Shown here: positions 1 to 64,000 of the stretch, piece by piece
Layout of the letters: each line of letters starts with the position of its first letter
Position numbering within the stretch: the first letter of the stretch is position 1
NCBI GenBank assembly: GCA_003135555.1
Contig: PLCF01000014.1
Location: 12,320-76,319 of the forward strand
Direction of reading: 5' to 3'
DNA: 64,000 nt
From: Vulcanimicrobiota bacterium
Lineage (GTDB): Bacteria; Vulcanimicrobiota; Vulcanimicrobiia; Vulcanimicrobiales; Vulcanimicrobiaceae
Translations under genes and position numbers: made by a program
Notes under the pieces: model-generated
Told to the model about the DNA's origin: nothing
Database searches by the model: none
Seen by the model: the letters and a program-made list of their open reading frames with translations, nothing else

Positions 1-645
1 GACGCCGCCCAGCAATTGCAGTTCGGGCGCCCACGCGGACGCCGTCGTGGTCGTGAAGAGCACCGCGTGGCCACCCTGCGAGTGGCCCATCGCGACCCAG
101 CGCGTCGAAAGCTGCGGCGCGATCTGCCGCGCCGCGCGCACCATGTCGATCGTGTCGCGCGCTTCCGCAACGCCGATCAGATACGGATGCACGCCCGGGG
201 TCCCTTGCCCTTGGTAGTCGGTTTGCAGGACCGCGTACCCCGCCTGGACCGCCTTGTCCAACACCACCTCGATCGGCCCGAGGTAGTCGTGGACGGGCCC
301 GGTCGGCGTGTCCCATGAGGGCGTGCAGGCCGGGGCGTCGCCGGTCGTGCCGTGCGCCCAGCTGATCACCGGCCAGCCGCCGGCCGGTGGCGTCCCGTTG
401 GGAATCGCGACCGTCCCGGATACCGCGCGATCTTTTCCGTCGACCGCGATCGTGTGGTACAGCACCAGCGTGTTCGAGGCCGCGTTCGGGAGCGCCTGAC
501 TGGTCGAGAAGGGCCGGGCCCAGATCACGGTGCCGTGCGGTGCCGAGGGCATCGGGTTCGGGGGCGTATAAAAAGCGGTTCCGGCCGGGCCGGCCGCGAT
601 GGCAGCCGCGACGACCGTCGCTCCAAGGGACGACAATGCAAGCAT
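1..645 (-). CDS. Secretory lipase / alpha-beta hydrolase (LIP-type), runs off the window start
   Basis: Manual translation of the minus strand: MLALSSLGATVVAAAIAAGPAGTAFYTPP...GGWPVISWAHGTTG...QTDYQGQGTPGVHPYL...MGHSQGGHA. Has a GHSQG nucleophile elbow and a signal-like N-terminus; absent from the ORF track because there is no stop in the window. Confidence 0.85.
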   Translation of the reverse strand, partial: MLALSSLGATVVAAAIAAGPAGTAFYTPPNPMPSAPHGTVIWARPFSTSQALPNAASNTLVLYHTIAVDGKDRAVSGTVAIPNGTPPAGGWPVISWAHGTTGDAPACTPSWDTPTGPVHDYLGPIEVVLDKAVQAGYAVLQTDYQGQGTPGVHPYLIGVAEARDTIDMVRAARQIAPQLSTRWVAMGHSQGGHAVLFTTTTASAWAPELQLLGGV

Positions 646-656
646 AGGCGTCTCGA

Positions 657-1631
657 CTACGCCAGGACGCCGGCAAATACCGCCGCGTCGACGTTGCCGC
701 CCGTCAGCACCGCCGCGACCCGCCGGCCCCGCAGAGCCGCGCGCTCCGCGGCGACGGCGGCGACCGCCGCGGCGCCGGCTCCTTCGGCGACGTTGTGGGC
801 GTCGGTGAAGATCCAGCGCATCGCCTCGCGGATCGCGTCGTCGGAGACCATGACGATGCGCGCGGCACCCGCCCGGATGACGCTCAGGGCGGCGTCGTCG
901 GGTGCGCGGACCGCCATCCCGTCGGCGATCGACCGGGCCGCTCCGGTCTCGACGCGTGCGCCGCGGGCGAACGACAGCGCGTAGGCCGGAAAGCGCTCCG
1001 CCGCGACTCCCACGACCTCGGTGCCGAGCCCCAGCAGATCGCGCACCGCGATCGCGCCGCTGATCCCCGAGCCCAGGCCGATCGGAACGTAGACGACGTC
1101 GAAGGCTCCGGCTGCGAACAGTTCGCGCGCGCACGTCGCGACCCCGACGACGAGGTCGCGGTGGTATGACGGCACCAAGTGGGCTCGGTCGTCCCCCGCG
1201 ACGAGCGTTGCCGCATGCGCCAAGGCAGCGTCGAAATCGTCGCCCTGCACGACCAGCTCCGCGCCGAGCGCGCGCATCGCCGCGTTCTTCTCGGGCGAGT
1301 TGCCCTCGGGAACGACGACCGTCACGCGCAACCCGGCACGGGAGCCGGCGAAGGCGATGCTCTGCCCGTGGTTGCCGCGCGTCGCGCACACCAGCCGCGT
1401 CACCCGCGGTTCGCGCGCGCGCAACGCATCGACGTACGTCAGCCCGCCGCGCACCTTGAACGCCCCCAGCGGCGTATGATTCTCGTGCTTGAGCACCACC
1501 TCGACCCCGAGCCGCTCGCACAGCAACGGCCACCGATACGCCGGCGTCGGCGGCACGACGTCGCGAATCAGCACCGCCACAGCATCGATCTCCGCGAGGG
1601 TGAGGTCGAGCGCCGCCGTGCGGGCGATCAT
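657..1631 (-). CDS. PLP-dependent threonine/serine dehydratase family protein
   Basis: LKHENHTPLGAFKVRGG (PLP lysine), TRGNHG, PIGLGSG, C-terminal TGGNVD. Confidence 0.9.
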   Translation of the reverse strand: MIARTAALDLTLAEIDAVAVLIRDVVPPTPAYRWPLLCERLGVEVVLKHENHTPLGAFKVRGGLTYVDALRAREPRVTRLVCATRGNHGQSIAFAGSRAGLRVTVVVPEGNSPEKNAAMRALGAELVVQGDDFDAALAHAATLVAGDDRAHLVPSYHRDLVVGVATCARELFAAGAFDVVYVPIGLGSGISGAIAVRDLLGLGTEVVGVAAERFPAYALSFARGARVETGAARSIADGMAVRAPDDAALSVIRAGAARIVMVSDDAIREAMRWIFTDAHNVAEGAGAAAVAAVAAERAALRGRRVAAVLTGGNVDAAVFAGVLA

Positions 1632-1632
1632 C

Positions 1633-4371
<2,739 letters not shown>

Positions 4372-4529
4372 ATCGGACGGCGTTCGGCGTGCCACGCCTC
4401 CCCCGCTCCCGCGCCGGACGGATTCCGAACCGGCGGGCCCGCAGCCGGGCCTCGAAACGGCTCGGTTGGCCGAATAAACTGCTCGAGCTGCTAGGGGAAG
4501 GCTCCCAGCCAACAGAGTAAGCCCCCCGC

Positions 4530-6092
4530 ATGGACACCTTTCGAGATCGTCTGCGCCTTGCCGTCGTCTTGTGTGTGCTAGCTGCAGCGCCGCTAGCCGG
4601 TTCGACAGTTGTCTCCGCGGCCACGCCGTCGGATCAGATCCAAGCCCGGTTGCATGCGCTCCAGGCCCCCTGCGACCGGGCGGTCGCGTCCGTTCGGGTG
4701 GCCTCCGATGCGCTGCCGCGGGCCGAGGCCGGGGCGTCCGCCTCGAGCGCCTATCACGCCAAGGAGCTCATCCGACGCGCCCGCGACGCGAACGCGCAGT
4801 GTCCCGGCAAGCTCAGCGGGCACGAACAGCAGTTGCTCACGGAACGCGCGCTGGTAGATCAGGCCTACCTCAGATCGCTCTACCAAACGCACGATGCCAA
4901 CGCGCTCGTGCTGACCTCCTTGGACATCCAGGCGAACGTGATCCTACGCGATGCCGGCGCCCCGTCATACGGCACGACGTCGTTCGCGTCGGCCGACAGG
5001 CAACTGGCGAGCTGCCGCGACAACACCCGTCTGGAAGCGCGCTTCCGCGAGATCTGCAAGTGGCAGCTCGCGGACAACGTACAGACCGAGCAGCACACCG
5101 GCGCGACGGACCCGCGCGGCGCCTGCGCCCGCGCGACGAAATTTGCCGACGAGGCCGGCAAAGCGCTGCCGGCCGATATCGAATCGGCATACGACAAAGC
5201 GCACGACGGCCTGGACGAGAACAAACGCTGCACCGCGCGCCAAGACGTGCACGACGTCAACCAAGCGTACTTGCTGTCCTGGAAAGCGGCGGCGGATCTG
5301 CAGTTGGACATCCCAGTCAAGGACGACTCCGACATCATGCGGGATCCGCGCGACCCGGGGAACACCTCGCCGTTTGCGCTCTCGAACCGTGAGCTGCGAG
5401 CGTGCCACGATCGCACCGGCAGCGACCGCGGCCTGACGGCCGAGGTCGCCGACCACTGCGCCAAGCAGCTCGAAACCAACGCGCGGCTCGAGCGGGAATA
5501 CCTGAACGTCGAGGTCCCGCCGTCGAGTCTGGCCAAGCCCGGTTGGCAGTTGTTGACGCCGGCGCCGATCGATCCCGCAGCGTACACGGTCCGGCCGGAG
5601 TCGCAGTTCGACTGGACCAAGCCGGTGGGCGGTGAGAACGAGAAGTTTTCCGTCGAGCTGGTTCGCGACGGATCGCTGTGGCAAGATCCTGGAAGCGCGG
5701 TCGTCCGCGCCACGCCGCAGCCGTGGGTGCTGTTCGGTGCAGTGCGGACCTGGCCGGAGTTCAATGCCATGTTCGCGGCGACCGGGGCAACAACGCCGGT
5801 GACGGCCGATTTCTTCAAGACCCAGATGCTCGTGGTCGCCGTCCAGCGCAAGCCGCGCCAGCACTGCAGGTTCGACTCGGTCGACGCGTACTCGGTACCG
5901 GGCGCCACCGCGACGGTCGTGCCGGCGCTGCGCATCTACTACCGCTACCGCTGCGATCGGCCCAGCCGCATCGCCGCGGGCCAGCCGGGCTACGGTGGCG
6001 AGGCCGCGGTGGCCAACATCTTGGCGCTGCCGCGCAATGCCAGCGGCTCCGTCACGTTCCTCGAGAACGGCGCTTCGATCGTCCGGCTGTGA
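4530..6092 (+). CDS. Secreted hypothetical protein with two 4-Cys helical repeats and a C-terminal beta-rich domain
   Basis: Signal peptide-like N-terminus; internal repeat (DQAYLRS / NQAYLLS); GTGA overlap with the next gene. Confidence 0.7.
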
Positions 6093-6595
6093 CCGCGCCG
6101 TCGCACCTTGCGCTGGCCGTTGCCGTCGTGCTCGCGATCGCCGGCGCACTGCCGGCCGCGGCGGCTCCGAGCCCGCCCGAAGCCTGCACGCGTGCGCTGG
6201 CGCTCGAAAAGACGGCGGCAAACGACGCGGTTTCGCGTCAGGCGGCGTACGACGCCGCGGTGGCCGGTCTGGCGGCAAACCAGGGTTGCCCCGACGCGCA
6301 GATGCATCTCGTCAACGAGGCGTATCTGCTCTCGATGCGCGCGCCGGCGGCGCACGATCTGCACATCGGCGATTGGCGGCGCGATCTGACGCGCGCCAAC
6401 GACCTGCTGCTGCAATGCGCGAACTGGCCGGGGCTCAAGGGCACCAAGGCGGGGCAAGACTGCGTCACGCAGCGCCAGTACAATGGAATCATCGCCAAAG
6501 CGTTCACGGCTCCGTCGCCCACGCCCGCGCCCGCACCCCGGGGACCCGCGCCGCCTACGCCGCCGGCGCCCTCTAGCCGGCCGGCGTCTCGCTGA
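6089..6595 (+). CDS. Secreted hypothetical protein, single 4-Cys helical domain with Pro-rich tail
   Basis: GTG at 6089 overlaps the upstream TGA; signal peptide; VNEAYLLS motif matches the upstream gene. Confidence 0.7.
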   Translation: MTAPSHLALAVAVVLAIAGALPAAAAPSPPEACTRALALEKTAANDAVSRQAAYDAAVAGLAANQGCPDAQMHLVNEAYLLSMRAPAAHDLHIGDWRRDLTRANDLLLQCANWPGLKGTKAGQDCVTQRQYNGIIAKAFTAPSPTPAPAPRGPAPPTPPAPSSRPASR

Positions 6596-7787
6596 GGGCG
6601 ACGCGCTCGAAGGTCGTGCGCGGATCCCCGTCGCGGTAGCCCTGCACGCGTAGCACCGACGTGCCGCAGAGCATCTCCCACAAGGGTTCGACGACGAGCT
6701 GACGCCGCCACGAGGTGAGGTTGACGACGTCGCCGAGCGCCTCGGGCGTCTGCGGAGCCTCGCGCGCGATGCGCTCGAGCGCCGCCCGCGGCAGCAACAG
6801 CGTCGTCGGAAGTTCGTTCTCGGCGCCCAGCGCGCTGACCAAGACGGCCATCGTCGAGACGAGGGCTTCGCGTTGCAGCCCGAGCGGCTTGGGTGCCCGC
6901 GGCGGAAGGTCTTCCTCGGGCAGCGCCTCGCCGCGCCGCACCGCCTCGATGATGCGCTCGCCGATGTTGCGGCGGGTCCCGGCGTCGATGCGGCGCAGCT
7001 GCGAGAGCTCGTCGACGGTTTTCGGCCGCAACGCTACCAGTCCGACCATCACGTCGTCGGGCAGCACGTACTTGAGCGGGATGTTGCGCTCCCGCGCGTA
7101 GCGGTCGCGCAGTTGCGCGAGCTCGTTGAGGATGCCCAGCTCGCGGCGGTTCATGCGCGCGTTGCCGGAGATGCGCAGGTACAGCCGCTTGGGATCGGCG
7201 CGATAGGTGTGCAGCTCGACGAGCGACGGCATCTCCTCCTGGGCCCACGACTCGCGACCGCGCGCACGCAACCGTTCGCACAAGCGATCTTCGAGGTCGA
7301 AGAGATAGCGCACGTCGTCGACGAGGTAGTCGACCTGTTTGGGCGTGAACGGGCGCGTGCTCCAATCGCTCACGGTCTGCGACTTGCGCAGGGTGACCCC
7401 GCACAGGTCACGGACCAGGTCCAAGAGCGAGATCGACAGACCGTATCCGGCGAATGCCGCCGCGACTTGGGTATCGAACACCGCGCGCGGCAACGTCTCG
7501 AACGCGTCGGCGAAGATGCGCAAGTCCGAGGACAGCGCGTGCCCGACGATGCGCGCGCCGGCAAGTGCGGCGACGAGCGGTCGCAGGTCGCGCAGCGCCA
7601 GCGGGTCGACCAGCGCCACGCCGTCCTCGAACAGCAGCTGGATCACCATGAGGTGCGGCGTGTACGACTTCTCGGTGTGGAACTCGGTGTCGAGCCCGAC
7701 GCGCTCGGCGCGGGCGATCCGCTCGCTCAGCGCGGCGAGCGCCTCGGCCGTGTCGACCAAGGTGACGGTGTGGTCCGGATGGTTCAC
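6573..7787 (-). CDS. rnd: Ribonuclease D (DEDDy 3'-5' exonuclease with HRDC domain)
   Basis: GLDTEF, VFDTQVAA, SDWSTRP...QVDY..DDVRYL, followed by an HRDC-like region. Confidence 0.92.
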   Translation of the reverse strand: MNHPDHTVTLVDTAEALAALSERIARAERVGLDTEFHTEKSYTPHLMVIQLLFEDGVALVDPLALRDLRPLVAALAGARIVGHALSSDLRIFADAFETLPRAVFDTQVAAAFAGYGLSISLLDLVRDLCGVTLRKSQTVSDWSTRPFTPKQVDYLVDDVRYLFDLEDRLCERLRARGRESWAQEEMPSLVELHTYRADPKRLYLRISGNARMNRRELGILNELAQLRDRYARERNIPLKYVLPDDVMVGLVALRPKTVDELSQLRRIDAGTRRNIGERIIEAVRRGEALPEEDLPPRAPKPLGLQREALVSTMAVLVSALGAENELPTTLLLPRAALERIAREAPQTPEALGDVVNLTSWRRQLVVEPLWEMLCGTSVLRVQGYRDGDPRTTFERVALSETPAG

Positions 7788-8464
7788 TGGCGCACCGTCG
7801 TGGCGCCGCGAGCGGCGCTAGGAATCGGGTGCGGGTGCGGGCGGCGGCGTGGAATGTGAATGTGGTGTCTCTCCGCATAGGACTGCGCCGGTTCGAAGAC
7901 GTGCGCCTCGAGATAGTCCGACGCCACGGTTCCGAACACGGCCAGGACGGTACAGATCGGGATTGCGATCGCGCACATCGTATAGATCTGCCGAAAGATC
8001 GGCACGCGCAACGCCGCGGCCGTCTGGGTCGCGATCGTTCCGCCCAGCCCCGGGATGATGCGCACGACGATGAGGAACATCGGTGACCCGATTTGGAAGT
8101 GCCGCGCCCAGGTCGGCAAGCGCTCGACGTTTTTCTTCACGTCGAATGCGTCCGACGTGCGCAGCGCGATGACGTAGCCGATCACCGCGGCAAGGACCAG
8201 ACCGACGGCATTGACGACCGAACCCCATACCGGACCGAACAGCACGCCGTTCATGATCGCCAGCGCATCGGTCACCGAGAACGGCGCCGATGCCACGATC
8301 GCGAAGACCAGCACGGCCAACGGCATCGCGAACGGTCCTAGGTCAGCGAGCAGATGCTCGACCCAAGGGCGATGCGAAACGACGATCGCCGCCAACGCGA
8401 ACGACGCAAGCAGGATGCCGACGGCCTCCAGGCGTCGCAGCAGCTGGACAATGCGAGGGCTCAC
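7784..8464 (-). CDS. TVP38/TMEM64 (VTT/DedA) family membrane protein
   Basis: Hydrophobic helices, GVLFGPVWG, RIIPG; His/Pro-rich tail; start position uncertain. Confidence 0.75.
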   Translation of the reverse strand: MSPRIVQLLRRLEAVGILLASFALAAIVVSHRPWVEHLLADLGPFAMPLAVLVFAIVASAPFSVTDALAIMNGVLFGPVWGSVVNAVGLVLAAVIGYVIALRTSDAFDVKKNVERLPTWARHFQIGSPMFLIVVRIIPGLGGTIATQTAAALRVPIFRQIYTMCAIAIPICTVLAVFGTVASDYLEAHVFEPAQSYAERHHIHIPRRRPHPHPIPSAARGATTVRQ

Positions 8465-8513
8465 CGAGACGCTGTGTTTTGCCGGGTGTGGATAAAGCCC
8501 CCCAAAACCGGGG

Positions 8514-8542
8514 TTGACCCTGTCCTCGCCCGGGAGTACGAT
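8514..8542 (+). promoter_or_regulatory. sigma70-type promoter for the candidate ncRNA
   Basis: TTGACC (8514-8519), 17-nt spacer, TACGAT (8537-8542). Confidence 0.75.
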
Positions 8543-8548
8543 CAACCT

Positions 8549-8812
8549 ACCTCGAGGTACACACATTGACGTACGGGAGGGCGGCTTGACGTCGCAAGAT
8601 CCACCCGGGTCCACGGCACCGTCCGGCTGACTGCGCGCCGGCGGTGACGGAACGACAACCAGTTCTAAGCGCAAATCAAAATCCGAAGGCAGGAGGGCGG
8701 CATCAGCTCGATGACCGAGGATCCACCGAAGGAAGCGACGTCGTAGCGGCCGATTGACCGCGCGACAAGAAAATACAATCGAAGGGCCACGCCGATTCGG
8801 CGTGGCCCTTTC
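8549..8812 (+). ncRNA. Candidate structured non-coding RNA (6S-like rod; family not identified)
   Basis: Lies between the promoter and a terminator with no long ORF; 8580-8595 pairs with 8735-8751 and 8626-8639 pairs with 8696-8707. Confidence 0.55.
8781..8812. terminator. Intrinsic terminator hairpin, probably bidirectional
   Basis: GAAGGGCCACGCCG-ATT-CGGCGTGGCCCTTTC between convergent units. Confidence 0.75.
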
Positions 8813-8835
8813 GTCATTGGGGCAGCGGTGAATCG

Positions 8836-9507
8836 TTAGTGAAACGCGGCCAGCTTGACCGACTTCGCTCCCAGCGCTTGCGCGAGATCGTAGAACGCTT
8901 GGTTCGAGATCTGGTGATAGTTCGCGTCGAGCTTCGCGCCGAATTTTGCATCGATCGCGGCCATCGTCGATTCGTGGATCCCGTGCGTCACGAGATGATC
9001 GAGCATCGTGCCGGTCGCAAAGGCGCCGTTGTTGCCGGGGACGCCGAGTCCGACGAGCCGTGCGGCCAGCGTCTTACCGCTGATGTTCGAGGCGGGAAAC
9101 GTCACGCCGGCCGCCATCGCGGTCGCCGCGGATTGCGTGACGGCGAAGTTCTGCACGGTAATGAAATTGCCGACCGCCGCCTTGCCGTACTGCTTTGTCA
9201 GCTTGTTGACTTCGGCCGTGGTCAAGGCCGGGCCGACCAGCGCGGTCAGTGCGGTGGCGATCGAGAAGTTGGTCGGGCCGCCGCCGGCTTTTACGAGGGA
9301 GATCGTGGCCGCCAGGTCGGGCTTGCCGGTGTAGGCGTAGCCGTCGCCGCCGGGCGGCATGCCGTGCTCGGCGGTCATCGAGCTCATCGAGCCGTGGGTC
9401 ATCGACATCGGCGCCGCCGACGATATCGCCGACTGGGCGAAGGCGGGGGCAAGCGAGAGCGCGGCAAGCGCCGCGCCGGCCGCGACAGCTGTGAATCGGT
9501 TGATCAA
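8836..9507 (-). CDS. Secreted hypothetical protein with Met/His-rich N-terminal segment
   Basis: Signal peptide ending AFA; PMSMTHGSMSSMTAEHGM; GGAG RBS before the TTG start. Confidence 0.75.
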   Translation of the reverse strand: MINRFTAVAAGAALAALSLAPAFAQSAISSAAPMSMTHGSMSSMTAEHGMPPGGDGYAYTGKPDLAATISLVKAGGGPTNFSIATALTALVGPALTTAEVNKLTKQYGKAAVGNFITVQNFAVTQSAATAMAAGVTFPASNISGKTLAARLVGLGVPGNNGAFATGTMLDHLVTHGIHESTMAAIDAKFGAKLDANYHQISNQAFYDLAQALGAKSVKLAAFH

Positions 9508-9570
9508 GTGCTTGTTCTCCAGGAAGGGGTTCGTCCAGATGAACGGCCCCGCCCCAAGGACGGATTGGCC

Positions 9571-9999
9571 TTACTCGACGGCCGCGATCGAACGCCGGTC
9601 GGCGGGATCGTCGCTGGGCGTGCCGGCGAGGAACGCCGCGAGGATCTCGCGGCCGACCGCCGGGCTGGTGGCGCGCAGGCTCAGTGCGAGTACGTTAGCG
9701 TCGTTCCAGCGCCGTGCGCCGTCGGCGGTCGCGGCGTCGGCGCACAGCGCCGCGCGAACGCCGCGCACCTTGTTGGCCGCGATCGAAATCCCCGTGCCGG
9801 TCCAGCAGCACACGATGCCCAGGCCGGCACGTCCCTGTGCCACTTCTGCGCCGACCGCACGCCCGATCGACGCCCACTCTTCGGACCCGTCCGCGCCCAA
9901 GGCGCCGAACCGCACGACCTCGATGGCGCGGCGCTCCAGCTCGTCGAGCAACGCGTCGGTCAGCGGCCCCTGGTCGTCCGATCCGATCGCACAGCGCAT
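9571..9999 (-). CDS. rpiB: Ribose-5-phosphate isomerase B (RpiB/LacA/LacB family)
   Basis: CWTGTGISIAANKVRGVRAALC, ARRWNDANVLAL. Confidence 0.88.
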   Translation of the reverse strand: MRCAIGSDDQGPLTDALLDELERRAIEVVRFGALGADGSEEWASIGRAVGAEVAQGRAGLGIVCCWTGTGISIAANKVRGVRAALCADAATADGARRWNDANVLALSLRATSPAVGREILAAFLAGTPSDDPADRRSIAAVE

Positions 10000-10006
10000 C
10001 GCCGGG

Positions 10007-10420
10007 TTAATGCTGGATCGTGATGTAGTCGGCCTGGAGCGTCCCGTCCGGGTCGGTGTGCCCGTTCACGTCCACCACCGAGCCGACGCCGGGCGTCCCG
10101 CCCCGCGGGCTGATGACCGTGCCCTGGTGCAACTTGACGGTGCGGTAGCAGTTGGTGCCGCACTGCACCTGCATGTCGAAGCGCTTGTAGTACGACACCG
10201 TCCCGCGCGCGTTGTTGCGCGTGTTGATCGCTTCACGCTGCAGAATCTGCGCGCCGACCCCGAGGATCGTCTGAATGATCGCGGAGTTGGGGGTGTTCGG
10301 CGGCAGCGTCGGGACCGCGATCGGGGTCGGCACCGGCACCGGGGTCGACTGCGCCCCCGCGAGTGAGCCGGCACCCAGAGCGAGAACGAGGGCGGACGTG
10401 GCGATCGAAGAGAGACGCAT
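10007..10420 (-). CDS. Secreted hypothetical protein (possible small OB-like beta domain)
   Basis: Signal peptide MRLSSIATSALVLALGAG, PTP linker, C-terminal V.V.G...DGTLQA..I. Confidence 0.65.
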   Translation of the reverse strand: MRLSSIATSALVLALGAGSLAGAQSTPVPVPTPIAVPTLPPNTPNSAIIQTILGVGAQILQREAINTRNNARGTVSYYKRFDMQVQCGTNCYRTVKLHQGTVISPRGGTPGVGSVVDVNGHTDPDGTLQADYITIQH

Positions 10421-10459
10421 TGTAGGGGAGGAACGTGGCGCCGCAGGCACAGGGTTCCG

Positions 10460-11170
10460 GTGACTGAGATCCGGGACGCCTCGACGGTGATCGTCGGACG
10501 CGATACGAGCGAGGGCTTGCAGGTCTTCATGGTCCGGCGCAGCGCGCGGGCCGTCTTCTTGCCCGACCGTTACGTCTTCCCCGGCGGCCGCGTCGACGCC
10601 GCCGACCGCGACGAGGCTGGGCGGCTGCGCGGCTCGGCGGGCGACATCGAAGCCGCCTACGTCATGACCGCGGCACGCGAAACGTTCGAAGAGGTCGGGC
10701 TGCTCTTCGCCGACCGGGGGGTCGACGCGGAAGCGTTGGCCGCCGCGCGCCGCGCGATGGTCACCGGCGAGCTGTCCTTCGGCGGCGTTCTCGAACGCCT
10801 CGACGTTTCGGTGGACGCGTCGCAGCTGCGCTATTTCTCGCGCTGGGTGACGCCGCAGGCCGAGCTCGCCCGGCGCTTCGATACGCGGTTCTTCGTGGCG
10901 CGCGCTCCGCAGGATCAAGTCGCCGAAGCGGACGCGACCGAGGTGAGCGACGGCCGCTGGTTCGGCCCGGCGGAGGCGCTCGCGGCGCAGGCGCGGGGTG
11001 AGATCAACCTGATCTTCCCGACGATCAAACACCTCGAGCGTATCGCGCCGTTCGGCGACGTCGCCGCGCTGCTCGCGTTCGCGCGCACCAAAACGATCAC
11101 CACGGTTACGCCGGAGGTGCAGCCCGGACCCAGCTTCGTGATGATCCCCGAGCTGGAGAACGCATGGTAA
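10460..11170 (+). CDS. NUDIX hydrolase (NUDT19-like)
   Basis: VFPGGRVD...AARETFEEVG, RWVTP...RRFDTRFF. Confidence 0.9.
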   Translation: MTEIRDASTVIVGRDTSEGLQVFMVRRSARAVFLPDRYVFPGGRVDAADRDEAGRLRGSAGDIEAAYVMTAARETFEEVGLLFADRGVDAEALAAARRAMVTGELSFGGVLERLDVSVDASQLRYFSRWVTPQAELARRFDTRFFVARAPQDQVAEADATEVSDGRWFGPAEALAAQARGEINLIFPTIKHLERIAPFGDVAALLAFARTKTITTVTPEVQPGPSFVMIPELENAW

Positions 11171-12090
11171 CGCTCAGTCCGCGCGTCGGCCGGCTGCGCG
11201 CGCGCAACCCCTCGCCGATGACACTGGACGGCACCAACGGCTACGTCGTTCGCGTCGGCCCCCGGGCGCTCGTCGCGATCGATCCGGGGCCGGTCGATGC
11301 CGCGCAGCGCGATGCGTTCCTCGCGGCCGCGCGCGAAGCGAATGCGGCGTATGCGGCGATCCTGGTCACGCACGGGCATCCCGACCACTTTCCGGGCGCC
11401 GCCCCGCTTGCCGCGGCGACCGGCGCGCCGGTGTTCGCGCATCCCGAGGCGCGGTTCCCGCACGACCGTGCGCTCGCCGATGCCGAACGGCTGGCCTTCG
11501 ACGACGCCGCGTTCACCGTGCTGCACGGTCCCGGTCACGCGCGCGATCACCTCATCTTCGTGCTCGACGACGAGCGCGCGCTGTTCACCGGCGACGTAAT
11601 TCTGGGCACCGGCACGGTCGTCGTCGCGCCGCCTGGCGGTGAGATGCGCACCTACCAGCGCACATTGCATCGCCTGCGCGACGAGTACGGCGACGCCAAC
11701 GCGATCTACGGCGGCCACGGCCCCGAGGTGCGCGCCGTGCGGGCGAAGCTGGACGAGTACATATTGCACCGTGAAGCGCGCGAGCGGCAGGTCGTCGACG
11801 CCCTCGCGGGCGGCGGCGCGACGATCCCCGAGCTGGTCGCGCGCATCTACACCGACGTCGATCGACGCCTGTGGCCCGCCGCGGCGCGCCAGGTGCTCGC
11901 ATACCTCATCGCGCTCGAAGCCGAGGCTCGCGTTCGCAGCGAGCGCATCACGCGCGGGCCGACCGCGCAAGAAGCGGCGCTGCTCGACCCCGACCTCTCG
12001 AAGCTCGGCGAGGAGGCAGGCGCCGACGTGATTCGCGCCGAGCTGGGCTACGGGTCGGCAGAACCGTTGTTGCGGTACAGGCTCGCGTGA
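11164..12090 (+). CDS. MBL-fold metallo-hydrolase (LACTB2-like)
   Basis: NPSPMTLDGTN, THGHPDH, PGHARDH, FTGD, GGHG. Confidence 0.9.
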   Translation: MVTLSPRVGRLRARNPSPMTLDGTNGYVVRVGPRALVAIDPGPVDAAQRDAFLAAAREANAAYAAILVTHGHPDHFPGAAPLAAATGAPVFAHPEARFPHDRALADAERLAFDDAAFTVLHGPGHARDHLIFVLDDERALFTGDVILGTGTVVVAPPGGEMRTYQRTLHRLRDEYGDANAIYGGHGPEVRAVRAKLDEYILHREARERQVVDALAGGGATIPELVARIYTDVDRRLWPAAARQVLAYLIALEAEARVRSERITRGPTAQEAALLDPDLSKLGEEAGADVIRAELGYGSAEPLLRYRLA

Positions 12091-12112
12091 GGGCCCTGTC
12101 GAGCCGCGCTGG

Positions 12113-13522
12113 TCAGATCAAGACGCCGATCGCGACGCCGATCGCATGCGCGGCGATCGGCACGGCAACATCCCGCGCGGCGTCGAGCAGCCACTTTCCG
12201 GCTTTCCCGAGCGCCGTCCAAATCTTCTGCTTGTCGTTCTGAGCGGCGCCCGCCTCGGCTTCGGAGAGCGCGGCGATCGCGGCGACCTTCTCCGGTCCGT
12301 CCGGCTTCGTCGCTACGTGCTCTTTCAGCGTGCGCAGCTCGGCCCCGAGCGCGGCCAAGTCCACGCCGTCCAAGTACGTCGGCTGAAAGTTGTTGACGCC
12401 CTGATTGATTGTACCTGGTCCAGTGTTGAGGCCGCCGATGTTCGCGTTTCTGAAGTCGTTCATGATGGTGACCGTAGCTTCTTTCTTTTGGATGATCGCG
12501 ATGGTCCGCGCATGCAGGGACGTTGTGGTCTGGTCGATTTGGCTCAAGATGCGATCGCGCTCGCCCGGGACGATGGCGTCGCTCGTGCCGAGCGCCATGT
12601 CGGCGAGCAAACGGTCTTGGCCGGCTAGCTTTCGCGCGGTCGACTCACTGCGCTTGACCCGGGAGTACGCTTCGGTGAGGTACTGCTCGAGCTTCTTGGT
12701 GTCGCCGTCGACCGGAATCCTCGTCGGCCTCAGATTGTCGAAGACGAAGCCGAGACATTCGTATTCCGCGTGAAGGCGTAGAAGGCTCAAGCGCAGGTGC
12801 CGCGCCGCGCCGCGATCGAAGCCCTCCCGCAGCGTCATCACCCAGGCCGGAATGGTGCGCTTTCGGAAGATCACCCTACGCAGCTCGATCGAGATGCCGA
12901 ACTTCTCACGGAGTTGCGGACCGGCACGCACCGGATAGGGAAGCTCGACGATCTCGTCTTCCAGATGCTCGACGAAGAGAATCGGCTGCCCGGATGAAAC
13001 GCTCCAGCCCGGGCTGGGATGCTGTTCGACGAGGTTCTTCTTCGTCGTCGCGCGGTAGTACAGCAAGCGCAGCGCTTCATCCGCGTCGGCCAGTCGCGTC
13101 GTCGTTCTCTTGCCGCGCGCGTCGTTGACGGACAGGGCGGTCGTGAGGAAGCTCTCGATCAGGGCCTGCGTCTCGGCGCCGTCGAGCTCTATCGACGGAT
13201 CGCCCGAGACCGCGATCCCGAGCTCGAAACGGGCGACCGCCAAACCGTCGAAGTAGAACCGGCGGAACACGCCGCGCTTGCGCAGCGCCTCGCCGTTGCG
13301 AAACGCGGCATCGCCGAAGTGAATGCCGCGATTTGCCGAGCAGAAGATGTCCTCGCCCCAGCCGATCAGCCCGCCGCGCGGGCGTTTGTCGACAACGCCG
13401 ACGAAGCGAACGAAGTGCTTTCCCGGCAGCGGCGACGGCCAATTCGGACTATCGAGGCGCGGAGTCTCTCCGGCCGCGAAGCCCCGCGCGTCCGCGAGCG
13501 GATACTGTATCGTTAACAGCAT
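12113..13522 (-). CDS. Hypothetical protein with an N/G/Q-rich segment and C-terminal amphipathic helical domain
   Basis: 469-aa ORF with its own promoter; C-terminus ...LGKAGKWLLDAARDVAVPIAAHAIG. Confidence 0.7.
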   Translation of the reverse strand: MLLTIQYPLADARGFAAGETPRLDSPNWPSPLPGKHFVRFVGVVDKRPRGGLIGWGEDIFCSANRGIHFGDAAFRNGEALRKRGVFRRFYFDGLAVARFELGIAVSGDPSIELDGAETQALIESFLTTALSVNDARGKRTTTRLADADEALRLLYYRATTKKNLVEQHPSPGWSVSSGQPILFVEHLEDEIVELPYPVRAGPQLREKFGISIELRRVIFRKRTIPAWVMTLREGFDRGAARHLRLSLLRLHAEYECLGFVFDNLRPTRIPVDGDTKKLEQYLTEAYSRVKRSESTARKLAGQDRLLADMALGTSDAIVPGERDRILSQIDQTTTSLHARTIAIIQKKEATVTIMNDFRNANIGGLNTGPGTINQGVNNFQPTYLDGVDLAALGAELRTLKEHVATKPDGPEKVAAIAALSEAEAGAAQNDKQKIWTALGKAGKWLLDAARDVAVPIAAHAIGVAIGVLI

Positions 13523-13645
13523 CCGCCCGCATCACGTCTATGAGCCCCATTCGACCGATCCGCCATGAGGCCACCCTCTCGTGCAGCCTTTCGGCAGCGT
13601 GCCATCGTGTCGTCACGACGAATCGGAGTCTACGATGGTGGACAA

Positions 13646-13674
13646 ATCTTAGCCATCTCGACCAGGCCCGTCAA
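13646..13674 (-). promoter_or_regulatory. sigma70-type promoter for 12113..13522
   Basis: Minus strand TTGACG (13669-13674), 17-nt spacer, TAAGAT (13646-13651). Confidence 0.75.
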
Positions 13675-13689
13675 GCCTCGCCACGCCGG

Positions 13690-14724
13690 TCACGCCTCGC
13701 CGACGGCCAGCAGCACCTTGCCGAACTGCGCGCCCTTGTCGACCGATTCCGCTGCTGCGGCGACGTCGTTCATCGCGTAGACCCTATCGACCACCGGTTT
13801 GATAGCCTGTCCTGAGCTTGTCGAAGGATCGAACATCGCGAGCATCGCCGCGAAGTCGTGCGGCGAGCCCATCGACGAGCCCATGATGTCGAGCTGCTTC
13901 CAGAACACCGAGTACGGCCGGATCTTCGCGTCGCCGGTCGTCCCGCCGTAGATCACGACGCGCCCGCCGTAGCGCGTGACGTTCACCGCTTTGCCGAGCG
14001 TGTCGCCCCCCACCGAGTCGACGACCAGGCTGGGCCCGCCGTCGACCGCCTGAACATCCTTCTCCCACCGTTCCGCCGTGTTGTAGTTGATGGCGACGTC
14101 GGCGCCCAGCGCTTTCGCACGTTCGAGCTTCTCGTCGCTCGACGACGTCACGATCACTTTGGCGCCGATTTTCTTGGCGAACAGCAGCACGAACGTTTGC
14201 ACGCCGCTTCCCACGCCCGGGATCAGCACCACGTCGTCCTTGGTGCAGCCGCCGCGCGAAACGAGCGCGCGATAGGCGGTCACACCGGCCAGCGGAATCG
14301 CGGCCGCTTCGTCGTCGCTCAGCGATGCGGGCGCAGGGTGGACGTTTTCGGCCGGGACCGCGATGTACTCCGCAAACGTGCCCTGGTGCGGCATCCCGAG
14401 CACCTGCGCGCTGCGCAGCCAAATGCGCTGACTCGGCCCCCACCCCAGCGTCGGGTCGATGACGACGCGCGTTCCGAGGGCCGGGCCCTGCGCCCCCTCG
14501 CCGTGCGCCGCGACGGTGCCGGCGCCGTCCGAGCCGGGGATGCACGGCAGCTGGATCCCCGGATAGAGGCCCTGGCTGATGAACACGTCACGCCGGTTGA
14601 ACGCGGCGCGGCGGACGGCGACGAGCATCTCGCCGGGCGCCGGCTGCGGATCGTCGACCTGCTCGACGCGGAAGTTCTTGGGACCGTTCTCGCGGTCGAT
14701 CTCGTGGAGGCGCACGGCTCGCAT
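13690..14724 (-). CDS. MDR-family quinone oxidoreductase / alcohol dehydrogenase-like protein
   Basis: IPGSDGAG, GTFAEY, AAAIPLAGVTAYRAL, QFGKVLL. Confidence 0.9.
   Translation of the reverse strand: MRAVRLHEIDRENGPKNFRVEQVDDPQPAPGEMLVAVRRAAFNRRDVFISQGLYPGIQLPCIPGSDGAGTVAAHGEGAQGPALGTRVVIDPTLGWGPSQRIWLRSAQVLGMPHQGTFAEYIAVPAENVHPAPASLSDDEAAAIPLAGVTAYRALVSRGGCTKDDVVLIPGVGSGVQTFVLLFAKKIGAKVIVTSSSDEKLERAKALGADVAINYNTAERWEKDVQAVDGGPSLVVDSVGGDTLGKAVNVTRYGGRVVIYGGTTGDAKIRPYSVFWKQLDIMGSSMGSPHDFAAMLAMFDPSTSSGQAIKPVVDRVYAMNDVAAAAESVDKGAQFGKVLLAVGEA
13805..13828. repeat. REP-like short repeat embedded in frame in the oxidoreductase
   Basis: GCCTGTCCTGAGCTTGTCGAAGGA, read as PSTSSGQA in the gene; resembles the CTTCGACAAGCTCAG repeat family as I recall it. 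Confidence 0.5.
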
Positions 14725-14814
14725 CCCGGCTCGGTACGAGCACGGCACCGGGAGCGCCTACCGGCGACCGTGAATGACGCTCCCAACCGCTAGCGTCTCC
14801 GGTTTGGAGAGGAC

Positions 14815-16125
14815 TTGGCTTTTCCGTCAGTGAGCTTGGGACCGCCCATCGCGAAACCGCTGTCCCGCCTGGAAGTCGAGATCGAGGCCAACCGCTGCCT
14901 CAACTGCTACGACGCGCCGTGCATCCGAGCGTGCCCGACCTCGATCGACGTACCGCGCTTCATCGGCCGCATCGCGACGGGAGATCTGCGCGGTAGCGCG
15001 CACACGATCATGGAGGCCAATCCGGTCGGGGCCAGCTGCGCGCGGGTGTGCCCGACCTCCCAGCTGTGCGAGGGCGCCTGCGTCTACAACGCGGACGCCA
15101 ATCCGATCCGGATCGGTGACTTGCAGCGCTACGCGACGGATTGGGCGATTCGGACCGGCGCGACGCTCTTCTCGGCGGGCGAACCGACAGGCAAGCGCGT
15201 CGCGGTCGTCGGTTCGGGTCCGGCCGGACTGGCCGCGGCGCGCGACTTGGCGATTCTCGGACACGCCGTCACGATCTTCGAGCGCGACGACGCGCCCGGC
15301 GGGCTGGACACCTACGGGATCGTGCCGTTCCGGCTGCCCGCGGAGATCGCGATCTGGGAAGCCGAGCAGGTGCGCGCGCTGGGCGTCGAGTTCCGTACCG
15401 GGGTAGCGGTCGGCGAAACGCTCAGCGCCGACGCCGTTCTAGCGGGCTACGATGCCGTCGTGTTGGCCGTGGGGATGGGGAACGTCCCGCGGCTGGGGAT
15501 CGAAGGCGAAGACGCCGCCGGCGTGTGGGACGCGCTCGATTTCATCCGCATCGCCAAGATGGGGGGCGACGTCGGAACGCTCGGCGACGCGGTAGCGATC
15601 ATCGGCGGCGGCAACACCGCGATCGACGCCGCGACCTGCTCGCGGCGGCTAGCCGTACCGTCGGTGACGATGTACTATCGCCGCGGCACCGAGCGTATGA
15701 CGGCCTACGATTTCGAGATCGAGTTCGCCCAAGTCGAAGGCGTCGAGTTCCGCACCTTCACCCTGCCCAAGCGCATCGTCGTGGAGAACGGCCGCGTCGC
15801 CGGGCTCGAGATCGTCTCGACCGCGCCCGACAACAGCGCGCGCCCGCTGCCCGGAACCGAACGTGTCATCGCGGCGCAAACGGTGATCTTGGCGATCGGC
15901 CAGTCGCGGCACGTCGCGCTGCTCGACGCGTTCGACGTCACCCACGACGTCAACGGGATCGCGATCGTCGACGAGGCGATGCGAACCAACAACCCGCGCG
16001 TCTATGCCGCCGGGGACTGCATGTTCAAACCCGGCGGCACCGACGCGATGGTGGTCGAGGCGGCGCAGCGCGGCAAGACCGCGGCGCAAAGCATCGATCT
16101 CTTCCTGCGTGCGGAGGTACGCTGA
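14815..16125 (+). CDS. preT: Dihydropyrimidine dehydrogenase subunit A (GltD-like)
   Basis: RCLNCYDAPCIRACP, CARVCP...CEGAC, GSGPAG, GGGNTAID; GGAGAGG RBS; directly upstream of preA. Confidence 0.9.
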   Translation: MAFPSVSLGPPIAKPLSRLEVEIEANRCLNCYDAPCIRACPTSIDVPRFIGRIATGDLRGSAHTIMEANPVGASCARVCPTSQLCEGACVYNADANPIRIGDLQRYATDWAIRTGATLFSAGEPTGKRVAVVGSGPAGLAAARDLAILGHAVTIFERDDAPGGLDTYGIVPFRLPAEIAIWEAEQVRALGVEFRTGVAVGETLSADAVLAGYDAVVLAVGMGNVPRLGIEGEDAAGVWDALDFIRIAKMGGDVGTLGDAVAIIGGGNTAIDAATCSRRLAVPSVTMYYRRGTERMTAYDFEIEFAQVEGVEFRTFTLPKRIVVENGRVAGLEIVSTAPDNSARPLPGTERVIAAQTVILAIGQSRHVALLDAFDVTHDVNGIAIVDEAMRTNNPRVYAAGDCMFKPGGTDAMVVEAAQRGKTAAQSIDLFLRAEVR

Positions 16126-17378
16126 TGGCCGATCTCTCGATCGATCTGGCGGGGATCAAGAGTCCCAACCCGTTCTGGCTGGCGTCGGCCCCGCCCACGA
16201 ACTCCGGCTATCAGGTCATGCGCGCCTTCGCGGCGGGCTGGGGCGGCGCCGTTTGGAAAACGTTGGCGCTCGAGCCGATCGTCAACGTCACCTCGCGCTT
16301 CGCGGGGTTCAACATCGGGCCCAACCGCATGGCCGGGATGAACAACATCGAGCTCATCACCGATCGGCCGCTCGAGGACAACCTGCGCGAGATCGCGGAG
16401 TGCAAAGCGGCCTACCCCGACCGCGCCATCGTGGTCTCGTTGATGACCGAGTGTACGCGCGAGAGCTGGCACGAGCTGGTGCGGCGCTGCGAGACGGTCC
16501 CGCTCGATGGGTTCGAGCTCAACTTCGGCTGCCCGCACGGGATGTCGGAGCGCGGGCAAGGCGCGGCGGTGGGGCAAGACCCCGAGCTCATCGAGATGGT
16601 CACGCGCTGGGTGAAGGAAGCCGCGCACGTCCCCGTCATCGTGAAGCTCACGCCCAACGTCACCGACGTGCGCTACCCCGCGCGCGCCGCTGCCAAAGGC
16701 GGCGCCGACGCGATCAGCCTGATCAACACGATCAACTCGCTCATCGGGGTCGATCTCGACACCTGGCTGCCCGTCCCGCACGTCGACGGCAAGTCGTCCC
16801 ACGGCGGCTACTGCGGCGCGGCCGTAAAACCGATCGCGCTCAACATGGTGGGAGCATGTGCGAAGGACTCCGCGGTCGGGATACCGATCTCGGGGATCGG
16901 CGGGGTGGGCGACTGGCGCGACGCCGTCGAGTTTATGCTGATGGGATCGACGAGCGTACAGGTCTGCACCGCGGTGATGCACCACGGCTTTCGCATCGTC
17001 GCCGACATGATCGACGGGCTCAACAACTACCTCGACGCGCGCGGGATTGCGTCGGTGAACGAGCTCGTCGGGAAGACCGTGCCGCGCTTCGTCGACTGGA
17101 ACGACCTCAACCTCGACTACAAGATCGTGGCGCGCATCGACCCCGAGACCTGCATCCGCTGCAACAAGTGCTACATCGCCTGCGAGGACGCGGCGCACCA
17201 GTGCATCGACCGGCCCGCCGATCCGCGCCTGGCGCCGGTCGTCGACGAAGAGCACTGCGTGGGCTGCAACCTGTGCGCCATGGTGTGCCCGGTCGTCGAC
17301 TGCATCGAGATGGTGCGCGTCGACGCCGGCGACACCGTCCACACCTGGAGAGAGAGGCTGACATCGGCACAATTGTAA
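16125..17378 (+). CDS. preA: Dihydropyrimidine dehydrogenase subunit B
   Basis: NPFWLASAPP, ELNFGCPHGM, KLTPN, two C-terminal 4Fe-4S motifs; TGATG overlap. Confidence 0.95.
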   Translation: MADLSIDLAGIKSPNPFWLASAPPTNSGYQVMRAFAAGWGGAVWKTLALEPIVNVTSRFAGFNIGPNRMAGMNNIELITDRPLEDNLREIAECKAAYPDRAIVVSLMTECTRESWHELVRRCETVPLDGFELNFGCPHGMSERGQGAAVGQDPELIEMVTRWVKEAAHVPVIVKLTPNVTDVRYPARAAAKGGADAISLINTINSLIGVDLDTWLPVPHVDGKSSHGGYCGAAVKPIALNMVGACAKDSAVGIPISGIGGVGDWRDAVEFMLMGSTSVQVCTAVMHHGFRIVADMIDGLNNYLDARGIASVNELVGKTVPRFVDWNDLNLDYKIVARIDPETCIRCNKCYIACEDAAHQCIDRPADPRLAPVVDEEHCVGCNLCAMVCPVVDCIEMVRVDAGDTVHTWRERLTSAQL

Positions 17379-18754
17379 GAGGCGGCACGGTCGTTACCGC
17401 GACCGACATCTTCCCCGCCGACGTGCTCGTCGAGGACGGCACGATCACCGCGATCGCGCGCTCGGTCCCCGGCGTCGGCCACGAGACCGTCGACGCGTCG
17501 GGCGCGCTCGTGTTCCCGGGCTTCATCGATCCGCACACGCACCTGGACATGCCGTTCGGGGGGACGACGACGGTCGACGACTTCGCCAGCGGTACCGTCG
17601 CGGCCGCGCTCGGCGGCACGACGACGATCGTCGACTTCGCGCTGCACACCAAGGGCGACTCGCTGGCCAACGCGCTCAAGACCTGGCACGCCAAGGCCGC
17701 CGGGAAGGCGGTGATCGACTACGCGTTCCACCTCACCATCGCCGACGGCCGGCCCGAGACGATCGCCGAGATCCCCGAGATGATCGCGCGTGAGGGCGTC
17801 AACTCGTTCAAGGTGTTCATGGCCTACAAGCACGTGCTACAAGTCGACGACGAGACGATCTTCAAGGTGCTCAAGGCTGCGGCCAACTACGGCGGGCTGG
17901 TGCAGGTACACGCCGAGAACGGCGACGTCATCGAGGTCACGGTCAAGGACGCCCTTGCGGCGGGCCATACCGCGCCGAAATACCACGGTCTCACGCGACC
18001 CGTCGAGCTCGAAGCCGAGGCCACGTCGCGCGCGATCCGGCTCGCCGAGGTCGCCGGCGCGCCACTGTACGTCGTCCACGTCTCGAGCGCGATGGCGGCC
18101 GACGCGATCAGCGACGGCCGCAAGCGCGGCTTGCACATCTACGGCGAGACCTGCCCGCAGTATCTCGTCTGTGACGCGACCGACTACGATCGGCCGGACT
18201 TCGCCGGCGCAAACTACGTGATGTCGCCGCCGCTGCGTGAGAAGTGGAACCAGGCGGTGCTGCTCAAGAAGCTCAAGAACGGCGAGCTGCACGCCTTCGG
18301 CTCCGACCACTGCTCGTTCAACAACTGCGGTCAGAAGGAGCTGGGGAAGGACGACTTCTCGAAGATCCCCAACGGCGCGCCGACGATCGAGGACCGCGTC
18401 GCGATCCTGTTCGAGCACGGTGTGGTCAAGGGTGTGATCGGTCTGAACCAATTCGTCGCGCTCGCCTCGACGAACCCGGCGAAGCTGTTCGGCCTGTTCC
18501 CGCGCAAGGGCACGATCGCGGTGGGCAGCGACGCCGACATCGTGGTGTGGGATCCCGCCGTCGAGCGCACGATCTCGGCGCAGACGCACCACATGAAGGC
18601 CGACAACAACATCTTCGAGGGAATGTCGGTGCACGGTCGCCCGCGCTACGTCTTCTCGCGCGGCCGCAAGGTTGCCGACGACGGCGCCTTCGTCGGCTCG
18701 CCCGGCGCCGGCATCCACCAGAAGTCGGCGCCATTCCGCCCCGTTCAATTGTAG
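17363..18754 (+). CDS. hydA: Dihydropyrimidinase; start appears to be ATC
   Basis: PGFIDPHTH, FKVFMAY, VHAENG, GETCPQYL, SDH; N-terminus IGTIVRGGTVV follows a GAGAGG RBS. Confidence 0.93.
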   Translation: MGTIVRGGTVVTATDIFPADVLVEDGTITAIARSVPGVGHETVDASGALVFPGFIDPHTHLDMPFGGTTTVDDFASGTVAAALGGTTTIVDFALHTKGDSLANALKTWHAKAAGKAVIDYAFHLTIADGRPETIAEIPEMIAREGVNSFKVFMAYKHVLQVDDETIFKVLKAAANYGGLVQVHAENGDVIEVTVKDALAAGHTAPKYHGLTRPVELEAEATSRAIRLAEVAGAPLYVVHVSSAMAADAISDGRKRGLHIYGETCPQYLVCDATDYDRPDFAGANYVMSPPLREKWNQAVLLKKLKNGELHAFGSDHCSFNNCGQKELGKDDFSKIPNGAPTIEDRVAILFEHGVVKGVIGLNQFVALASTNPAKLFGLFPRKGTIAVGSDADIVVWDPAVERTISAQTHHMKADNNIFEGMSVHGRPRYVFSRGRKVADDGAFVGSPGAGIHQKSAPFRPVQL

Positions 18755-18770
18755 GTCAGGAGTTGTCACG

Positions 18771-19661
18771 ATGAGCGATGCCGACATCATCAGGATCGGC
18801 TTGGTCCAGGCGCACCACGACACCGACGGCCCCGAGCCCGTCGAGGTGCACAAGCGCGAGGCGATCAAGAAGCACGAGCGCATGATCCGCGAGGCGGCGC
18901 AGCGCGGCGCGCAGATCGTGTGCCTGCAGGAGCTCTTCTACGGGCCGTACTTCTGCACCGAACAGGACCCGAAGTGGTACGAGGCGACCGAACCGGTCCC
19001 CGACGGCCCGACGACGCGCCTGATGCAAGACTTGGCGCGCGAGTTGGGGATCGCGCTCGTCGTTCCGCTCTACGAGCGCACCTTCAGCGGCGTGTACTAC
19101 AACACCGCAGTCATCATCGACGCCGACGGCGCCGTGCTGGGGATCTACCGCAAGCACCATCTTCCGCAGGTCGCGGCGGGCCCGCCGGGATGCGGCTTCT
19201 GGGAGAAGTACTACTTCAAACCCGGCAACGCCGGATACCCGACCTTTCAGACGAAGTTCGCGCGCATCGGCGCGTACATCTGTTACGACCGCCATTTCCC
19301 CGAAGGCGCGCGGCTGCTCGGCCTGGCGGGCGCGGAGATCGTCTTCAACCCGTCGGCGACCGTCGCGGGCCTGTCGGAATATCTCTGGAAGCTCGAACAG
19401 CCGGCGCATGCCGTCGCCAACGGATACTACGTCGGCGCCATCAACCGCGTGGGCTTCGAAACGCCCTGGAACATGGGCGAATTCTACGGGCAATCGTACC
19501 TCGTCGATCCGCGCGGGCAGTTCGTGGCCATGGGTTCGCGTGACAAGGACGAGGTCGTGATCGGCGACATGGACCGCCGCGTGATCGAAGAGGTCCGCAA
19601 CACCTGGCAGTTCTACCGCGACCGCCGCCCCGAGACGTACGGCGCGATGGTCGAAGTCTAG
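18771..19661 (+). CDS. Nitrilase-family beta-ureidopropionase
   Basis: Glu-Lys-Cys triad motifs CLQELF, YRKHHLP, ICYDRHFPE; AGGAG RBS; operon context. Confidence 0.88.
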   Translation: MSDADIIRIGLVQAHHDTDGPEPVEVHKREAIKKHERMIREAAQRGAQIVCLQELFYGPYFCTEQDPKWYEATEPVPDGPTTRLMQDLARELGIALVVPLYERTFSGVYYNTAVIIDADGAVLGIYRKHHLPQVAAGPPGCGFWEKYYFKPGNAGYPTFQTKFARIGAYICYDRHFPEGARLLGLAGAEIVFNPSATVAGLSEYLWKLEQPAHAVANGYYVGAINRVGFETPWNMGEFYGQSYLVDPRGQFVAMGSRDKDEVVIGDMDRRVIEEVRNTWQFYRDRRPETYGAMVEV

Positions 19662-19674
19662 GCCGCACCAACCC

Positions 19675-21171
19675 ATGAAAACGCAGGTCGAGCGCGAGGG
19701 TATCGTCACCCTCACCGACGACGCCGCGGCCGTCGCGGCGCGCAATGCCGACTTCTGGAACGACGACCTGCGGCCGTGCACCACGGCCGAGCACGACTGG
19801 CGCGCCTCGCGGTTTGCGAGCTTGTGGATCGGGATGTGCCTGTGCATCCCGACCTGGTCGCTCGCCGGCGGCATGATCGATGCGGGGATGAGCTGGTGGG
19901 AAGCCGTGCTGACGCTGCTCAGCGGAAGCCTCGTCGTGCTGATCCCGATCCTGTTGGTCGCGCACGCCGGAACGCGTTACGGCATTCCCTATCCGGTCTT
20001 CGCCCGGCTGTGGTTCGGGACGCGCGGCGCGCATCTGCCGGCCCTGGCGCGCGCCGTCATCGGCGCCGGCTGGTTCGGGATCAACGCCTGGTTCGGCGGG
20101 CTCGCGCTCGACGCGATCGCCGGGCGCATCGCGCCGGCGTGGAGCTCTTTCGGTGGACACATCGCGGTCGCGTTCGCCGCGTTTTGGCTGCTCAACGTCG
20201 CCATCGCGATGCGCGGCCCGCAAGCGATCGGGCGGCTCGCCGCGTTCGCCGCGCCGACGCTGGGCATCGCCGCGCTGGCGCTCTTCGCTTGGGGGCTGAG
20301 CGCGGCGGGAGGCGTCGGTCCGATGCTCGCGGCCCCGCCCAAGCTCCAGGGCGTCGCGTTCTGGATCGCGTTCTTCCCCTTGATGATCGGGGTGGTTGCG
20401 TTTTGGGCGACGCTGGCTCTGAACATCCCCGACTTCTCGCGCTACGCCGTCTCGCAGCGCGCCCAGCTGCGCGGCCAACTCGTGATGCCCATCGTCATGG
20501 CGCTGTTCGGGTTCGTCGCCATCGCGGTGACGTCGGCAACCGTCGTGGTGTTCGGCAAGGCGCTGTGGAACCCGGTGGAGCTGCTGGTGCGGTTCCCCAC
20601 CGTCGTGGTGCTGATCGGCGGCGTACTGGTGATCCTGTCGTCGATCACGATCAACGTCGGCGCCAACGTCATGGCGCCGGCCCGCGCGTTCGAGAACCTC
20701 TGGCCTAACAAGGTCACCTTCGCGACCGGGGCGATCGTGACCGGCGTGCTCGCGTTGGCGATGCAGCCCTGGTTCGTCCTGGAACGCTACGGCAACTACG
20801 TCTTCCTGTGGCTCGGCACGTACGGCACATTGCTGGGCCCGTTCGACGGCATCGCGATCGCCGACTACTGGCTGGTGCGTAAGCTGCGCTTGGACCTCGT
20901 GGGCCTGTACTCACCCGGCGCGCGCTACGACTATGCGCGCGGCTGGAACGTGCGCGCGATCGTAGCCCTGGTCGTCGGCTGGCTCCCGCCGCTGGTCGGG
21001 TTGTGGTATGCGCCGCTGCACTTCTTGTGGTCCGGCGGCTGGCTCTTCAGCATCGTCGTCGCAGGATTCGCCTACGCTTGGTTCATGCGCGCCGACAAGT
21101 CGCGCATCAGCGCCGACGAATATGCGGCGATCACCGAAGTCGACGATCTCGCGCTATCTGCCCCCACCTGA
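19675..21171 (+). CDS. NCS1 nucleobase:cation symporter
   Basis: NDDLRP, GIPYPV, WFGIN, WATLALNIPDFSRY; many TM helices. Confidence 0.92.
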   Translation: MKTQVEREGIVTLTDDAAAVAARNADFWNDDLRPCTTAEHDWRASRFASLWIGMCLCIPTWSLAGGMIDAGMSWWEAVLTLLSGSLVVLIPILLVAHAGTRYGIPYPVFARLWFGTRGAHLPALARAVIGAGWFGINAWFGGLALDAIAGRIAPAWSSFGGHIAVAFAAFWLLNVAIAMRGPQAIGRLAAFAAPTLGIAALALFAWGLSAAGGVGPMLAAPPKLQGVAFWIAFFPLMIGVVAFWATLALNIPDFSRYAVSQRAQLRGQLVMPIVMALFGFVAIAVTSATVVVFGKALWNPVELLVRFPTVVVLIGGVLVILSSITINVGANVMAPARAFENLWPNKVTFATGAIVTGVLALAMQPWFVLERYGNYVFLWLGTYGTLLGPFDGIAIADYWLVRKLRLDLVGLYSPGARYDYARGWNVRAIVALVVGWLPPLVGLWYAPLHFLWSGGWLFSIVVAGFAYAWFMRADKSRISADEYAAITEVDDLALSAPT

Positions 21172-21522
21172 TCAGGAACGCGTCTCCGGAACGTTGTCGA
21201 GCTGCGCGGCGAGCCGCCGCGGTGCCCGCAGGTGCCATGCCTCGGTGAGCAGTTCGCGCAGCTCGTCGGCGCCGACGTGGGCGAGCCGCACGAGCACCCA
21301 GGGATAGTTTTCGTAGTGCGGCGTGGTGAAGAACTTCTGGGGCTCGGCGAGCATGAGCGCCTCGCGTTCGGGGCCGACCCGTAATACCAGCGTCTCGCCG
21401 TCCTCGCGCAGCCGCGCGATCAGCCGGCCGCGCACCTTGAGCGCGGGCGTACCGTACGACGTGCTCTCCTCGATCTCGGGCAGTGCCGCCGCCAGCCCGA
21501 GAATCTCGCTCCAGGTCAACAC
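21172..21522 (-). CDS. MmcQ/YjbR family protein
   Basis: LPEIEESTSYGTPALKVRG, FFTTPHY..YPWVLVRL, ELLTEAW. Confidence 0.85.
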   Translation of the reverse strand: MLTWSEILGLAAALPEIEESTSYGTPALKVRGRLIARLREDGETLVLRVGPEREALMLAEPQKFFTTPHYENYPWVLVRLAHVGADELRELLTEAWHLRAPRRLAAQLDNVPETRS

Positions 21523-21542
21523 AGCGAGCGCGCGCTTAACGC

Positions 21543-22898
21543 TCAGCCCTTCGTCGCCGCGTGCGCCTCGGACAGGTCTCCGACGGCGCCGTCGATCGTT
21601 GCGACGACCTCGTCGATCTGGTCGTCGGTGATGATGAGCGGCGGCGCAATGTGCATCACGTTGTAGCGCCCGAAGCCGTAGGCGCCGCGCTTCTTCAAGC
21701 CCGCGAACAACGACGGCATCGGTCCCATCGACGTCCCTTGCCACGGCACGAGCGGCGCCCGCGTCTTGCGGTCGCTCACGAACTCCAGCGCGAAGAACGC
21801 GCCGGCGCCGCGCACCTCGCCGACGATCTCGTGCGCATCACGGACGCGTTCGAGCCCGGCCCGCAGCCGACTCTCGATCGCCTTGGCGCGGGCGAACAGG
21901 TCGCCGTCGCGGTAGGCTTGCAGCGTGGCGACGCCGGTGGCCATCGCGAGCGGATGTCCCGAGTACGTGTGCCCCGCCGGCAACGGTTTGTCGTCGAAGC
22001 CGCGCGCGTAGCGTTCGCGGATCAACACGCCGCCCAGCGGAACGTATCCCGACGTGACGCCCTTGGCGATGGTCATCAGGTCCGGCACGACACCGAAGCG
22101 TTCGCCGCCGAAGGCCGCGCCGACGCGGCCGAATCCGGTCATCACCTCGTCGAAGACGAGCAGGATCCCGTGCGCGTCGCACAGCGCGCGCAACCCGGCC
22201 AGATAGCCCGGCGGGAAGACGATCACGCCGTTGGAACCGATGACGGGCTCGATCAGAATCGCCGCGACCGCATTGGGGTTCTCGGCCGCGATGGTTTCGG
22301 CGACGTGCTGCAGAGCGCGCCGCGTCTCCTCGGCCGGATCGTCGGTGAAGAACGGGCTGCGGTACGGAAACGGCGTCCAGAAGTGCACCACGCCCGGCAT
22401 CACGTTCGTGGGCTCGTTGTACCAGCGGCGGTTCTCGCCGGTCAGCGTCGCCGAGCCGGCCCCCGACCCGTGGAACGAGCGATACGCCGCGAGCACTTTG
22501 GCCCGGCCGGTGACGGCGCGCGCGAACTTGATCGCGTCCTCGTTCGCCGCCGCGCCGGAGGTCGTGAAAAACGCCCGCCCGCCCTCGGCGCCCCACGGCG
22601 CGAGACCGACGAGCGCCTCGGCCAGCTCGGCGCGCGTGTCGTTGAACCAGTTGGGAGGGCTGAAGCACAGGCGGTCGACCTGGGCGTGCATCGCGGCGCG
22701 GACGCCGGGATGGCCGTGTCCCAAGTTCACCGCGATCAGCCCGGAGGTGAGGTCGGCGTAGCGCTGCCCGTCGTCGTCGTAGAGGTAGATGCCCTCGCCG
22801 CGCACGATCATCGGCGGCTGCAGGTTCCCCTGGGCCAGCCACGGGGTGAGCACGTAGCGCGCGTGCTTGGTCTTGAGCGCTTCGCCGGCGACGATCAT
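21543..22898 (-). CDS. Class III aminotransferase (beta-alanine/taurine:pyruvate type)
   Basis: SFHG, IEPVIG, FDEVMTGFGR, PDLMTIAKG, HTYSGHP; adjacent to the beta-alanine-producing operon. Confidence 0.9.
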   Translation of the reverse strand: MIVAGEALKTKHARYVLTPWLAQGNLQPPMIVRGEGIYLYDDDGQRYADLTSGLIAVNLGHGHPGVRAAMHAQVDRLCFSPPNWFNDTRAELAEALVGLAPWGAEGGRAFFTTSGAAANEDAIKFARAVTGRAKVLAAYRSFHGSGAGSATLTGENRRWYNEPTNVMPGVVHFWTPFPYRSPFFTDDPAEETRRALQHVAETIAAENPNAVAAILIEPVIGSNGVIVFPPGYLAGLRALCDAHGILLVFDEVMTGFGRVGAAFGGERFGVVPDLMTIAKGVTSGYVPLGGVLIRERYARGFDDKPLPAGHTYSGHPLAMATGVATLQAYRDGDLFARAKAIESRLRAGLERVRDAHEIVGEVRGAGAFFALEFVSDRKTRAPLVPWQGTSMGPMPSLFAGLKKRGAYGFGRYNVMHIAPPLIITDDQIDEVVATIDGAVGDLSEAHAATKG

Positions 22899-22946
22899 GA
22901 GCGGCCTCCTGCAGGCGCCGTACGCCGCGGGCGGCCGATGCCCCCG

Positions 22947-23498
22947 CTAGCGCCGGCGCTCGAGCACCGCGAACAGCTCGCGCAGCGGGAGCGCAAACTC
23001 CGGCACCGCCGCGTGCGCGAGCACGTCGTCATCGCGCAGGGTGCGCGTGCCGTCCGCGTCGTGCAGCTGCACCGTGCGCTGCGGCGGATCGACCACGACC
23101 ACCAACGCCGAGCCGCCGGCGAGATAGACGCCGATCTTGTGCTCGAGGTGACGCCGGCGCCAGCCGGGCGAGAGAATCTCGACCGCGACGTCGGGTGCGA
23201 ACGGCGGCAGCTCGAGGTCGAGCCCTTCGAGCGCGTCGAGGCGCGCATGCGAGACGAACGCGATGTCGGGAACCAGTGGCCGCCGGACCTCGCCCGGCGG
23301 CGCGATGCGAAAGCGCCACTCCGGACCAACTTCACCACGGCCCTTGGCCCAATGCGATAGCGCATTGCAAATCGTCGCTTGCAACAACGCATGGGTCCGA
23401 AACGGGCTCACCTTGCGCACCGCGCGACCGAGAATCCATTCGGTCTCAGGCTTGGTGATGGGCAGAACGATTTCGTGCAGCGACATCGGCTCACGCAT
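22947..23498 (-). CDS. Uma2 family PD-(D/E)XK endonuclease-like protein
   Basis: LVPDIAFV, APDVAVEILSPG, KIGVYLAGG; start is 23498 or 23486. Confidence 0.85.
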   Translation of the reverse strand: MREPMSLHEIVLPITKPETEWILGRAVRKVSPFRTHALLQATICNALSHWAKGRGEVGPEWRFRIAPPGEVRRPLVPDIAFVSHARLDALEGLDLELPPFAPDVAVEILSPGWRRRHLEHKIGVYLAGGSALVVVVDPPQRTVQLHDADGTRTLRDDDVLAHAAVPEFALPLRELFAVLERRR

Positions 23499-23542
23499 TG
23501 CTATCACGCCGCCGGGCGCGAACGCAATACCCAAGCAGTCTG

Positions 23543-24367
23543 CTAGTGCGGGAGGCCGAACAACGTCTGAATCAGCAGCCAGAGTTTGACGAAAAGATTC
23601 GGGACGAACACGATGAGCGCGACGAGCGAGGCCATGGTTCGCTCGACCCCGCCGATCAAGAACGGCAGCCCGCACAGCAGGATGATGAGGATCCATCCGA
23701 CCAGCGGCGCGAACGCGCGCAGCGGACTCCGCGCCACCAGCGTCCCGCTCGCCAAGTCACCGAGCCGGCGGTGGCCGGGAAGCAGTGCTAACACAGCGCC
23801 GATGACGAGCAGGTCGATCGGCCGCAGGAGGTTGCGCACGAACGCACGCCCCAGGCCGACGAAGCGCGCGCCGGGCGCGTAGACTTGCAGTCCGAACGCC
23901 AGCTTCCAAATCGTGGTACCGAGCAGCGCTTCGGCGAGCCACACGTAGACCAGCGCGATGACGACCCCCAGCCCGAGCGTCGCGTCCAAGCCGGACTCGC
24001 TCGTCGTCGGCAAGCCGTTGAGCGGGTTGATCGCGATGAGCGAGTATGCCAGAGCGCTGACCACCAGCGCGACCATGACGACATCCAGCACGAACGCGAA
24101 GAAGCGCGCGACCATGTACCCGAACGGATTGCCGAACTCGTAGCGCGGCCGGTCGGGTGCGGCCGACGGCCGGGGCGGCGGCAGGACGGTACCGCCAACC
24201 GGCGCCGCTACCGGCACTGCGGTCGGAGGGTGTACCGGGGCCGGGGCGGGCGCAGCCGGCGGAGGCTCGAGCGTGCCGTGCTCCACCGGGGTTGGCGGCG
24301 GCTCGACGCGCTGCATCGCGACGGTGGGTTCGAGGCCGTCTTCGGGCGGCGGCGGCGGCTGCTGCAT
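23543..24367 (-). CDS. RDD family membrane protein with Pro-rich N-terminus
   Basis: RFFAFVLD, RNLLRPID, RRLGDLASGT. Confidence 0.85.
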   Translation of the reverse strand: MQQPPPPPEDGLEPTVAMQRVEPPPTPVEHGTLEPPPAAPAPAPVHPPTAVPVAAPVGGTVLPPPRPSAAPDRPRYEFGNPFGYMVARFFAFVLDVVMVALVVSALAYSLIAINPLNGLPTTSESGLDATLGLGVVIALVYVWLAEALLGTTIWKLAFGLQVYAPGARFVGLGRAFVRNLLRPIDLLVIGAVLALLPGHRRLGDLASGTLVARSPLRAFAPLVGWILIILLCGLPFLIGGVERTMASLVALIVFVPNLFVKLWLLIQTLFGLPH

Positions 24368-24413
24368 ATCCCGGACAGTACCCGACCGGCCCGCCGCACG
24401 CCTTGCTAACGGC

Positions 24414-26024
24414 TTACACGAAGCCGCTGGCCGCGGTCGCGCCTTTCTTGCGCAGCTCGGCTTGGCGCAGCTCGACGCGGCGAATCTTCCCCGAGCGCGT
24501 CTTGGGCAGCTCCGCCAGAAACTCGATCGCGCGCGGGTACTTGTACGGCGCGGTGACGCGCTTGCAGTGCTCCTGCAACTCGCGCGCCAGCGCGTCGCTG
24601 GGCTCGTAGCCCGGCCGTAGCACGACGAACGCTTTGACGATGTTGCCGCGATCGGCGTCCGGCGAGCCGACCACCGCCGACTCCATGACGGCGGGATGCC
24701 CGAGCAGCGCGCTCTCGACCTCGAACGGGCCGATGCGATACGCGCCTGAGGAGATGACGTCGTCGGCACGCCCGACGAACCAGAAGTACCCGTCGTCGTC
24801 CACCTGCGCGCGGTCGCCGGTGATATACCACTCGCCGCGGCGCGAGCTGCGCGTCTCCTCGTCGTTGCCGTAGTAGCCGCGGAACAGCGAGGGCGGGTCG
24901 CCGCGCAGCGCGATGTCACCGATCTCGCCGGGCTCGCACACGCGACCCTGCTCGTCGACGACGGCGACGTCGTGTCCGGGCGTCGGCTTGCCCATCGAGC
25001 CGGGCCGCACGTCGGTACCGGGACGGTTGGCGACGAGCAGCGTGTTCTCGGTCTGACCGTAGCCGTCGAGGATGGTCAAACCGAACGCGGCCTTCCAGAG
25101 CTCGATCACCTCGGGGTTGAGCGGCTCGCCGGCGCTCACGCAGTGGCGCAGATGCGGCAGCTTCCAGCGTCCGCCCAAATCCGGCAACTTCGCCAACAGA
25201 CGGTACTCGGTCGGCGCCTGACACAGCACCGTCACGCCGAGGTCGCGAATCATGTCCATGCGCTCTTCGGGGACGAACGCGCCCTCGTGCAACACGATCG
25301 GTGCGCCGCACGACCACGGCCCCAGCAACACGTTCCACAGCGACTTGGCCCAGCCGGTGCCGGCGGTGCACCACACGAGATCGCGCGGCTTGACGTCGAA
25401 CCAGATCGCGGCTTGCACCCGCTTGCCGTAGGTGAAGGCGACGGAATGCACGACGCCTTTCGGGTCCTTGGTCGTACCGCTGGTGTAGACGACGTACGCC
25501 ATGTCGTCGGCTTGCGTCGCCTCACCGTCCCAGGGCTGCGCGCGTTCGAGCAGCGGATCGGTGCTCGTCCAACCGCGACGCTCGGCGCCGACGAGCAGAT
25601 ATGTGCGCACGGTCGTCGCGTCCGCGCGCATCGCCTCGAACTCGGCGGCGTTGCCGGCGTACGCCACAACCGCGACGGCGCCGCTGTGGTTGGCGCGGTA
25701 GAGCAGATCCTTCGCGCGCAGCTGCTCGGCGCTGGGCACCGCGACGGCTCCGATGCGCAGCATCGCCGTCATGCAGAACAGCCAGTCGGGGATCTTGGGC
25801 AGCACGACGACGACGCGGTCGCCTTTGCCGACGCCGGCATCGCGGAGAACGGCCGCCCAGCGCTTGGACGCCTCGGCGATTTGCGCGAAGCGGTACTCGT
25901 GGCGCTTCCCCGCCGCATCGACGAACAGCAACCCCAGGCGATCCTCGGCTGCCAAGCGGTCGACGACGTCGCGTGCGAAGTTGAAGCCGGGCGGAACGTC
26001 CCAGGTGAACGAAGCGTCGGTCAT
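24414..26024 (-). CDS. Acyl-CoA synthetase (medium-chain ACSM-like)
   Basis: YTSGTTKDPKG, SAGEPL, GYGQTE, TGD, GRADD, PKTRSGK. Confidence 0.93.
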   Translation of the reverse strand: MTDASFTWDVPPGFNFARDVVDRLAAEDRLGLLFVDAAGKRHEYRFAQIAEASKRWAAVLRDAGVGKGDRVVVVLPKIPDWLFCMTAMLRIGAVAVPSAEQLRAKDLLYRANHSGAVAVVAYAGNAAEFEAMRADATTVRTYLLVGAERRGWTSTDPLLERAQPWDGEATQADDMAYVVYTSGTTKDPKGVVHSVAFTYGKRVQAAIWFDVKPRDLVWCTAGTGWAKSLWNVLLGPWSCGAPIVLHEGAFVPEERMDMIRDLGVTVLCQAPTEYRLLAKLPDLGGRWKLPHLRHCVSAGEPLNPEVIELWKAAFGLTILDGYGQTENTLLVANRPGTDVRPGSMGKPTPGHDVAVVDEQGRVCEPGEIGDIALRGDPPSLFRGYYGNDEETRSSRRGEWYITGDRAQVDDDGYFWFVGRADDVISSGAYRIGPFEVESALLGHPAVMESAVVGSPDADRGNIVKAFVVLRPGYEPSDALARELQEHCKRVTAPYKYPRAIEFLAELPKTRSGKIRRVELRQAELRKKGATAASGFV

Positions 26025-26063
26025 GCCCGAGGATTCGCAGGACCCACCGGCGCACCCGCTCTC

Positions 26064-26300
26064 ATGGCCCGCTTCGATCCCGCCCGCATCCTCCGCGCTT
26101 CGCATATCCGCTACGGCAAGATCCGCATCAGCGGCGTCCCGGCGATTCTGCTCGGCGTTTCGGCGATCGTCGCGGTGGCTGGGACGACGCGCGCGCTGCG
26201 CGCCGCCGCCCCGTCGCTGGCCGACGTCTTCCGCGAGGCGACCAAGCTGGTCGACGCGGTCCGCACCGATCGCGGCGACCAGCACCGGCTCAACGCCTGA
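26064..26300 (+). CDS. Small hypothetical membrane protein
   Basis: MARFDPARILRASH...GVPAILLGVSAIVAVAG; fills the gap between divergent and convergent neighbours. Confidence 0.55.
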   Translation: MARFDPARILRASHIRYGKIRISGVPAILLGVSAIVAVAGTTRALRAAAPSLADVFREATKLVDAVRTDRGDQHRLNA

Positions 26301-26309
26301 GCCGCAGCC

Positions 26310-28589
26310 TCACCAGGGCGCGGTCAGCCGCAACACGATCCGCCGCGGCGCATTCCATTGCGTCGTGTTGAACCCGTTGTTGACCTTGATCAGATAGCGG
26401 TTGTCGAACAGGTTCTCGAGCGAGAGCGCGTAGCCCAGCCCGTGCGAGGCCCGATCGGCGGCACGCCCCAGCGACGCGTCGACGACCCAGTGTGCGGGCA
26501 GCCGTCCTTGACCGTTCTCGAACTGCGCCGGGAAGCCCGTGCCGTACTCCGCCTGCAGCGTCGCGAAGGTGCGCAGATCTCCGCCGAAATGGCGCGTGTA
26601 GAACGCGTTGCCGGTCCAGCGGGCGTCGTGATCCTCAGGCTGCAACGTGATGTCGCTCGCGGCGTCGGGCGCGAACAGGAACGTACTGCCCGAGACACCG
26701 CCCGCTTCGGCACGCTGAAACGTCAGCGAGAGCCCGGCGTCGGCGCGCGCCGACGTGCCGTCCAGGCGCAACTCGATCCCGCGATCGCGGCCGACCGCGT
26801 TGTTGAAGACCGCGAAGAGCGGCGTGTTGGCGAGTTGCGTCGTGTCGAGCACGTTGACCGCGGTGCGGTCGAACGCGTTGAGGTAGCCGCGCAGCCCCGG
26901 TTTGAACGTGTGCGCGAGGCCAACCTCGACATAGGTGTCGCGCTCGGGCTTGAGGTCGTATACCGGCGCGGCCGTCGACGAGGTCTGCGTGACGACCGCG
27001 TCGCGGCGCACGTCCTCCAGCCCCGGCGCGGAGTAGAGCCGGCCGTAGTACGCGTGCAGCACCGTGCCGCGCGCGATCTCGTCGTTGATCTCGATCCGCG
27101 GGCTGAGCTGCGAGCCGCCGACGTACCCCGTGCTGTGGTCGTAGCGCAATCCGGCATTGATCGCGAGCCGCGGCGTCGCGCTCCACTTGTCCTCGAGGTA
27201 GAGGCCGGTCTGCGCCCCGCGCTGCGCGGTCGAGTCGGTGAAATCGGGCGAGCCGGTGATGCGGATCAGCGAGTCCGAGCGAAAGTTTTCGACTTGCAGA
27301 TCGAGCCCGGCTTTGAGCGCGTGCCGGCCGCCGGCGTGAAACACCGACGCGCGCAGGCCGGCATACGTCGCCGCGCGGTCTTCGCGTACGCCGTTCTGCG
27401 GCGTAGCCGAACCGTCAGGGTTGACGACGTTGGCCAGCACGTCGTTGGCCAGATCTCCCGCATACACGACGCGGTTCGAGCGCACCCATGGCACGACGCG
27501 CACGTAGCCGTTGCCGTCCTTCGAGGTGTGCGTGTACGAAAGGCTGGCGAAGCGGTCGTACTCGCGCTGCACGTCGTCGGTCGCGGAGACCGCAACGAAC
27601 GGCGACTGCGGCGAGAACGTCGTATTGATCGGGATCTGGAACGACGCGTACCCGCTGGAGAAGTCGGCGGCGAGCAAGTCGCGCTCGCCCAGCGGCAGCG
27701 CGATGCGCAGGAACCCGTCGGCGTTCGACGATGCGTCGTGCTGCGCGTCCTTCGAGGGCGCATCGAGCCCGCGGCCGGTGCGCGCCGTGTTGAGCGCGAG
27801 CGAGAACTGCGCCCGCCCCGCGTTGAAGTGCTCGACCAGCCGCGCGTCCGACGAACCGAGCTCGCCGGCGCCGAGCGTCAGCGCGCCGGCACCCGAGCCG
27901 CCCTGCTCGGTTCCGCCGCTGATGACGTTGACGACCGCGCCCTGGCGCGAGCCGCCGAACTCGGCCGGAAATGCGCCGGTGAATATTTCGACCGCCTGCG
28001 CGTTGCGCGGGTCGATCAGTTGCGCGAAGTTCGAGCTGGTCGATTGGGGGAGCGGCGCGCCGTCGAGCTCGTAGCTCAGGCCGTGGAACCCATGCGCGAC
28101 CGGCTCGTCGTACGAGAAGCGCACGACGCCGGGGACCTGCTCGACGATCGCGTCGAGGCGGTCGTTGCGCGGCAGCGCGGCCAAGCGGCGAGCACCGTAG
28201 GCGTTCTCGGAGACCGGCGTTCCGCGCACGCCCGTTGCGGTGCCGGCGGTGCGGCCGATCACCTTCGTCGGGGTTAGCGTGACGTCGACGATCGCGTCGG
28301 TCGCGACGTCGATGCTCGCCAGCGCGACGCCGTCGGCGGTTGTCGCCTGCAACGTGTAGTGGCCGAACGGGACACGGGCGAAGACGAAGCGCCCGTCGGC
28401 GCCGCTCGTTGCGGTCAAAGCGGTTCGGTCGCCGGTCAGCGTGACGACGACGCCGCCGAGGGGACGATGGTCGGCCCGGGCGAGCGTCCCGCGGACGACG
28501 CCGACGACGTCGGCGCGCGCCGGGGCCGCCGAAACGACGGCGACGGATACGCAAGCGAGCGCGGCAACGGCCGCGCGTAGGGGATGCAT
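26310..28589 (-). CDS. TonB-dependent receptor with N-terminal carboxypeptidase-regulatory-like domain
   Basis: GGAG RBS and ATG at 28589, signal peptide, plug motif GAFPAEFG...GAVVN, NAGLRYD, SPR, ENLFD, C-terminal W. Confidence 0.9.
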   Translation of the reverse strand: MHPLRAAVAALACVSVAVVSAAPARADVVGVVRGTLARADHRPLGGVVVTLTGDRTALTATSGADGRFVFARVPFGHYTLQATTADGVALASIDVATDAIVDVTLTPTKVIGRTAGTATGVRGTPVSENAYGARRLAALPRNDRLDAIVEQVPGVVRFSYDEPVAHGFHGLSYELDGAPLPQSTSSNFAQLIDPRNAQAVEIFTGAFPAEFGGSRQGAVVNVISGGTEQGGSGAGALTLGAGELGSSDARLVEHFNAGRAQFSLALNTARTGRGLDAPSKDAQHDASSNADGFLRIALPLGERDLLAADFSSGYASFQIPINTTFSPQSPFVAVSATDDVQREYDRFASLSYTHTSKDGNGYVRVVPWVRSNRVVYAGDLANDVLANVVNPDGSATPQNGVREDRAATYAGLRASVFHAGGRHALKAGLDLQVENFRSDSLIRITGSPDFTDSTAQRGAQTGLYLEDKWSATPRLAINAGLRYDHSTGYVGGSQLSPRIEINDEIARGTVLHAYYGRLYSAPGLEDVRRDAVVTQTSSTAAPVYDLKPERDTYVEVGLAHTFKPGLRGYLNAFDRTAVNVLDTTQLANTPLFAVFNNAVGRDRGIELRLDGTSARADAGLSLTFQRAEAGGVSGSTFLFAPDAASDITLQPEDHDARWTGNAFYTRHFGGDLRTFATLQAEYGTGFPAQFENGQGRLPAHWVVDASLGRAADRASHGLGYALSLENLFDNRYLIKVNNGFNTTQWNAPRRIVLRLTAPW

Positions 28590-28623
28590 GAAACAGCTCC
28601 GGTGGATTCGAGGGCGCTGGGGG

Positions 28624-29291
28624 CTAGCGCACGACCGGAGGGGCCCGTGAGGGCGGCGGCGCGCGAGCCGGGCGCCGGCCGGAACGAAGAGCGGATCGGC
28701 GGTGCCGGCCCAGACCGCGCCGCCGCCGGGCGCCAGCAGGCGCAGGACCGCCGCCAGGACGATCACGAGCCGCTCGGCGAGGGCGAGCACCGCGCGGGCT
28801 GCCCCGGCGAGCGCCAACGCGGTCAGGAGGGCGCCGGCGCCGAGGGCAGCGAGCGCGACCAGCGCCGGAACGCCGGCGAGCCCGCCGTCGAGCGCGAGGA
28901 TCGCGGCCAGCGGGGCGGCACCGGCCAGCCCGACGGCCGCGGCGAGCGGCGCGACACGCTGGGCCGCGACCAGCCGCGCGAGCGCCGTCAAAAGCGCCGG
29001 ATTGCGCGAGCGGGCCCGCACCAGCCCGAGCACGGCAAGCAAGCAAAGGCCGGCCGCAAGCCCGGCTGCGTAGACGAGGATCGGGCAAAGCCCTTCCGCG
29101 TCGTCGGGATCGGGCGTGGGCAGGGCCAGGCCGGAGATTCCGCCGGCGAGCGCCGCGTGGGCGTGGCCCAGGACGTGGTGGTGGCAGACGTGCGCTCCGG
29201 CCGCCGCGAGCACGGCGACGCCCAGCGCGGCCGTTCCGGCGACCGCAGCCAGCAGCCCGAGCCCGAGGGACCGCGTCCCTTTCGTCTGCAT
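28624..29291 (-). CDS. His/Cys-containing membrane leader protein with C-terminal RAPP motif; apparent 1-nt frameshift at 28651-28653
   Basis: HVCHHHVLGHAH, CPIL and several TM helices; ...ARRR continues as SRAPPVVR-stop only in the adjacent frame. Confidence 0.65.
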
Positions 29292-29300
29292 CGTCACCAA

Positions 29301-29327
29301 TACGTTCATCGGGTCCCGTTTGGATCA
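29301..29327 (-). promoter_or_regulatory. Putative ECF sigma promoter
   Basis: Minus strand TGATCC (29322-29327), 17-nt spacer, CGTA (29301-29304), 9 nt before the ATG at 29291. Confidence 0.45.
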
Positions 29328-29378
29328 TCTCCAGGGAGGGCGGGTCCCGGCCGCCCGCGGGTCGTAGACGGGGCGCTC

Positions 29379-29621
29379 GTGATCGATGAAGCGATAGCCG
29401 GGCTGCTGCGCCAGACGATGCCCGATGCCGTGGTGCAGGTTCGCGACATGACCGGCACCATGGACCATCTCGAGGTGTTCGTACGTTCGCGAGCGTTCGC
29501 GGGCGTCTCGCTGCTCGACCGGCACCGCATGGTCGAGAAAGCACTGGCCCCCGCTCGCGCCGACGGACGCATCCATGCGCTCCAGATCCACACCGCTATC
29601 CCCGAGGACACCGATGGCTGA
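29379..29621 (+). CDS. bolA: BolA family protein
   Basis: DMTGTMDH, FAGVSLLDRHRMV, IHALQI; overlaps grxD. Confidence 0.88.
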   Translation: MIDEAIAGLLRQTMPDAVVQVRDMTGTMDHLEVFVRSRAFAGVSLLDRHRMVEKALAPARADGRIHALQIHTAIPEDTDG

Positions 29622-29964
29622 CCTGCAAGACGAGATCAAGCGCGAGATCGACACCAACACGATACTCGTCTACGGCAAAGGGACAAAGGACGCGCCGCGC
29701 TGCGGCTTCACGCTGGAGACGATCCAGTTCTTCAACGCGTTCGGGTACCCGTTCGAAGTCGTCGACGTGCTCGAGAACATGCCCAAGCGTGAAGCGCTGG
29801 CACAACTCACCGATTGGCCGACGCTGCCCAAGGTGTTCATCAAAGGCCAGTTCTACGGCGACACCGACGTGCTCGCGCCGATGGCGCGCAGCGGCGAGTT
29901 GAGCCGGGTGCTCGAGACCGCGTTCGCCGGGACCGACGTCGAGCCGACGATCCGCCTGAGCTGA
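29614..29964 (+). CDS. grxD: Monothiol glutaredoxin (Grx4 type)
   Basis: KGTKDAPRCGFT, WPTLPKVFI.G.F.G. Confidence 0.88.
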   Translation: MADLQDEIKREIDTNTILVYGKGTKDAPRCGFTLETIQFFNAFGYPFEVVDVLENMPKREALAQLTDWPTLPKVFIKGQFYGDTDVLAPMARSGELSRVLETAFAGTDVEPTIRLS

Positions 29965-30061
29965 CGCAGCCCCGTGGCGGGCCCGCCGCCCCTAGCAGGA
30001 ATGTCCTCGTCGTGGGCGCCTTCACGTCAGCTGGGAAATCCGGCCCAGACTTGACGTTTAA

Positions 30062-30115
30062 TTGAGATTTAAGACCAGGAGGCTAGGCTTGCTACGGCCC
30101 AAATACGGTCGTAGC
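30062..30115 (+). promoter_or_regulatory. Probable promoter and 5'-UTR hairpin of the second TonB receptor
   Basis: TTGAGA, 16-nt spacer, TAGGCT in an AT-rich patch; hairpin GCTACGGCC/GGTCGTAGC at 30091-30115. Confidence 0.45.
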
Positions 30116-30138
30116 CCACACCCTCGAAAGGACCCACC

Positions 30139-33100
30139 GTGCGCACTCTCCTTCGTGCAAGCGCGGCCTTCGCTTTTGCGTACCTATCGTTCGTCGGACC
30201 CGCAAGCGCGGCGACGGAGCCGGTAGTCGCGCAAGCCTCGGCTACTCAAGGCACGCTGAACGGCCGCGTCACCGATCCTCGCGGGAATCCCGTCGCCGGC
30301 GCAGCCGTGTCGGTCACGGGACCCGGTCCTACGTCCACCGCGACGACGGACAACGACGGACGCTTCACGTTCAATCTCCCGCCGGGTGTTTACACCGTCA
30401 CCGTCAACCGCGGCGGATTCGAGACGGCCCAGAACGACATCTCGATCGTGGCCGGCACGCGCATCGCGTTGGCCGTCCCGCTGCAGGAGACGAACCTCTC
30501 GAACCTGCGCGTCATCGGACGCGTGAGCACCAACTCACAGCGCGCGCAGCTCAACACATCGGAATCGTCAGTGTCGACGCTTCCGCCGCTCGAGATCGCG
30601 CTGCGGCAGAACAATACCCTTACCGATACCGTCGCAACGCTGCCGGGTGTGGTCGTGCAGCGTACGTTCTCCGCGACGCCGAACACGAACTTCGTCGTGC
30701 GCGGCGCGGGCGCGCAAACCCGCGTCACCATCGACGGCCACCCGGTGAGCTCCGGGATCTTCGGCCAGTGGAACACCAACTACGCCACCTCGGGGATCTT
30801 CAACGACGTCGAAGTCGTGAAGGGCACCGGCCTCAACGGCGCGCTCGCCGGTGAGTCCGCGGTCGGCACCGTGAACCTGCGGACGCGGGACTTCACCACC
30901 AAGAATTCGTACGGGCTGCAGATCGGCGCCGACAGCTATACCGGCGGCATCTACAACGCGTTCGCCGACGTGAACTTCTTGAAAGGCAAGGCGAGCCTCA
31001 TCGTCGCCAAGTCGTTCATCGGGTTCAACGGTCCGTGGAACCTGGCGTTCAACAACCGCTCCGGCAACAACAACCTGTCGTCGCAGCCGGTCGCGCTCAA
31101 CCAGCCGCAGAGCTTCATCGGTCTCGATCAGTGGCAGGGAGACTTCTCCAACCGCTACGGCCTCCAGGCCGAGCTCGCCAAGCTGCGTTACCGGTTCAGC
31201 GAGACCACCTCGGTCACGCTGGAATACCTGGGGATGCAGGGCCAGTATCAGCCGCAAGGCGGAGCCTACGGCACGTTCCAGGGCAACATGACGATGCAGG
31301 CATGCCAAACCGGCGCCGCGTTCCAGCCCACGCTCGCGACGTGCACTTCGCAGTCCACGTACACCGCGCCGTACACGTTCAACCAAATCGGCAACACCGT
31401 GCCCGCGTACCAGTGGTTCCCCAACTCGTTCATCCAGAACAACGAACCGCAGTTCGCGGCCGAGTTCCGCACGGCGATCAAGAACGACACGATCCTGTTC
31501 CGGCCGTACACGCACCTCATCAACCGCTACATCAGCGGCGTGCGCGAGAACGACTACCCGGGCAACGGCGGCGGCTGGTTTGCCGTCACCAACGTGGCGA
31601 ACTGCCAAGTGAAGTTCATCACTCCGGGAACGGCGGGTGGACCGGCGACCGGCGCGGCCGGCCCGTGCTTCCCGTCCACGACGGGCCCCGCCGGCGCTTC
31701 GTACGTCGGCGCCGACCCGACCGGTCGCCAGTTCCTGACCACGCCCAGCGCCCCGGTGTGCAGCGCGGCACCGCCGTTCACGTGCTTCACGACGACGACG
31801 GGGATCCAAAACGACGGGACGTTCGGGTACGGAACGCCGTTCAGCCAGCCCGAGGTCGACCGGCTCAACGGCTACACGCTGAGCTGGATCCATCCCGCGG
31901 GCAACAACCTCTTCAACTTCAGCGTCGACTACCGTAAGGACTTCGCCCAGTCGCAGAGCAGCGATCAGAGCCAGGCTGCGGCCGGCTGTCAGTTCGTGAT
32001 CGGCTCGGTCACGGGCGCCGCCGTCTCGAACTTCCAGCCGGGATGCTCGACGGCCCAGTTCCCGCTCGCGGGATCTCCCTACACCCGCTACAACCTCTTA
32101 CCGCGCTCGGCGATCGGTACGCCGCCGACCGTTTCGCAGTACACCGACTTTGCGCTCACCGGAACGTTCCATCTCGGTGACAAGCTGACCCTAGCGATCG
32201 GGAACTACCTCGAGCTCTACAAGCTCAACGCGCAGATCGAGAACCCGACCGTTCTGGCCCAATACGCCGCTCTGGGCAACGCTCAAGCCTCCCCGGTGGC
32301 GCTGGTGACCCGGACGCAAAGCTACACCCACTACGACCCGCACATCGGGCTGGAGTATCGCGTCAACCGCGACCTGAGCCTGCGGGCCAACGGCGGGTCG
32401 TCGATCACCCAACCGTGGCCGGGGATCGTCTCCGGGTTCGGTTCGATCACCCTGCCCAACGCGGCGAACGGCGGCAACTACACCAACACCATCCCGAACT
32501 TCGCTCTGACGCCCGAGACGACGGTCGCGTACGACCTCGGGTTCGACCAACGGCTGCACGACACCGGGATCCTGTCGTTCGACCTCTACGACATCACCAT
32601 CCACGACGTGTTCCTCTCCAACACGACGAACCTCGGAACGATCGCGAACACCTGCGGTCCGGGCAACGGTGGACCGTTCCCCAACGCACTGTGCTTGCAG
32701 TCGAACAACATCAACGGGCCGATCCAGCGCACCTACGGAGCCGAGCTCGCGGTCACCAAGAATCCCATCAACGGCTGGGGCTACTACCTCTCCGCGACCC
32801 TGGCCCGCACCTACTACGATCAGCTTCCGCTGAGCATCTACTTCGCCAACACCACGAACAACAACGGAAACTTCAACGTCAGCGGGGCGCAGATCTTCGG
32901 CAACCCGTTCTTCAAGTCGTACGCTCAGCTGCTGTACGCGGACCCGCGCGGGACCGTGTTCGAGCTGGGAGCCGACTACGAAGGTCCCGACAACTCGACG
33001 TTCGGCCCGCCGTTCGTCCTGTGGGATGCGGCTGCACGCATCCCGGTCGCGAAGCACCTCAACCTGCAGATCTCGGCCCAGAACCTCTTCAACCTCAACA

Positions 33101-33255
33101 CGGGCACGGCGCTCGGACGCAGCCTGGCCAATCAAGGCAACATCGAGCCTACGCTGTACCTCAGCGGCGGGCAGCTGTTGCCGAGCGGCGGGACGACGAA
33201 CATCAACGCGCTGCCGCCGCGTACCATCCGCATGTCGCTCAACTTCGCGATGTAG
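30139..33255 (+). CDS. Large TonB-dependent receptor with Cys-pair loop insertions
   Basis: Signal peptide, carboxypeptidase-like N-domain, VEVVKG...GTVNLRT plug, PET...DLG, QNLFN, PR... Confidence 0.88.
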   Translation: MRTLLRASAAFAFAYLSFVGPASAATEPVVAQASATQGTLNGRVTDPRGNPVAGAAVSVTGPGPTSTATTDNDGRFTFNLPPGVYTVTVNRGGFETAQNDISIVAGTRIALAVPLQETNLSNLRVIGRVSTNSQRAQLNTSESSVSTLPPLEIALRQNNTLTDTVATLPGVVVQRTFSATPNTNFVVRGAGAQTRVTIDGHPVSSGIFGQWNTNYATSGIFNDVEVVKGTGLNGALAGESAVGTVNLRTRDFTTKNSYGLQIGADSYTGGIYNAFADVNFLKGKASLIVAKSFIGFNGPWNLAFNNRSGNNNLSSQPVALNQPQSFIGLDQWQGDFSNRYGLQAELAKLRYRFSETTSVTLEYLGMQGQYQPQGGAYGTFQGNMTMQACQTGAAFQPTLATCTSQSTYTAPYTFNQIGNTVPAYQWFPNSFIQNNEPQFAAEFRTAIKNDTILFRPYTHLINRYISGVRENDYPGNGGGWFAVTNVANCQVKFITPGTAGGPATGAAGPCFPSTTGPAGASYVGADPTGRQFLTTPSAPVCSAAPPFTCFTTTTGIQNDGTFGYGTPFSQPEVDRLNGYTLSWIHPAGNNLFNFSVDYRKDFAQSQSSDQSQAAAGCQFVIGSVTGAAVSNFQPGCSTAQFPLAGSPYTRYNLLPRSAIGTPPTVSQYTDFALTGTFHLGDKLTLAIGNYLELYKLNAQIENPTVLAQYAALGNAQASPVALVTRTQSYTHYDPHIGLEYRVNRDLSLRANGGSSITQPWPGIVSGFGSITLPNAANGGNYTNTIPNFALTPETTVAYDLGFDQRLHDTGILSFDLYDITIHDVFLSNTTNLGTIANTCGPGNGGPFPNALCLQSNNINGPIQRTYGAELAVTKNPINGWGYYLSATLARTYYDQLPLSIYFANTTNNNGNFNVSGAQIFGNPFFKSYAQLLYADPRGTVFELGADYEGPDNSTFGPPFVLWDAAARIPVAKHLNLQISAQNLFNLNTGTALGRSLANQGNIEPTLYLSGGQLLPSGGTTNINALPPRTIRMSLNFAM

Positions 33256-33278
33256 TCGCGACCGCAGCGAACCTGCAC

Positions 33279-33317
33279 GAAGAGGCCCGTCGCGTTCGCG
33301 CGGCGGGCTTCTTCTTT
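33279..33317 (+). terminator. Intrinsic terminator
   Basis: GAAGAGGCCCGTCGCG-TTCG-CGCGGCGGGCTTCTTC followed by TTT. Confidence 0.75.
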
Positions 33318-33337
33318 GCGGCGCCGAAGCGAGCGGC

Positions 33338-33802
33338 GTGCCGCGACACTGGCTCTTCAAGACCGAACCCGAGAGCTTTTCGATCGACGATTTGGAGCGC
33401 GTCGGCCGCGAGGAATGGTCGGGCGTGCGCAGCTTCCAGGCGCGTAACCTGATGCGCGAGATGCAACCCGGCGACCTGGGCTTCTTCTACCATTCCAGCA
33501 CCCAGCCGCCGGGGATCGTCGGCGTCTGCGAGGTGCTCGGCGCGGCGCACCCCGACTCGACGCAGTTCGCGAAGCGCAGCGAGTACTACGATCGCACCTC
33601 GAAGCGGGAAGCCCCTAAGTGGTGGTGCGTCGACGTCGGCTTCGTGCGCCGGCTACCGCGAATGGTGACGCTCGCCGAACTGCGCGCCATCCCGGCGTTG
33701 GCGTTCATGCCGCTGCTGCGGCGCGGGCAACGCCTTTCGGTGCAGCCGGTCTCACCCCAAGAGTGGGCCCTGATCCTCGCGCTCGTCGGTCAGACGGTTT
33801 GA
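33338..33802 (+). CDS. EVE domain protein (THYN1-like)
   Basis: WLFKTEP..FSIDDL, WSGVRSFQARN, FFYHS, RLSVQPV. Confidence 0.92.
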   Translation: MPRHWLFKTEPESFSIDDLERVGREEWSGVRSFQARNLMREMQPGDLGFFYHSSTQPPGIVGVCEVLGAAHPDSTQFAKRSEYYDRTSKREAPKWWCVDVGFVRRLPRMVTLAELRAIPALAFMPLLRRGQRLSVQPVSPQEWALILALVGQTV

Positions 33803-35904
33803 TAGCGTTGCAAGAGGATCTGCTGCGCGTCGACACGCTCCTCGCCCGGTAGGATGCGGCGGCGCTCGTAGCCGCCGTCCGAGCGCAGGACGCGTGCTTT
33901 GACGTTGTCGGCCAAGAGCACGTCGAGGATCTCGGTGCGGATGAACTCGCCCAAGACGGGATCGAGCACCGGCACGACGCTCTCGACGCGGCGGTCGAGG
34001 TTGCGGCCCATCCAGTCGGCGCTGCCGACGAAGACTTCGTAGTCGCCGCCGTTGGTGAAGACGAACATGCGCGAGTGCTCCAAGAAGCGTCCCACGATGC
34101 TGCGCACGCGAATCGTCTCGCTCACCCCCAGCACGCCCGGCCGAATCACGCACATCCCGCGCACGATGAGCTCGATCGGCACGCCGGCGCGCGACGCGCG
34201 GTAGAGGCGCTGCACGATCCCGGCGTCGCTGATCGCGTTGAGCTTGGCGACGATCCCGCTCGGCCGGCCGGCCTCCGCGTGCGCAGTCTCGCGGTCGATC
34301 AGCTCCTCGAAACCGCTGCGCAGGCTGGTCGGCGCGACCATGAGCTGCTCGTAACTGTCGGCCTTCGAGAACCCGGTCAGCGCGTTGAAGAGCTGCGTCG
34401 CGTCGGCACCGAGATCGGCGCGGCACGTGAATAGGCTCAGATCGGTGTACGTGCGGGCGGTCTTGTCGTTGTAGTTCCCGGTCCCGAAGTGCATGTAGCG
34501 CCGGATGCCGTCGGGCTCGTTGCGCACGACCAGCGTCACCTTGGCGTGCGTCTTGAGGTTGGCCAAACCGTAGACGACGTGCACGCCGGCGCGCTCGAGC
34601 ATTCGCGCCCAGTGGATGTTGTTCTCTTCGTCGAAGCGCGCCTTGAGCTCGATGAGCGCGGCGACCTGGGTCCCGTTCTCGGCGGCGTCGACGAGCGCGC
34701 CGACGACCGGGGAGTTTCCCGACGTGCGGTACAGGGTCTGCTTGATCGCCAGCACGTTGGGGTCGTTCGCCGCCTGTTGCACGAACTGCACGACCGGGTC
34801 GAACGACTCGTAGGGGTGGTGCAACAGGACGTCGCCTTCGCGGATGAGCGCGAACAGGTCGGTCTGCCCGATGAGCCGTTTGGGGATCGCGGGCGTGAAC
34901 GGCGGGTCGTGGAGATCCGGCTCGTCGAGGTTCACCAGCGTCCACAGGTCGGCGGTCCCCATCATCCCGTCGACCTCGTAGCAATCGCCGCGGTCGAGTT
35001 CGAGCGCTTCGAGCACCATGTCGCGTAGGCCGTCGGGCATTCCGGGCTCGACTTCGAGCCGCACCGGCTCGCCGAAACGGCGCTTGCGCAGCTCGGACTC
35101 GATGGCGCGCAGCAGATCGTCGGCTTCGTCTTCCTGAAGGTCCAAGTCGGCGTCGCGGGTGACGCGGAACAGGTACGATGCCGTCACGCGCAGCCCGGGG
35201 AAAAGCGCCTCCATGTTGTGCGCGATGATGTCTTCGAGCATCACGAACCAGCGCTGACCGCGCGGCGCCGACTCGACGGGGACGAAGCGCGGCAGCGAGC
35301 CGGGCACCTTCACCCGCGCGACGTAGGTGATCGGACCGTCGGGCGTGGTTTCCTCGAGCTCGACCGCCAGCGAGATCGAGAGGTTGGAGATGTACGGGAA
35401 GGGGTGCCCCTTGTCGATCGCCAGCGGGGTCAGCACCGGGAACACGCGCTCCTCGAAGTAGCGGCGCATCGTGCGCGCCGTGTTCGTGTCGAGCTGGTCG
35501 TAGGCCAGGACGCGAATCCCGTGCCGCTCCATCGCGGGGAAGAGTTGGTTCTCGAGGCAGTCCGTCATGCGCGCGACGGAGCGTCGCAGGTGGTGGCTCA
35601 CCAGATCGAGCTGTTCTTCGGGCGTGTGGCCGTCGTCGGAGCGCTTGTGGACCTCGGCGGCGAGCTGCTGCATCAAGCCGGCGATGCGGATCATGAAGAA
35701 CTCGTCGAGGTTGGTACCGTAGATCGCGATGAACTTGACCCGCTCGAGCAGCGGGTTCCGCTCGTCGAGGGCCTCCTCCAGGACGCGGTCGTTGAACTCC
35801 AGCCACGAGGTTTCGCGATTGATGTAGAGTGAGGGATCGTCGAGCGCGATCGGGGCGATGGGGGGTGGGCGGAGCTCTGCGCCGACCTGCGAACCGGTGA
35901 GCAT
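33790..35904 (-). CDS. ppk1: Polyphosphate kinase 1
   Basis: NRETSWLEFN.RVL, NLDEFF, LHHPYESF, ELKARFDE, GRFLEHSR; alternative start at 35925. Confidence 0.97.
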   Translation of the reverse strand: MLTGSQVGAELRPPPIAPIALDDPSLYINRETSWLEFNDRVLEEALDERNPLLERVKFIAIYGTNLDEFFMIRIAGLMQQLAAEVHKRSDDGHTPEEQLDLVSHHLRRSVARMTDCLENQLFPAMERHGIRVLAYDQLDTNTARTMRRYFEERVFPVLTPLAIDKGHPFPYISNLSISLAVELEETTPDGPITYVARVKVPGSLPRFVPVESAPRGQRWFVMLEDIIAHNMEALFPGLRVTASYLFRVTRDADLDLQEDEADDLLRAIESELRKRRFGEPVRLEVEPGMPDGLRDMVLEALELDRGDCYEVDGMMGTADLWTLVNLDEPDLHDPPFTPAIPKRLIGQTDLFALIREGDVLLHHPYESFDPVVQFVQQAANDPNVLAIKQTLYRTSGNSPVVGALVDAAENGTQVAALIELKARFDEENNIHWARMLERAGVHVVYGLANLKTHAKVTLVVRNEPDGIRRYMHFGTGNYNDKTARTYTDLSLFTCRADLGADATQLFNALTGFSKADSYEQLMVAPTSLRSGFEELIDRETAHAEAGRPSGIVAKLNAISDAGIVQRLYRASRAGVPIELIVRGMCVIRPGVLGVSETIRVRSIVGRFLEHSRMFVFTNGGDYEVFVGSADWMGRNLDRRVESVVPVLDPVLGEFIRTEILDVLLADNVKARVLRSDGGYERRRILPGEERVDAQQILLQRYQTV

Positions 35905-35925
35905 GGTCTCTTCTAGGTTCGGCAT

Positions 35926-36519
35926 TTGAGCGCCGACTTCATCGCCCACGTCGGCGCGCACGTCGCGCTGGCCGGGTCTGCGCTCATCGTCGCGCTGGCG
36001 ATCGGGATCCCGCTGGCCGGCGTGGCGGCCGATCGCGCCCTCGCCCGCGGCGTCCTGCTGGCCCTCGCGGGCGGGTTTCGCGTGGTCCCATCGCTCGCCG
36101 TCCTCACGCTTGCCCTGCCACTGCTGGGGTTGGGTTTTCGCCCGGCGCTGCTCGCCCTGGTCGTCCTCGCGCTGCCGCCGATCCTGGTCAACACCGACGT
36201 CGGTTTGCGCGCGGTTCCGCGCGCCACGCTCGAAGCCGCGCGCGGCACCGGGATGACCGAACGCCAGATCGGAGCGCGCGTGCGCTGGCCGCTCGCGCTG
36301 CCGGTGGTCGCCGTCGGCGTTCGGACCGCGGCGGTCGAGGTCATCGCCTCGGCGACGCTAGCCGCGTTCATCGGCGGCGGCGGCCTGGGCGACTACATCG
36401 TCGGCGGCTTGCAGACGTCGAACCTTCCCGAACTCGTTCTGGGCGCCGCCTCCGTCGCGGCGCTCGCACTCCTCGCCGACGCAGCGTTGGGCTACGCACA
36501 AAAGCGTCTCGCCGTCTGA
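35926..36519 (+). CDS. Betaine/osmoprotectant-type ABC transporter permease
   Basis: VPSLA, EAARGTGM loop, ATLAAFIGGGGLG. Confidence 0.9.
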   Translation: MSADFIAHVGAHVALAGSALIVALAIGIPLAGVAADRALARGVLLALAGGFRVVPSLAVLTLALPLLGLGFRPALLALVVLALPPILVNTDVGLRAVPRATLEAARGTGMTERQIGARVRWPLALPVVAVGVRTAAVEVIASATLAAFIGGGGLGDYIVGGLQTSNLPELVLGAASVAALALLADAALGYAQKRLAV

Positions 36520-36529
36520 ACTGAGGTCT

Positions 36530-37417
36530 ATGCAACTCTCACGCGCACGCGCGCTCGCGCTTCTCGCCACCGTTCCGCTTGCAGCCTCGTGCGGAGGTGG
36601 CGGCGATGCCGTCAAGGTCGGATCGAAGAACTTCACCGAGGAGCTGATCCTGGGCGAGCTGTACGCGCAGAGCCTCGAGCACGCCGGACTGCAGGTGGAG
36701 CGCAAGCTGAACCTCGGCACGACCGACATTGCGATGGCCGCGCTCAAGCGTGGCGAGATCGACCTCTACCCGGAATACACCGGGACCGCCTTGCTCGACG
36801 TGCTGAAGCTGCCGCTGATCACCGATCCGAAGCGTTTGTTCGACACGGTGAAGGCCACGTATGCGAAGCAGTTCGATCTGGTCTGGCTCGATCCGGCGCC
36901 GATGAACGACTCGCAGGCGCTCGCCACGACGCAAAAGGTCGCCGGGAACTACGCGCTCGGCACGTTGAGCGACGTCGCGGCGAAGGCGAACGAGTTGCGG
37001 CTCGGGTGCGTGTCGGAGTTTCTTACGCGCCCCGACGCTCTGCCTGGGCTGCAGAAAAAATACGGCGGGTTTCATTTCAAGCAGACGAGGGTCGTCGTGA
37101 ACGGCCTGAAGTATCAGGCGCTCGAGCACGGTGACGTCGACGTCGTGATCGCGTTCTCGACCGAGGGACAGCTCAAGGCCGACAGTCTGGTCGTGCTCGA
37201 GGACGACAAGCATTTCTTCCCGGTCTACAACGTCGCGCCGGTCGTACGCAAAGCGATGATCGACGCGAAGCCCGCACTCGCGGCGCCGCTCAACAAGCTC
37301 GCGCCGCTGCTGACGAACGACGTGGTGCAGAACATGAACCTGCAGGTTGACGGCCCGCAGAAGCGCGAGCCCGCCGACGTGGCGCGTGACTTCCTCAAGC
37401 AGAACGGTCTCGCCTAA
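36530..37417 (+). CDS. Betaine-type ABC substrate-binding lipoprotein (OpuAC/ProX/EgtU-like)
   Basis: Lipobox LAASC, VGSKNFTE, YPEYTGT, LEDDKHFFPVY. Confidence 0.92.
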   Translation: MQLSRARALALLATVPLAASCGGGGDAVKVGSKNFTEELILGELYAQSLEHAGLQVERKLNLGTTDIAMAALKRGEIDLYPEYTGTALLDVLKLPLITDPKRLFDTVKATYAKQFDLVWLDPAPMNDSQALATTQKVAGNYALGTLSDVAAKANELRLGCVSEFLTRPDALPGLQKKYGGFHFKQTRVVVNGLKYQALEHGDVDVVIAFSTEGQLKADSLVVLEDDKHFFPVYNVAPVVRKAMIDAKPALAAPLNKLAPLLTNDVVQNMNLQVDGPQKREPADVARDFLKQNGLA

Positions 37418-38213
37418 CGGCGGCGGCGGCGGCGGCGGCGCGCGCGTCGAGCTGCGCGCGCTCGGCGTCCGCTACCCCAACGCCGCTGCGGCGGCGGTCC
37501 ACGACGTCGATCTCACGATCGAGGCGGGCGAGTTCGCCGTGCTGCTGGGGCCCTCGGGTTGCGGTAAGAGCACGCTGCTGCGCACCCTCAACCGGCTCGT
37601 CGAGCCGACGTCGGGGACGGTCCTCATCGACGGCGGCGACGTGCGTGAGCGTGACGCGACCGAGCTGCGGCGCGGGATCGGGTACGTGATCCAGGCCGTC
37701 GGCCTGTTCCCGCACTACACCGTGGCCGAGAACGTTTCGATCGTCCCGCAGTTGCTGGGCTGGGATCGAGCGCGCATCGACCGGCGCGTCGACGAGCTGC
37801 TCGCGTTGATCCGCCTCGATCCGGCCGAGTACCGCGATCGCAAGCCGCGCCAGCTGTCGGGCGGCGAGGCGCAGCGCGTCGGCGTCGCGCGCGCGCTCGC
37901 GGCCGAGCCACGCGTGCTGCTCATGGACGAACCCTTCGCCGCGGTCGACGCGATCGTGCGGGCCTCGCTGCAGGACGAGATCGCTCGGGTACACCGCGAG
38001 TTGAAGACGACGGTCGTGTTCGTCACCCACGACGTCGACGAGGCGCTGCGCCTCGCCGATCGCGTCGTGGTGATGAACGCCGGTCACGTCGTGCAGACCG
38101 GCCCGCCCGGCGAGATCCTCGAACGCCCCGCCGACGATTTCGTGCGCCACCTCGTCGGCGTCGACGCGGAGACGCGCCGTTTGGCGACCGAACGTCCGCT
38201 CATCGAACGATGA
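37386..38213 (+). CDS. ABC transporter ATP-binding subunit (OpuBA/ProV-like)
   Basis: GPSGCGKS, LSGGE, LLMDEPF, VTHD; start uncertain. Confidence 0.92.
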   Translation: MTSSSRTVSPNGGGGGGGARVELRALGVRYPNAAAAAVHDVDLTIEAGEFAVLLGPSGCGKSTLLRTLNRLVEPTSGTVLIDGGDVRERDATELRRGIGYVIQAVGLFPHYTVAENVSIVPQLLGWDRARIDRRVDELLALIRLDPAEYRDRKPRQLSGGEAQRVGVARALAAEPRVLLMDEPFAAVDAIVRASLQDEIARVHRELKTTVVFVTHDVDEALRLADRVVVMNAGHVVQTGPPGEILERPADDFVRHLVGVDAETRRLATERPLIER

Positions 38214-38829
38214 GCGGCGCGACCTCGTGCGGGGCTGCGAAGACGTGATCGGCAGCGGCGAGTTCGGCGGCGGAGCCGTAGCCCCAGGCCGCGCCCCAGG
38301 CGACGACCGCATTGTCGCGCGCGGCGGTGATATCGAGCGCGCGGTCGCCGATGTGCGCGACCGCGCAACCCGGCGCGATCCCTTCTGCGGCGAGGGCGTG
38401 AGCGAGCAGCTCGCCTTTGTCGATGCGCGTGCCGTCGAGCTCGCTGCCGTAGACGCGCTCGAAGGCACCCGCCAGCCCGAGCCGCCGCACGATCGGCAGC
38501 GCGTAGACGCGCGGCTTCGAGGTGCACACGAACAGGCGCGCGGCGCGGCCCGCGATCGCCAGCATCTCGACGACGCCCGGATAGACGACGTTCTCGAACA
38601 TGCCGGCGGCGCCGTAGCGCAAGCGAAAGCGCCGCACGATCTCATCGGCGACAGCTTCGTCGAAGCGCGCTCGCATCGCGAGCTGCAGCGGCGGCCCGAT
38701 CAGCGTGCGCATCTCCGTTGCGTCGGGCGCCGGCAAGCCCAGGCCGTCGTACGCGAAGGTGAGCGAGCGTGCGACGCCTTCGTAGGGGTCGGTCAGCGTC
38801 CCGTCGAGATCGAAGAACACCGCCTCCAT
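38200..38829 (-). CDS. HAD-superfamily phosphatase
   Basis: FFDLDGTLTD, IGPPL, CTSKP, HIGDR..D. Confidence 0.9.
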   Translation of the reverse strand: MEAVFFDLDGTLTDPYEGVARSLTFAYDGLGLPAPDATEMRTLIGPPLQLAMRARFDEAVADEIVRRFRLRYGAAGMFENVVYPGVVEMLAIAGRAARLFVCTSKPRVYALPIVRRLGLAGAFERVYGSELDGTRIDKGELLAHALAAEGIAPGCAVAHIGDRALDITAARDNAVVAWGAAWGYGSAAELAAADHVFAAPHEVAPLIVR

Positions 38830-38852
38830 TGCGCCCGAGGATACCACAACCG

Positions 38853-39464
38853 GTGACCTACGTCGCCGCGCACCTCGATCGCATCGGCGCGCTGCTCGGC
38901 GAGCACGTCGTGCTCGTCGTGTCGTCCCTGGTCGTGGCGCTGCTCATCGCGCTGCCGCTGGGGATCGTCGCGGCGCGCAATGCGCGCGCCGGCGGGGCGA
39001 TCCTGGCCGTCACCGGAGCGATCTACACCATCCCCAGCCTCGCGCTGCTGGCGCTGCTCGTCGCCGCACTCGGGCTGGGTCGCATCACGGCCATTGTGGC
39101 GCTGGTCGCGTACGCGCAGATGATCCTGATCCGCGGGATCGTGGCGGGCTTGCGCGGCGTCGACCCCGCGCTCGTCGACGCCGCGCGCGGGCTCGGGCTC
39201 ACCGCGCGCCAGACCTTGCTGCGCGTCGAGTTCCCCGCCGCGCTGCCGGTCGTCCTCGGCGGCGTGCGCGTTGCCACGGTCTCGCTCGTCGCGCTGGCGA
39301 CGGTCGCGGCGTGGATCAACGCCGGCGGCCTGGGCGTGCTGCTCTTCGAAGGGATCGGCACCAACAACCCGCAGAAGATCGTCGCCGGCGCGCTGGCCGC
39401 CGCGGCGCTGGCGATCGCCGCGGACTTGGCGCTACGCGCCGCGGAACGCGCGGTGCGCACCTGA
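38853..39464 (+). CDS. Second betaine-type ABC transporter permease
   Basis: YTIPSLAL, DAARGLGL, ATVAAWINAGGLG. Confidence 0.9.
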   Translation: MTYVAAHLDRIGALLGEHVVLVVSSLVVALLIALPLGIVAARNARAGGAILAVTGAIYTIPSLALLALLVAALGLGRITAIVALVAYAQMILIRGIVAGLRGVDPALVDAARGLGLTARQTLLRVEFPAALPVVLGGVRVATVSLVALATVAAWINAGGLGVLLFEGIGTNNPQKIVAGALAAAALAIAADLALRAAERAVRT

Positions 39465-39889
39465 AGCCGCTTTTCGGCTACGGCACGTTCCGCAAAGCCG
39501 CTTGGCGCGAAGCGATTCTCGGCGCGGCTTATCCGGCCCATCCCGCGACGTTGCGCGGGTATCGCCGCATCGCGTGCGCGTCCGGATACCTTTCCCTGCG
39601 CGAGACGGTCATCGACGTCGGGCTGATCGAAGGCGTGCTGGTGGAGCTCGACGAGTTGGGGTGGCGGATCGCCGACCAGTGGGAAGAGGTCCCGAAGTAC
39701 TACCGCACCGACGTGCGCGTGAACTCGATGACTGGTCCGGTCGAAGCAGTGGCCTACCTCTGCACCGACGATCGCAACGCGACCCCGGTCGACGACGACT
39801 GCTTCGCGCTCATCACCGACGCCGACGTGGAAGCGGCGATCGGCGTGTTCGGCCCGATGATGCGGGCACTCCGCCGGCGCGCGGGCTGA
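39461..39889 (+). CDS. Gamma-glutamylcyclotransferase (AIG2-like) family protein; probable CTG start
   Basis: LFGYGTF at the N-terminus, PATLRGY, EGVLVE, DQWEE...Y.R. Confidence 0.75.
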   Translation: MKPLFGYGTFRKAAWREAILGAAYPAHPATLRGYRRIACASGYLSLRETVIDVGLIEGVLVELDELGWRIADQWEEVPKYYRTDVRVNSMTGPVEAVAYLCTDDRNATPVDDDCFALITDADVEAAIGVFGPMMRALRRRAG

Positions 39890-39893
39890 CCCG

Positions 39894-40898
39894 TCAGACG
39901 ACGAGCAACAAGCTCAGCGCGTAGCGGCCCGCGGTGTCGGTGTACGTCTTCTTCTCCGCGAACCCGCAATCCGCGGCCAGCGCGACGATCTCCTCGCGGG
40001 TGAACTTGTACGACGACTCGGTGTGGATCGTGTCGCCTGGGGCGAAGTCGACCGTCAGATCCGAGGCCGGGACGTGCGCGCGCTGTTCCCGCTCGCTGAC
40101 CAGGAACGACTGCACCGCGCCGCGCTCCTCGTTCCAGCGAGCGCGGAACCGGAATGCCCCGAGATCGAAGTCGGCGCCCAGCTCGCGATTCATCCGCGCC
40201 AGCAAGTTCTTATTGAAGGCTGCGGTGACGCCGGTGGGGTCGTCGTACGCCAGCTCGAGGATCGACGGATCCTTCTTGAGGTCGTAGCCCACCAGCAGCC
40301 CGTCGCCGGGATGGCGTGCGGCGGCGAGTAGCCGCAACAGCTCGCGTGCTTCGTCGGGTTCGAAGTTGCCGATATTCGAGCCCAGGAACAGCGCCAGGAC
40401 GCGAGCGTGGGTCACCAGCCGCTTCTCGCGCAGCAGCGGAAAGTAGTCGCTGGCGTACGCGATGATGCGTAGCGCTTCGTACGATGCGGCCAGGGCGTGC
40501 GACGACTCGGTCACCGCGTCGGCGGAGATGTCGACGGGATGGTAGGTCAGCGCCGGTTGACGCTCCAGGATGGCGTCGATGAGCAGCCGCGTCTTGACCG
40601 CGCTGCCGCTGCCCAGCTCGACGAGATCCAGCGGTCCCGGCAACGCGCCGGCGATTTCGCGCCCGTAGGTCGCGAGCAGGTCGCGTTCGACGCGCGTCAG
40701 GTAGTATTCGGGAAGCCGCGTGATCGCCTCGAACAGCGCCGACCCGAGGTCGTCGTAAAAGTACTTCGGCGATAGGCTCATCGGGCGCGTGCCCAGTCCG
40801 CTGCGCACGTCTTCGGCGAACGTGGCCACGCGCACGGGGTGCGGATCCCGGTAAAGCGCAAACCGGTCGGAAAACCCCGGCGGCTTCGTCGAAGTCAT
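39894..40898 (-). CDS. egtD: L-histidine N-alpha-methyltransferase
   Basis: PKYFYD..GS.LFEAIT.LPEYY, VELGSG, FLGSNIGN, AYDD..GVTAAFN, IHTE.SYKF. Confidence 0.93.
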   Translation of the reverse strand: MTSTKPPGFSDRFALYRDPHPVRVATFAEDVRSGLGTRPMSLSPKYFYDDLGSALFEAITRLPEYYLTRVERDLLATYGREIAGALPGPLDLVELGSGSAVKTRLLIDAILERQPALTYHPVDISADAVTESSHALAASYEALRIIAYASDYFPLLREKRLVTHARVLALFLGSNIGNFEPDEARELLRLLAAARHPGDGLLVGYDLKKDPSILELAYDDPTGVTAAFNKNLLARMNRELGADFDLGAFRFRARWNEERGAVQSFLVSEREQRAHVPASDLTVDFAPGDTIHTESSYKFTREEIVALAADCGFAEKKTYTDTAGRYALSLLLVV

Positions 40899-41037
40899 CG
40901 TGCGAAGCCTAACCCCGGCTCGGCAGCACGGTTTGCACCGCGGCGCGGCCGAGTAGGCGCTCGGTCGCTACGGGGGCTCCGCCGGCCCGCGCCGGACCGG
41001 GAAGGACGCCCGCGGCGGCGCGCGGGAGCATGCGCCC

Positions 41038-41715
41038 ATGATCGAAGAGCACGTTACGATCGACGCGCCCAAGGGTCCGATGCAGGCGTACGTCGCCCGC
41101 CTCGACGAGAAGCCGCGTCCGGCCGTCATCGTGCTCGAAGGCGTCTTCGGTTTCGACGAAGAGATCAAGCGCATCACCGAACAGGTCGGATCGGCGGGCT
41201 ACGTCGGGATCGCGATCGACTACCTGCGCGGCGGCCAGGCAGCAGCGGTGTTCAACACCAAGGACGTCGGCGCGGACGTCGCGGCGACGCGCGACTGGCT
41301 CAACCACCAAGCCTACGTGCAGCACGGGAAAATTGCCGCGTGGGGTTTTGGTTTCGGCGGCACCGCGGCGTTCTTGGCCTCGACGTTGCCGGGCCTCTCC
41401 GGCGCCATCGCCTTCTACGGGCAGAGCATCGCGCGTCCGCTCCCCGGTACCGACGGCAAGCCCGCCCTCGACGAGATCGACGAGGTGCGGATGCCCTTGC
41501 TGCTCGTTTTCGGCGGCCACGACGAGCAGATCGGTCCCACCGAGATCGCCACGATTCGCGACCGGCTCGCGGCCAAGCACGTCCCGTTCGAGATCGAAAT
41601 CTACGACGAAGTCGGCCACTCGTTCTTTCGCGAGGATCTCGGCACGATCGCCACCCGGCAGATCGCCGACGCCTGGGGCCGCGTGCAAGCCTTCCTGCGG
41701 CGTTCGTTTTCCTAA
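41038..41715 (+). CDS. Dienelactone hydrolase family protein (nucleophile position is Gly)
   Basis: PAVIVL, GFGFGG, AFYG, GGHD, GHSF, AW.R...FL. Confidence 0.8.
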   Translation: MIEEHVTIDAPKGPMQAYVARLDEKPRPAVIVLEGVFGFDEEIKRITEQVGSAGYVGIAIDYLRGGQAAAVFNTKDVGADVAATRDWLNHQAYVQHGKIAAWGFGFGGTAAFLASTLPGLSGAIAFYGQSIARPLPGTDGKPALDEIDEVRMPLLLVFGGHDEQIGPTEIATIRDRLAAKHVPFEIEIYDEVGHSFFREDLGTIATRQIADAWGRVQAFLRRSFS

Positions 41716-42368
41716 CGGCCGACCATGCGCGACCAGCGGTCGCGCACGTCGATGATGTAGTCGCGTGTTTCGCGATAGGGCGGAACGCCGTGGTATGCCG
41801 CCACCGCAGCCGGTCCGGCGTTGTACGCGGCGAGCGCCGACGCGTACGGATCGGCGCTGTTGCGATAGTCGTACAAGTACGCGGAGAGCACGCGCGCGGA
41901 CCCGTCGATGGCGGAGCGCGGATCCCACGGATCGACGCCGTACTCCGCCGCGGTCGGCACGGTGAACTGCGCGATGCCGACCGCGCCCGCGACCGACATC
42001 GCCGCCGGATCGAAGGCCGATTCTTGCAGCAGCGTCGCGGCGAGAAACTGCGGCGCCAACTGGCGTTCGCGCGCCGCGGCGAAAACGTCGGCGCCGAGCA
42101 GCAACGCGTCGACGGCGTCGATACGTGGATTGGTCCGCATCACCTCGCGTGCAACCTTGATCCGCAGCGGCGAACGCCGGCTTGCATCCATGCACAGCCG
42201 CAGGCCTCGAATGAGGTCGACCTGCGGGGGTATATGCCATGACAATGCGGCGTCCCGCAGCCCGTCGATCCGGGGCCCCGAGGCCGAGAATGTCAGAGCC
42301 GCCGCCACGAATACGGTCGCGAGAGGGTTTCCAGGAGTCGGGACCAATCCGCCGTTAGCCCTCTTCAC
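41712..42368 (-). CDS. Lytic transglycosylase (SLT domain)
   Basis: QESAF, GAVGIAQF, ALAAYNAG, ETRDY; start uncertain. Confidence 0.88.
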   Translation of the reverse strand: MKRANGGLVPTPGNPLATVFVAAALTFSASGPRIDGLRDAALSWHIPPQVDLIRGLRLCMDASRRSPLRIKVAREVMRTNPRIDAVDALLLGADVFAAARERQLAPQFLAATLLQESAFDPAAMSVAGAVGIAQFTVPTAAEYGVDPWDPRSAIDGSARVLSAYLYDYRNSADPYASALAAYNAGPAAVAAYHGVPPYRETRDYIIDVRDRWSRMVGR

Positions 42369-42382
42369 TCACAAGGATCAGC

Positions 42383-42964
42383 GTGAACACGATCTCGTTG
42401 GGCTCGCCGGTGTCGTCTGCGATAGCAGCGATGCTCATCGTCCTGCTCGTCGGAGATTTCGCCTCGACTTTCCTTTATCACGTGCCGCAGCACGTGTGGG
42501 GCAAGCTGCACCTGCGGACCCACCACGATCGTCGCCGGTCGTTCTGGGACCATGCGGTGCTGTCACGCGATCCCGCGGTCCTGCTCGACGGGTTGCTCGG
42601 CGCGCTCCCCTACCTGGCGCTGGCGGTCCTGTGCTCCGCCGTCTCCGTCTACGGCGCGGTCGCCGGCTTGGTCCTGGGGCAGGTCCACGTCTGGTGGCGC
42701 CACACGACCGACCTGGGCTGGCGCACCCCGGAGTGGGCGCAGCGCCTCGCCCGAGCCCTCCAGATCGTGCTCCCCGAGGACCACGACGGTCATCACCGGA
42801 ACCCAGAGGTCGAGTTCGGCGATATTTTCCGCTTCTATGACGCCCCGGCGCGCGCGATGATCGCAACGCTGCGGGTATGGACGCCGAAGGCCAAGCGGCG
42901 CAGCGCCGCCGTCCGCCGGGCGGCCGCGATGAAGCGCCGCACGGTGGTCAAGCAGCCAAGCTGA
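42383..42964 (+). CDS. Sterol desaturase / fatty acid hydroxylase family protein
   Basis: His boxes YHVPQH, HLRTHH, HVWWRH, HDGHH. Confidence 0.75.
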   Translation: MNTISLGSPVSSAIAAMLIVLLVGDFASTFLYHVPQHVWGKLHLRTHHDRRRSFWDHAVLSRDPAVLLDGLLGALPYLALAVLCSAVSVYGAVAGLVLGQVHVWWRHTTDLGWRTPEWAQRLARALQIVLPEDHDGHHRNPEVEFGDIFRFYDAPARAMIATLRVWTPKAKRRSAAVRRAAAMKRRTVVKQPS

Positions 42965-42970
42965 GGTGGG

Positions 42971-44134
42971 ATGACCAAACGCGTCCTCTTTCTGATCTCC
43001 GACACGGGCGGCGGACACCGCGCCGGGGCGCAAGCCGTCGGTGCCGCCCTCGACGAGATCGACGGAGCGACGCGTTTCGAGTGGCGCATCGACGATATCG
43101 CCACCCACTGCACCTTTCCGCTCTCCAAGCTCGGGCCGGCGTACAGCGCGGCCCTTCGCTATGCTCCGCCGATCTACGGCGCGCTCTACCACGCCACCAA
43201 CGGCCGGCGCCGCTATAAGACGATCGTGCGGTTCTGCGAGCCGCTCTACCGGGAGCGGCTGCGCGAGGTCTTCTCGCAATATCAGCCCGACGTGATCGTC
43301 TCGGTGCACCCGCTGCTCAACCATGCAGCCCTGCGAGCCCGGGCCGACGCCGGGATGCAACAGGTCCCGATCGTCACCGTCATCACCGACCTGGGGCGCG
43401 TGCACGAAGGCTGGCTGCTCCCCGAAGCCGATCTGACGGTGGTTCCGGCCCGCGAGGTCTATCAGCGCGCGATCGAGCGCGGCGTCCCGCCCGAGCGGCT
43501 GCGGCTGTTGGGCCATCCGATCCACCCGCGCTTCGAGGACGTCTCGGGCTCCAAGGCCGAGATCCGCAAGAGCCTGGGGCTGCCGGTCGACGGTACGATC
43601 GCCCTGCTCATGGCGGGCGGCGAAGGCGGCGGCAAGCTCCTTCCGACCACGCTGGGTCTGGCCAAGGCCGGGCTCGACTTCCACCTCGTCGTGGTGACGG
43701 GCCGCAACGCCGCGCTCAAGCAAAAGCTCGAGGAGCTGGCACCGTCGCTGGCCACGCCGATGACGGTGCTGGGCTTCCGCCACGACGTCCCCGAGCTGAT
43801 GCGGGCCGCCGACCTGCTGGTCACCAAGGCCGGCCCCGGAACGATCGCCGAGGCGTCGGTCGCCGAGGTTCCGGTCGTGGTGTACGACTACGTCCCGGGC
43901 CAGGAGCGCGGCAACCTGGACTACGTTCGAACCAACGGGATCGGCGTGGTCGCCTTGAGCACGGCCGAGGTGGTTTCGTCGGTCGCGCGGATCGTGCACA
44001 ACCAGGAGCGCTTGGCCAAGATGCGGTCCCAGCAGACCGCGATCGCGCCGCGCGGCAGCTCGCGCCGCATCGCCGAGCTCATCGCGCAGATCTCGGTCAG
44101 CGGCCGCCGACCGACCATCCCCGCCGCCGGTTAA
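42971..44134 (+). CDS. MGDG synthase / UgtP-like diacylglycerol glycosyltransferase (GT28)
   Basis: DTGGGH, PDVIVSVHP, VITD, TKAGPGTIAE, PGQE.GN. Confidence 0.9.
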   Translation: MTKRVLFLISDTGGGHRAGAQAVGAALDEIDGATRFEWRIDDIATHCTFPLSKLGPAYSAALRYAPPIYGALYHATNGRRRYKTIVRFCEPLYRERLREVFSQYQPDVIVSVHPLLNHAALRARADAGMQQVPIVTVITDLGRVHEGWLLPEADLTVVPAREVYQRAIERGVPPERLRLLGHPIHPRFEDVSGSKAEIRKSLGLPVDGTIALLMAGGEGGGKLLPTTLGLAKAGLDFHLVVVTGRNAALKQKLEELAPSLATPMTVLGFRHDVPELMRAADLLVTKAGPGTIAEASVAEVPVVVYDYVPGQERGNLDYVRTNGIGVVALSTAEVVSSVARIVHNQERLAKMRSQQTAIAPRGSSRRIAELIAQISVSGRRPTIPAAG

Positions 44135-44137
44135 ACC

Positions 44138-45325
44138 GTGGCCCCGCCGACCCTGGCGATCGACGTCCCGGCGGAGGTCGCGGCCGAGGTCGTTGCGACC
44201 CGGCGCGATCTGCACGAGCACCCCGAGCTGGGCTTCGAGGAGCACCGCACCGCCGCACTGGTCGCGGACCGCCTGCGTGAGCTGGGTTTCGAGGTCCACA
44301 CCGGGATCGGCCAAACCGGCGTGGTCGGCGTCCTGCGCGGTGCGCGCTCAGGCAAGACGATCATGCTGCGCGCCGACATGGACGCACTGCCTATCGACGA
44401 GGAGAACCTCGTCCCGTACCGCTCGCGCACGGCGGAACATATGCACGCCTGCGGCCACGACGGCCACGTCGCGATGCTGCTCGGCGCCGCGCGGATCGTC
44501 ATGTCGCGCCGCGACGACGTCGCGGGGACGGTGTGTTTTCTGTTTCAGCCGGCGGAAGAAGGCAAGGGCGGCGCGCGGGCGATGGTCGAGGACGGCGTGC
44601 TCGAGCGTTTCGGGATCGAGCGCGCCTACGGATTGCATTTGGCGTCGGTGCATCCGGTCGGGCAGATCGGCTTTCACGAAGGCGCATTTTACGCGTCGAG
44701 CGACTCGATCGAGATCACCGTCGAAGGCAAGGGCGGTCACGGCGCGTCGCCTCACTTGTCGATCGATCCGATCTACGTCGCCTCACAGTTCGTCGTCGCG
44801 CTGCAACAGATCGTCTCGCGCAACGTCGATCCCATCGAGCCCGCGGTCGTAACGATCGGTTCGTTTCACGGCGGCACGACGCACAACGTGATTCCCAGCC
44901 GTGTGCGCCTGCTCGGCACCGTGCGCGCGTTCGACGCCGGCGTGCGCGCGAAGATGGCCGAACGCATCGAGCGCGTGCTGCGCGGCATCTGCGAAAGCTC
45001 CGGCGCGACCTACACGTTCGAATACCTGTGGCGTTATCCGGTCACGACCAACGACGTCGAGCAAACGCGCTACGTGAAGGCGCTCGCCGGGCGCGTCGTG
45101 AGCCTCGGCCGTGTGGCCGACGTGCCCAAGCTCATGGGTGCGGAGGACTTCTCGTTCTTTGCCGAGCGCGTGCCGGCGTGCTTCTTCACGATCGGCAGCA
45201 ACGGCGGGCCGGACAGCGCCTGGCCGCACCACCACGCCCGCTTCGATATCGACGAGGCGGCGCTGCAAACCGGCGTGCGCATGATGATCGCGCTCGCGCT
45301 CGACGCGCCGCTGCACGCTCCCTAA
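44138..45325 (+). CDS. M20 family amidohydrolase
   Basis: HEHPELGFEE, RADMDALP, MHACGHDGH, FQPAEE, GAEDF. Confidence 0.93.
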   Translation: MAPPTLAIDVPAEVAAEVVATRRDLHEHPELGFEEHRTAALVADRLRELGFEVHTGIGQTGVVGVLRGARSGKTIMLRADMDALPIDEENLVPYRSRTAEHMHACGHDGHVAMLLGAARIVMSRRDDVAGTVCFLFQPAEEGKGGARAMVEDGVLERFGIERAYGLHLASVHPVGQIGFHEGAFYASSDSIEITVEGKGGHGASPHLSIDPIYVASQFVVALQQIVSRNVDPIEPAVVTIGSFHGGTTHNVIPSRVRLLGTVRAFDAGVRAKMAERIERVLRGICESSGATYTFEYLWRYPVTTNDVEQTRYVKALAGRVVSLGRVADVPKLMGAEDFSFFAERVPACFFTIGSNGGPDSAWPHHHARFDIDEAALQTGVRMMIALALDAPLHAP

Positions 45326-45359
45326 GCGGCGTGCACGCCGGCGTTCGCCCGATCGGGCG

Positions 45360-45584
45360 TCAGTTGAACGACGGGGCGCGCCGGCGTTCGGCCAGCTCGG
45401 CGGGCGGGCGCGGATAGCACCGGCCCATAATCTCGCGTAGCGTCGTTCGGCAGCCGCAGGTGCGCGAGGGCGCACTGCGTCCGAGCATCAGGGCCCGGCA
45501 CCCGTCGAGAAAGTGCAGCGAGGCGCGATGGCCGCAATCCTCGCAGATAGGCGGCAGCAGGGCCGCTACGTTGGGCTCGCTCAC
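45360..45584 (-). CDS. Small Cys/His-rich putative zinc-binding protein
   Basis: CEDCGHRASLH...C...CGC; CATACT -10 element 7 nt upstream of the GTG. Confidence 0.6.
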   Translation of the reverse strand: MSEPNVAALLPPICEDCGHRASLHFLDGCRALMLGRSAPSRTCGCRTTLREIMGRCYPRPPAELAERRRAPSFN

Positions 45585-45617
45585 AGCTCGGAGTATGGCG
45601 GCCGGGACTTTCGGGGC

Positions 45618-45647
45618 GCTTACGGTTCGCTTACGGCGGGCTTACGG
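45618..45647. promoter_or_regulatory. Three 11-bp-phased direct repeats (probable regulator binding site)
   Basis: GCTTACGG at 45618, 45629 and 45640. Confidence 0.6.
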
Positions 45648-45832
45648 CGCCGGGGGTCCGGCGCGCGGGGCTTGCAGCTTTGCGACCATGCGCGGGGCTA
45701 GGCGCCGCGGCAGCAGCCGCGTCAGCCACGGCAGCGCCTTGTTCGCCAGCCCCGGAATGGCCAGGACACGCGCGCCAGCTCCAGCCCGATCCCGCCGGAG
45801 GCGCCGGTGACCAGCGCCGTACCACGGGCCAC
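45642..45832 (-). pseudogene. SDR oxidoreductase remnant with large internal deletion
   Basis: MARGTALVTGASGGIGLELARV joined out of frame to VLAIPGLANKALPWLTRLLPRRLAPRMVAKLQ...stop. Confidence 0.75.
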
Positions 45833-45837
45833 GCGCC

Positions 45838-46851
45838 TTACGCCACGATCTGACCGGCCGCGGCCGGCGTTGCGCGCGCGATCAAGCCGCCGCGCATCGC
45901 TGCGGTCGCCGCGCCGACCGCGCCCGCATCATTGCCCAGCGTCGCGCGCACGATCCGCGTCGTGCCGCGCGGCACCATCGTGGTGCGCGCTTCGACCAGC
46001 GGCTTGACGTGTTCGAGCATGAAATCTCCGGCGCTCGAAACGCCGCCGCCCAGCGCGATGACCTCGGGATTGACGAACGCGATCACGTTGGAGAGGCCCA
46101 GCGCCAAGTCTTCACAGTACGCGCTCCAAGCGGCAACGGCATGCGCGTCGCCGCGTTGCGCCGCCTTGCGGATTCGCTTCGACCCCAGCCGGTCGCGCCA
46201 GGGCCGCGGATCGTCGTCCTTGGGCGGGTCCAGCAGCGCGCTGCGCGGGAACGACGGCGCGAGACGAAACGCGTGCCGAATCAGCCCCGTCCCGGAAGCC
46301 TGCGCTTCGAAGCAGCCGACTTTCCCGCAGGCGCAGATGAAACCGGTGTCGGGACGGATGGTATGGTGACCGATCTCTCCGGCGCCCATCTGGTGGCCCA
46401 GCGAAAGCGCCCCCTGTGCGACGATGCCGCCCCCGATCCCCGTCCCGAGGGTCAACAGGACGAAGTCCTGCGTTCCCTGGCCGACGCCGTGCGCGTACTC
46501 GCCCAGCGTCGCGCAACGCGCATCGTTGGCGACGAAGACGGGGTACTTCGGAAACGCATCGCGCACGCGCTGACCGAGCGGCACGTTCTCCCAACCGAAG
46601 TTGGGCGAGTAGCGGATCGTGCCGCTCGACGGGTCGATGTTGCCCGGCGAACCGATGCCGATGCCGGCGACGTCGTGCTTGGTCGCCGCGATCGCGCTGC
46701 GGACGACGTCGGCGAGCGCCGCGATCACCGCGGCAGGATCGTGGTCCTCGATCTCGTGCTCGAACCGGGCGTGGATGAGTCCGGCCTCGTCGACCGCGGC
46801 CGCCATCACGTGCGAGCCGCCCAGATCGACGCCGATCGCCGCGCGCGCCAT
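45838..46851 (-). CDS. ROK family kinase (glucokinase-like)
   Basis: GVDLGGS, NDARCA, TLGTGIGGG, GEIGH, CACG..GCFE, LGNDAG. Confidence 0.93.
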   Translation of the reverse strand: MARAAIGVDLGGSHVMAAAVDEAGLIHARFEHEIEDHDPAAVIAALADVVRSAIAATKHDVAGIGIGSPGNIDPSSGTIRYSPNFGWENVPLGQRVRDAFPKYPVFVANDARCATLGEYAHGVGQGTQDFVLLTLGTGIGGGIVAQGALSLGHQMGAGEIGHHTIRPDTGFICACGKVGCFEAQASGTGLIRHAFRLAPSFPRSALLDPPKDDDPRPWRDRLGSKRIRKAAQRGDAHAVAAWSAYCEDLALGLSNVIAFVNPEVIALGGGVSSAGDFMLEHVKPLVEARTTMVPRGTTRIVRATLGNDAGAVGAATAAMRGGLIARATPAAAGQIVA

Positions 46852-47477
46852 CAGTGCGGCGCCGCCGTCGCAGCCGGCGCCGGAGTCGGCGGAGCGACGC
46901 CCGCCGGGGCCTCGATCGTGTTGGCCGGATCGTTCCAGCGGTCGTAGGTGACGCGCAACGGCGCCGACACGCCGAGCACCACGATCGTGCAAGCGCGCGG
47001 GCGATAGGTCGCCTTGTCGTAGGTGCACTCCATCGAGCCGTTGAGCTGCGTGTTTCCCTGCGCTTGCGAGCTGAACGCGCCCCAGGTGGTGTCGGACTCC
47101 GTGCGGTCGGGCAGCGGCCGCAGGGGCGTATCGGCGGCACCCATATACAACCGGTTCTTGCGCGTGCGTTTGACCGGCGGGATCGCGTAGGACTGCCAAA
47201 CACCGTCGGCTCCGCGGTAGTACATGCTCGTTCCGACGACCACCGACTCCGACGCGACGCCGCCCAGCGTGGAGAGGATCCGGACCCGGTCTTGACCGAC
47301 CGCAAGGATGTCCAGGCTCACGCCGGGGCCCAGGACGGCGATCCGGTAGGAGGCGGCGCCGGTTATCGCGCCGTCGACCTTGGCGGAAAGCGTCGCGGCG
47401 TCGTCGGCCGCCGCCGGTGAGCGCGAGCCCGCGACGAGAACGATGGCGAGCGCGCCGACCGACCAGATCCTGTGCAT
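46851..47477 (-). CDS. Secreted hypothetical protein (beta-rich, possibly LolA-like)
   Basis: Signal peptide; YDRWNDP...IEAP followed by a Pro/Ala tail; TGATG coupling to the ROK gene. Confidence 0.6.
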   Translation of the reverse strand: MHRIWSVGALAIVLVAGSRSPAAADDAATLSAKVDGAITGAASYRIAVLGPGVSLDILAVGQDRVRILSTLGGVASESVVVGTSMYYRGADGVWQSYAIPPVKRTRKNRLYMGAADTPLRPLPDRTESDTTWGAFSSQAQGNTQLNGSMECTYDKATYRPRACTIVVLGVSAPLRVTYDRWNDPANTIEAPAGVAPPTPAPAATAAPH

Positions 47478-47604
47478 GCCGTTCGATTCCCGGCCCACCG
47501 CATCCGATCCGCCGTCCGCCCGGCACGGCGTCCTCGGGGTTCGCCGGGAGAGCGGGGCGAGCGAGCCGCCGGGTTCGTGCGGCGTCGACCCCGAACCATG
47601 CCGC

Positions 47605-48330
47605 ATGCAAGAGACGATCGATCTCATCGGACACCGCGAGCTTCGCAACCTTCAGCGCTACACGCGAGAGACCGGTCAGCCGACAAAGCTGAGCGACCTC
47701 GATCTCGAGCCGATGACCAGCTTCCAGTCAATTGAGATCGACGAAGAGCACGTCACGATCCACTACAACAAGACGACGAAGCGCCGCTACAACGCCAACG
47801 AAGTCACCCACAAAGAGTGGGTGTACAAATACAACGACGACCCCGAGTACGTCGAGGCGCTGCGCCGCGTGATCGAGCTGTCGCGCAAGCATCTCTACGA
47901 TCTTCCCGAGAACCTGGCGTGCCCGCCGGGCTGCGCCGAGTGCTGCAGCGGCTACGAGCCGTTCGTCAGCCGCGTCGACGTGCAGCGCATCGCCGACCAC
48001 CTCAAGATGTCCTACGACGACGTGATGAACGAATACGTCGTCAAGCGCGATTCGGCCGACGGCTTCAGCGTCGGCTGGCTGCGCAAGGTCGACGCGAAGG
48101 GCGCATCCAGCGAGGACACCACGGACAAATGCGTGTTCCTGATGGGATCGCGCTCGGGTCGCTACTATTGCGGGATCTACCAGGCGCGCCCGGCCGACTG
48201 CGGCGCGTTCACCCCGATCGGCTGCGAGGACGTGGACACGGCGCTTCCGCGCCGCGGCGAGTACAAGCCCGGACGACCGTTCGAGCCCAACCGCAAGCGC
48301 GCCGCGCGCAACGGACGCATGTCGAAGTGA
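47605..48330 (+). CDS. YkgJ family cysteine-cluster protein
   Basis: CPPGCAECC, CVFL, CGIY.ARP..C..F. Confidence 0.85.
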   Translation: MQETIDLIGHRELRNLQRYTRETGQPTKLSDLDLEPMTSFQSIEIDEEHVTIHYNKTTKRRYNANEVTHKEWVYKYNDDPEYVEALRRVIELSRKHLYDLPENLACPPGCAECCSGYEPFVSRVDVQRIADHLKMSYDDVMNEYVVKRDSADGFSVGWLRKVDAKGASSEDTTDKCVFLMGSRSGRYYCGIYQARPADCGAFTPIGCEDVDTALPRRGEYKPGRPFEPNRKRAARNGRMSK

Positions 48331-49922
48331 CCGACCGCGCGCCGTATGACGCTATCGTCATCGGCGGCGGTCACAACGGTCTGGTCACGGCGTGCTACCT
48401 GGCGCGCGCGAAGTGGAAGGTGCTCGTCGTGGAGCGCCGCTACATCGTCGGCGGGGCGTGCGTTACCGAAGAGAACATCTTCCCGGGATACAAAGTCTCG
48501 ACCGCGGCCTACGTCAACAGTCTGTTCCGACCCGAGATCATTCGCGACTTGCACCTGCGCGACTACGGCTTCCAGCTGCTCGAGCGCAGCCCGTCGTCGT
48601 TCTCTCCCTTCGCCGGCGGCCGCTACCTCATGCTCGGCGCGGACCCGGCGTTCAACGAACGCGAGATCGCCAAGTTCAGCCCGGCCGACGCTCAGAGTTA
48701 CCCGAGGTATCTGGCGATGCTCGAGCGCGTCGCCGCGGTGATCGAGCCGACCCTGACCCAAACCCCGCCCAATCCGGTGCGCCCGGGGATCGGCGACCTG
48801 CTGGCGCTGGGGCGGCTCGGCCTGGGCGCGAAGCGGCTCGACGGAGCGCTGGGCGAGGCGGTCGAGATCCTGACCGGCGCAGCGCGGCCGATCCTCGATC
48901 GCTGGTTCGAATCCGAAGAGCTCAAGGCGACGCTGGCGACCGACGCGATCATCGGCGCGTTCGCCGCACCGTCGATGCCCGGCACGGCGTACGTCCTGTT
49001 CCACCACGTCATGGGCGAGACCAACGGCGCGCGCGGCGTGTGGAGCTACGTCAAGGGCGGGATGGGCGGGCTCACCCAAGCGCTGGCGCGCGCCGCGACC
49101 GAGCTCGGTGTCGAGATCCGCACCGAAGCCGAGGTGACGCGCATCCTGGTCGAAAACGGGGCCGCCACCGGCGTGGTCTTGGCCAACGGTGACGAGCTGC
49201 GCGCGCAGCACGTCGCCAGCGGCGTCGACTGCCGGTTGACGTTCGAGACCTTCCTCGAGCCGCATCAGCTGCCCGCGGAGTTTCTCGCCGAGATCAGGCG
49301 TATCGACTACAGCAGCGCCTCGGTGAAGATCAACGTCGCACTCTCCGCGCTTCCGAACTTCAGCGCGTGTCCGGGGAGCGAGGCCGGACCGCAGCACCGC
49401 GGAACGATCCATCTCTGCCCGGATCAAGATTACATCGAGCGCAGCTACGACGAAGCGAAATACGGTGTCCCGTCGTCGCGCCCGGTCGTCGAGTGTACGA
49501 TCCCGTCAGCGGTCGACCCGACCGTCGCGCCCGCGGGGCGCCACCTCATGTCGATGTTCTGTCAGTATGCGCCGTATCGGCTGCGCGACGGGCACTGGGA
49601 CGACGCCGCACGGAACGCCTTCGCCGACAGCTGCTTCGACGTGGTGGAAGAGTACGCACCGGGCTTCAATGCCACGGTGCTCGATCGCCAGGTGCTCAGC
49701 CCGGTCGACATCGAGGCGACTTTCGGGCTCACCGGCGGCAACATTTTTCAGGGGTCGATGAGTCTGAACAAGTTGTTCATGTTTCGTCCCGTGCCGGGCT
49801 ACGCTAACTACCGCACGCCGATCAAGCGGCTCTTCCTGTGCGGATCGGCGGCGCACCCCGGCGGCGGCGTGATGGGCGCATCGGGCTGGAACGCCGCCCG
49901 CGAAATGCTCAAAAGCCGCTGA
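48327..49922 (+). CDS. Phytoene-dehydrogenase-like FAD oxidoreductase (PYROXD2-like)
   Basis: IGGGHNGL, GGACVTEE, GGMG, GGNIFQG, HPGGGVMG. Confidence 0.9.
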   Translation: MTDRAPYDAIVIGGGHNGLVTACYLARAKWKVLVVERRYIVGGACVTEENIFPGYKVSTAAYVNSLFRPEIIRDLHLRDYGFQLLERSPSSFSPFAGGRYLMLGADPAFNEREIAKFSPADAQSYPRYLAMLERVAAVIEPTLTQTPPNPVRPGIGDLLALGRLGLGAKRLDGALGEAVEILTGAARPILDRWFESEELKATLATDAIIGAFAAPSMPGTAYVLFHHVMGETNGARGVWSYVKGGMGGLTQALARAATELGVEIRTEAEVTRILVENGAATGVVLANGDELRAQHVASGVDCRLTFETFLEPHQLPAEFLAEIRRIDYSSASVKINVALSALPNFSACPGSEAGPQHRGTIHLCPDQDYIERSYDEAKYGVPSSRPVVECTIPSAVDPTVAPAGRHLMSMFCQYAPYRLRDGHWDDAARNAFADSCFDVVEEYAPGFNATVLDRQVLSPVDIEATFGLTGGNIFQGSMSLNKLFMFRPVPGYANYRTPIKRLFLCGSAAHPGGGVMGASGWNAAREMLKSR

Positions 49923-50020
49923 CGCCGCACGCCTGCGTTCGCCGAAACGGCGCGAGAGAGGCGGCGGTCGCGGCGAAGCGGAAGGCGGTTTCCTCGACCA
50001 CTTTTCGGAGGCATCATTCG

Positions 50021-50506
50021 ATGAAATTCCACCTTTCCACGGCCGCCCTCGGCGCGGCGCTCGTGTTCGCCGCGACCGTACCGGTCGGCGCGCAAGGCAC
50101 CGGCGGTTCGCCCGGCCACATGAGCAAAAAGCCCGCCATGATGATGGCCGGGCCGCATCAGGTCACGGTCGCGCTCAAAGCCCTCAACGGTTCGGGCGAG
50201 TCCGGCAAGGCCGTTCTCAAGGACACGGCGGGCGGTCTGTCGGTGATGCTCACGCTGACCGGCGGCCCCGCCGGCGTAGCCCAGCCCGCGCACATCCACA
50301 AAGGCACCTGCGCGAAGCTCGACCCCAAGCCCGAGTACCCATTGACCAGCGTGGTCGGCGACGTGTCGAAGACCACCGTCCCCGGCGTGACGATCGCGAA
50401 GCTGCTGGCCGGCCCCAACGCGATCAACGTCCACAAGTCTGCCAAGGCGATCCCGACCTACGTGTCATGCGGCGACATCGCTGCAATGAAGCACGGGTCG
50501 ATGTAA
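50021..50506 (+). CDS. Secreted CHRD / Cu-Zn-SOD-like small protein, Met-rich
   Basis: GGAGG RBS; QPAHIHKGTC, AINVHKS, YVSCGDI. Confidence 0.75.
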   Translation: MKFHLSTAALGAALVFAATVPVGAQGTGGSPGHMSKKPAMMMAGPHQVTVALKALNGSGESGKAVLKDTAGGLSVMLTLTGGPAGVAQPAHIHKGTCAKLDPKPEYPLTSVVGDVSKTTVPGVTIAKLLAGPNAINVHKSAKAIPTYVSCGDIAAMKHGSM

Positions 50507-50527
50507 CGGTTTCTTGACCCATCCTGC

Positions 50528-50560
50528 GAGGGGGCCGTCGTTGCGGTCCCCTCTTTTTTT
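50528..50560 (+). terminator. Intrinsic terminator
   Basis: GAGGGGGCCG...CGGTCCCCTC followed by a T run. Confidence 0.8.
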
Positions 50561-50622
50561 CGCAGGCTGAGGACAGCGTGCCGCGAAGGGATGCCAACTC
50601 GCTTCTAGTGGGAGGTTTTCGC

Positions 50623-51045
50623 TTGCTGAAGTCCGTTCTGTTCGCCGCCGCCGGTGCGGCGCTCGTCATCGGGGTAACCGCCCAGGCCCCCACACCGGTA
50701 CGCAAGATGCCGAGTCAGCTTCGCTTGGCCGCGCAAAACAATTCAGCCGAGCAGGGTACTGCCACGCTGTATGACGGCGTCAACGGACTCATCGTGAAGC
50801 TGCGCCTCGCGGGCGGTGCCGAAGGGGTCGACCAGCCGGCGCACATTCACAAGGGGACGTGCGACAAGCTCGATCCGAAGCCGACGTACGGGCTCAAGAG
50901 CGTGCACGACGGACAATCGGAGACGACCGTCTCGGGGATCACGCTAGCGATGCTGCAGAAGTCGCCGTACGCGATCAACGTCCACAAGTCGGCCAAGGAG
51001 GCTGCGATCTATGTCTCCTGCGGGAACATCACCGCGCCCAAGTAG
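50623..51045 (+). CDS. Secreted CHRD / Cu-Zn-SOD-like small protein, tandem paralog
   Basis: GGAGG RBS and TTG start; QPAHIHKGTC, AINVHKS, YVSCGNI. Confidence 0.75.
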   Translation: MLKSVLFAAAGAALVIGVTAQAPTPVRKMPSQLRLAAQNNSAEQGTATLYDGVNGLIVKLRLAGGAEGVDQPAHIHKGTCDKLDPKPTYGLKSVHDGQSETTVSGITLAMLQKSPYAINVHKSAKEAAIYVSCGNITAPK

Positions 51046-51118
51046 CCACCCGCCGTTCAACGAGGGTGCCGCGCACAACGCGGCGCCCTCGCGTTTCGGG
51101 GCGCCGTCGCTCGACGAG

Positions 51119-51655
51119 ATGCCCGACGACATCCGCGCGGTCGTCGAGGACTCGCGCGCGAAGCTCGGCTTCGTCCCCAACGTCTTTCTGGCGTATGCAA
51201 AACGCCCCGAGCACTTCCGCGCCTTCATGCACTATCACGATCTGCTCATGAAGGGACCCAGCGGGCTCTCGCGCGCCGAACGCGAGGCGATCGTCGTCGC
51301 GGTATCGGCCGAGAACGAGTGCCTGTATTGCGTGACCGCACACGGTGCGGCGCTCCGGATCCTCGGCAAAGACCCGCTCGTCGCCGACCAGATCGCGACG
51401 AACTGGCGCACCGCGGATCTGACGCCGCGCTTGCGTGAGATCCTGACCTTCGCATCGCGCGTGAACGAACCGGGATTCGTCGCGAGCGACAAAGAGCTCG
51501 CCGAGCTCAAGGCGGTCGGCCTGAGCGACGACGACGCTTGGGACATCGCATCGATTGCCGGCTTCTTCGGCTTCTCCAACCGCATGGCGGGGTTGATGGA
51601 CATGCGCCCTAACCCGCAATTCTACGCGATGGGACGGCCGGGGACCGCACGGTGA
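51119..51655 (+). CDS. AhpD/CMD-like peroxidase-related protein
   Basis: LGFVPNVF, LSRAEREAI, NECLYCVTAHGA, SNRMA; the true start may lie upstream (frame open from 51011). Confidence 0.88.
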   Translation: MPDDIRAVVEDSRAKLGFVPNVFLAYAKRPEHFRAFMHYHDLLMKGPSGLSRAEREAIVVAVSAENECLYCVTAHGAALRILGKDPLVADQIATNWRTADLTPRLREILTFASRVNEPGFVASDKELAELKAVGLSDDDAWDIASIAGFFGFSNRMAGLMDMRPNPQFYAMGRPGTAR

Positions 51656-51732
51656 AGCGGCTGCGCGCGGCGCGCCGGTAGCCGCGTCTCCCCTAGTCGG
51701 GCTACATCCGAGATCGAGTTGCGTGAAAGCGG

Positions 51733-52785
51733 GTGGCTGACATTCAAGAACGCTTCAGACGTCTCCGAATAAGGACCAGTCACACGCGCCAGAGACTTCT
51801 CTGGCACACCCGGAAGTTCGTTGAACCGGAATCCCTCGGCCGATTCTATCCGGCGCTCATCGTGTTGCTGACTATTGCCGGCGCGGTCTTGTTCTTCGTT
51901 CCGGGATCATTGGCGCTAACGTTTTTCTGGCTTTCGGCTGCAATGAGCCTGGCGGTCGCATTTGTGATGGCGCGCGAGCACCGAAACCAGGGAAGCTCGC
52001 TGAACCCGAAGCTTCACTATAGAATTCGCGCCGGCGAGCCCGATGATGCCGAGCGACTGTATGAAACGCTGTGCGACTCATTTCATTCCGATAGCGGCGA
52101 TCGGGAGGGTCTTACTCCAACCGCAGTCTTCGCGACGTGGCTCGCCAACGCGAAGGTCCAGTATCGGCTCATTGAAACCGTCGATCGCAGGGACCGCGTC
52201 CACATGCTAAAGGGCTTCTACTCCATACATCCACTGACCGAAGGAGCGTACGAAGCACTCAAGCACACGCGGCTTCACCACGACAGCATCTCGGACGAGC
52301 ACTTGGTAGCCATGAACGTCAATGGCTCCCGGACCGACTCGCGCGAAGGCATCGTTCTTTTCATACTCGATCTTGAAACCACTCGACAAGGCATGGACCG
52401 AAAGGCTGCCGCGTACCTGTTGGTGGATTTGCTCGAGCAGATTCGACGCGCAATCTCGTGCAACACGGTGCTTACCATTGCCGCTTTGGGAGCTTCGAAA
52501 GAAGGCAAGGACTGGTGCGAAAAGCTGGGGCTAAAACTCGCCAGCAGATACTTCGTCAGCGACTACGGAGATTGGGGGATCTACGCTACGCCTCGCATGT
52601 CGATCGCGCGATACATCGAGATGTTGTTGGGTAACGGCTGGCCGCAGGGCATTCGAGAAGCGAGCTACCCCTACGAGGTCGATGCGCGAATCGAGCAGGC
52701 CGTTTGCATTCTCAACGAATCGCTTTCCGAGCTTCATGCAAAGCGACCTCGAAAAGCGCCGGTTCGGGGGCGACGATCGTCGTGA
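51733..52785 (+). CDS. Hypothetical protein with two TM helices and a possible GNAT-like domain; atypical composition
   Basis: 350-aa ORF, visibly more AT-rich than its neighbours; RAG..DD...L and S.EG...CEKLG patterns. Confidence 0.65.
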   Translation: MADIQERFRRLRIRTSHTRQRLLWHTRKFVEPESLGRFYPALIVLLTIAGAVLFFVPGSLALTFFWLSAAMSLAVAFVMAREHRNQGSSLNPKLHYRIRAGEPDDAERLYETLCDSFHSDSGDREGLTPTAVFATWLANAKVQYRLIETVDRRDRVHMLKGFYSIHPLTEGAYEALKHTRLHHDSISDEHLVAMNVNGSRTDSREGIVLFILDLETTRQGMDRKAAAYLLVDLLEQIRRAISCNTVLTIAALGASKEGKDWCEKLGLKLASRYFVSDYGDWGIYATPRMSIARYIEMLLGNGWPQGIREASYPYEVDARIEQAVCILNESLSELHAKRPRKAPVRGRRSS

Positions 52786-52790
52786 GCGTT

Positions 52791-53762
52791 TTAGCCGGCG
52801 ATGCAGGCGGCGAAGGTGGCGGGGTCGACGTTGCCGCCGCTGATGACGACGCCGACGCGCGCGCTGCGGACGTCGATCTTTTCGAACAAGAGCGCCGCCA
52901 GCGCTGAGGCGCCGCTCGGTTCGACGACGAGCTTGAGGCGTTCGAACGCGAAGCGCATCGCGGCGCGGATCTCGTCGTCGGTTACGGTCACCACTCCCGC
53001 GGCGAGCCGGCGCACGATCGGCCAGGTCAGCTCGCCGGGGGCTTGCGTCTGCTGGCCGTCGGCAATCGTTTTCGGTACCGGGATCGCGACGATGCGGTCC
53101 TCGCGCCACGAGCGCACCCAGTCGTCGCCGGCTTCCGGCTCGACGCCGTAGATCCGCACGCCCGGCGAGAGCGCGCTCGCCGCGAGCGAGCAGCCCGAAA
53201 GCAGTCCGCCGCCCCCGAGCGGCACCATCAGCACGTCGAGCGCGCCGGCGTCTTCGAGCAGCTCCAACGCGACGGTGCCCTGGCCCGCGATGATCGCCGG
53301 ATCGTCGTAGGGAGGGACGAGCGTTGCACCGCGCTCGGCGGCGATCGACGCCGCCAACTCCGAGCGATTCATCCGCTCGCGGTCGTAGGTCACGATCTCG
53401 GCGCCGTAGCCGCGCGTCGCGGCGAGCTTAGCCGCGGGGGCGTCGGACGGCATGACGATCGTCGCGGCAACCTCCAGCAGCTTCGCCGCCAGCGCGACGC
53501 CCTGCGCGTGGTTGCCGCTCGAGAACGCCACCACACCGCCGCGCCGCTGCTCGAGGGTCAGTTGCGCGATCTTGTTGTAGGCGCCGCGGAACTTGAACGC
53601 ACCGATCCGCTGCAGGTTCTCGGCTTTGAGGAAAACGTGCGCGCCGGTCTGCCCGTCGAGCGTCGCTGAGGTGACCACCGGCGTGCGGTGGGCGACGCCG
53701 CGCAGCCGCTCCGCCGCCTCCCGAACGTCGGCGAACGATGCGGCGAGGCCGGTTTCGATCAC
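52791..53762 (-). CDS. Threonine/serine dehydratase (serine racemase-like)
   Basis: KAENLQRIGAFKFRGA, SSGNHAQG, GGGGL, SGGNVD. Confidence 0.92.
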   Translation of the reverse strand: MIETGLAASFADVREAAERLRGVAHRTPVVTSATLDGQTGAHVFLKAENLQRIGAFKFRGAYNKIAQLTLEQRRGGVVAFSSGNHAQGVALAAKLLEVAATIVMPSDAPAAKLAATRGYGAEIVTYDRERMNRSELAASIAAERGATLVPPYDDPAIIAGQGTVALELLEDAGALDVLMVPLGGGGLLSGCSLAASALSPGVRIYGVEPEAGDDWVRSWREDRIVAIPVPKTIADGQQTQAPGELTWPIVRRLAAGVVTVTDDEIRAAMRFAFERLKLVVEPSGASALAALLFEKIDVRSARVGVVISGGNVDPATFAACIAG

Positions 53763-54205
53763 TTCGGGATCTTGTGGTAGTCGAATCGGAAGATCTTGTC
53801 CTGGGGATCGAACTTGATCTTCTCGTGGACCGTGCCGTTCTGGAACGCCACGTCGAACTCGTGAACGCGCTCGCCGTCGTTCGGCGGCGTGTTTTCCTTG
53901 ATGTGCACGATCTTGCCGAGCGGGGCGAGGACGTCGGCGGCGTGGCCCAACCGTCCATGGCCCATCTCCGCGGCGCTCTCGGAGTTCTGTAGCTTCACAG
54001 CCGCGGCGTAGTCGTTGCTCTGGATCGCTTGCGTGAAGTCGTGCGCGATCTGCTCGTATTTGTTCTCATGTCCCGAGCAAGCCCGGACGAGCAACACCAA
54101 GACGACGACGAACACCGCCAGGATGATGAGCTGGTTCTGGCGCGAGCGCGGGTTAGGCGTCGTAACCGCACGCGGCTGCGGCGGACCGGGGGTGACGTTC
54201 GTCAC
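53759..54205 (-). CDS. Hypothetical membrane-anchored protein
   Basis: One TM helix LIILAVFVVVLVLLV; GTGA overlaps on both sides. Confidence 0.7.
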   Translation of the reverse strand: MTNVTPGPPQPRAVTTPNPRSRQNQLIILAVFVVVLVLLVRACSGHENKYEQIAHDFTQAIQSNDYAAAVKLQNSESAAEMGHGRLGHAADVLAPLGKIVHIKENTPPNDGERVHEFDVAFQNGTVHEKIKFDPQDKIFRFDYHKIPK

Positions 54206-55830
54206 GCCGGCACGCCGCGCGCGAGATCGCGCGCTCCGAAGGGCTCGAAGGTCAGGCCGGGGTTCCACTGCTGCGCCAGACCGATGCCCCACTCGCTCTC
54301 GAAGAGCGCGAGCGCGTCGCCGTCCCAGTCTTCGACCAGGCGGGCGCTGGAGCCGAGGGTCGCCGCGGCCACGCCGTCGACCGGTCCTGCGCCCGTCGCA
54401 CGGCTGCGCACCCGGCGCGCGGTCGTATAGGGGAGAGTTTGGAACACCGTCTTCACGTTGTACTCCGCCTCCAAGCGATACTTGACGACCTCGAACTGGA
54501 GCGCGCCGACCGCCCCGAGGATCGGCTCGATCCGGGTCTGTCCGTAAGGATAGAAGACCTGGATCGCTCCCTCCTCGCGAAGCTGCGCGATCCCTTTCTG
54601 AAACGATTTGTAGGTCGCCGTGTCGGTACTGCGGACCAGCGCGAAATGTTCCGGCTCGAAGGCCGGGATCGGCTCGAACCGCACGCCCTCGCCTTCGGCC
54701 AGCGTGTCGCCGATGGCGAAGACGCCGGGGTTCGCCAAGCCGACGACGTCGCCGGCAAACGCGACGTCGACCGATTCGCGGTCCGCGGCGAAGAGCTTCA
54801 TGGCGCGCGTAAGGCGCACGTCCTTGCCGGTCCGCACGTTGCGAACCGTCATGTCGCGTTCGAACTTGCCGCTGCACACCCGCAAGAACGCGATGCGATC
54901 GCGGTGGCGCGGGTCCATGTTGGCCTGAATCTTGAAGACGAAGCCGCTGAAGCGTGGGTCGGTCGGCTCGACCTGGTGCTGCTCGGCATCGATGCGGGGC
55001 GCCGGCGGCGGTCCCATCCGCACGAAGGCGTCGAGGAACAGCTCGACGCCGAAGTTCGTGACCGCCGAACCGAAGAACACCGGCGTCACGTCGCCGCGTA
55101 ACATCGCGGCGTGGTCGAAGTCGGCGCCGGCGCCTTCGAGCAGCTCGAGCTGATCGAGGAATTCGCGGTACGTCCGTTCGTCGACGAGCGCCGCGATCTT
55201 GGGATCGGTCGGCGCCGCCGCGCTGACCGGCGCGCGTTTGGCGCCATGATGCGTGCGTTCGAAGGTGTGCACTTCGCGGCTCTTGCGGTCGTAGACGCCG
55301 CGGAAGGTTTCGCCGTTACCCAACGGCCAGTTCATCGGGTACGCGCCGATGCCCAGCACGTTCTCGAGCTCGTCGAGCAGCTCGAGCGGATCGCGCGACG
55401 GGCGGTCCATCTTGTTGATGAAGGTGAACAACGGGATGCGCCGCGTACGACAGATCGCGAACAGCTTGCGCGTCTGCGGCTCGACGCCTTTGGCGGCGTC
55501 GATCAGCATGACCGCCGAGTCGGCGGCGAGCAGCGTGCGATAGGTATCCTCACCGAAGTCCTGATGGCCCGGCGTGTCGAGCAGGTTCATGGTGTGGTCG
55601 CGATAGGGAAACTGGAGCACCGTCGAGGTGATCGAGATCCCGCGCTCGCGTTCGAGCTCCATCCAGTCCGAGGTCGCGGCGCGCGCGCGGCGGCGCGCGG
55701 CAACCTGGCCGGCGGTGACGATCGCCCCGCCGTACAGGAGCAGCTTCTCGGTGAGCGTCGTCTTGCCGGCGTCAGGATGCGAGATGATCGCGAACGTGCG
55801 GCGCTTGGCGACTTCCGCGCTGATTTCCAT
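54202..55830 (-). CDS. prfC: Peptide chain release factor 3
   Basis: RRTFAIISHPDAGKTT, SDWMELERERGISIT, DTPGH.DF, FKIQANMDPRHRDR. Confidence 0.97.
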   Translation of the reverse strand: MEISAEVAKRRTFAIISHPDAGKTTLTEKLLLYGGAIVTAGQVAARRRARAATSDWMELERERGISITSTVLQFPYRDHTMNLLDTPGHQDFGEDTYRTLLAADSAVMLIDAAKGVEPQTRKLFAICRTRRIPLFTFINKMDRPSRDPLELLDELENVLGIGAYPMNWPLGNGETFRGVYDRKSREVHTFERTHHGAKRAPVSAAAPTDPKIAALVDERTYREFLDQLELLEGAGADFDHAAMLRGDVTPVFFGSAVTNFGVELFLDAFVRMGPPPAPRIDAEQHQVEPTDPRFSGFVFKIQANMDPRHRDRIAFLRVCSGKFERDMTVRNVRTGKDVRLTRAMKLFAADRESVDVAFAGDVVGLANPGVFAIGDTLAEGEGVRFEPIPAFEPEHFALVRSTDTATYKSFQKGIAQLREEGAIQVFYPYGQTRIEPILGAVGALQFEVVKYRLEAEYNVKTVFQTLPYTTARRVRSRATGAGPVDGVAAATLGSSARLVEDWDGDALALFESEWGIGLAQQWNPGLTFEPFGARDLARGVPA

Positions 55831-55961
55831 GACCCGAGCATCGTTCGCCGCGCGCCGGGGAGAACCGCCTGGCACGATGGGGGCCGTTCGCCGCGCGGCG
55901 TACGTTCGCGACCATGACCAAGCGGAAATGCGCACCGCGCGCCGCCGCACCTAGCAGCGTT

Positions 55962-56279
55962 TCAGCTGCGCTCGCCGCAGGCGTACCAGTCCGAGCGCGC
56001 GATCCCGAACTCACACGCGGCATAGGCGAAGGCGTCGGCGAGCGAGTCGTGCAGGGTATCCGTCTGAACCTCGCCGTGCTCGTCGAGGTAGAACAGGTAC
56101 ACGCCGTCGTCGGCGGTGTACCGGCCCAATGCGAGCTCGTAGGGCGGCGCCAGCAGCCCGACGTCGCCGTAGTGGCGCACCACCGGCTGGAGCGCCGCCG
56201 ACGCGCGCACGGCGTCGCTGAGCTGCACCCGGTACAGCGGTTCGGCGCCGTCGATGCGGCCGTCGGTCGAGATCGCCAT
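55962..56279 (-). CDS. Small hypothetical protein
   Basis: Natural-looking 105-aa product with VYLFYLDEHGEVQTDTLHDSLADAFAYA..EFG...W. Confidence 0.6.
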   Translation of the reverse strand: MAISTDGRIDGAEPLYRVQLSDAVRASAALQPVVRHYGDVGLLAPPYELALGRYTADDGVYLFYLDEHGEVQTDTLHDSLADAFAYAACEFGIARSDWYACGERS

Positions 56280-56320
56280 CGCGCCTAGCTTTCCCAATTC
56301 GGCTCGAACTTCCGCAGGGT

Positions 56321-56782
56321 CTAGTAGACGCGGACCTCGGTGCGCCCGGCGTGCTCGTAGACCAGCGTGAGGCCCTGCGGCCCGTGGTAGAGCCGCGCCT
56401 CGGGTGGGACGCGCAAGCGGTCCGCACCACGGTACACCCAAATGTCGTGCGGCCGGACCAGCACCGTGCAGCTGCCCCGCCGTAACGTCGTCCCCGGCGC
56501 GATGCGCAAGGCGTCTTGCGGCATGTCGGGGGCCAGCAGCGCGGACGGCCCCTGGGTCGAGGACTGTTGCGTGAAGCACGCCGGCAACGCGCTCAGAACC
56601 CAGCCGCCTTGTCCGACGAAATGCGGCTCGGGCGCGGCGACGAACCCGGCGTTCGCGTTCGTATGCGGCGGCGGCACCCTCGCCGCGTCGCGGTGCTCGA
56701 CGCGGCTCATCAAGCGGTGTGCCACGACGGCGCTGCCGATCGCGATGACGATCACCGTAGCCGCGACGTAGTAGCGGAGCAA
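56321..56782 (-). CDS. Hypothetical membrane-anchored protein
   Basis: TTG start right after the upstream stop; N-terminal TM helix; WVLSALPACF. Confidence 0.6.
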   Translation of the reverse strand: MLRYYVAATVIVIAIGSAVVAHRLMSRVEHRDAARVPPPHTNANAGFVAAPEPHFVGQGGWVLSALPACFTQQSSTQGPSALLAPDMPQDALRIAPGTTLRRGSCTVLVRPHDIWVYRGADRLRVPPEARLYHGPQGLTLVYEHAGRTEVRVY

Positions 56783-56783
56783 A

Positions 56784-57872
56784 CTAGGCGGCCGACTCTT
56801 CCGCGGCGGCGTAGGGTTCGGCGAGGCGCAAGCCGGCACGTCCGATGCGCGCGTCGGCCATCCCGTAGTAGAACTCGTACGTTCGCTCGCCCAGCTCGCA
56901 GATCGCGGTCGGGAAGACCACGTTGTTGACGATGCCGTGCGTCTCGTCGGGCCCCTCGGGGACCATCACCGGCTCCGGCGACCGGAAGCGCACGATGTGC
57001 GGGCGCTCCGCGTCGTGGACGACGAATCCGGCGCTATACTGCATCGCGTACTTGCCGTCGCCGACCTCGCGCGCGTTGACGCCGTGAAAGATCGAGAACC
57101 AGCCTTCGGCGATACGCACCGGCGGCGTCCCGGCGCCGGTCTTGACGCGGCACCAAGGTGCGTCGGGGATGAGCACGTTTGCACTCTCGCGCACATCGAG
57201 CAGCTGCGCGACGTCGCGCAGCACGGGCTCGAGCGGGATGTACGCGATGCGCGTGCACTCGCGCTCCTCCGGCGGGAGATCGAGCAGCGTCGGGATCGCG
57301 CCGCGGCCGTCCATCGTCGAGAGGCGCAACATCGGCCGATGGTAGAGCGCGATCGAGCGCACGCCCGTCGGCGAGAGCACCGGCTCGGGGAAGAACACGC
57401 CGTCCTTGTCATCACCCTGGTGCAGCCCGGGGGCGAAGCGGACGAGCCCCAGGCGCTCCCAGCGGTAGCCGTCTTGCGACAGGGCGACGGCGATTCGCGG
57501 GCCGTCGGGGCCAAAGGCGGTGTAGGCCATCGCATAGCGGTCCAGCACGGGCACAAAGGTGACCCGCGGGTCCTCGCAACCCATCCCGCCCGGTGCGGTG
57601 CGAATCTCGTACGGTGCGCTGGGCTCGAGCGCGAAGCCCTCGCGCTCGAATCGGAGCTCGTCTCCGTCGCGCACCCCGTGACAGATCTCGACGCGCGAGA
57701 CGTTCCCCTCGGCGACGGCGCGCGGATAGAGCAGCAGCGTACCGTCGCGCGTGACCGCGCTGGCGGGGTTGAGGACGCCCTCGAGTTCCTGCGGGGAGCC
57801 GTTGGGGCTCAGGACGATGCCGCGCCGGGCGATCGTTGCGTCGAAGCGCGCAAGCGCGTCGAGCGATGTCAT
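56784..57872 (-). CDS. GH130-type glycosidase / glycoside phosphorylase
   Basis: GVLNP, GCEDPRV, YTAF, DKDGVFFP, YHRP, NVVFPTA, YYGMAD. Confidence 0.88.
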   Translation of the reverse strand: MTSLDALARFDATIARRGIVLSPNGSPQELEGVLNPASAVTRDGTLLLYPRAVAEGNVSRVEICHGVRDGDELRFEREGFALEPSAPYEIRTAPGGMGCEDPRVTFVPVLDRYAMAYTAFGPDGPRIAVALSQDGYRWERLGLVRFAPGLHQGDDKDGVFFPEPVLSPTGVRSIALYHRPMLRLSTMDGRGAIPTLLDLPPEERECTRIAYIPLEPVLRDVAQLLDVRESANVLIPDAPWCRVKTGAGTPPVRIAEGWFSIFHGVNAREVGDGKYAMQYSAGFVVHDAERPHIVRFRSPEPVMVPEGPDETHGIVNNVVFPTAICELGERTYEFYYGMADARIGRAGLRLAEPYAAAEESAA

Positions 57873-58020
57873 GTGAGCACCCGCGGGTCGACCCCGCCGT
57901 GCAAAACGCGCGCCGTGAACAGCATTCCTACCGAGAAGATATCGACGCCGTCCGCGATTTTCTTCGGAAATCCGTCGCCATAACCGGAACGTAACACGAC
58001 GGCCGGGCGGCTCCGCGCCA

Positions 58021-58458
58021 CTATCGCAGGGTTGTCGAGGCGATCGACTCGCCGGACGGAGCAACCACGTCGACGTGCGACCCCTGGCGGTACACCGCGT
58101 TCGGCACGACCCAGATCGTGAAGGTCCGGTACTCCCTGGGAGCCGGATCGCCGCCGTCGAGCGGGGCACGTTCGAAGGCGACGATGCGCACTCGGTCGGT
58201 GTTGGCGCGGATCGATTCCACGATCTGGGTCCAGCCGGTCTCCTTGTGCGGTCCCATCAGCAAGACAACCGCGAACTCATGCCGGAAGTCGATCGGCACC
58301 GCGACGCCGAGCGAATCGAGCGTCCGCCGGTCCCGAATGACGACGACCTCTCGAGGGCCGACCACGGGGGTCGTGCCGGTCCGCCGCTGGTTGACCCGCA
58401 CCTCGCGGCAGCCGGCCAGGACGACGGCGAGCGCGAGGGCGGCGAAGAGACGCCGCAT
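58021..58458 (-). CDS. Lipoprotein, PrcB C-terminal-like domain
   Basis: Lipobox LAGC; IDF...AVVLLMG...TGW...VESI. Confidence 0.6.
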   Translation of the reverse strand: MRRLFAALALAVVLAGCREVRVNQRRTGTTPVVGPREVVVIRDRRTLDSLGVAVPIDFRHEFAVVLLMGPHKETGWTQIVESIRANTDRVRIVAFERAPLDGGDPAPREYRTFTIWVVPNAVYRQGSHVDVVAPSGESIASTTLR

Positions 58459-58552
58459 CGGCGTCGGTCGTTCGACAGTTCGCACCGAGGATACCCCGCC
58501 GCCGCGGCTGAAGTCGGAGTACCCTCATCTGGATTCGCTCCGGAGTCCGCCC

Positions 58553-59254
58553 ATGCTGATGCTTTTGCCGTTGGTCGTAGCGCTGGCCGCTGCGGAGCCC
58601 GCTCCCGCGCCGAGCAGCTCGGCGCGGCCGACGCCGTTGACGGAGATCGGCCGCGTTCGCGCGTTGCCGGCCTGCGTCCCGATCGTCGCGCACGCGAACG
58701 GTGCGATCACGCAGGCGCTCGACAACGATCGCTCGCTGGCGATCATCACGACCAACCTGCGCAACACCGACTTCGACAAGCTCAATTTCATGCAGCGCCG
58801 CAACGCGATCGAGGCGATCATGAAACAGGCCGAGGCGATGCGCGTCGCGTCGTCCGCCGGCGACGTCGAGGTGAAGAAGCTGCGCGAATACGCGGTGAAC
58901 TCGCCCGACCCCGAGCGCAAGGCGGAGCTCAAGACCTTCGCCGACGCGCTCGGCGGCGCGCTCTACCGGCAAAAGAAAGCCGCGGTCGAGCTCATGCGGG
59001 ACGTGACGATCCTGCGCGGGCGCGAGGAGACTCAGGAAGCCCGGGACACGATGGCCCAGAACAACCAAATCCCGCCCAACGTCGCGCGCCTGACCGGAGT
59101 GCCGATCACGGCGGCTCCCACGCCGACACCGGCGCCGGCCTACAATCGCCAGATGCAGTACATGAGCGACACGCTCGACGGCATGTCCAAGGGCATCCTG
59201 ACCGACGAAGGGGTCGCGGCCGACCACAGCATCGCAGCGACGTCGGGCTGCTGA
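58553..59254 (+). CDS. Secreted helical hypothetical protein
   Basis: Signal peptide, PTPLTEIGRV, two Cys, helical body. Confidence 0.7.
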   Translation: MLMLLPLVVALAAAEPAPAPSSSARPTPLTEIGRVRALPACVPIVAHANGAITQALDNDRSLAIITTNLRNTDFDKLNFMQRRNAIEAIMKQAEAMRVASSAGDVEVKKLREYAVNSPDPERKAELKTFADALGGALYRQKKAAVELMRDVTILRGREETQEARDTMAQNNQIPPNVARLTGVPITAAPTPTPAPAYNRQMQYMSDTLDGMSKGILTDEGVAADHSIAATSGC

Positions 59255-59302
59255 CGACCTGAGTCGTTTCACGGGGCCGCCTTGGGCGGTACGCTTGCGG
59301 TG

Positions 59303-60241
59303 ATGTTCCGCGCGTTCACGCTGGCGGCCGCGGTCGCGGCTTTTCTGGTGGCGGTCCTGGGGAGCTGGGTCCGCATCAACGGCGCGGGGATGGCGTGCCC
59401 GGACTGGCCGCTATGCCGCCACGCGCTCGTCCCGCTGCTCGACGGGGCCGTCGTGCTGGAGTGGTCGCACCGCCTGCTGGCGGTCATCGCCGCCGTGCTC
59501 GTCGTAGGCGCGCTCTGGACGGGCTGGCGCGCTCGCGAGCGCGTCGCCGGGGCCGCTCCCATCTTGGCGTTCGTCACGGTGGTCTTCGCGCTCCAAGTCG
59601 GGCTGGGCGGTCTCACGGTCGCGCTTGCGAACAGCCCGTGGTCCGTCGTGGTGCACTGGGGCACCGCGATGCTCTTGCTGGGCGGGCTCACCGCCCTCGC
59701 GTTCCTGGCGTTCGTGCAGCCGCGGGAGCTGCGCCGGCGGCCCTCGTCGTTGGACGCACTGCTGGGCGCCTGCGCCGGGCTCGCGTTCGTGACCATGCTG
59801 GCCGGATCGTACGTGAGCTCGAGCGGAGCCGGCCTCGCCTGCACGACGCTCCCCGCCTGTGACGGCGGTTCGTGGACCGGGACCCTGCCCGGACAGCTCG
59901 CGCAGATGGCGCATCGTTTCATCGCGGGCGCGTTCTTCGTCGTCGCGACGCTGGCCGCGTACGGGGCCCGGCGCGCCACACCGCGCGTGCGCGCGGCGGC
60001 GCTCGCCGGCTACGCGCTCGTCATCGTACAGGTCGTGCTGGGCCTTGGAGCGGTCGCGTGGTCGCTGCCCGTCGGGCTGCGCGAGGCGCACGCGGCGAAT
60101 GCCTGCGCAACCTTCCTCGCCTTCGTCGCCGCGCTCACGTTTGCCGCGATCGACGGGACGGTTCCGCTGGCACAAGCGCGATTTGATCGCGTCCGCATCC
60201 CGGCCGAAGCACGCATCCCGGTCGAAGGGTCGGCCGGATGA
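59303..60241 (+). CDS. ctaA: Heme A synthase (COX15/CtaA)
   Basis: GMACPDWPLC, EWSHR, QMAHR; adjacent to ctaB. Confidence 0.9.
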   Translation: MFRAFTLAAAVAAFLVAVLGSWVRINGAGMACPDWPLCRHALVPLLDGAVVLEWSHRLLAVIAAVLVVGALWTGWRARERVAGAAPILAFVTVVFALQVGLGGLTVALANSPWSVVVHWGTAMLLLGGLTALAFLAFVQPRELRRRPSSLDALLGACAGLAFVTMLAGSYVSSSGAGLACTTLPACDGGSWTGTLPGQLAQMAHRFIAGAFFVVATLAAYGARRATPRVRAAALAGYALVIVQVVLGLGAVAWSLPVGLREAHAANACATFLAFVAALTFAAIDGTVPLAQARFDRVRIPAEARIPVEGSAG

Positions 60242-61167
60242 GCTCGACGCTCGCGCGCGTCGACGGCGCGACGCCGGCGGCTCGGAGCGGTCTGGGCGGC
60301 ACGCTGCTGGACTACTACGAGCTGACCAAGCCCCGCATCATCTACCTGCTCCTCATCACGACGCTCGCGGCGATGGTGATGGCCGCGCGCGGCGTACCGC
60401 CGCTGCTGCTGACGCTGTGGACCCTGGCCGGCGGGGCGCTCTCGGCGGCCTCGGCCGGCGCGATAAATTGCGTGTGGGACCGCGACATCGATCGCTTGAT
60501 GACGCGCACGAAGTTCCGGCCCGTCGCGCGCGGCTCGATCTCGGCGCGCGATGCCCTCATCTTCGCCGCGCTCGCCCAGGCGATCGGGTACGCGCTGCTC
60601 TTCGGGTTGGTGAATCCGCTTGCCGCGTGGCTCTCGTTGGCCGGCAACGTGTACTACGTCGTGATCTACACGATGTGGCTCAAGCGCATCACGCCGCTCA
60701 ACATCGTCATCGGCGGCGCGGCCGGCGCGGTCCCGCCGCTCGTCGGCTGGGCGGCGGTAACCGGGCACCTCGGTTCCCCCGCCTTCGCGCTGTTCGCGGT
60801 CATCTTCTTGTGGACGCCGCCGCACTTCTGGGCGCTCTCGCTGATGACCAACGTCGACTACGACAAGGCCGGGATCCCGATGCTCCCCAACGTCCGGGGC
60901 ATCGCGCACACCAAGCGCGAGATCATGATCTATTCGCTGGTACTCGTCGGCGTCTCGCTGGCGTTCTTCCCGCTGCACGTGCTGGGCCCGTGTTACGGCG
61001 GCTGCGCGCTGATCCTGGGCGCCGTGTTCCTGTGGGACGCTTGGAAGATCGGCGGCGACCCGACCAAACGCTACGCGCGCGTCCTGTTCAAATACTCGCT
61101 GCTCTATCTCGCGCTCATGTGCGCCGCCATGGTGCTCGACCGCGTAATCCGTCTTCCGCACGCCTGA
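60238..61167 (+). CDS. ctaB: Protoheme IX farnesyltransferase (heme O synthase)
   Basis: LTKPRI, DRDID..M.RT..RP, YTMWLKR, WTPPHFW. Confidence 0.95.
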   Translation: MSSTLARVDGATPAARSGLGGTLLDYYELTKPRIIYLLLITTLAAMVMAARGVPPLLLTLWTLAGGALSAASAGAINCVWDRDIDRLMTRTKFRPVARGSISARDALIFAALAQAIGYALLFGLVNPLAAWLSLAGNVYYVVIYTMWLKRITPLNIVIGGAAGAVPPLVGWAAVTGHLGSPAFALFAVIFLWTPPHFWALSLMTNVDYDKAGIPMLPNVRGIAHTKREIMIYSLVLVGVSLAFFPLHVLGPCYGGCALILGAVFLWDAWKIGGDPTKRYARVLFKYSLLYLALMCAAMVLDRVIRLPHA

Positions 61168-61174
61168 ATCGGAG

Positions 61175-62578
61175 ATGCCCACGACCGCCGAGGCCACGGT
61201 AGCCGGTCACCGGTTCGACCGCAGCACGCTCCCGCTGCTGGTTACGTTGGGGCTCGGGGTGTTCGCGGGCGCGCTCGACCTGGGTGTCCTTTCACCGGCG
61301 CTGCCCGCGTTGGGCGCGGCGTTCGGGGTCGGACCGCGCGACCTCGCCTGGGTATTCACGCTCTACCTATTGGCCAACGTCGTCTCGATCCCGATCGCGA
61401 CGAAACTCGCCGACCGCTACGGGCGCCGACCGGTCTACATCGCGTGCGTCACCGTGTTTGCGCTCGGCAGCGTTCTCGCGATCACCGCGCCCAGCTTCGC
61501 GGTCTTCCTCGTCGCGCGCGCGATCCAAGCCGCCGGTGCGGGCGGGATCTTCCCCGTCGCGACCGCGGCGATCGGCGACCGGGTCGCGCCCGAACGCCGT
61601 GGGAGCGCGCTGGGACTCGTCGCCGCGACGTGGGGTCTGGCTGCGATCGTCGGCCCGGCCTTCGGTGGTTTGGTCACGCACTTCATCTCCTGGCATTGGG
61701 TGTTCGCGCTCAACGTGCCGCTGGCGTCTGCGGTGATCGTCATGGCGCGCACGACCGTCCCGGCGACGGCAACGAACGCGCGCGGACCGCTCGACGTCGG
61801 CGGCATCGCGACGCTCGCGGTCGGTTTGCTCGCGACGATGGGGCTGCTCACGCGGCTCTACGCGTACTCCGGCGCAGTCAACGCGCCGCTGGCGTGGGCG
61901 ATGGTCGCCGTCGGTACGGTCGCGTTCGCGCTGTTCGGGCTGGTCGAGCGGCGTGCGGTACAGCCGGTGATTCCGCCCGCTTTTTTCCGCGACCGCCAGC
62001 TCGGCGTAACGTACGCGCTCGAGATCTTGATCGGCGCGCTCGAAGGCGCCCTGTTCTTCATCCCCGCCGCGCTCGTCGCCGCGCAGCACCTCTCGTACGC
62101 CGCCGCCGGCGCGGTGGCCGCGTTGGGCGCGACCTGCTTCGTGGGGGTGATCCCGCTCTCGGGGCGCGCGCTCGACCGGGTCGGCAGCCGCGTCGTGCTG
62201 ACCGCCGGAACGCTCCTGACCGCCGCAGGGTTGCTCGTCTTCGCCCTGGGCTTCGGTACCTTGGCGTTCACGCTCCTCGCCATGATCGTCGCCGGCGCGG
62301 GGTTCGGGGCGCTGCTGGGCGCGCCGACGCGCTACATCGTCACCAACCACGTCGGCCCCGAGCAGCGCGCCGGCGCGGTTGGGCTACTCTCGGTGTTCTT
62401 GATCGTGGGCCAGATCATCGGCGGCTCGCTCGGCGGCGGCGTCGCCGGCTCGCACGGCAGCCTGATCGAGGGGTATCGAATCGCGTACTTCGTGTTTGCC
62501 GGCATCGCGCTCGCCGCGACATTGCTCACCGCCGCGCTCGCGCCGCGGCACGTCGAACGCGCGTCCGCCGTGCGCTGA
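61175..62578 (+). CDS. MFS transporter (DHA2-like)
   Basis: KLADRYGRR, ARAIQAAGAG, WHWVFALNVP; many TM helices. Confidence 0.9.
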   Translation: MPTTAEATVAGHRFDRSTLPLLVTLGLGVFAGALDLGVLSPALPALGAAFGVGPRDLAWVFTLYLLANVVSIPIATKLADRYGRRPVYIACVTVFALGSVLAITAPSFAVFLVARAIQAAGAGGIFPVATAAIGDRVAPERRGSALGLVAATWGLAAIVGPAFGGLVTHFISWHWVFALNVPLASAVIVMARTTVPATATNARGPLDVGGIATLAVGLLATMGLLTRLYAYSGAVNAPLAWAMVAVGTVAFALFGLVERRAVQPVIPPAFFRDRQLGVTYALEILIGALEGALFFIPAALVAAQHLSYAAAGAVAALGATCFVGVIPLSGRALDRVGSRVVLTAGTLLTAAGLLVFALGFGTLAFTLLAMIVAGAGFGALLGAPTRYIVTNHVGPEQRAGAVGLLSVFLIVGQIIGGSLGGGVAGSHGSLIEGYRIAYFVFAGIALAATLLTAALAPRHVERASAVR

Positions 62579-62593
62579 TCGCGAAACCTCGCG

Positions 62594-63583
62594 CTACGCG
62601 CTCTCGATGAAGATTTTGCGCGCCAGCCGGTAAACCAGGTACGCCAGCGCGCCGAAGATCACGAGCACCACCGCGAGGTCCTGCAGACCGCTGAAGCCGG
62701 CGACGCTGTTACCGCACAGCGCGACGAATCCCGAGGACAGCCAGAGATCCAGGCGCGCAAGCGGGTTGCTCGCGGCTCCGTTCTGGGAGTCGACCTGGGC
62801 CAGCAGCTCGTCGGGGAGCCAGTCCGCTTCGCTGCGCATCATGCGGATGCGCCCGTCACGGTCCACGATGACGGTGTTCTCGGCGTGGATGATCCCGATG
62901 GCCGGATCGGGGAACGCCGTGACGCCGAACTGCGCCGCGAAGTTGAGCGTCGGCTCAGCGTCGCCGACGACGATGCTCCAGCGCTTGGGATCGGCGCCGA
63001 ACGTGGTGGCGTAGCGCGCCAGCACGGGCGGCCGGTCGTAGGCGGGATCGAGCGTGACCTCGACGAGGTGCAGCCGGCGGCCGGCGGCCTTCTGTTGCAG
63101 CTGGCGGAACTTCGCGCTGATGAGCGGGCACATGCGCGCGTCCTGGCAGCGCGTGTAAATGAACGACAACACCACGTCGTCGCCGCGCAGCTGCGAGAAC
63201 CGAAACGCCTTGCCGGTTTGGTCGACGAAGGGAGTATCGGGGACCACGTCACCGAGCCGTAGCCGGGTCACCTGACGCAGCGGACTCAGGCTGCTCGTCA
63301 GCGGCTGGGCGCTCGAGCTGGTGACGTTGGAGAGCGTCCAAGGCTCGGTCGTGCGGCTCACGTCGGCGTCGATCGTGGCCCCGGGTTGCAGTTGGGCGGC
63401 CCGCGCGCGGGGAACGATGGCGAACACCATCGTCATCGCCGGCATCGAACCGTAAGGGTCGTGGCGCACGATGACCTGCCCGGTCTTCGGCGTCACGGCG
63501 AGGACCACGCCGTGCAACCGTAGCGCGGCGTCCGCGTATCCGGGAAACAGCAGCATGATCGACGACACGGCGACGAAGATCAT
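62594..63583 (-). CDS. CusF-like copper-binding domain fused to an SCO1/SenC domain
   Basis: VRHDP..MPAMTM.F (CusF-like); FIYTRCQDARMC, TLDP..D, H (SCO); C-terminal TM helix; start uncertain. Confidence 0.85.
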   Translation of the reverse strand: MIFVAVSSIMLLFPGYADAALRLHGVVLAVTPKTGQVIVRHDPYGSMPAMTMVFAIVPRARAAQLQPGATIDADVSRTTEPWTLSNVTSSSAQPLTSSLSPLRQVTRLRLGDVVPDTPFVDQTGKAFRFSQLRGDDVVLSFIYTRCQDARMCPLISAKFRQLQQKAAGRRLHLVEVTLDPAYDRPPVLARYATTFGADPKRWSIVVGDAEPTLNFAAQFGVTAFPDPAIGIIHAENTVIVDRDGRIRMMRSEADWLPDELLAQVDSQNGAASNPLARLDLWLSSGFVALCGNSVAGFSGLQDLAVVLVIFGALAYLVYRLARKIFIESA

Positions 63584-64000
63584 CCACGGCGTCCGGCCCA
63601 GCCGGGTGCCCGCGCACGAGCGCGCGGCGACGCTGATTCGCCGCCCCTGGACGCGCGCGGAGCGCGGGGTCGTGCTGATGGGGTTCTTCGGCCGCCTAAG
63701 CATCGGGATCGAGCCGCTGCTCTGCGGTCTGGTGTTCGCGGCCATCACGTTCGGCATCTTCGCGGCTCCGCGGCTCTCTCCGCGCTGGGTCCATCCCGAC
63801 ATCGTCATCATCGCCCCGGTCTTCGGGTTGGGCGTTCTCATCTGCGCCGCGTGGGCCTTGGGGCTCATGCTGGCACCGGCCCGCGCGCTCGCGCACACGC
63901 TGCGACCGATCTACGTGGTCGACGGTTACATTCGCTACCGGCGGCGCGACGCTACCTCGGGCGAGGAAACGAACGGTTACGTCGCGGTGCTCACCGAGGA
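63555..64000 (+). CDS. Hypothetical membrane protein, runs off the window end
   Basis: Open frame with TM segments (LLCGLVFAAITFGIF; IIAPVFGLGVLICAAWALGLML); start uncertain. Confidence 0.6.
   Translation, partial: MIDDTATKIIHGVRPSRVPAHERAATLIRRPWTRAERGVVLMGFFGRLSIGIEPLLCGLVFAAITFGIFAAPRLSPRWVHPDIVIIAPVFGLGVLICAAWALGLMLAPARALAHTLRPIYVVDGYIRYRRRDATSGEETNGYVAVLTE

Follow-up and report, generated by a model that had tools for sequence, protein, structure and literature searches.

A conserved, independently transcribed small RNA with duplicated SD-led Asp-Pro-Pro mini-ORFs in Candidatus Elarobacter: a possible free-standing sensor of translation

What is made from a gap between two genes in which a promoter points at a strong hairpin and at no gene? 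The question is raised by the intergenic stretch 8465-8835 of the window, by which we mean the whole 64,000 nucleotides analysed here from contig PLCF01000014.1 (GenBank assembly GCA_003135555.1). The stretch is bounded on both sides by minus-strand genes, namely a gene for a VTT-domain membrane protein (7784-8464, minus strand; Pfam PF09335; the ORF spans 7784-8674 with a likely GTG start at 8464) and a convergent 223-aa ORF without a Pfam match (8836-9507, minus strand). Between them, the plus strand carries a promoter at 8514-8542, consisting of the -35 hexamer TTGACC (8514-8519), a 17-nt spacer and the -10 hexamer TACGAT (8537-8542), and this is the sole sigma-70-like site on the plus strand from 7500 to 9800 (one found versus 0.3 ± 0.6 expected). 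Both hexamers are kept in all 23 aligned genus sequences, the window's own counted. In these same 23 sequences an invariant ACCTCGAGG begins at 8549 in window numbering, always 6 nt past the -10 element, and therefore the conserved RNA begins where transcription should begin; transcription is accordingly predicted to start at ~8549, 7 nt after the -10. At the far end lies an intrinsic terminator (8782-8812, plus strand) made up of a 13-bp G+C-rich hairpin (8782-8810) and a short U-tract, and by pair counting in the genus alignment 6 of the 13 pairs of the hairpin are changed on both sides with 99.3% of cells paired. The terminator may also serve the convergent minus-strand gene that ends at 8836. 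Its U-tail is short (UUUC). The preliminary description of this DNA had reported the near-consensus promoter, the strong hairpin at the end of the region and the lack of a plus-strand gene to serve, and all three are borne out; indeed, the next gene downstream (8836-9507) is convergent and there is no plus-strand gene for an RNA to regulate in cis.

A comparison with relatives, which the preliminary description had suggested, shows both conservation and covariation. BLASTN of 8467-8835 against 40 relatives matched 22 of the 24 other genomes of the same genus at 73-86% identity, and these matches cover positions 33-347 of the query, or 8499-8813 of the window, which is exactly from promoter to terminator. 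None of five sister-family genomes was matched in this search, and among 11 same-class genomes there was a single 32-nt match at chance level. The group carrying the RNA is named Ca. Elarobacter (genus) and Baltobacteraceae (family), within the Eremiobacterota, also written Vulcanimicrobiota or WPS-2. We conclude that the plus strand from 8549 to ~8812 is a real, conserved, independently transcribed and structured small RNA of ~265 nt, belonging to an uncultured bacterial family from soil and peat. The neighbours of this RNA could suggest instead that the locus is a cis element, acting either through read-through antisense to the 223-aa gene or as a divergent promoter that controls the VTT-domain gene, with the RNA as a by-product. 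Of 36 genus loci examined, all have the VTT-domain gene divergent and adjoining and 26 have the 223-aa gene convergent and adjoining, both in keeping with such a role, as are the single-module relatives in sister genera that precede rimP-nusA and whose terminator overlaps a second promoter. However, synteny within a genus is weak evidence, conservation is stronger in the body of the RNA than in the downstream protein (46-82% amino-acid identity across genus loci), the RNA persists in the 10 of 36 loci where the 223-aa gene is missing downstream, and contigs from RNA libraries end before the terminator. We therefore consider control of the neighbours in cis to be very unlikely.

These contigs come from four metatranscriptome runs of four studies and represent the RNA of relatives. 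They have total lengths of 150-240 nt, reach depths of up to 381 and 243, and align only within 8568-8769, with none upstream of ~8554-8560. None extends into the promoter or the flanking genes, all end before the terminator, and one runs into Illumina adapter right past ~8772. Whole contigs near the size of the RNA are the expectation for a discrete, abundant small RNA, and the RNA appears to be abundant, it being understood that such contigs give neither strand nor true ends and that an RNA library can contain DNA; likewise, the promoter, the terminator and the flanks lie outside the contig cover, which we do not take as proof of absence.

To what class of RNA does it belong? The preliminary description preferred a divergent 6S or Ms1-like RNA, folded as a rod with a bubble and binding RNA polymerase. 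With 6S RNA (SsrS, RF00013) and actinobacterial Ms1 the window RNA does share its size class, its own promoter, its apparent abundance and a stable structure. The plus strand folds to -116.9 kcal/mol with a z of -5.1 versus shuffles, the minus strand reaching only -1.8, and the single-sequence MFE structure is indeed the rod. This part of the claim stands; the rod is, however, not conserved. On 23 genus sequences it leaves 75.3% of cells paired, with individual helices at 48-91%, and its main stems (8580-8595/8735-8751 and 8626-8639/8696-8707) are uncompensated: neither has a single pair changed on both sides, and unpaired cells are the sole departure at 9 of 15 pairs of the first and 6 of 13 of the second. 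The window RNA thus has no conserved closing stem or central bubble, it carries SD-led mini-ORFs, and it matches no model. RF00013 (cut-off 46.4 bits) gave no match on 8400-8900 even at E up to 10. Rfam 15, suggested beforehand as a check for 6S and SRP, returned nothing at gathering scores in the window, in seven pattern-match loci or in six single-module loci, and a search of 8400-8900 by E-value yielded only a terminator-like Pseudomonas P17 match (20.8 bits versus a cut-off of 45) and noise. Moreover, a separate 6S candidate lies elsewhere in the genome (G000:C54:7159-7343), a weak full-length match to RF00013 at 17.7 bits that is 84-92% identical to loci in all five genus genomes tested, which score up to 28.6 bits. 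Outside the genus, RF00013 scores 42.5-52.6 bits in 5/5 sister-family genomes and 72-94 bits in 11/11 same-class genomes (a count that takes in the unpublished genome G036), and on these sequence scores the gradient looks like that of one diverging 6S lineage. The SRP RNA, tmRNA and RNase P RNA of the genome are also found elsewhere, all above their cut-offs, on contigs C73 (72.1 bits), C33 (108.6 bits) and C44 (203.8 bits), and ARAGORN found no tRNA or tmRNA in six loci of the RNA, L002 included, in accordance with the earlier remark that the stretch shows no tmRNA, RNase P or SRP signature. With a rod that relatives do not keep and an orthologous 6S candidate at another locus, a 6S or Ms1-like identity is hardly credible. 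What survives is the fallback of the preliminary description, a new lineage-specific ncRNA, and this agrees with the RNA's own promoter and terminator, its conservation and covariation, the contigs from RNA libraries and the lack of an Rfam match.

In the comparative analysis the RNA takes the form of a chain of local hairpins, all on the plus strand, in the order 5' stem-loop, module 1, H2, H3, module 2, H4 and terminator. This model, drawn from a segment-wise alignment of 32 distinct genus sequences and pair counting, has 92.5% of cells paired and 14 pairs changed on both sides, and none of 500 shuffles scored as high. The predicted 5' end is a palindrome or short stem-loop, ACCUCGAGGU (8549-8558). 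One further species has ACCTTGAGG in place of ACCTCGAGG at this end, and other genera have longer, true hairpins at the same position, as judged by eye. In module 1 (8574-8607) the SD GGGAGGG (8575-8581) is paired to UCCACCC (8600-8606) over an A*A mismatch, enclosing an inner hairpin CGGC/GUCG whose loop opens with UUG (8586), and the local fold is worth -14.2 kcal/mol. The outer stem is 100% paired yet invariant. In contrast, the inner stem covaries, with GC in 31, GU in 26 and AU in 14 of 75 distinct rows and, at the next pair, CG in 39, UA in 20 and AU in 4; none of 500 shuffles was as high. It should be noted that the 75-row alignment was fitted to a covariance model, which favours structure, and that slid controls were only 29-45% paired. 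Module 2 (8692-8727) is a copy of the same design, with the SD GGAGGG (8692-8697) paired to UCCACC (8722-8727) around an inner hairpin CGGCAUC/GAUGaCCG; its outer stem is likewise 100% paired, and its inner stem changes from UA to CG in three sequences. Both modules have GGAGGG:UCCACC over a mismatch that is conserved as A*A, or as A*G in part of the relatives, and a 5-nt internal loop on the 3' side (CAAGA or GAGGA) between the inner hairpin and UCCACC. Inspection also spoke against a kink-turn, T-loop or tRNA-like minihelix, since the module lacks the GA/AG or T-loop positions that define them.

Between and beyond the modules, hairpin H2 (8617-8646) has the form CACCG-U-CCGGCUG...CGCGCCGG-CGGUG, and all five of its inner pairs are changed on both sides across genera. 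H3 (8649-8666) is a variable hairpin with pairing judged by eye, and is directly followed by AAGCGCAA (8667-8674), which the alignments show to be conserved and whose GCGC could pair with the GCGC of the H2 loop, a putative contact likewise seen by eye. H4 (8740-8766), GUCGU-A-GCGGCC-GAUU-GACCGC-GCGAC, has 5 of 10 pairs changed on both sides and is absent from one species (L069). RNAalifold, run on the raw MAFFT alignment, offered a pairing of the 5' CCUC with the GAGG of module 2, which is neither supported nor excluded because all of its columns are invariant. A terminator/antiterminator alternative that includes H4 was looked for by eye and no convincing pairing was found.

The preliminary description had found no long ORF, which is true, and had missed two SD-led mini-ORFs that lie in the modules and run on from them. 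Mini-ORF 1 (8586-8630, plus strand) reads TTG...TGA, MTSQDPPGSTAPSG, with 14 codons and a stop placed in the H2 loop, and mini-ORF 2 (8711-8746, plus strand) reads ATG...TAG, MTEDPPKEATS, with 11 codons and a stop in the 5' strand of H4. Each module consists of GGAGGG, a hairpin with NUG in its loop or 3' strand, and then (C/G)A(A/G) GAU CCA CCN, and the NUG, where present, is always in frame with the latter. The gap from SD to NUG is 4-5 bases in short modules and up to 14 in long ones, and the extra bases of the longer modules fall between SD and start, never between start and GAT. Specifically, NTG lies exactly 12 nt before GAT in 33 of 38 distinct module-1-type sequences (TTG 25, ATG 4, CTG 3, GTG 1). 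A canonical in-frame start is present in 31 of the 38 and in 0 of 38 in each of the other two frames; the seven without one have CTG at the usual position (three), CTG one codon later (one), ATT at the usual position (one), ATT one codon later (one) or no start codon at all (one, L099). For module 2, all 24 distinct sequences have a canonical in-frame start, at -12 in 10 and at -9 in 14, with one start in the 48 other frames, a count that omits four loci unmatched by the search pattern (Asp codon GGU in two, AAU in one, locus incomplete in one). A start was absent from all 14 listed 38-nt coding matches of the search pattern in other phyla.

The codons that follow the start vary with a period of three. 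Among 42 distinct 24-mers, the D, P and P codons are constant at positions 1 and 2 and vary at the third (GAT 41, GAC 1; CCA 37, CCG 5; CCC 16, CCT 8, CCG 18; and, in the next codon, GGG 25, GGT 8, GGC 9), while the Q/E codon varies between A and G at position 3 only. In the SD:anti-SD helix, these third positions are the ones that fall at the mismatch, at the wobble pair and at the end of the stem. The ORFs themselves are short throughout the family, ending after 8-21 codons with one exception at 42; ORF1 varies from 8 to 15 codons, and ORF2 stops at UAG or UAA five codons past PP across genera. The sole conserved residues are (Q/E)-D-P-P-(G/K), and the peptide beyond DPPG/K is unconserved. 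The modules thus show the features of a leader peptide (an SD followed by a short ORF that begins in frame and whose regulatory codons are conserved), and the mini-ORFs, to judge from these signals, may well be translated. The conserved residues are of a kind at which ribosomes arrest: PMC6544042 counts both DPP and PPG as diprolyl motifs whose arrest EF-P relieves, and the part of a study of a Salmonella efp mutant that bears on this point (bioRxiv 10.1101/2024.09.11.612453) gives PPG as the most frequent pause motif and DPP as one of the strongest peaks. Similarly, a section of PMC8129111, which also sets out the his-leader logic that serves here as a leader-peptide comparison, states that CCA raises pausing and that CCC and CCU are avoided as first codon of a Pro pair, and since the first Pro codon of the modules is CCA or CCG only, the codon choice fits with pausing as that section describes it. 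An efp gene is present in the genome. On the reading set out below, ribosomes would stall on the mini-ORFs.

The same modules can be read without any translation. A non-translated sRNA could bind a protein, with the modules acting as operator-mimic hairpins that titrate an RNA-binding protein, possibly a dimer, as CsrB titrates CsrA; NUG and the periodicity would then reflect sequence-specific recognition rather than decoding. This stands as the main rival. GGAGGG and GAUCCRCC are near-invariant across genera, beyond the needs of pairing, protein sites typically have features like the conserved purine-purine mismatch and the asymmetric 5-nt internal loop, the module is duplicated in an RNA that is apparently abundant in RNA libraries, four GGA motifs occur in the RNA, and the genome has genes for CsrA and Hfq. 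Protein binding would, however, leave unexplained why NUG varies at its first base only, why starts occur in a single frame (0/38 in each other frame) and why insertions avoid the segment from start to GAU. In addition, the GGA motifs are in stems and not in hairpin loops, csrA sits between flagellin-family genes, a context that we take to resemble a flagellin-specific FliW-type system, and the genome has no second module copy and hence no mRNA operator to mimic. We regard titration of a protein as unlikely, though as worth the most attention among the alternatives.

Another possibility is that the RNA acts in trans by base pairing, perhaps with a dual function in which the mini-ORFs are secondary. 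The segments proposed for pairing are AAGCGCAA, the H2 loop UGCGCG, GAAGGA, or the SD-like and anti-SD-like strands. In favour of this are the stand-alone unit with its intrinsic terminator, the presence of Hfq and the conserved single-stranded blocks visible in the alignments, and against it are the shortness of the U-tail and the fact that the best-conserved parts lie within helices. We judge it improbable. Base pairing in trans would nevertheless be compatible with a translation sensor.

The explanation that we put forward, tentatively and as quite possibly the right one, is that this is a ribosome-engaging RNA whose diprolyl mini-ORFs sense the status of translation. The functional core would be the module, duplicated here, which we propose is a self-sequestered translation-initiation region: the strong SD of each module, GGAGGG, base-pairs with the GAU-CCA-CC codons of its own mini-ORF, and the SD-to-start spacer with codons 2-3, leaving the start (UUG, AUG or GUG) in the apical loop or just past it. 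Ribosomes would open the modules and translate the ORFs of 8-14 codons. The Pro-Pro codons double as the anti-SD strand, and a ribosome sitting or pausing on them would remodel the RNA fold and thereby change the activity or stability of the RNA. In this way the RNA would sense the supply of EF-P or prolyl-tRNA, or the capacity for initiation, and would be a leader-peptide-like RNA uncoupled from any cis gene. Because the peptides have 8-14 residues with only xDPPx conserved, it is the act of translation, and not its product, that seems to be selected. Several observations weigh against this explanation. Covariation in the inner stem alters the encoded residues (Ser, Pro, Ala), and selection is therefore clearly on the RNA; seven module-1 sequences have no canonical start, three module-2 loci have another codon in place of Asp, and the peptides are otherwise unconserved. 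The Pro-Pro codons exactly complement the SD, so that 'PP' could be a by-product of SD sequestration, and the plus strand is empty downstream, so that there is no evident output.

How widely the module occurs was assessed with a covariance model, R1, built on the 5' part of the RNA. In the window's own genome R1 finds one copy at 110.8 bits, with the next match at 12.4 bits. In a class-wide draw it was found in 81 of 115 same-family genomes at E up to 0.1 (a count that takes in the unpublished genome G152), in 0 of 3 from the sister family and in 2 of 32 from a third family, the latter at E 0.08-0.1. A phylum-wide draw at E up to 0.01 gave it, with one or two modules, in 35 of 71 genomes of the family and in none of 79 from 20 other families. 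The samples are mostly incomplete MAGs, and absence therefore reads as not found in those searched. Two pattern scans of GTDB were also made. The first gave 39 loci, of which five, from Acidimicrobiaceae, Chloroflexi, Anaerolineales and one untyped MAG, were rejected as chance or coding matches; in the second, the matches listed mix family members with chance, including at least 14 coding matches of 38 nt, and we make no claim on distribution from them.

The relatives fall into two classes. Those of class A lie beside the VTT-domain gene, as in the window, and comprise two-module RNAs in four more genera, three of which score 53-65 bits and one 41 bits, as well as one-module RNAs. Those of class B have one module in an RNA of ~210-230 nt and lie between a proline-rich gene and rimP-nusA; their terminator runs into a second promoter, overlapping its -35 (TTGCGG), and this promoter is followed by a conserved hairpin and a U-run before rimP. 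Many single-module relatives thus stand immediately before rimP-nusA, an operon of translation factors, a context in keeping with the sensor reading. Classes A and B may be paralogues because some genomes give two R1 matches. The genome of the window has the rimP promoter and the leader hairpin, with no module RNA at that place. A fuller version of the translation-sensor proposal, which is speculative and in our view unlikely to hold in all its parts, is that the RNA is a free-standing, abundant translation sensor with EF-P-dependent Asp-Pro-Pro-Gly/Lys stalls, whose ancestor was a leader-like RNA ahead of rimP-nusA-infB that was later duplicated and moved. Since the stall sites are the anti-SD strands, pausing of the ribosome would switch both the fold and the activity in trans.

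Bacteria of the phylum Eremiobacterota (WPS-2) abound in peat, permafrost and soils, and hardly any have been cultured; a literature search found nothing on small RNAs of Eremiobacterota, nor on a comparable RNA. The RNA described here would be a new family-specific RNA, apparently abundant in metatranscriptomes, without a matching Rfam 15 family. Its anatomy is unusual in that the anti-SD strand consists of the Pro-Pro codons of the very ORF that the SD serves and in that the module is duplicated, and the relatives at the head of the rimP-nusA operon add to this. If ribosomes engage the RNA, it would be a naturally occurring case of sensing by stalled ribosomes that is not tied to a downstream gene, and EF-P-dependent regulation could be tested on it in a simple in vitro setting.

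Several known systems resemble it in part. With the CsrB/RsmZ sponges the RNA shares repeated SD-like GGA modules, apparent abundance and the presence of csrA in the genome, but it has two modules and four GGA motifs, these lie in predicted stems or internal loops, and csrA is in a flagellin context. Like the dual-function sRNAs with small ORFs, such as SgrS/SgrT, RNAIII/hld and SR1/SR1P, it is a stand-alone, structured small RNA with a putatively translatable small ORF, but its peptides have 8-14 residues of which only xDPPx is conserved. The RNA thermometers and translational operators that sequester an SD, such as ROSE, fourU and the MS2 operator hairpin, are similar in having an imperfect SD:anti-SD helix with a conserved mismatch, a G-U closing pair and a start in or beside the loop, but here the helix would govern only a mini-ORF inside an independent RNA and not a protein gene. 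In the E. coli arrangement metY-rimP-nusA-infB, where metY is an initiator tRNA, a small stable RNA likewise precedes rimP-nusA directly, as does the RNA of the sister genera with its own terminator and a second promoter, but ARAGORN finds no tRNA or tmRNA in the loci, and the genus of the window does not have the RNA at rimP.

The leader-peptide attenuators, among which Salmonella mgtP (the mgtCBR leader) and mgtL (the mgtA leader) use proline codons, are alike in their short SD-led ORF, consecutive Pro codons and alternative RNA structure followed by an intrinsic terminator. The window RNA differs from them in that its Pro codons form the anti-SD strand, with no antiterminator found by eye, in that its two ORFs are in tandem, and in that its genus has no downstream gene in cis. 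Single-module relatives in other genera do precede rimP-nusA, but with a second promoter intervening. Hence, the class that fits is that of an ORF-bearing, leader-like small RNA, in a phylum for which the literature searched lists no sRNAs.

The true 6S RNA of the genus Ca. Elarobacter is likely a strongly diverged RNA at G000:C54:7159-7343 in the window's own genome, G000 (positions 1501-1685 of the extracted locus L001), where the Rfam 6S model RF00013 gives a full-length match of only 17.7 bits and the MFE fold has a closing stem of ~19 bp. Orthologues of this candidate within the genus share 84-92% identity and reach RF00013 scores of up to 28.6 bits, and the scores climb further outside it: the sister family gives 42-53 bits and the same class 72-94 bits.

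The small RNA under study is divergent from the minus-strand VTT-domain gene, and only 50 nt lie between the start of that gene (8464) and the −35 box of the RNA. This spacing means that their promoters must overlap or stand back-to-back, although the simple promoter scan called none on the minus strand. Within window positions 8470-8513, a CCGGGG run just 5′ of the −35 of the RNA is kept across the genus. At the other end of the RNA, hairpin H4 (8740-8766) is naturally deleted in one genus member (L069:1471-1705), and ORF2, the mini-ORF of the second Shine-Dalgarno module, is cut down to MTEDPPKE. H4 is dispensable because this locus still has both modules and the terminator intact.

Among the matches listed for the module search pattern, a typical Eremiobacterota module RNA is found on MAG contigs (L135, L154, L198, L201, and L040/L185) labelled as Rhodospirillales, Alphaproteobacteria, Babeliales, Acidiferrales, and Limnocylindria; the contigs or their bins may have been wrongly binned or labelled. 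The pattern also matched, in many phyla, a conserved coding stretch of a hydrolase gene (...PEGE...YRKIHL[FY]D...), and these matches (L132, L136, L149, L151, L165, L166, L181, L184, L190, L191, L194, and others, among those listed) are unrelated to the module RNA and useful as a negative control.

A conserved leader precedes rimP-nusA in L106, L109, L110, and L112-L115 (~1690-1770 of each) and, in the own genome, at L250:2050-2110 (G000:C39:12709-12727, minus strand). It runs from a promoter (−35 TTGCGG) through the hairpin GCGUGGGCnnGnCCCGCGC and then a U-rich stretch to rimP, and resembles an attenuator for the rimP-nusA(-infB) operon. Wherever the class B RNA, the single-module relative directly upstream of rimP-nusA in other genera, is present, this −35 overlaps its terminator.

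The csrA gene of the own genome is flanked on either side by flagellin-family genes (L258, G000:C19:1-2200). Directly upstream of csrA, a 172-aa ORF without a Pfam match occupies the position expected for a FliW-like partner from the Bacillus arrangement.

Follow-up and report, generated by a model that had tools for sequence, protein, structure and literature searches.

The described system nearest in layout to the locus reported here is CruR of Bordetella pertussis (Bp2923, DUF2946), a protein of 145 aa that precedes the TonB-dependent copper transporter BfrG/CrtA, has a single export signal, places a CxxC 45 residues ahead of its RAPP motif, and acts through Rho (PMC9426467). CutF of Rhodobacter capsulatus precedes the multicopper oxidase CutO and has a cleavable signal, a CxxxC and a polyproline end; its nascent chain senses periplasmic metal, copper induces its stall for the benefit of a detoxifying enzyme, and stalling opens a stem-loop that shields the next Shine-Dalgarno (SD) sequence (PMC9973294; 10.1101/2025.02.05.636593). 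SecM, ahead of secA, and the RAPP peptides ApdA/ApdP stall near their C-termini but monitor protein export, the SecM stall opening an SD-hiding stem-loop (PMC10987492, PMC7897499). In Streptomyces lividans, PMC12992588 describes arrest peptides with four helices and RAPP/RGPP (SLIV_18480 and SLIV_27375), which differ from the present case in their monoderm host and downstream genes. That paper also reports in vitro arrest by CruR and by each of the seven Streptomyces RAPP/RGPP proteins tested, and states that RAPP alone is not sufficient, that an Ala-to-Pro change (RPPP) is partly permissive, and that the leaders of TonB receptors almost all carry a signal sequence and not transmembrane segments.

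We analyzed a window of 64,000 nucleotides from a Vulcanimicrobiota bacterium, in which a sequence-only reading had divided one long open reading frame into a polytopic membrane leader and a TonB receptor. Intact alleles, Pfam domains and relatives support both units, a four-helix membrane leader and a 759-aa TonB-dependent receptor, in a conserved layout with the following features:

28624..29291, minus strand: membrane leader gene, 222 aa if intact, with four hydrophobic helices, an amphipathic extension and the ending RRRPSRAPPVVR-stop (hydropathy, allele P0095, alignments A1 and A3)
29082..29192, minus strand: loop joining helices 1 and 2, predicted to be a periplasmic sensor, Cys36 to Cys69-Pro70 (topology from flanking charges)
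28651..28653, minus strand: C3 run, site of a 1-nt loss that breaks the leader frame; C4 in close strains (allele comparison)
28636..28647, minus strand: RAPP codons CGG GCC CCT CCG, out of frame in the window strain
28635..28640, minus strand: anti-SD CTCCGG, inside the Pro-Pro codons (predicted SD pairing probability 0.95)
28590..28623, minus strand: intergenic region of 34 nt (35 nt in X5 and X7), containing the hairpin interior and the SD
28597..28602, minus strand: receptor SD, CCGGAG (window sequence)
26310..28589, minus strand: TonB-dependent receptor, 759 aa (Pfam domains, separate protein P0094)
29379..29964, plus strand: divergent bolA and monothiol glutaredoxin genes, neighbors in genus g1 only

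In the window sequence the leader stop (28624-28626) and the receptor ATG (28587-28589) thus delimit the 34-nt spacer, and the minus strand at the junction reads CGC CGC CGC CC TCA CGG GCC CCT CCG GTC GTG CGC TAG. The 999-aa frame begins at 29309; judging from the alleles, the true leader start is 29291, which gives 993 aa: MQTKG is the beginning of the intact allele P0095, and one base is missing at 29299/29300 in runs X5, X6 and X7. No promoter-like site was found, and terminator-like sites numbered 2 against 2.4 expected.

Like CruR, the leader is the first gene of its unit, carries a putative Cys-based metal site, places RAPP three residues ahead of its stop and is followed by a TonB receptor, in support of the CruR-like logic proposed from the sequence; it also has the general traits of the RAPP class, being a small membrane protein with RxPP near its end and a co-oriented gene behind it. 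Unlike CruR, it has four helices, its Cys pair lies in a loop, it has no DUF2946 match and a hairpin hiding the SD is predicted. Membership in DUF2946 was rejected, with none of 28 Cys-type leaders (E up to 1) and none of 26 His-type leaders (E up to 0.1) matching, and with no CxxC. The likeness to CutF would lie in a nascent chain that senses periplasmic metal and in a shielding stem-loop opened by stalling, whereas the target here is an importer, the sign would be opposite and the anti-SD lies inside the arrest codons. By its sequence features the polytopic leader is an added class of leader for TonB receptors.

As written, the window leader reads RRRPHGPLRSCASPQRPRIHRSCF and then on into the receptor with RAPP out of frame, as had been noticed. 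The earlier prediction that one extra C would yield a separate leader with its own stop is realized in nature by P0095, a 222-aa protein ending RRRPSRAPPVVR, present on five contigs and differing from the window leader at nine positions within the first 213 residues; the separate 759-aa receptor P0094, on six contigs, has three differences. Alleles were read from assembled contigs of runs X1, X5, X6 and X7 (4 of 10 runs; X6 does not reach the C-run), giving C3 in the window and the X1 contig and C4 in X5 and X7, where the extra base is a G behind 28650. A second 1-nt difference from X5 and X7 lies at 28617/28618 (spacer of 34 versus 35 nt); only with this difference does the frameshifted leader run into the receptor frame. 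The X1 contig (1227 nt, depth 15.5) has 0 differences and 0 gaps against window positions 28489-29500; it is a separate assembly of what is possibly the source sample, and the comparison thus checks the assembly and not the library. The fusion protein also occurs on a contig of 153,428 bases (C8 has 101,566 bases), and the identical 999-aa protein is found on three contigs, possibly from one sample. C3 is a real strain-level mutation, because it is also present in this independent assembly of the possible source run. An exact-pattern scan of the metagenome contigs for the 27-nt stretch after the C-run gave no match; a gapped-pattern scan gave three loci, none with blastn similarity to the window, and these were set aside as chance.

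Among the Vulcanimicrobiota, 113 other orthologous receptor loci were compared; an intact leader with RAPP or RPPP at its end, followed in frame by a stop, stands at 105, and RxPP precedes a stop at 111 of them; RPPP is the natural ending at 43 loci. The search for homologous leaders and for conservation of RAPP that the sequence-only reading had proposed thus succeeds at nearly all these loci. None of the 113 is fused, so that a true conserved fusion is ruled out, and the outcome that reading had named against itself, homologues that are genuine fusions devoid of RAPP, did not materialize. RAPP stands a few residues from the C-terminus in all 27 intact leaders of alignment A1 and in P0095, and a profile search of 1.84 billion representatives gave 78 matches, 74 of them with RAPP or RGPP at the end and the longest having 322 aa. 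Both cysteines and the proline of CP are invariant (28/28 leaders in A1, 41/41 in A3), in keeping with the weight given to CP beforehand. The proposed HxCHH metal site is ruled out as a conserved element, given that HVCHH occurs in 2 of 28 leaders (CxH in 22 of 28) and HVCHHH forms no conserved motif; likewise, the description as His-rich holds for the loop between the invariant cysteines in the window, whereas in most relatives this loop is Met-rich. The cysteines are 33 residues apart in the window and about 20-45 apart across the family, about 145 residues ahead of RAPP in long forms; the family has four helices, or two in short forms, and hydropathy marks a fifth hydrophobic stretch at residues 161-194. 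Frame-broken leaders occur at four other loci (L046, L050, L108 and L129), some of them in genomes with other breaks. His-type leaders precede the same receptor lineage too, near Fur, ZnuB and Nramp genes.

These leaders were reached through the receptor, a single leader protein used as query recovering 1 of 60 relatives, which marks a limit of sensitivity; a related-locus search with one protein gave two loci. An alignment search of 251 genomes of the phylum found 16 and missed known members such as G020, and hence we give no range. Structural models were uninformative: that of leader L005 (pLDDT 68.7) drew no match from Foldseek at E ≤ 0.001, and that of P0051 (pLDDT 77.3) matched unrelated helical proteins with a best Z of 7.2. 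Atlas matches for the leader were to unnamed clusters only. The receptor contains CarboxypepD_reg (PF13620), plug (PF07715) and barrel (PF00593) domains, with a signal peptide that, read by eye, ends PARA/D. His169 and His654 are invariant in 106/106 aligned receptors, which have no conserved Met; CrtA is described as being without conserved Cys/Met and as using a His (PMC12914433). When the receptor was compared with the copper receptor subfamilies CrtA and OprC, no NCBIfam model reached its cut-off, its only PDB sequence match was the colicin I receptor (E 0.003), and its Atlas matches were generic TonB receptors.

A predicted feature that is new here is the pairing of the RxPP codons with the SD of the next gene. 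Dropping 23 loci that lacked a motif or a recognizable start left 104 for the codon count, and removing three others, whose start was wrong or whose spacer was >140 nt, left 101 for pairing and footprint; both sets include the window and a few paralogue loci. The mean predicted probability that the SD pairs with the motif region is 0.75, exceeding 0.5 at 79 of 101 loci as against 6 of 76 ordinary gene pairs, and falls to 0.26 upon synonymous recoding, 0.33 with swapped leaders and 0.10 in the ordinary pairs. The rare codon CCT occupies the first proline of PP at 52 of 104 loci, versus 3.1% of Pro codons in genome G000. The base flanking the CTCC/GGAG core pairs at 28 of 52 loci versus 18.4 in shuffles, a number that 0 of 5000 shuffles reach, a significance that is overstated in that shuffling ignores the kinship of the loci; the excess fades beyond this base (21 vs 14.3, 19 vs 14.4, 11 vs 11.7). 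With a ribosome footprint placed over the motif, the predicted cost of opening the start drops by a median of 3.4 kcal/mol versus 0.01 in controls, with a gain >2 kcal/mol at 66 of 101 loci versus 8 of 76 controls. The gain is only 0.8 kcal/mol at the window locus (7.3 to 6.5), where SD accessibility rises only from 0.01 to 0.11, and is 0.5 and 0.1 kcal/mol at L156 and L084. Folding 28560-28680 as a whole gives z = -0.75, with the SD pairing in the centroid and not in the minimum-energy structure. In silico, then, the hairpin hides the downstream SD and overlaps the footprint of a stalled ribosome, which points to control of the SecM/CutF type, in which stalling would open the receptor start.

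The joint explanation to which we assign a probability of about 0.7 is a stalling four-helix RAPP leader coupled to an SD hairpin and shut off by a metal, probably copper, a control that would have been lost in the window strain. The two-gene layout, the conserved RxPP-stop and Cys pair, the C3/C4 alleles, the complementarity and the codon bias are observed; the hairpin and its opening are predictions from folding; stalling, its release, the direction of control and the metal are modeled on SecM, CutF and CruR. In strains with an intact leader, the ribosome would likely stall at RAPP and open the hairpin covering the receptor ribosome-binding site, leaving the receptor on at low metal. At the two-Cys loop, metal (probably copper) would likely free the stalled ribosome through a pulling force, generated by membrane insertion or by folding that depends on the metal, and turn the receptor off. 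In the window strain the predicted hairpin is intact and no stall would be possible, so that regulation has likely been lost. There the receptor's own start would be mostly closed and an unregulated 993-aa fusion would be made. Should the leader have four helices and not five, this fusion might be cleaved at the signal-peptide site buried in it.

Among possible signals for this switch copper is favored. A Met-rich loop with thiols is the usual chemistry of Cu(I), and cusF genes, which keep their H and MxM residues, lie between leader and receptor at 5 of 12 wide loci with a Cys/Met-type leader versus 1 of 60 others, the five cases coming from two genera; copCD-ycnI is divergent at L084. No locus of genus g1 has cusF, and G000, a genome 84% complete, has no match to the cusF, copCD or ycnI queries. 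There is a sizeable, if lesser, chance that the same stall-and-hairpin switch answers zinc, nickel, cobalt or iron, or that a disulfide between the two Cys reports periplasmic oxidation or membrane-insertion capacity. For such signals speak znuA/znuB near 4 of the 12 Cys/Met loci (L085, L097, L098, L142), Fur at 9 and Nramp at 12 of the 60 wide loci whose leader is not of the Cys/Met type, MauE/redoxin genes, which lie near many loci, the divergent bolA-grx of genus g1, and a four-helix RAPP leader with a Cys pair that precedes a Streptomyces thioredoxin gene (PMC12992588). It is unlikely, in turn, that the leader stalls but acts by Rho termination in the intergenic region with an incidental hairpin: CruR acts so (PMC9426467), the footprint effect in the window is small and Pro codons are inherently C-rich, but the CCT bias, the loss of pairing upon recoding and leader swap and the compensating bases by the core argue otherwise, as does an intergenic region of only 34 nt, compared with 162 nt for cruR-bfrG.

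Three further alternatives concern the broken frame, for which the sequence-only reading had offered error, inactivating mutation or slippage; mutation fits, error is unlikely and slippage is unsupported. We also consider it doubtful that the fusion is a selected bypass, in which two 1-nt losses would let a metal-regulated receptor be produced all the time, as a fusion from which signal peptidase releases it. Both differences from X5/X7 (28650 and 28617) are required for the in-frame read, a single loss would give such a fusion at only 15 of 101 intact loci, the allele seems dominant in X1 and the frame of the receptor is unbroken; yet 15% is hardly rare, the 28617 change may have run in either direction and come before or after the other, no other locus among the 113 is fused, there is no longer homologue (a weak point), and the stretch at 161-194 could misplace the cleavage site across the membrane. 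An assembly error in this genome is quite improbable: there are the four other frame-broken leaders and the evidence is from contigs, not raw reads, but the X1 contig is identical across the site and the fusion protein recurs on a second contig. Phase-variable tracts are far longer than 3-4 C, and a programmed slippage or phase-variation switch between fused and regulated forms was rejected as hardly credible; its site does lie within CGC repeats followed by a short C-run, but triplet slippage preserves frame, the R-P-S codons have 12 spellings across 21 loci, and each run compared shows a single allele, though contigs drop rare variants.

If the stall, hairpin and metal shut-off are correct, the leader, which precedes an outer-membrane importer gene in almost every related soil bacterium compared, likely acts as a metal-sensing on/off switch. 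The family bears on the question of how RAPP arrest peptides act on the gene behind them: for ApcA, ApdA and ApdP a hairpin hiding the SD was not predicted (PMC7897499), whereas one is predicted at most loci here. It offers about 100 natural loci in which arrest codons are predicted to pair with a downstream SD, with codon bias and some compensating changes. A bolder and rather improbable form is that one TonB-receptor lineage of the Vulcanimicrobiota obeys a modular switch whose anti-SD arm is the arrest codons themselves, that four-helix sensor heads of two-Cys/Met (copper) and His/Glu (zinc-like) type are interchangeable, and that the peat strain bypassed control by two 1-base losses that gave a constitutive, self-processing fusion. 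If true, one 12-base word, natural RPPP motifs included, would both stall the ribosome and lock the next gene. The frameshift is of interest chiefly as a natural control that lacks the arrest motif, and the pairing of a single receptor lineage with two sensor chemistries may be useful for learning how a nascent chain tells metals apart.

The long ORF lies on the minus strand and comprises 999 aa when counted from 29309 and 993 aa when counted from 29291. Its C-terminal 759 aa constitute a TonB-dependent receptor with CarboxypepD_reg, plug and barrel domains (Pfam), and its N-terminal 213 aa match no Pfam family. The host, a member of Vulcanimicrobiota (Eremiobacterota), is probably Candidatus Elarobacter, going by the names given to its relatives. 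The sequence-only reading had regarded it as two units, a membrane leader ending in RAPP and the receptor, joined by the loss of one C, and its reading of the junction is correct in every element:

28651-28653, minus strand, C-run, here of three residues (sequence)
28636-28647, minus strand, RAPP codons, out of frame (sequence)
28624-28626, minus strand, stop codon of the leader (sequence)
28597-28602, minus strand, Shine-Dalgarno (SD) sequence of the receptor, CCGGAG (sequence)
28589, minus strand, ATG of the receptor (sequence)

The length of the C-run was checked on assembled contigs from four of ten listed sequencing runs (X1, X5, X6 and X7). The X1 contig (1227 nt, depth 15.5), which possibly derives from the source run of the window's assembly, shows no difference from and no gap against the window over 28489-29500; hence, the three-C form is not peculiar to that assembly. 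X5 and X7, possibly from one sampling campaign, each yielded one 897-nt contig with 29 substitutions, an additional G behind 28650 (equivalent to four Cs on the coding strand) and an additional T behind 28617; X6 does not cover the site. The protein collection contains the 999-aa fusion (3 contigs), a separate 759-aa receptor showing 3 differences (6 contigs) and a separate, intact 222-aa leader with the C-terminus RRRPSRAPPVVR (P0095; 5 contigs). Given the four-C contigs and these separate proteins, the wild type is, as judged by sequence comparison, a pair of genes, and the allele in the window is derived.

Of 61 relatives, 57 have the receptor, as do 155 of 201 genomes of the family; these are the only two tallies that include seven unpublished genomes. 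Our survey of leaders covered 114 orthologous loci including the window. Among the 113 others, 105 encode an intact hydrophobic leader with RAPP or RPPP before the stop and four a frame-broken one (L046, L050, L108 and L129); of the rest, L004 is cut by a contig end, L029 is chimeric, L006 has no upstream DNA and L103 lacks the motif. None is a leader-receptor fusion, so that the homologues are not true fusions devoid of RAPP. Searching 1.84 billion representatives with a profile recovered 78 matches of at most 322 aa, of which 72 end in RAPP and 2 in RGPP; a search among longer proteins found nothing, which is weak evidence. In L029 (genome G031) the region from 366 to 45 nt ahead of the receptor combines an unrelated permease-like stretch with the final residues of the leader, VPAGVLVARRRPSRAPP, through either a rearrangement or a misassembly that retains the arrest end.

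Leaders with the window's type of head (Cys/Met type; 35 intact loci) display a consistent order: helix 1, an invariant Cys, a variable loop that is usually Met-rich and sometimes His-rich, an invariant Cys-Pro, helices 2-4, an amphipathic stretch and RAPP. Short forms of about 145 aa have exactly two helices fewer, which is consistent with a predicted N-in, loop-out, C-in topology. Of the motifs expected to be conserved, CP and RAPP are, and HxCHH is limited to the closest relatives, as HVCHH. At most other loci the head is of a His type, in which helix 1 closes with an invariant His and both Gln and Glu are conserved; it aligns with the Cys type only over the C-terminal half (hhalign 93%). 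The two types interleave on the receptor tree, which suggests that heads may have been exchanged between loci of one receptor lineage. The window's own genome encodes a second, intact His-type leader ending in PNRPPPPLAT (L065:2414-2977, minus strand, contig C56) before a paralogous 785-aa TonB receptor, with MauE and redoxin genes about 5 kb away. Further heads include a third, two-helix type (DLCAD...GCHCW, C-terminus RRRASRAPP) in L099 (G228), where a copCD-like gene lies downstream, and L100 (G209); and a fourth (HEELG, Met-rich loop, no Cys pair), ending in GRAPP, at the usual bolA-grx locus of L086:4569-5201 (G259). At L093 (G042; 5567-6199, 9377-11698 and 11764-12378) three membrane leaders that end in RPPP lie within 9 kb, preceding a phosphoesterase gene and two TonB receptors.

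CTCCGG, contained in the Pro-Pro codons CCT CCG G, is exactly complementary to the CCGGAG of the receptor. The SD of the next gene is predicted to pair with the motif region at a mean probability of 0.75 (above 0.5 in 79 of 101 loci), versus 0.26 after synonymous recoding, 0.33 when leaders are swapped between loci, and 0.10 (above 0.5 in 6) in 76 ordinary gene pairs of the window's genome. At 52 of 104 loci the first Pro is encoded by CCT, a codon that makes up 3.1% of the Pro codons in that genome. The base adjoining the core is paired at 28 of 52 loci versus 18.4 by shuffling, an excess inflated by kin loci, and the excess fades farther from the core. In folding calculations, the start becomes cheaper to open once a ribosome footprint masks the motif, with a median gain of 3.4 kcal/mol versus 0.01 in controls; the gain at the window locus is only 0.8 kcal/mol. 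On our reading, a leader ribosome stalled at the motif would open the SD and permit synthesis of the receptor, and release of the stall would close the SD and switch the receptor off. We infer the stalling, its metal-driven release and the direction of control by analogy with CruR, CutF and SecM. The longer spacers of L005, L007, L008, L012 and L156 have in common, within the hairpin, a stretch such as TTCACGCGCTAGACGCATCGTAGACG.

Because the missing C falls 5' of the hairpin, the SD would still be hidden while the stall would be gone. Most probably, the fusion represents a loss of regulation at the level of the strain. An open in-frame fusion upon loss of one base was computed for 15 of 101 intact loci, and chance is enough to explain the window's. 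With the 35-nt spacer of X5 and X7 a single-base loss would yield no such fusion; a second, compensating base change may have accompanied the loss in the window strain. The alternative offered earlier, a programmed slippage switch between three and four Cs, is argued against by the shortness of the run and by 12 codon spellings at the site among 21 loci.

As to the metal, Met-rich loops prefer Cu(I), and copper is our best guess for the Cys/Met head, at roughly even odds. It is favored by cusF, situated between the leader and receptor genes at 5 of 12 wide-flank Cys/Met loci versus 1 of 60 others, and by divergent copCD and ycnI at L084; yet the five cusF cases derive from only two genera, znuAB lies near four Cys/Met loci, and genus g1 has bolA-grx instead. 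His-type loci are frequently near Fur, Nramp or znuB. Two His residues of the receptor are invariant across 106 of 106 sequences, in which no Met is conserved.

Other features of the window are:

26100-26300, plus strand, unannotated small ORF that converges on the receptor, its position conserved in g1 (L086, L087, L088 and L090)
30139-33255, plus strand, second TonB-dependent receptor (1038 aa), just beyond bolA-grx
16004-22898, pyrimidine-breakdown-like cluster

No noteworthy Pfam or NCBIfam family matches the small ORF, and several g1 genomes hold a receptor at the place of the second one. The cluster presumably encodes dihydropyrimidine dehydrogenase, dihydropyrimidinase, ureidopropionase, an NCS1 transporter and an aminotransferase; the 916-aa ORF at 16004 resembles dihydropyrimidinase with an out-of-frame extension.

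Membership in DUF2946 is rejected, there being no Pfam match in 28 Cys-type and 26 His-type leaders, and a CxxC at the conserved spacing is likewise absent; the likeness to CruR and CutF is one of mode of action, by analogy. PMC12992588 describes four-helix RAPP leaders with predicted metal sites in Streptomyces, and widespread RAPP leaders before TonB receptors that are nearly all of the signal-peptide type, unlike the polytopic Vulcanimicrobiota leader. The phylum names do not appear in those of its supplementary files that were searched; since the tables may use accession numbers, the survey may include these leaders. A search of largely open-access literature found no published description of the leader family or of arrest codons serving as an anti-SD. 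We consider the leader family, with its codon-embedded anti-SD, to be the valuable part of the finding.
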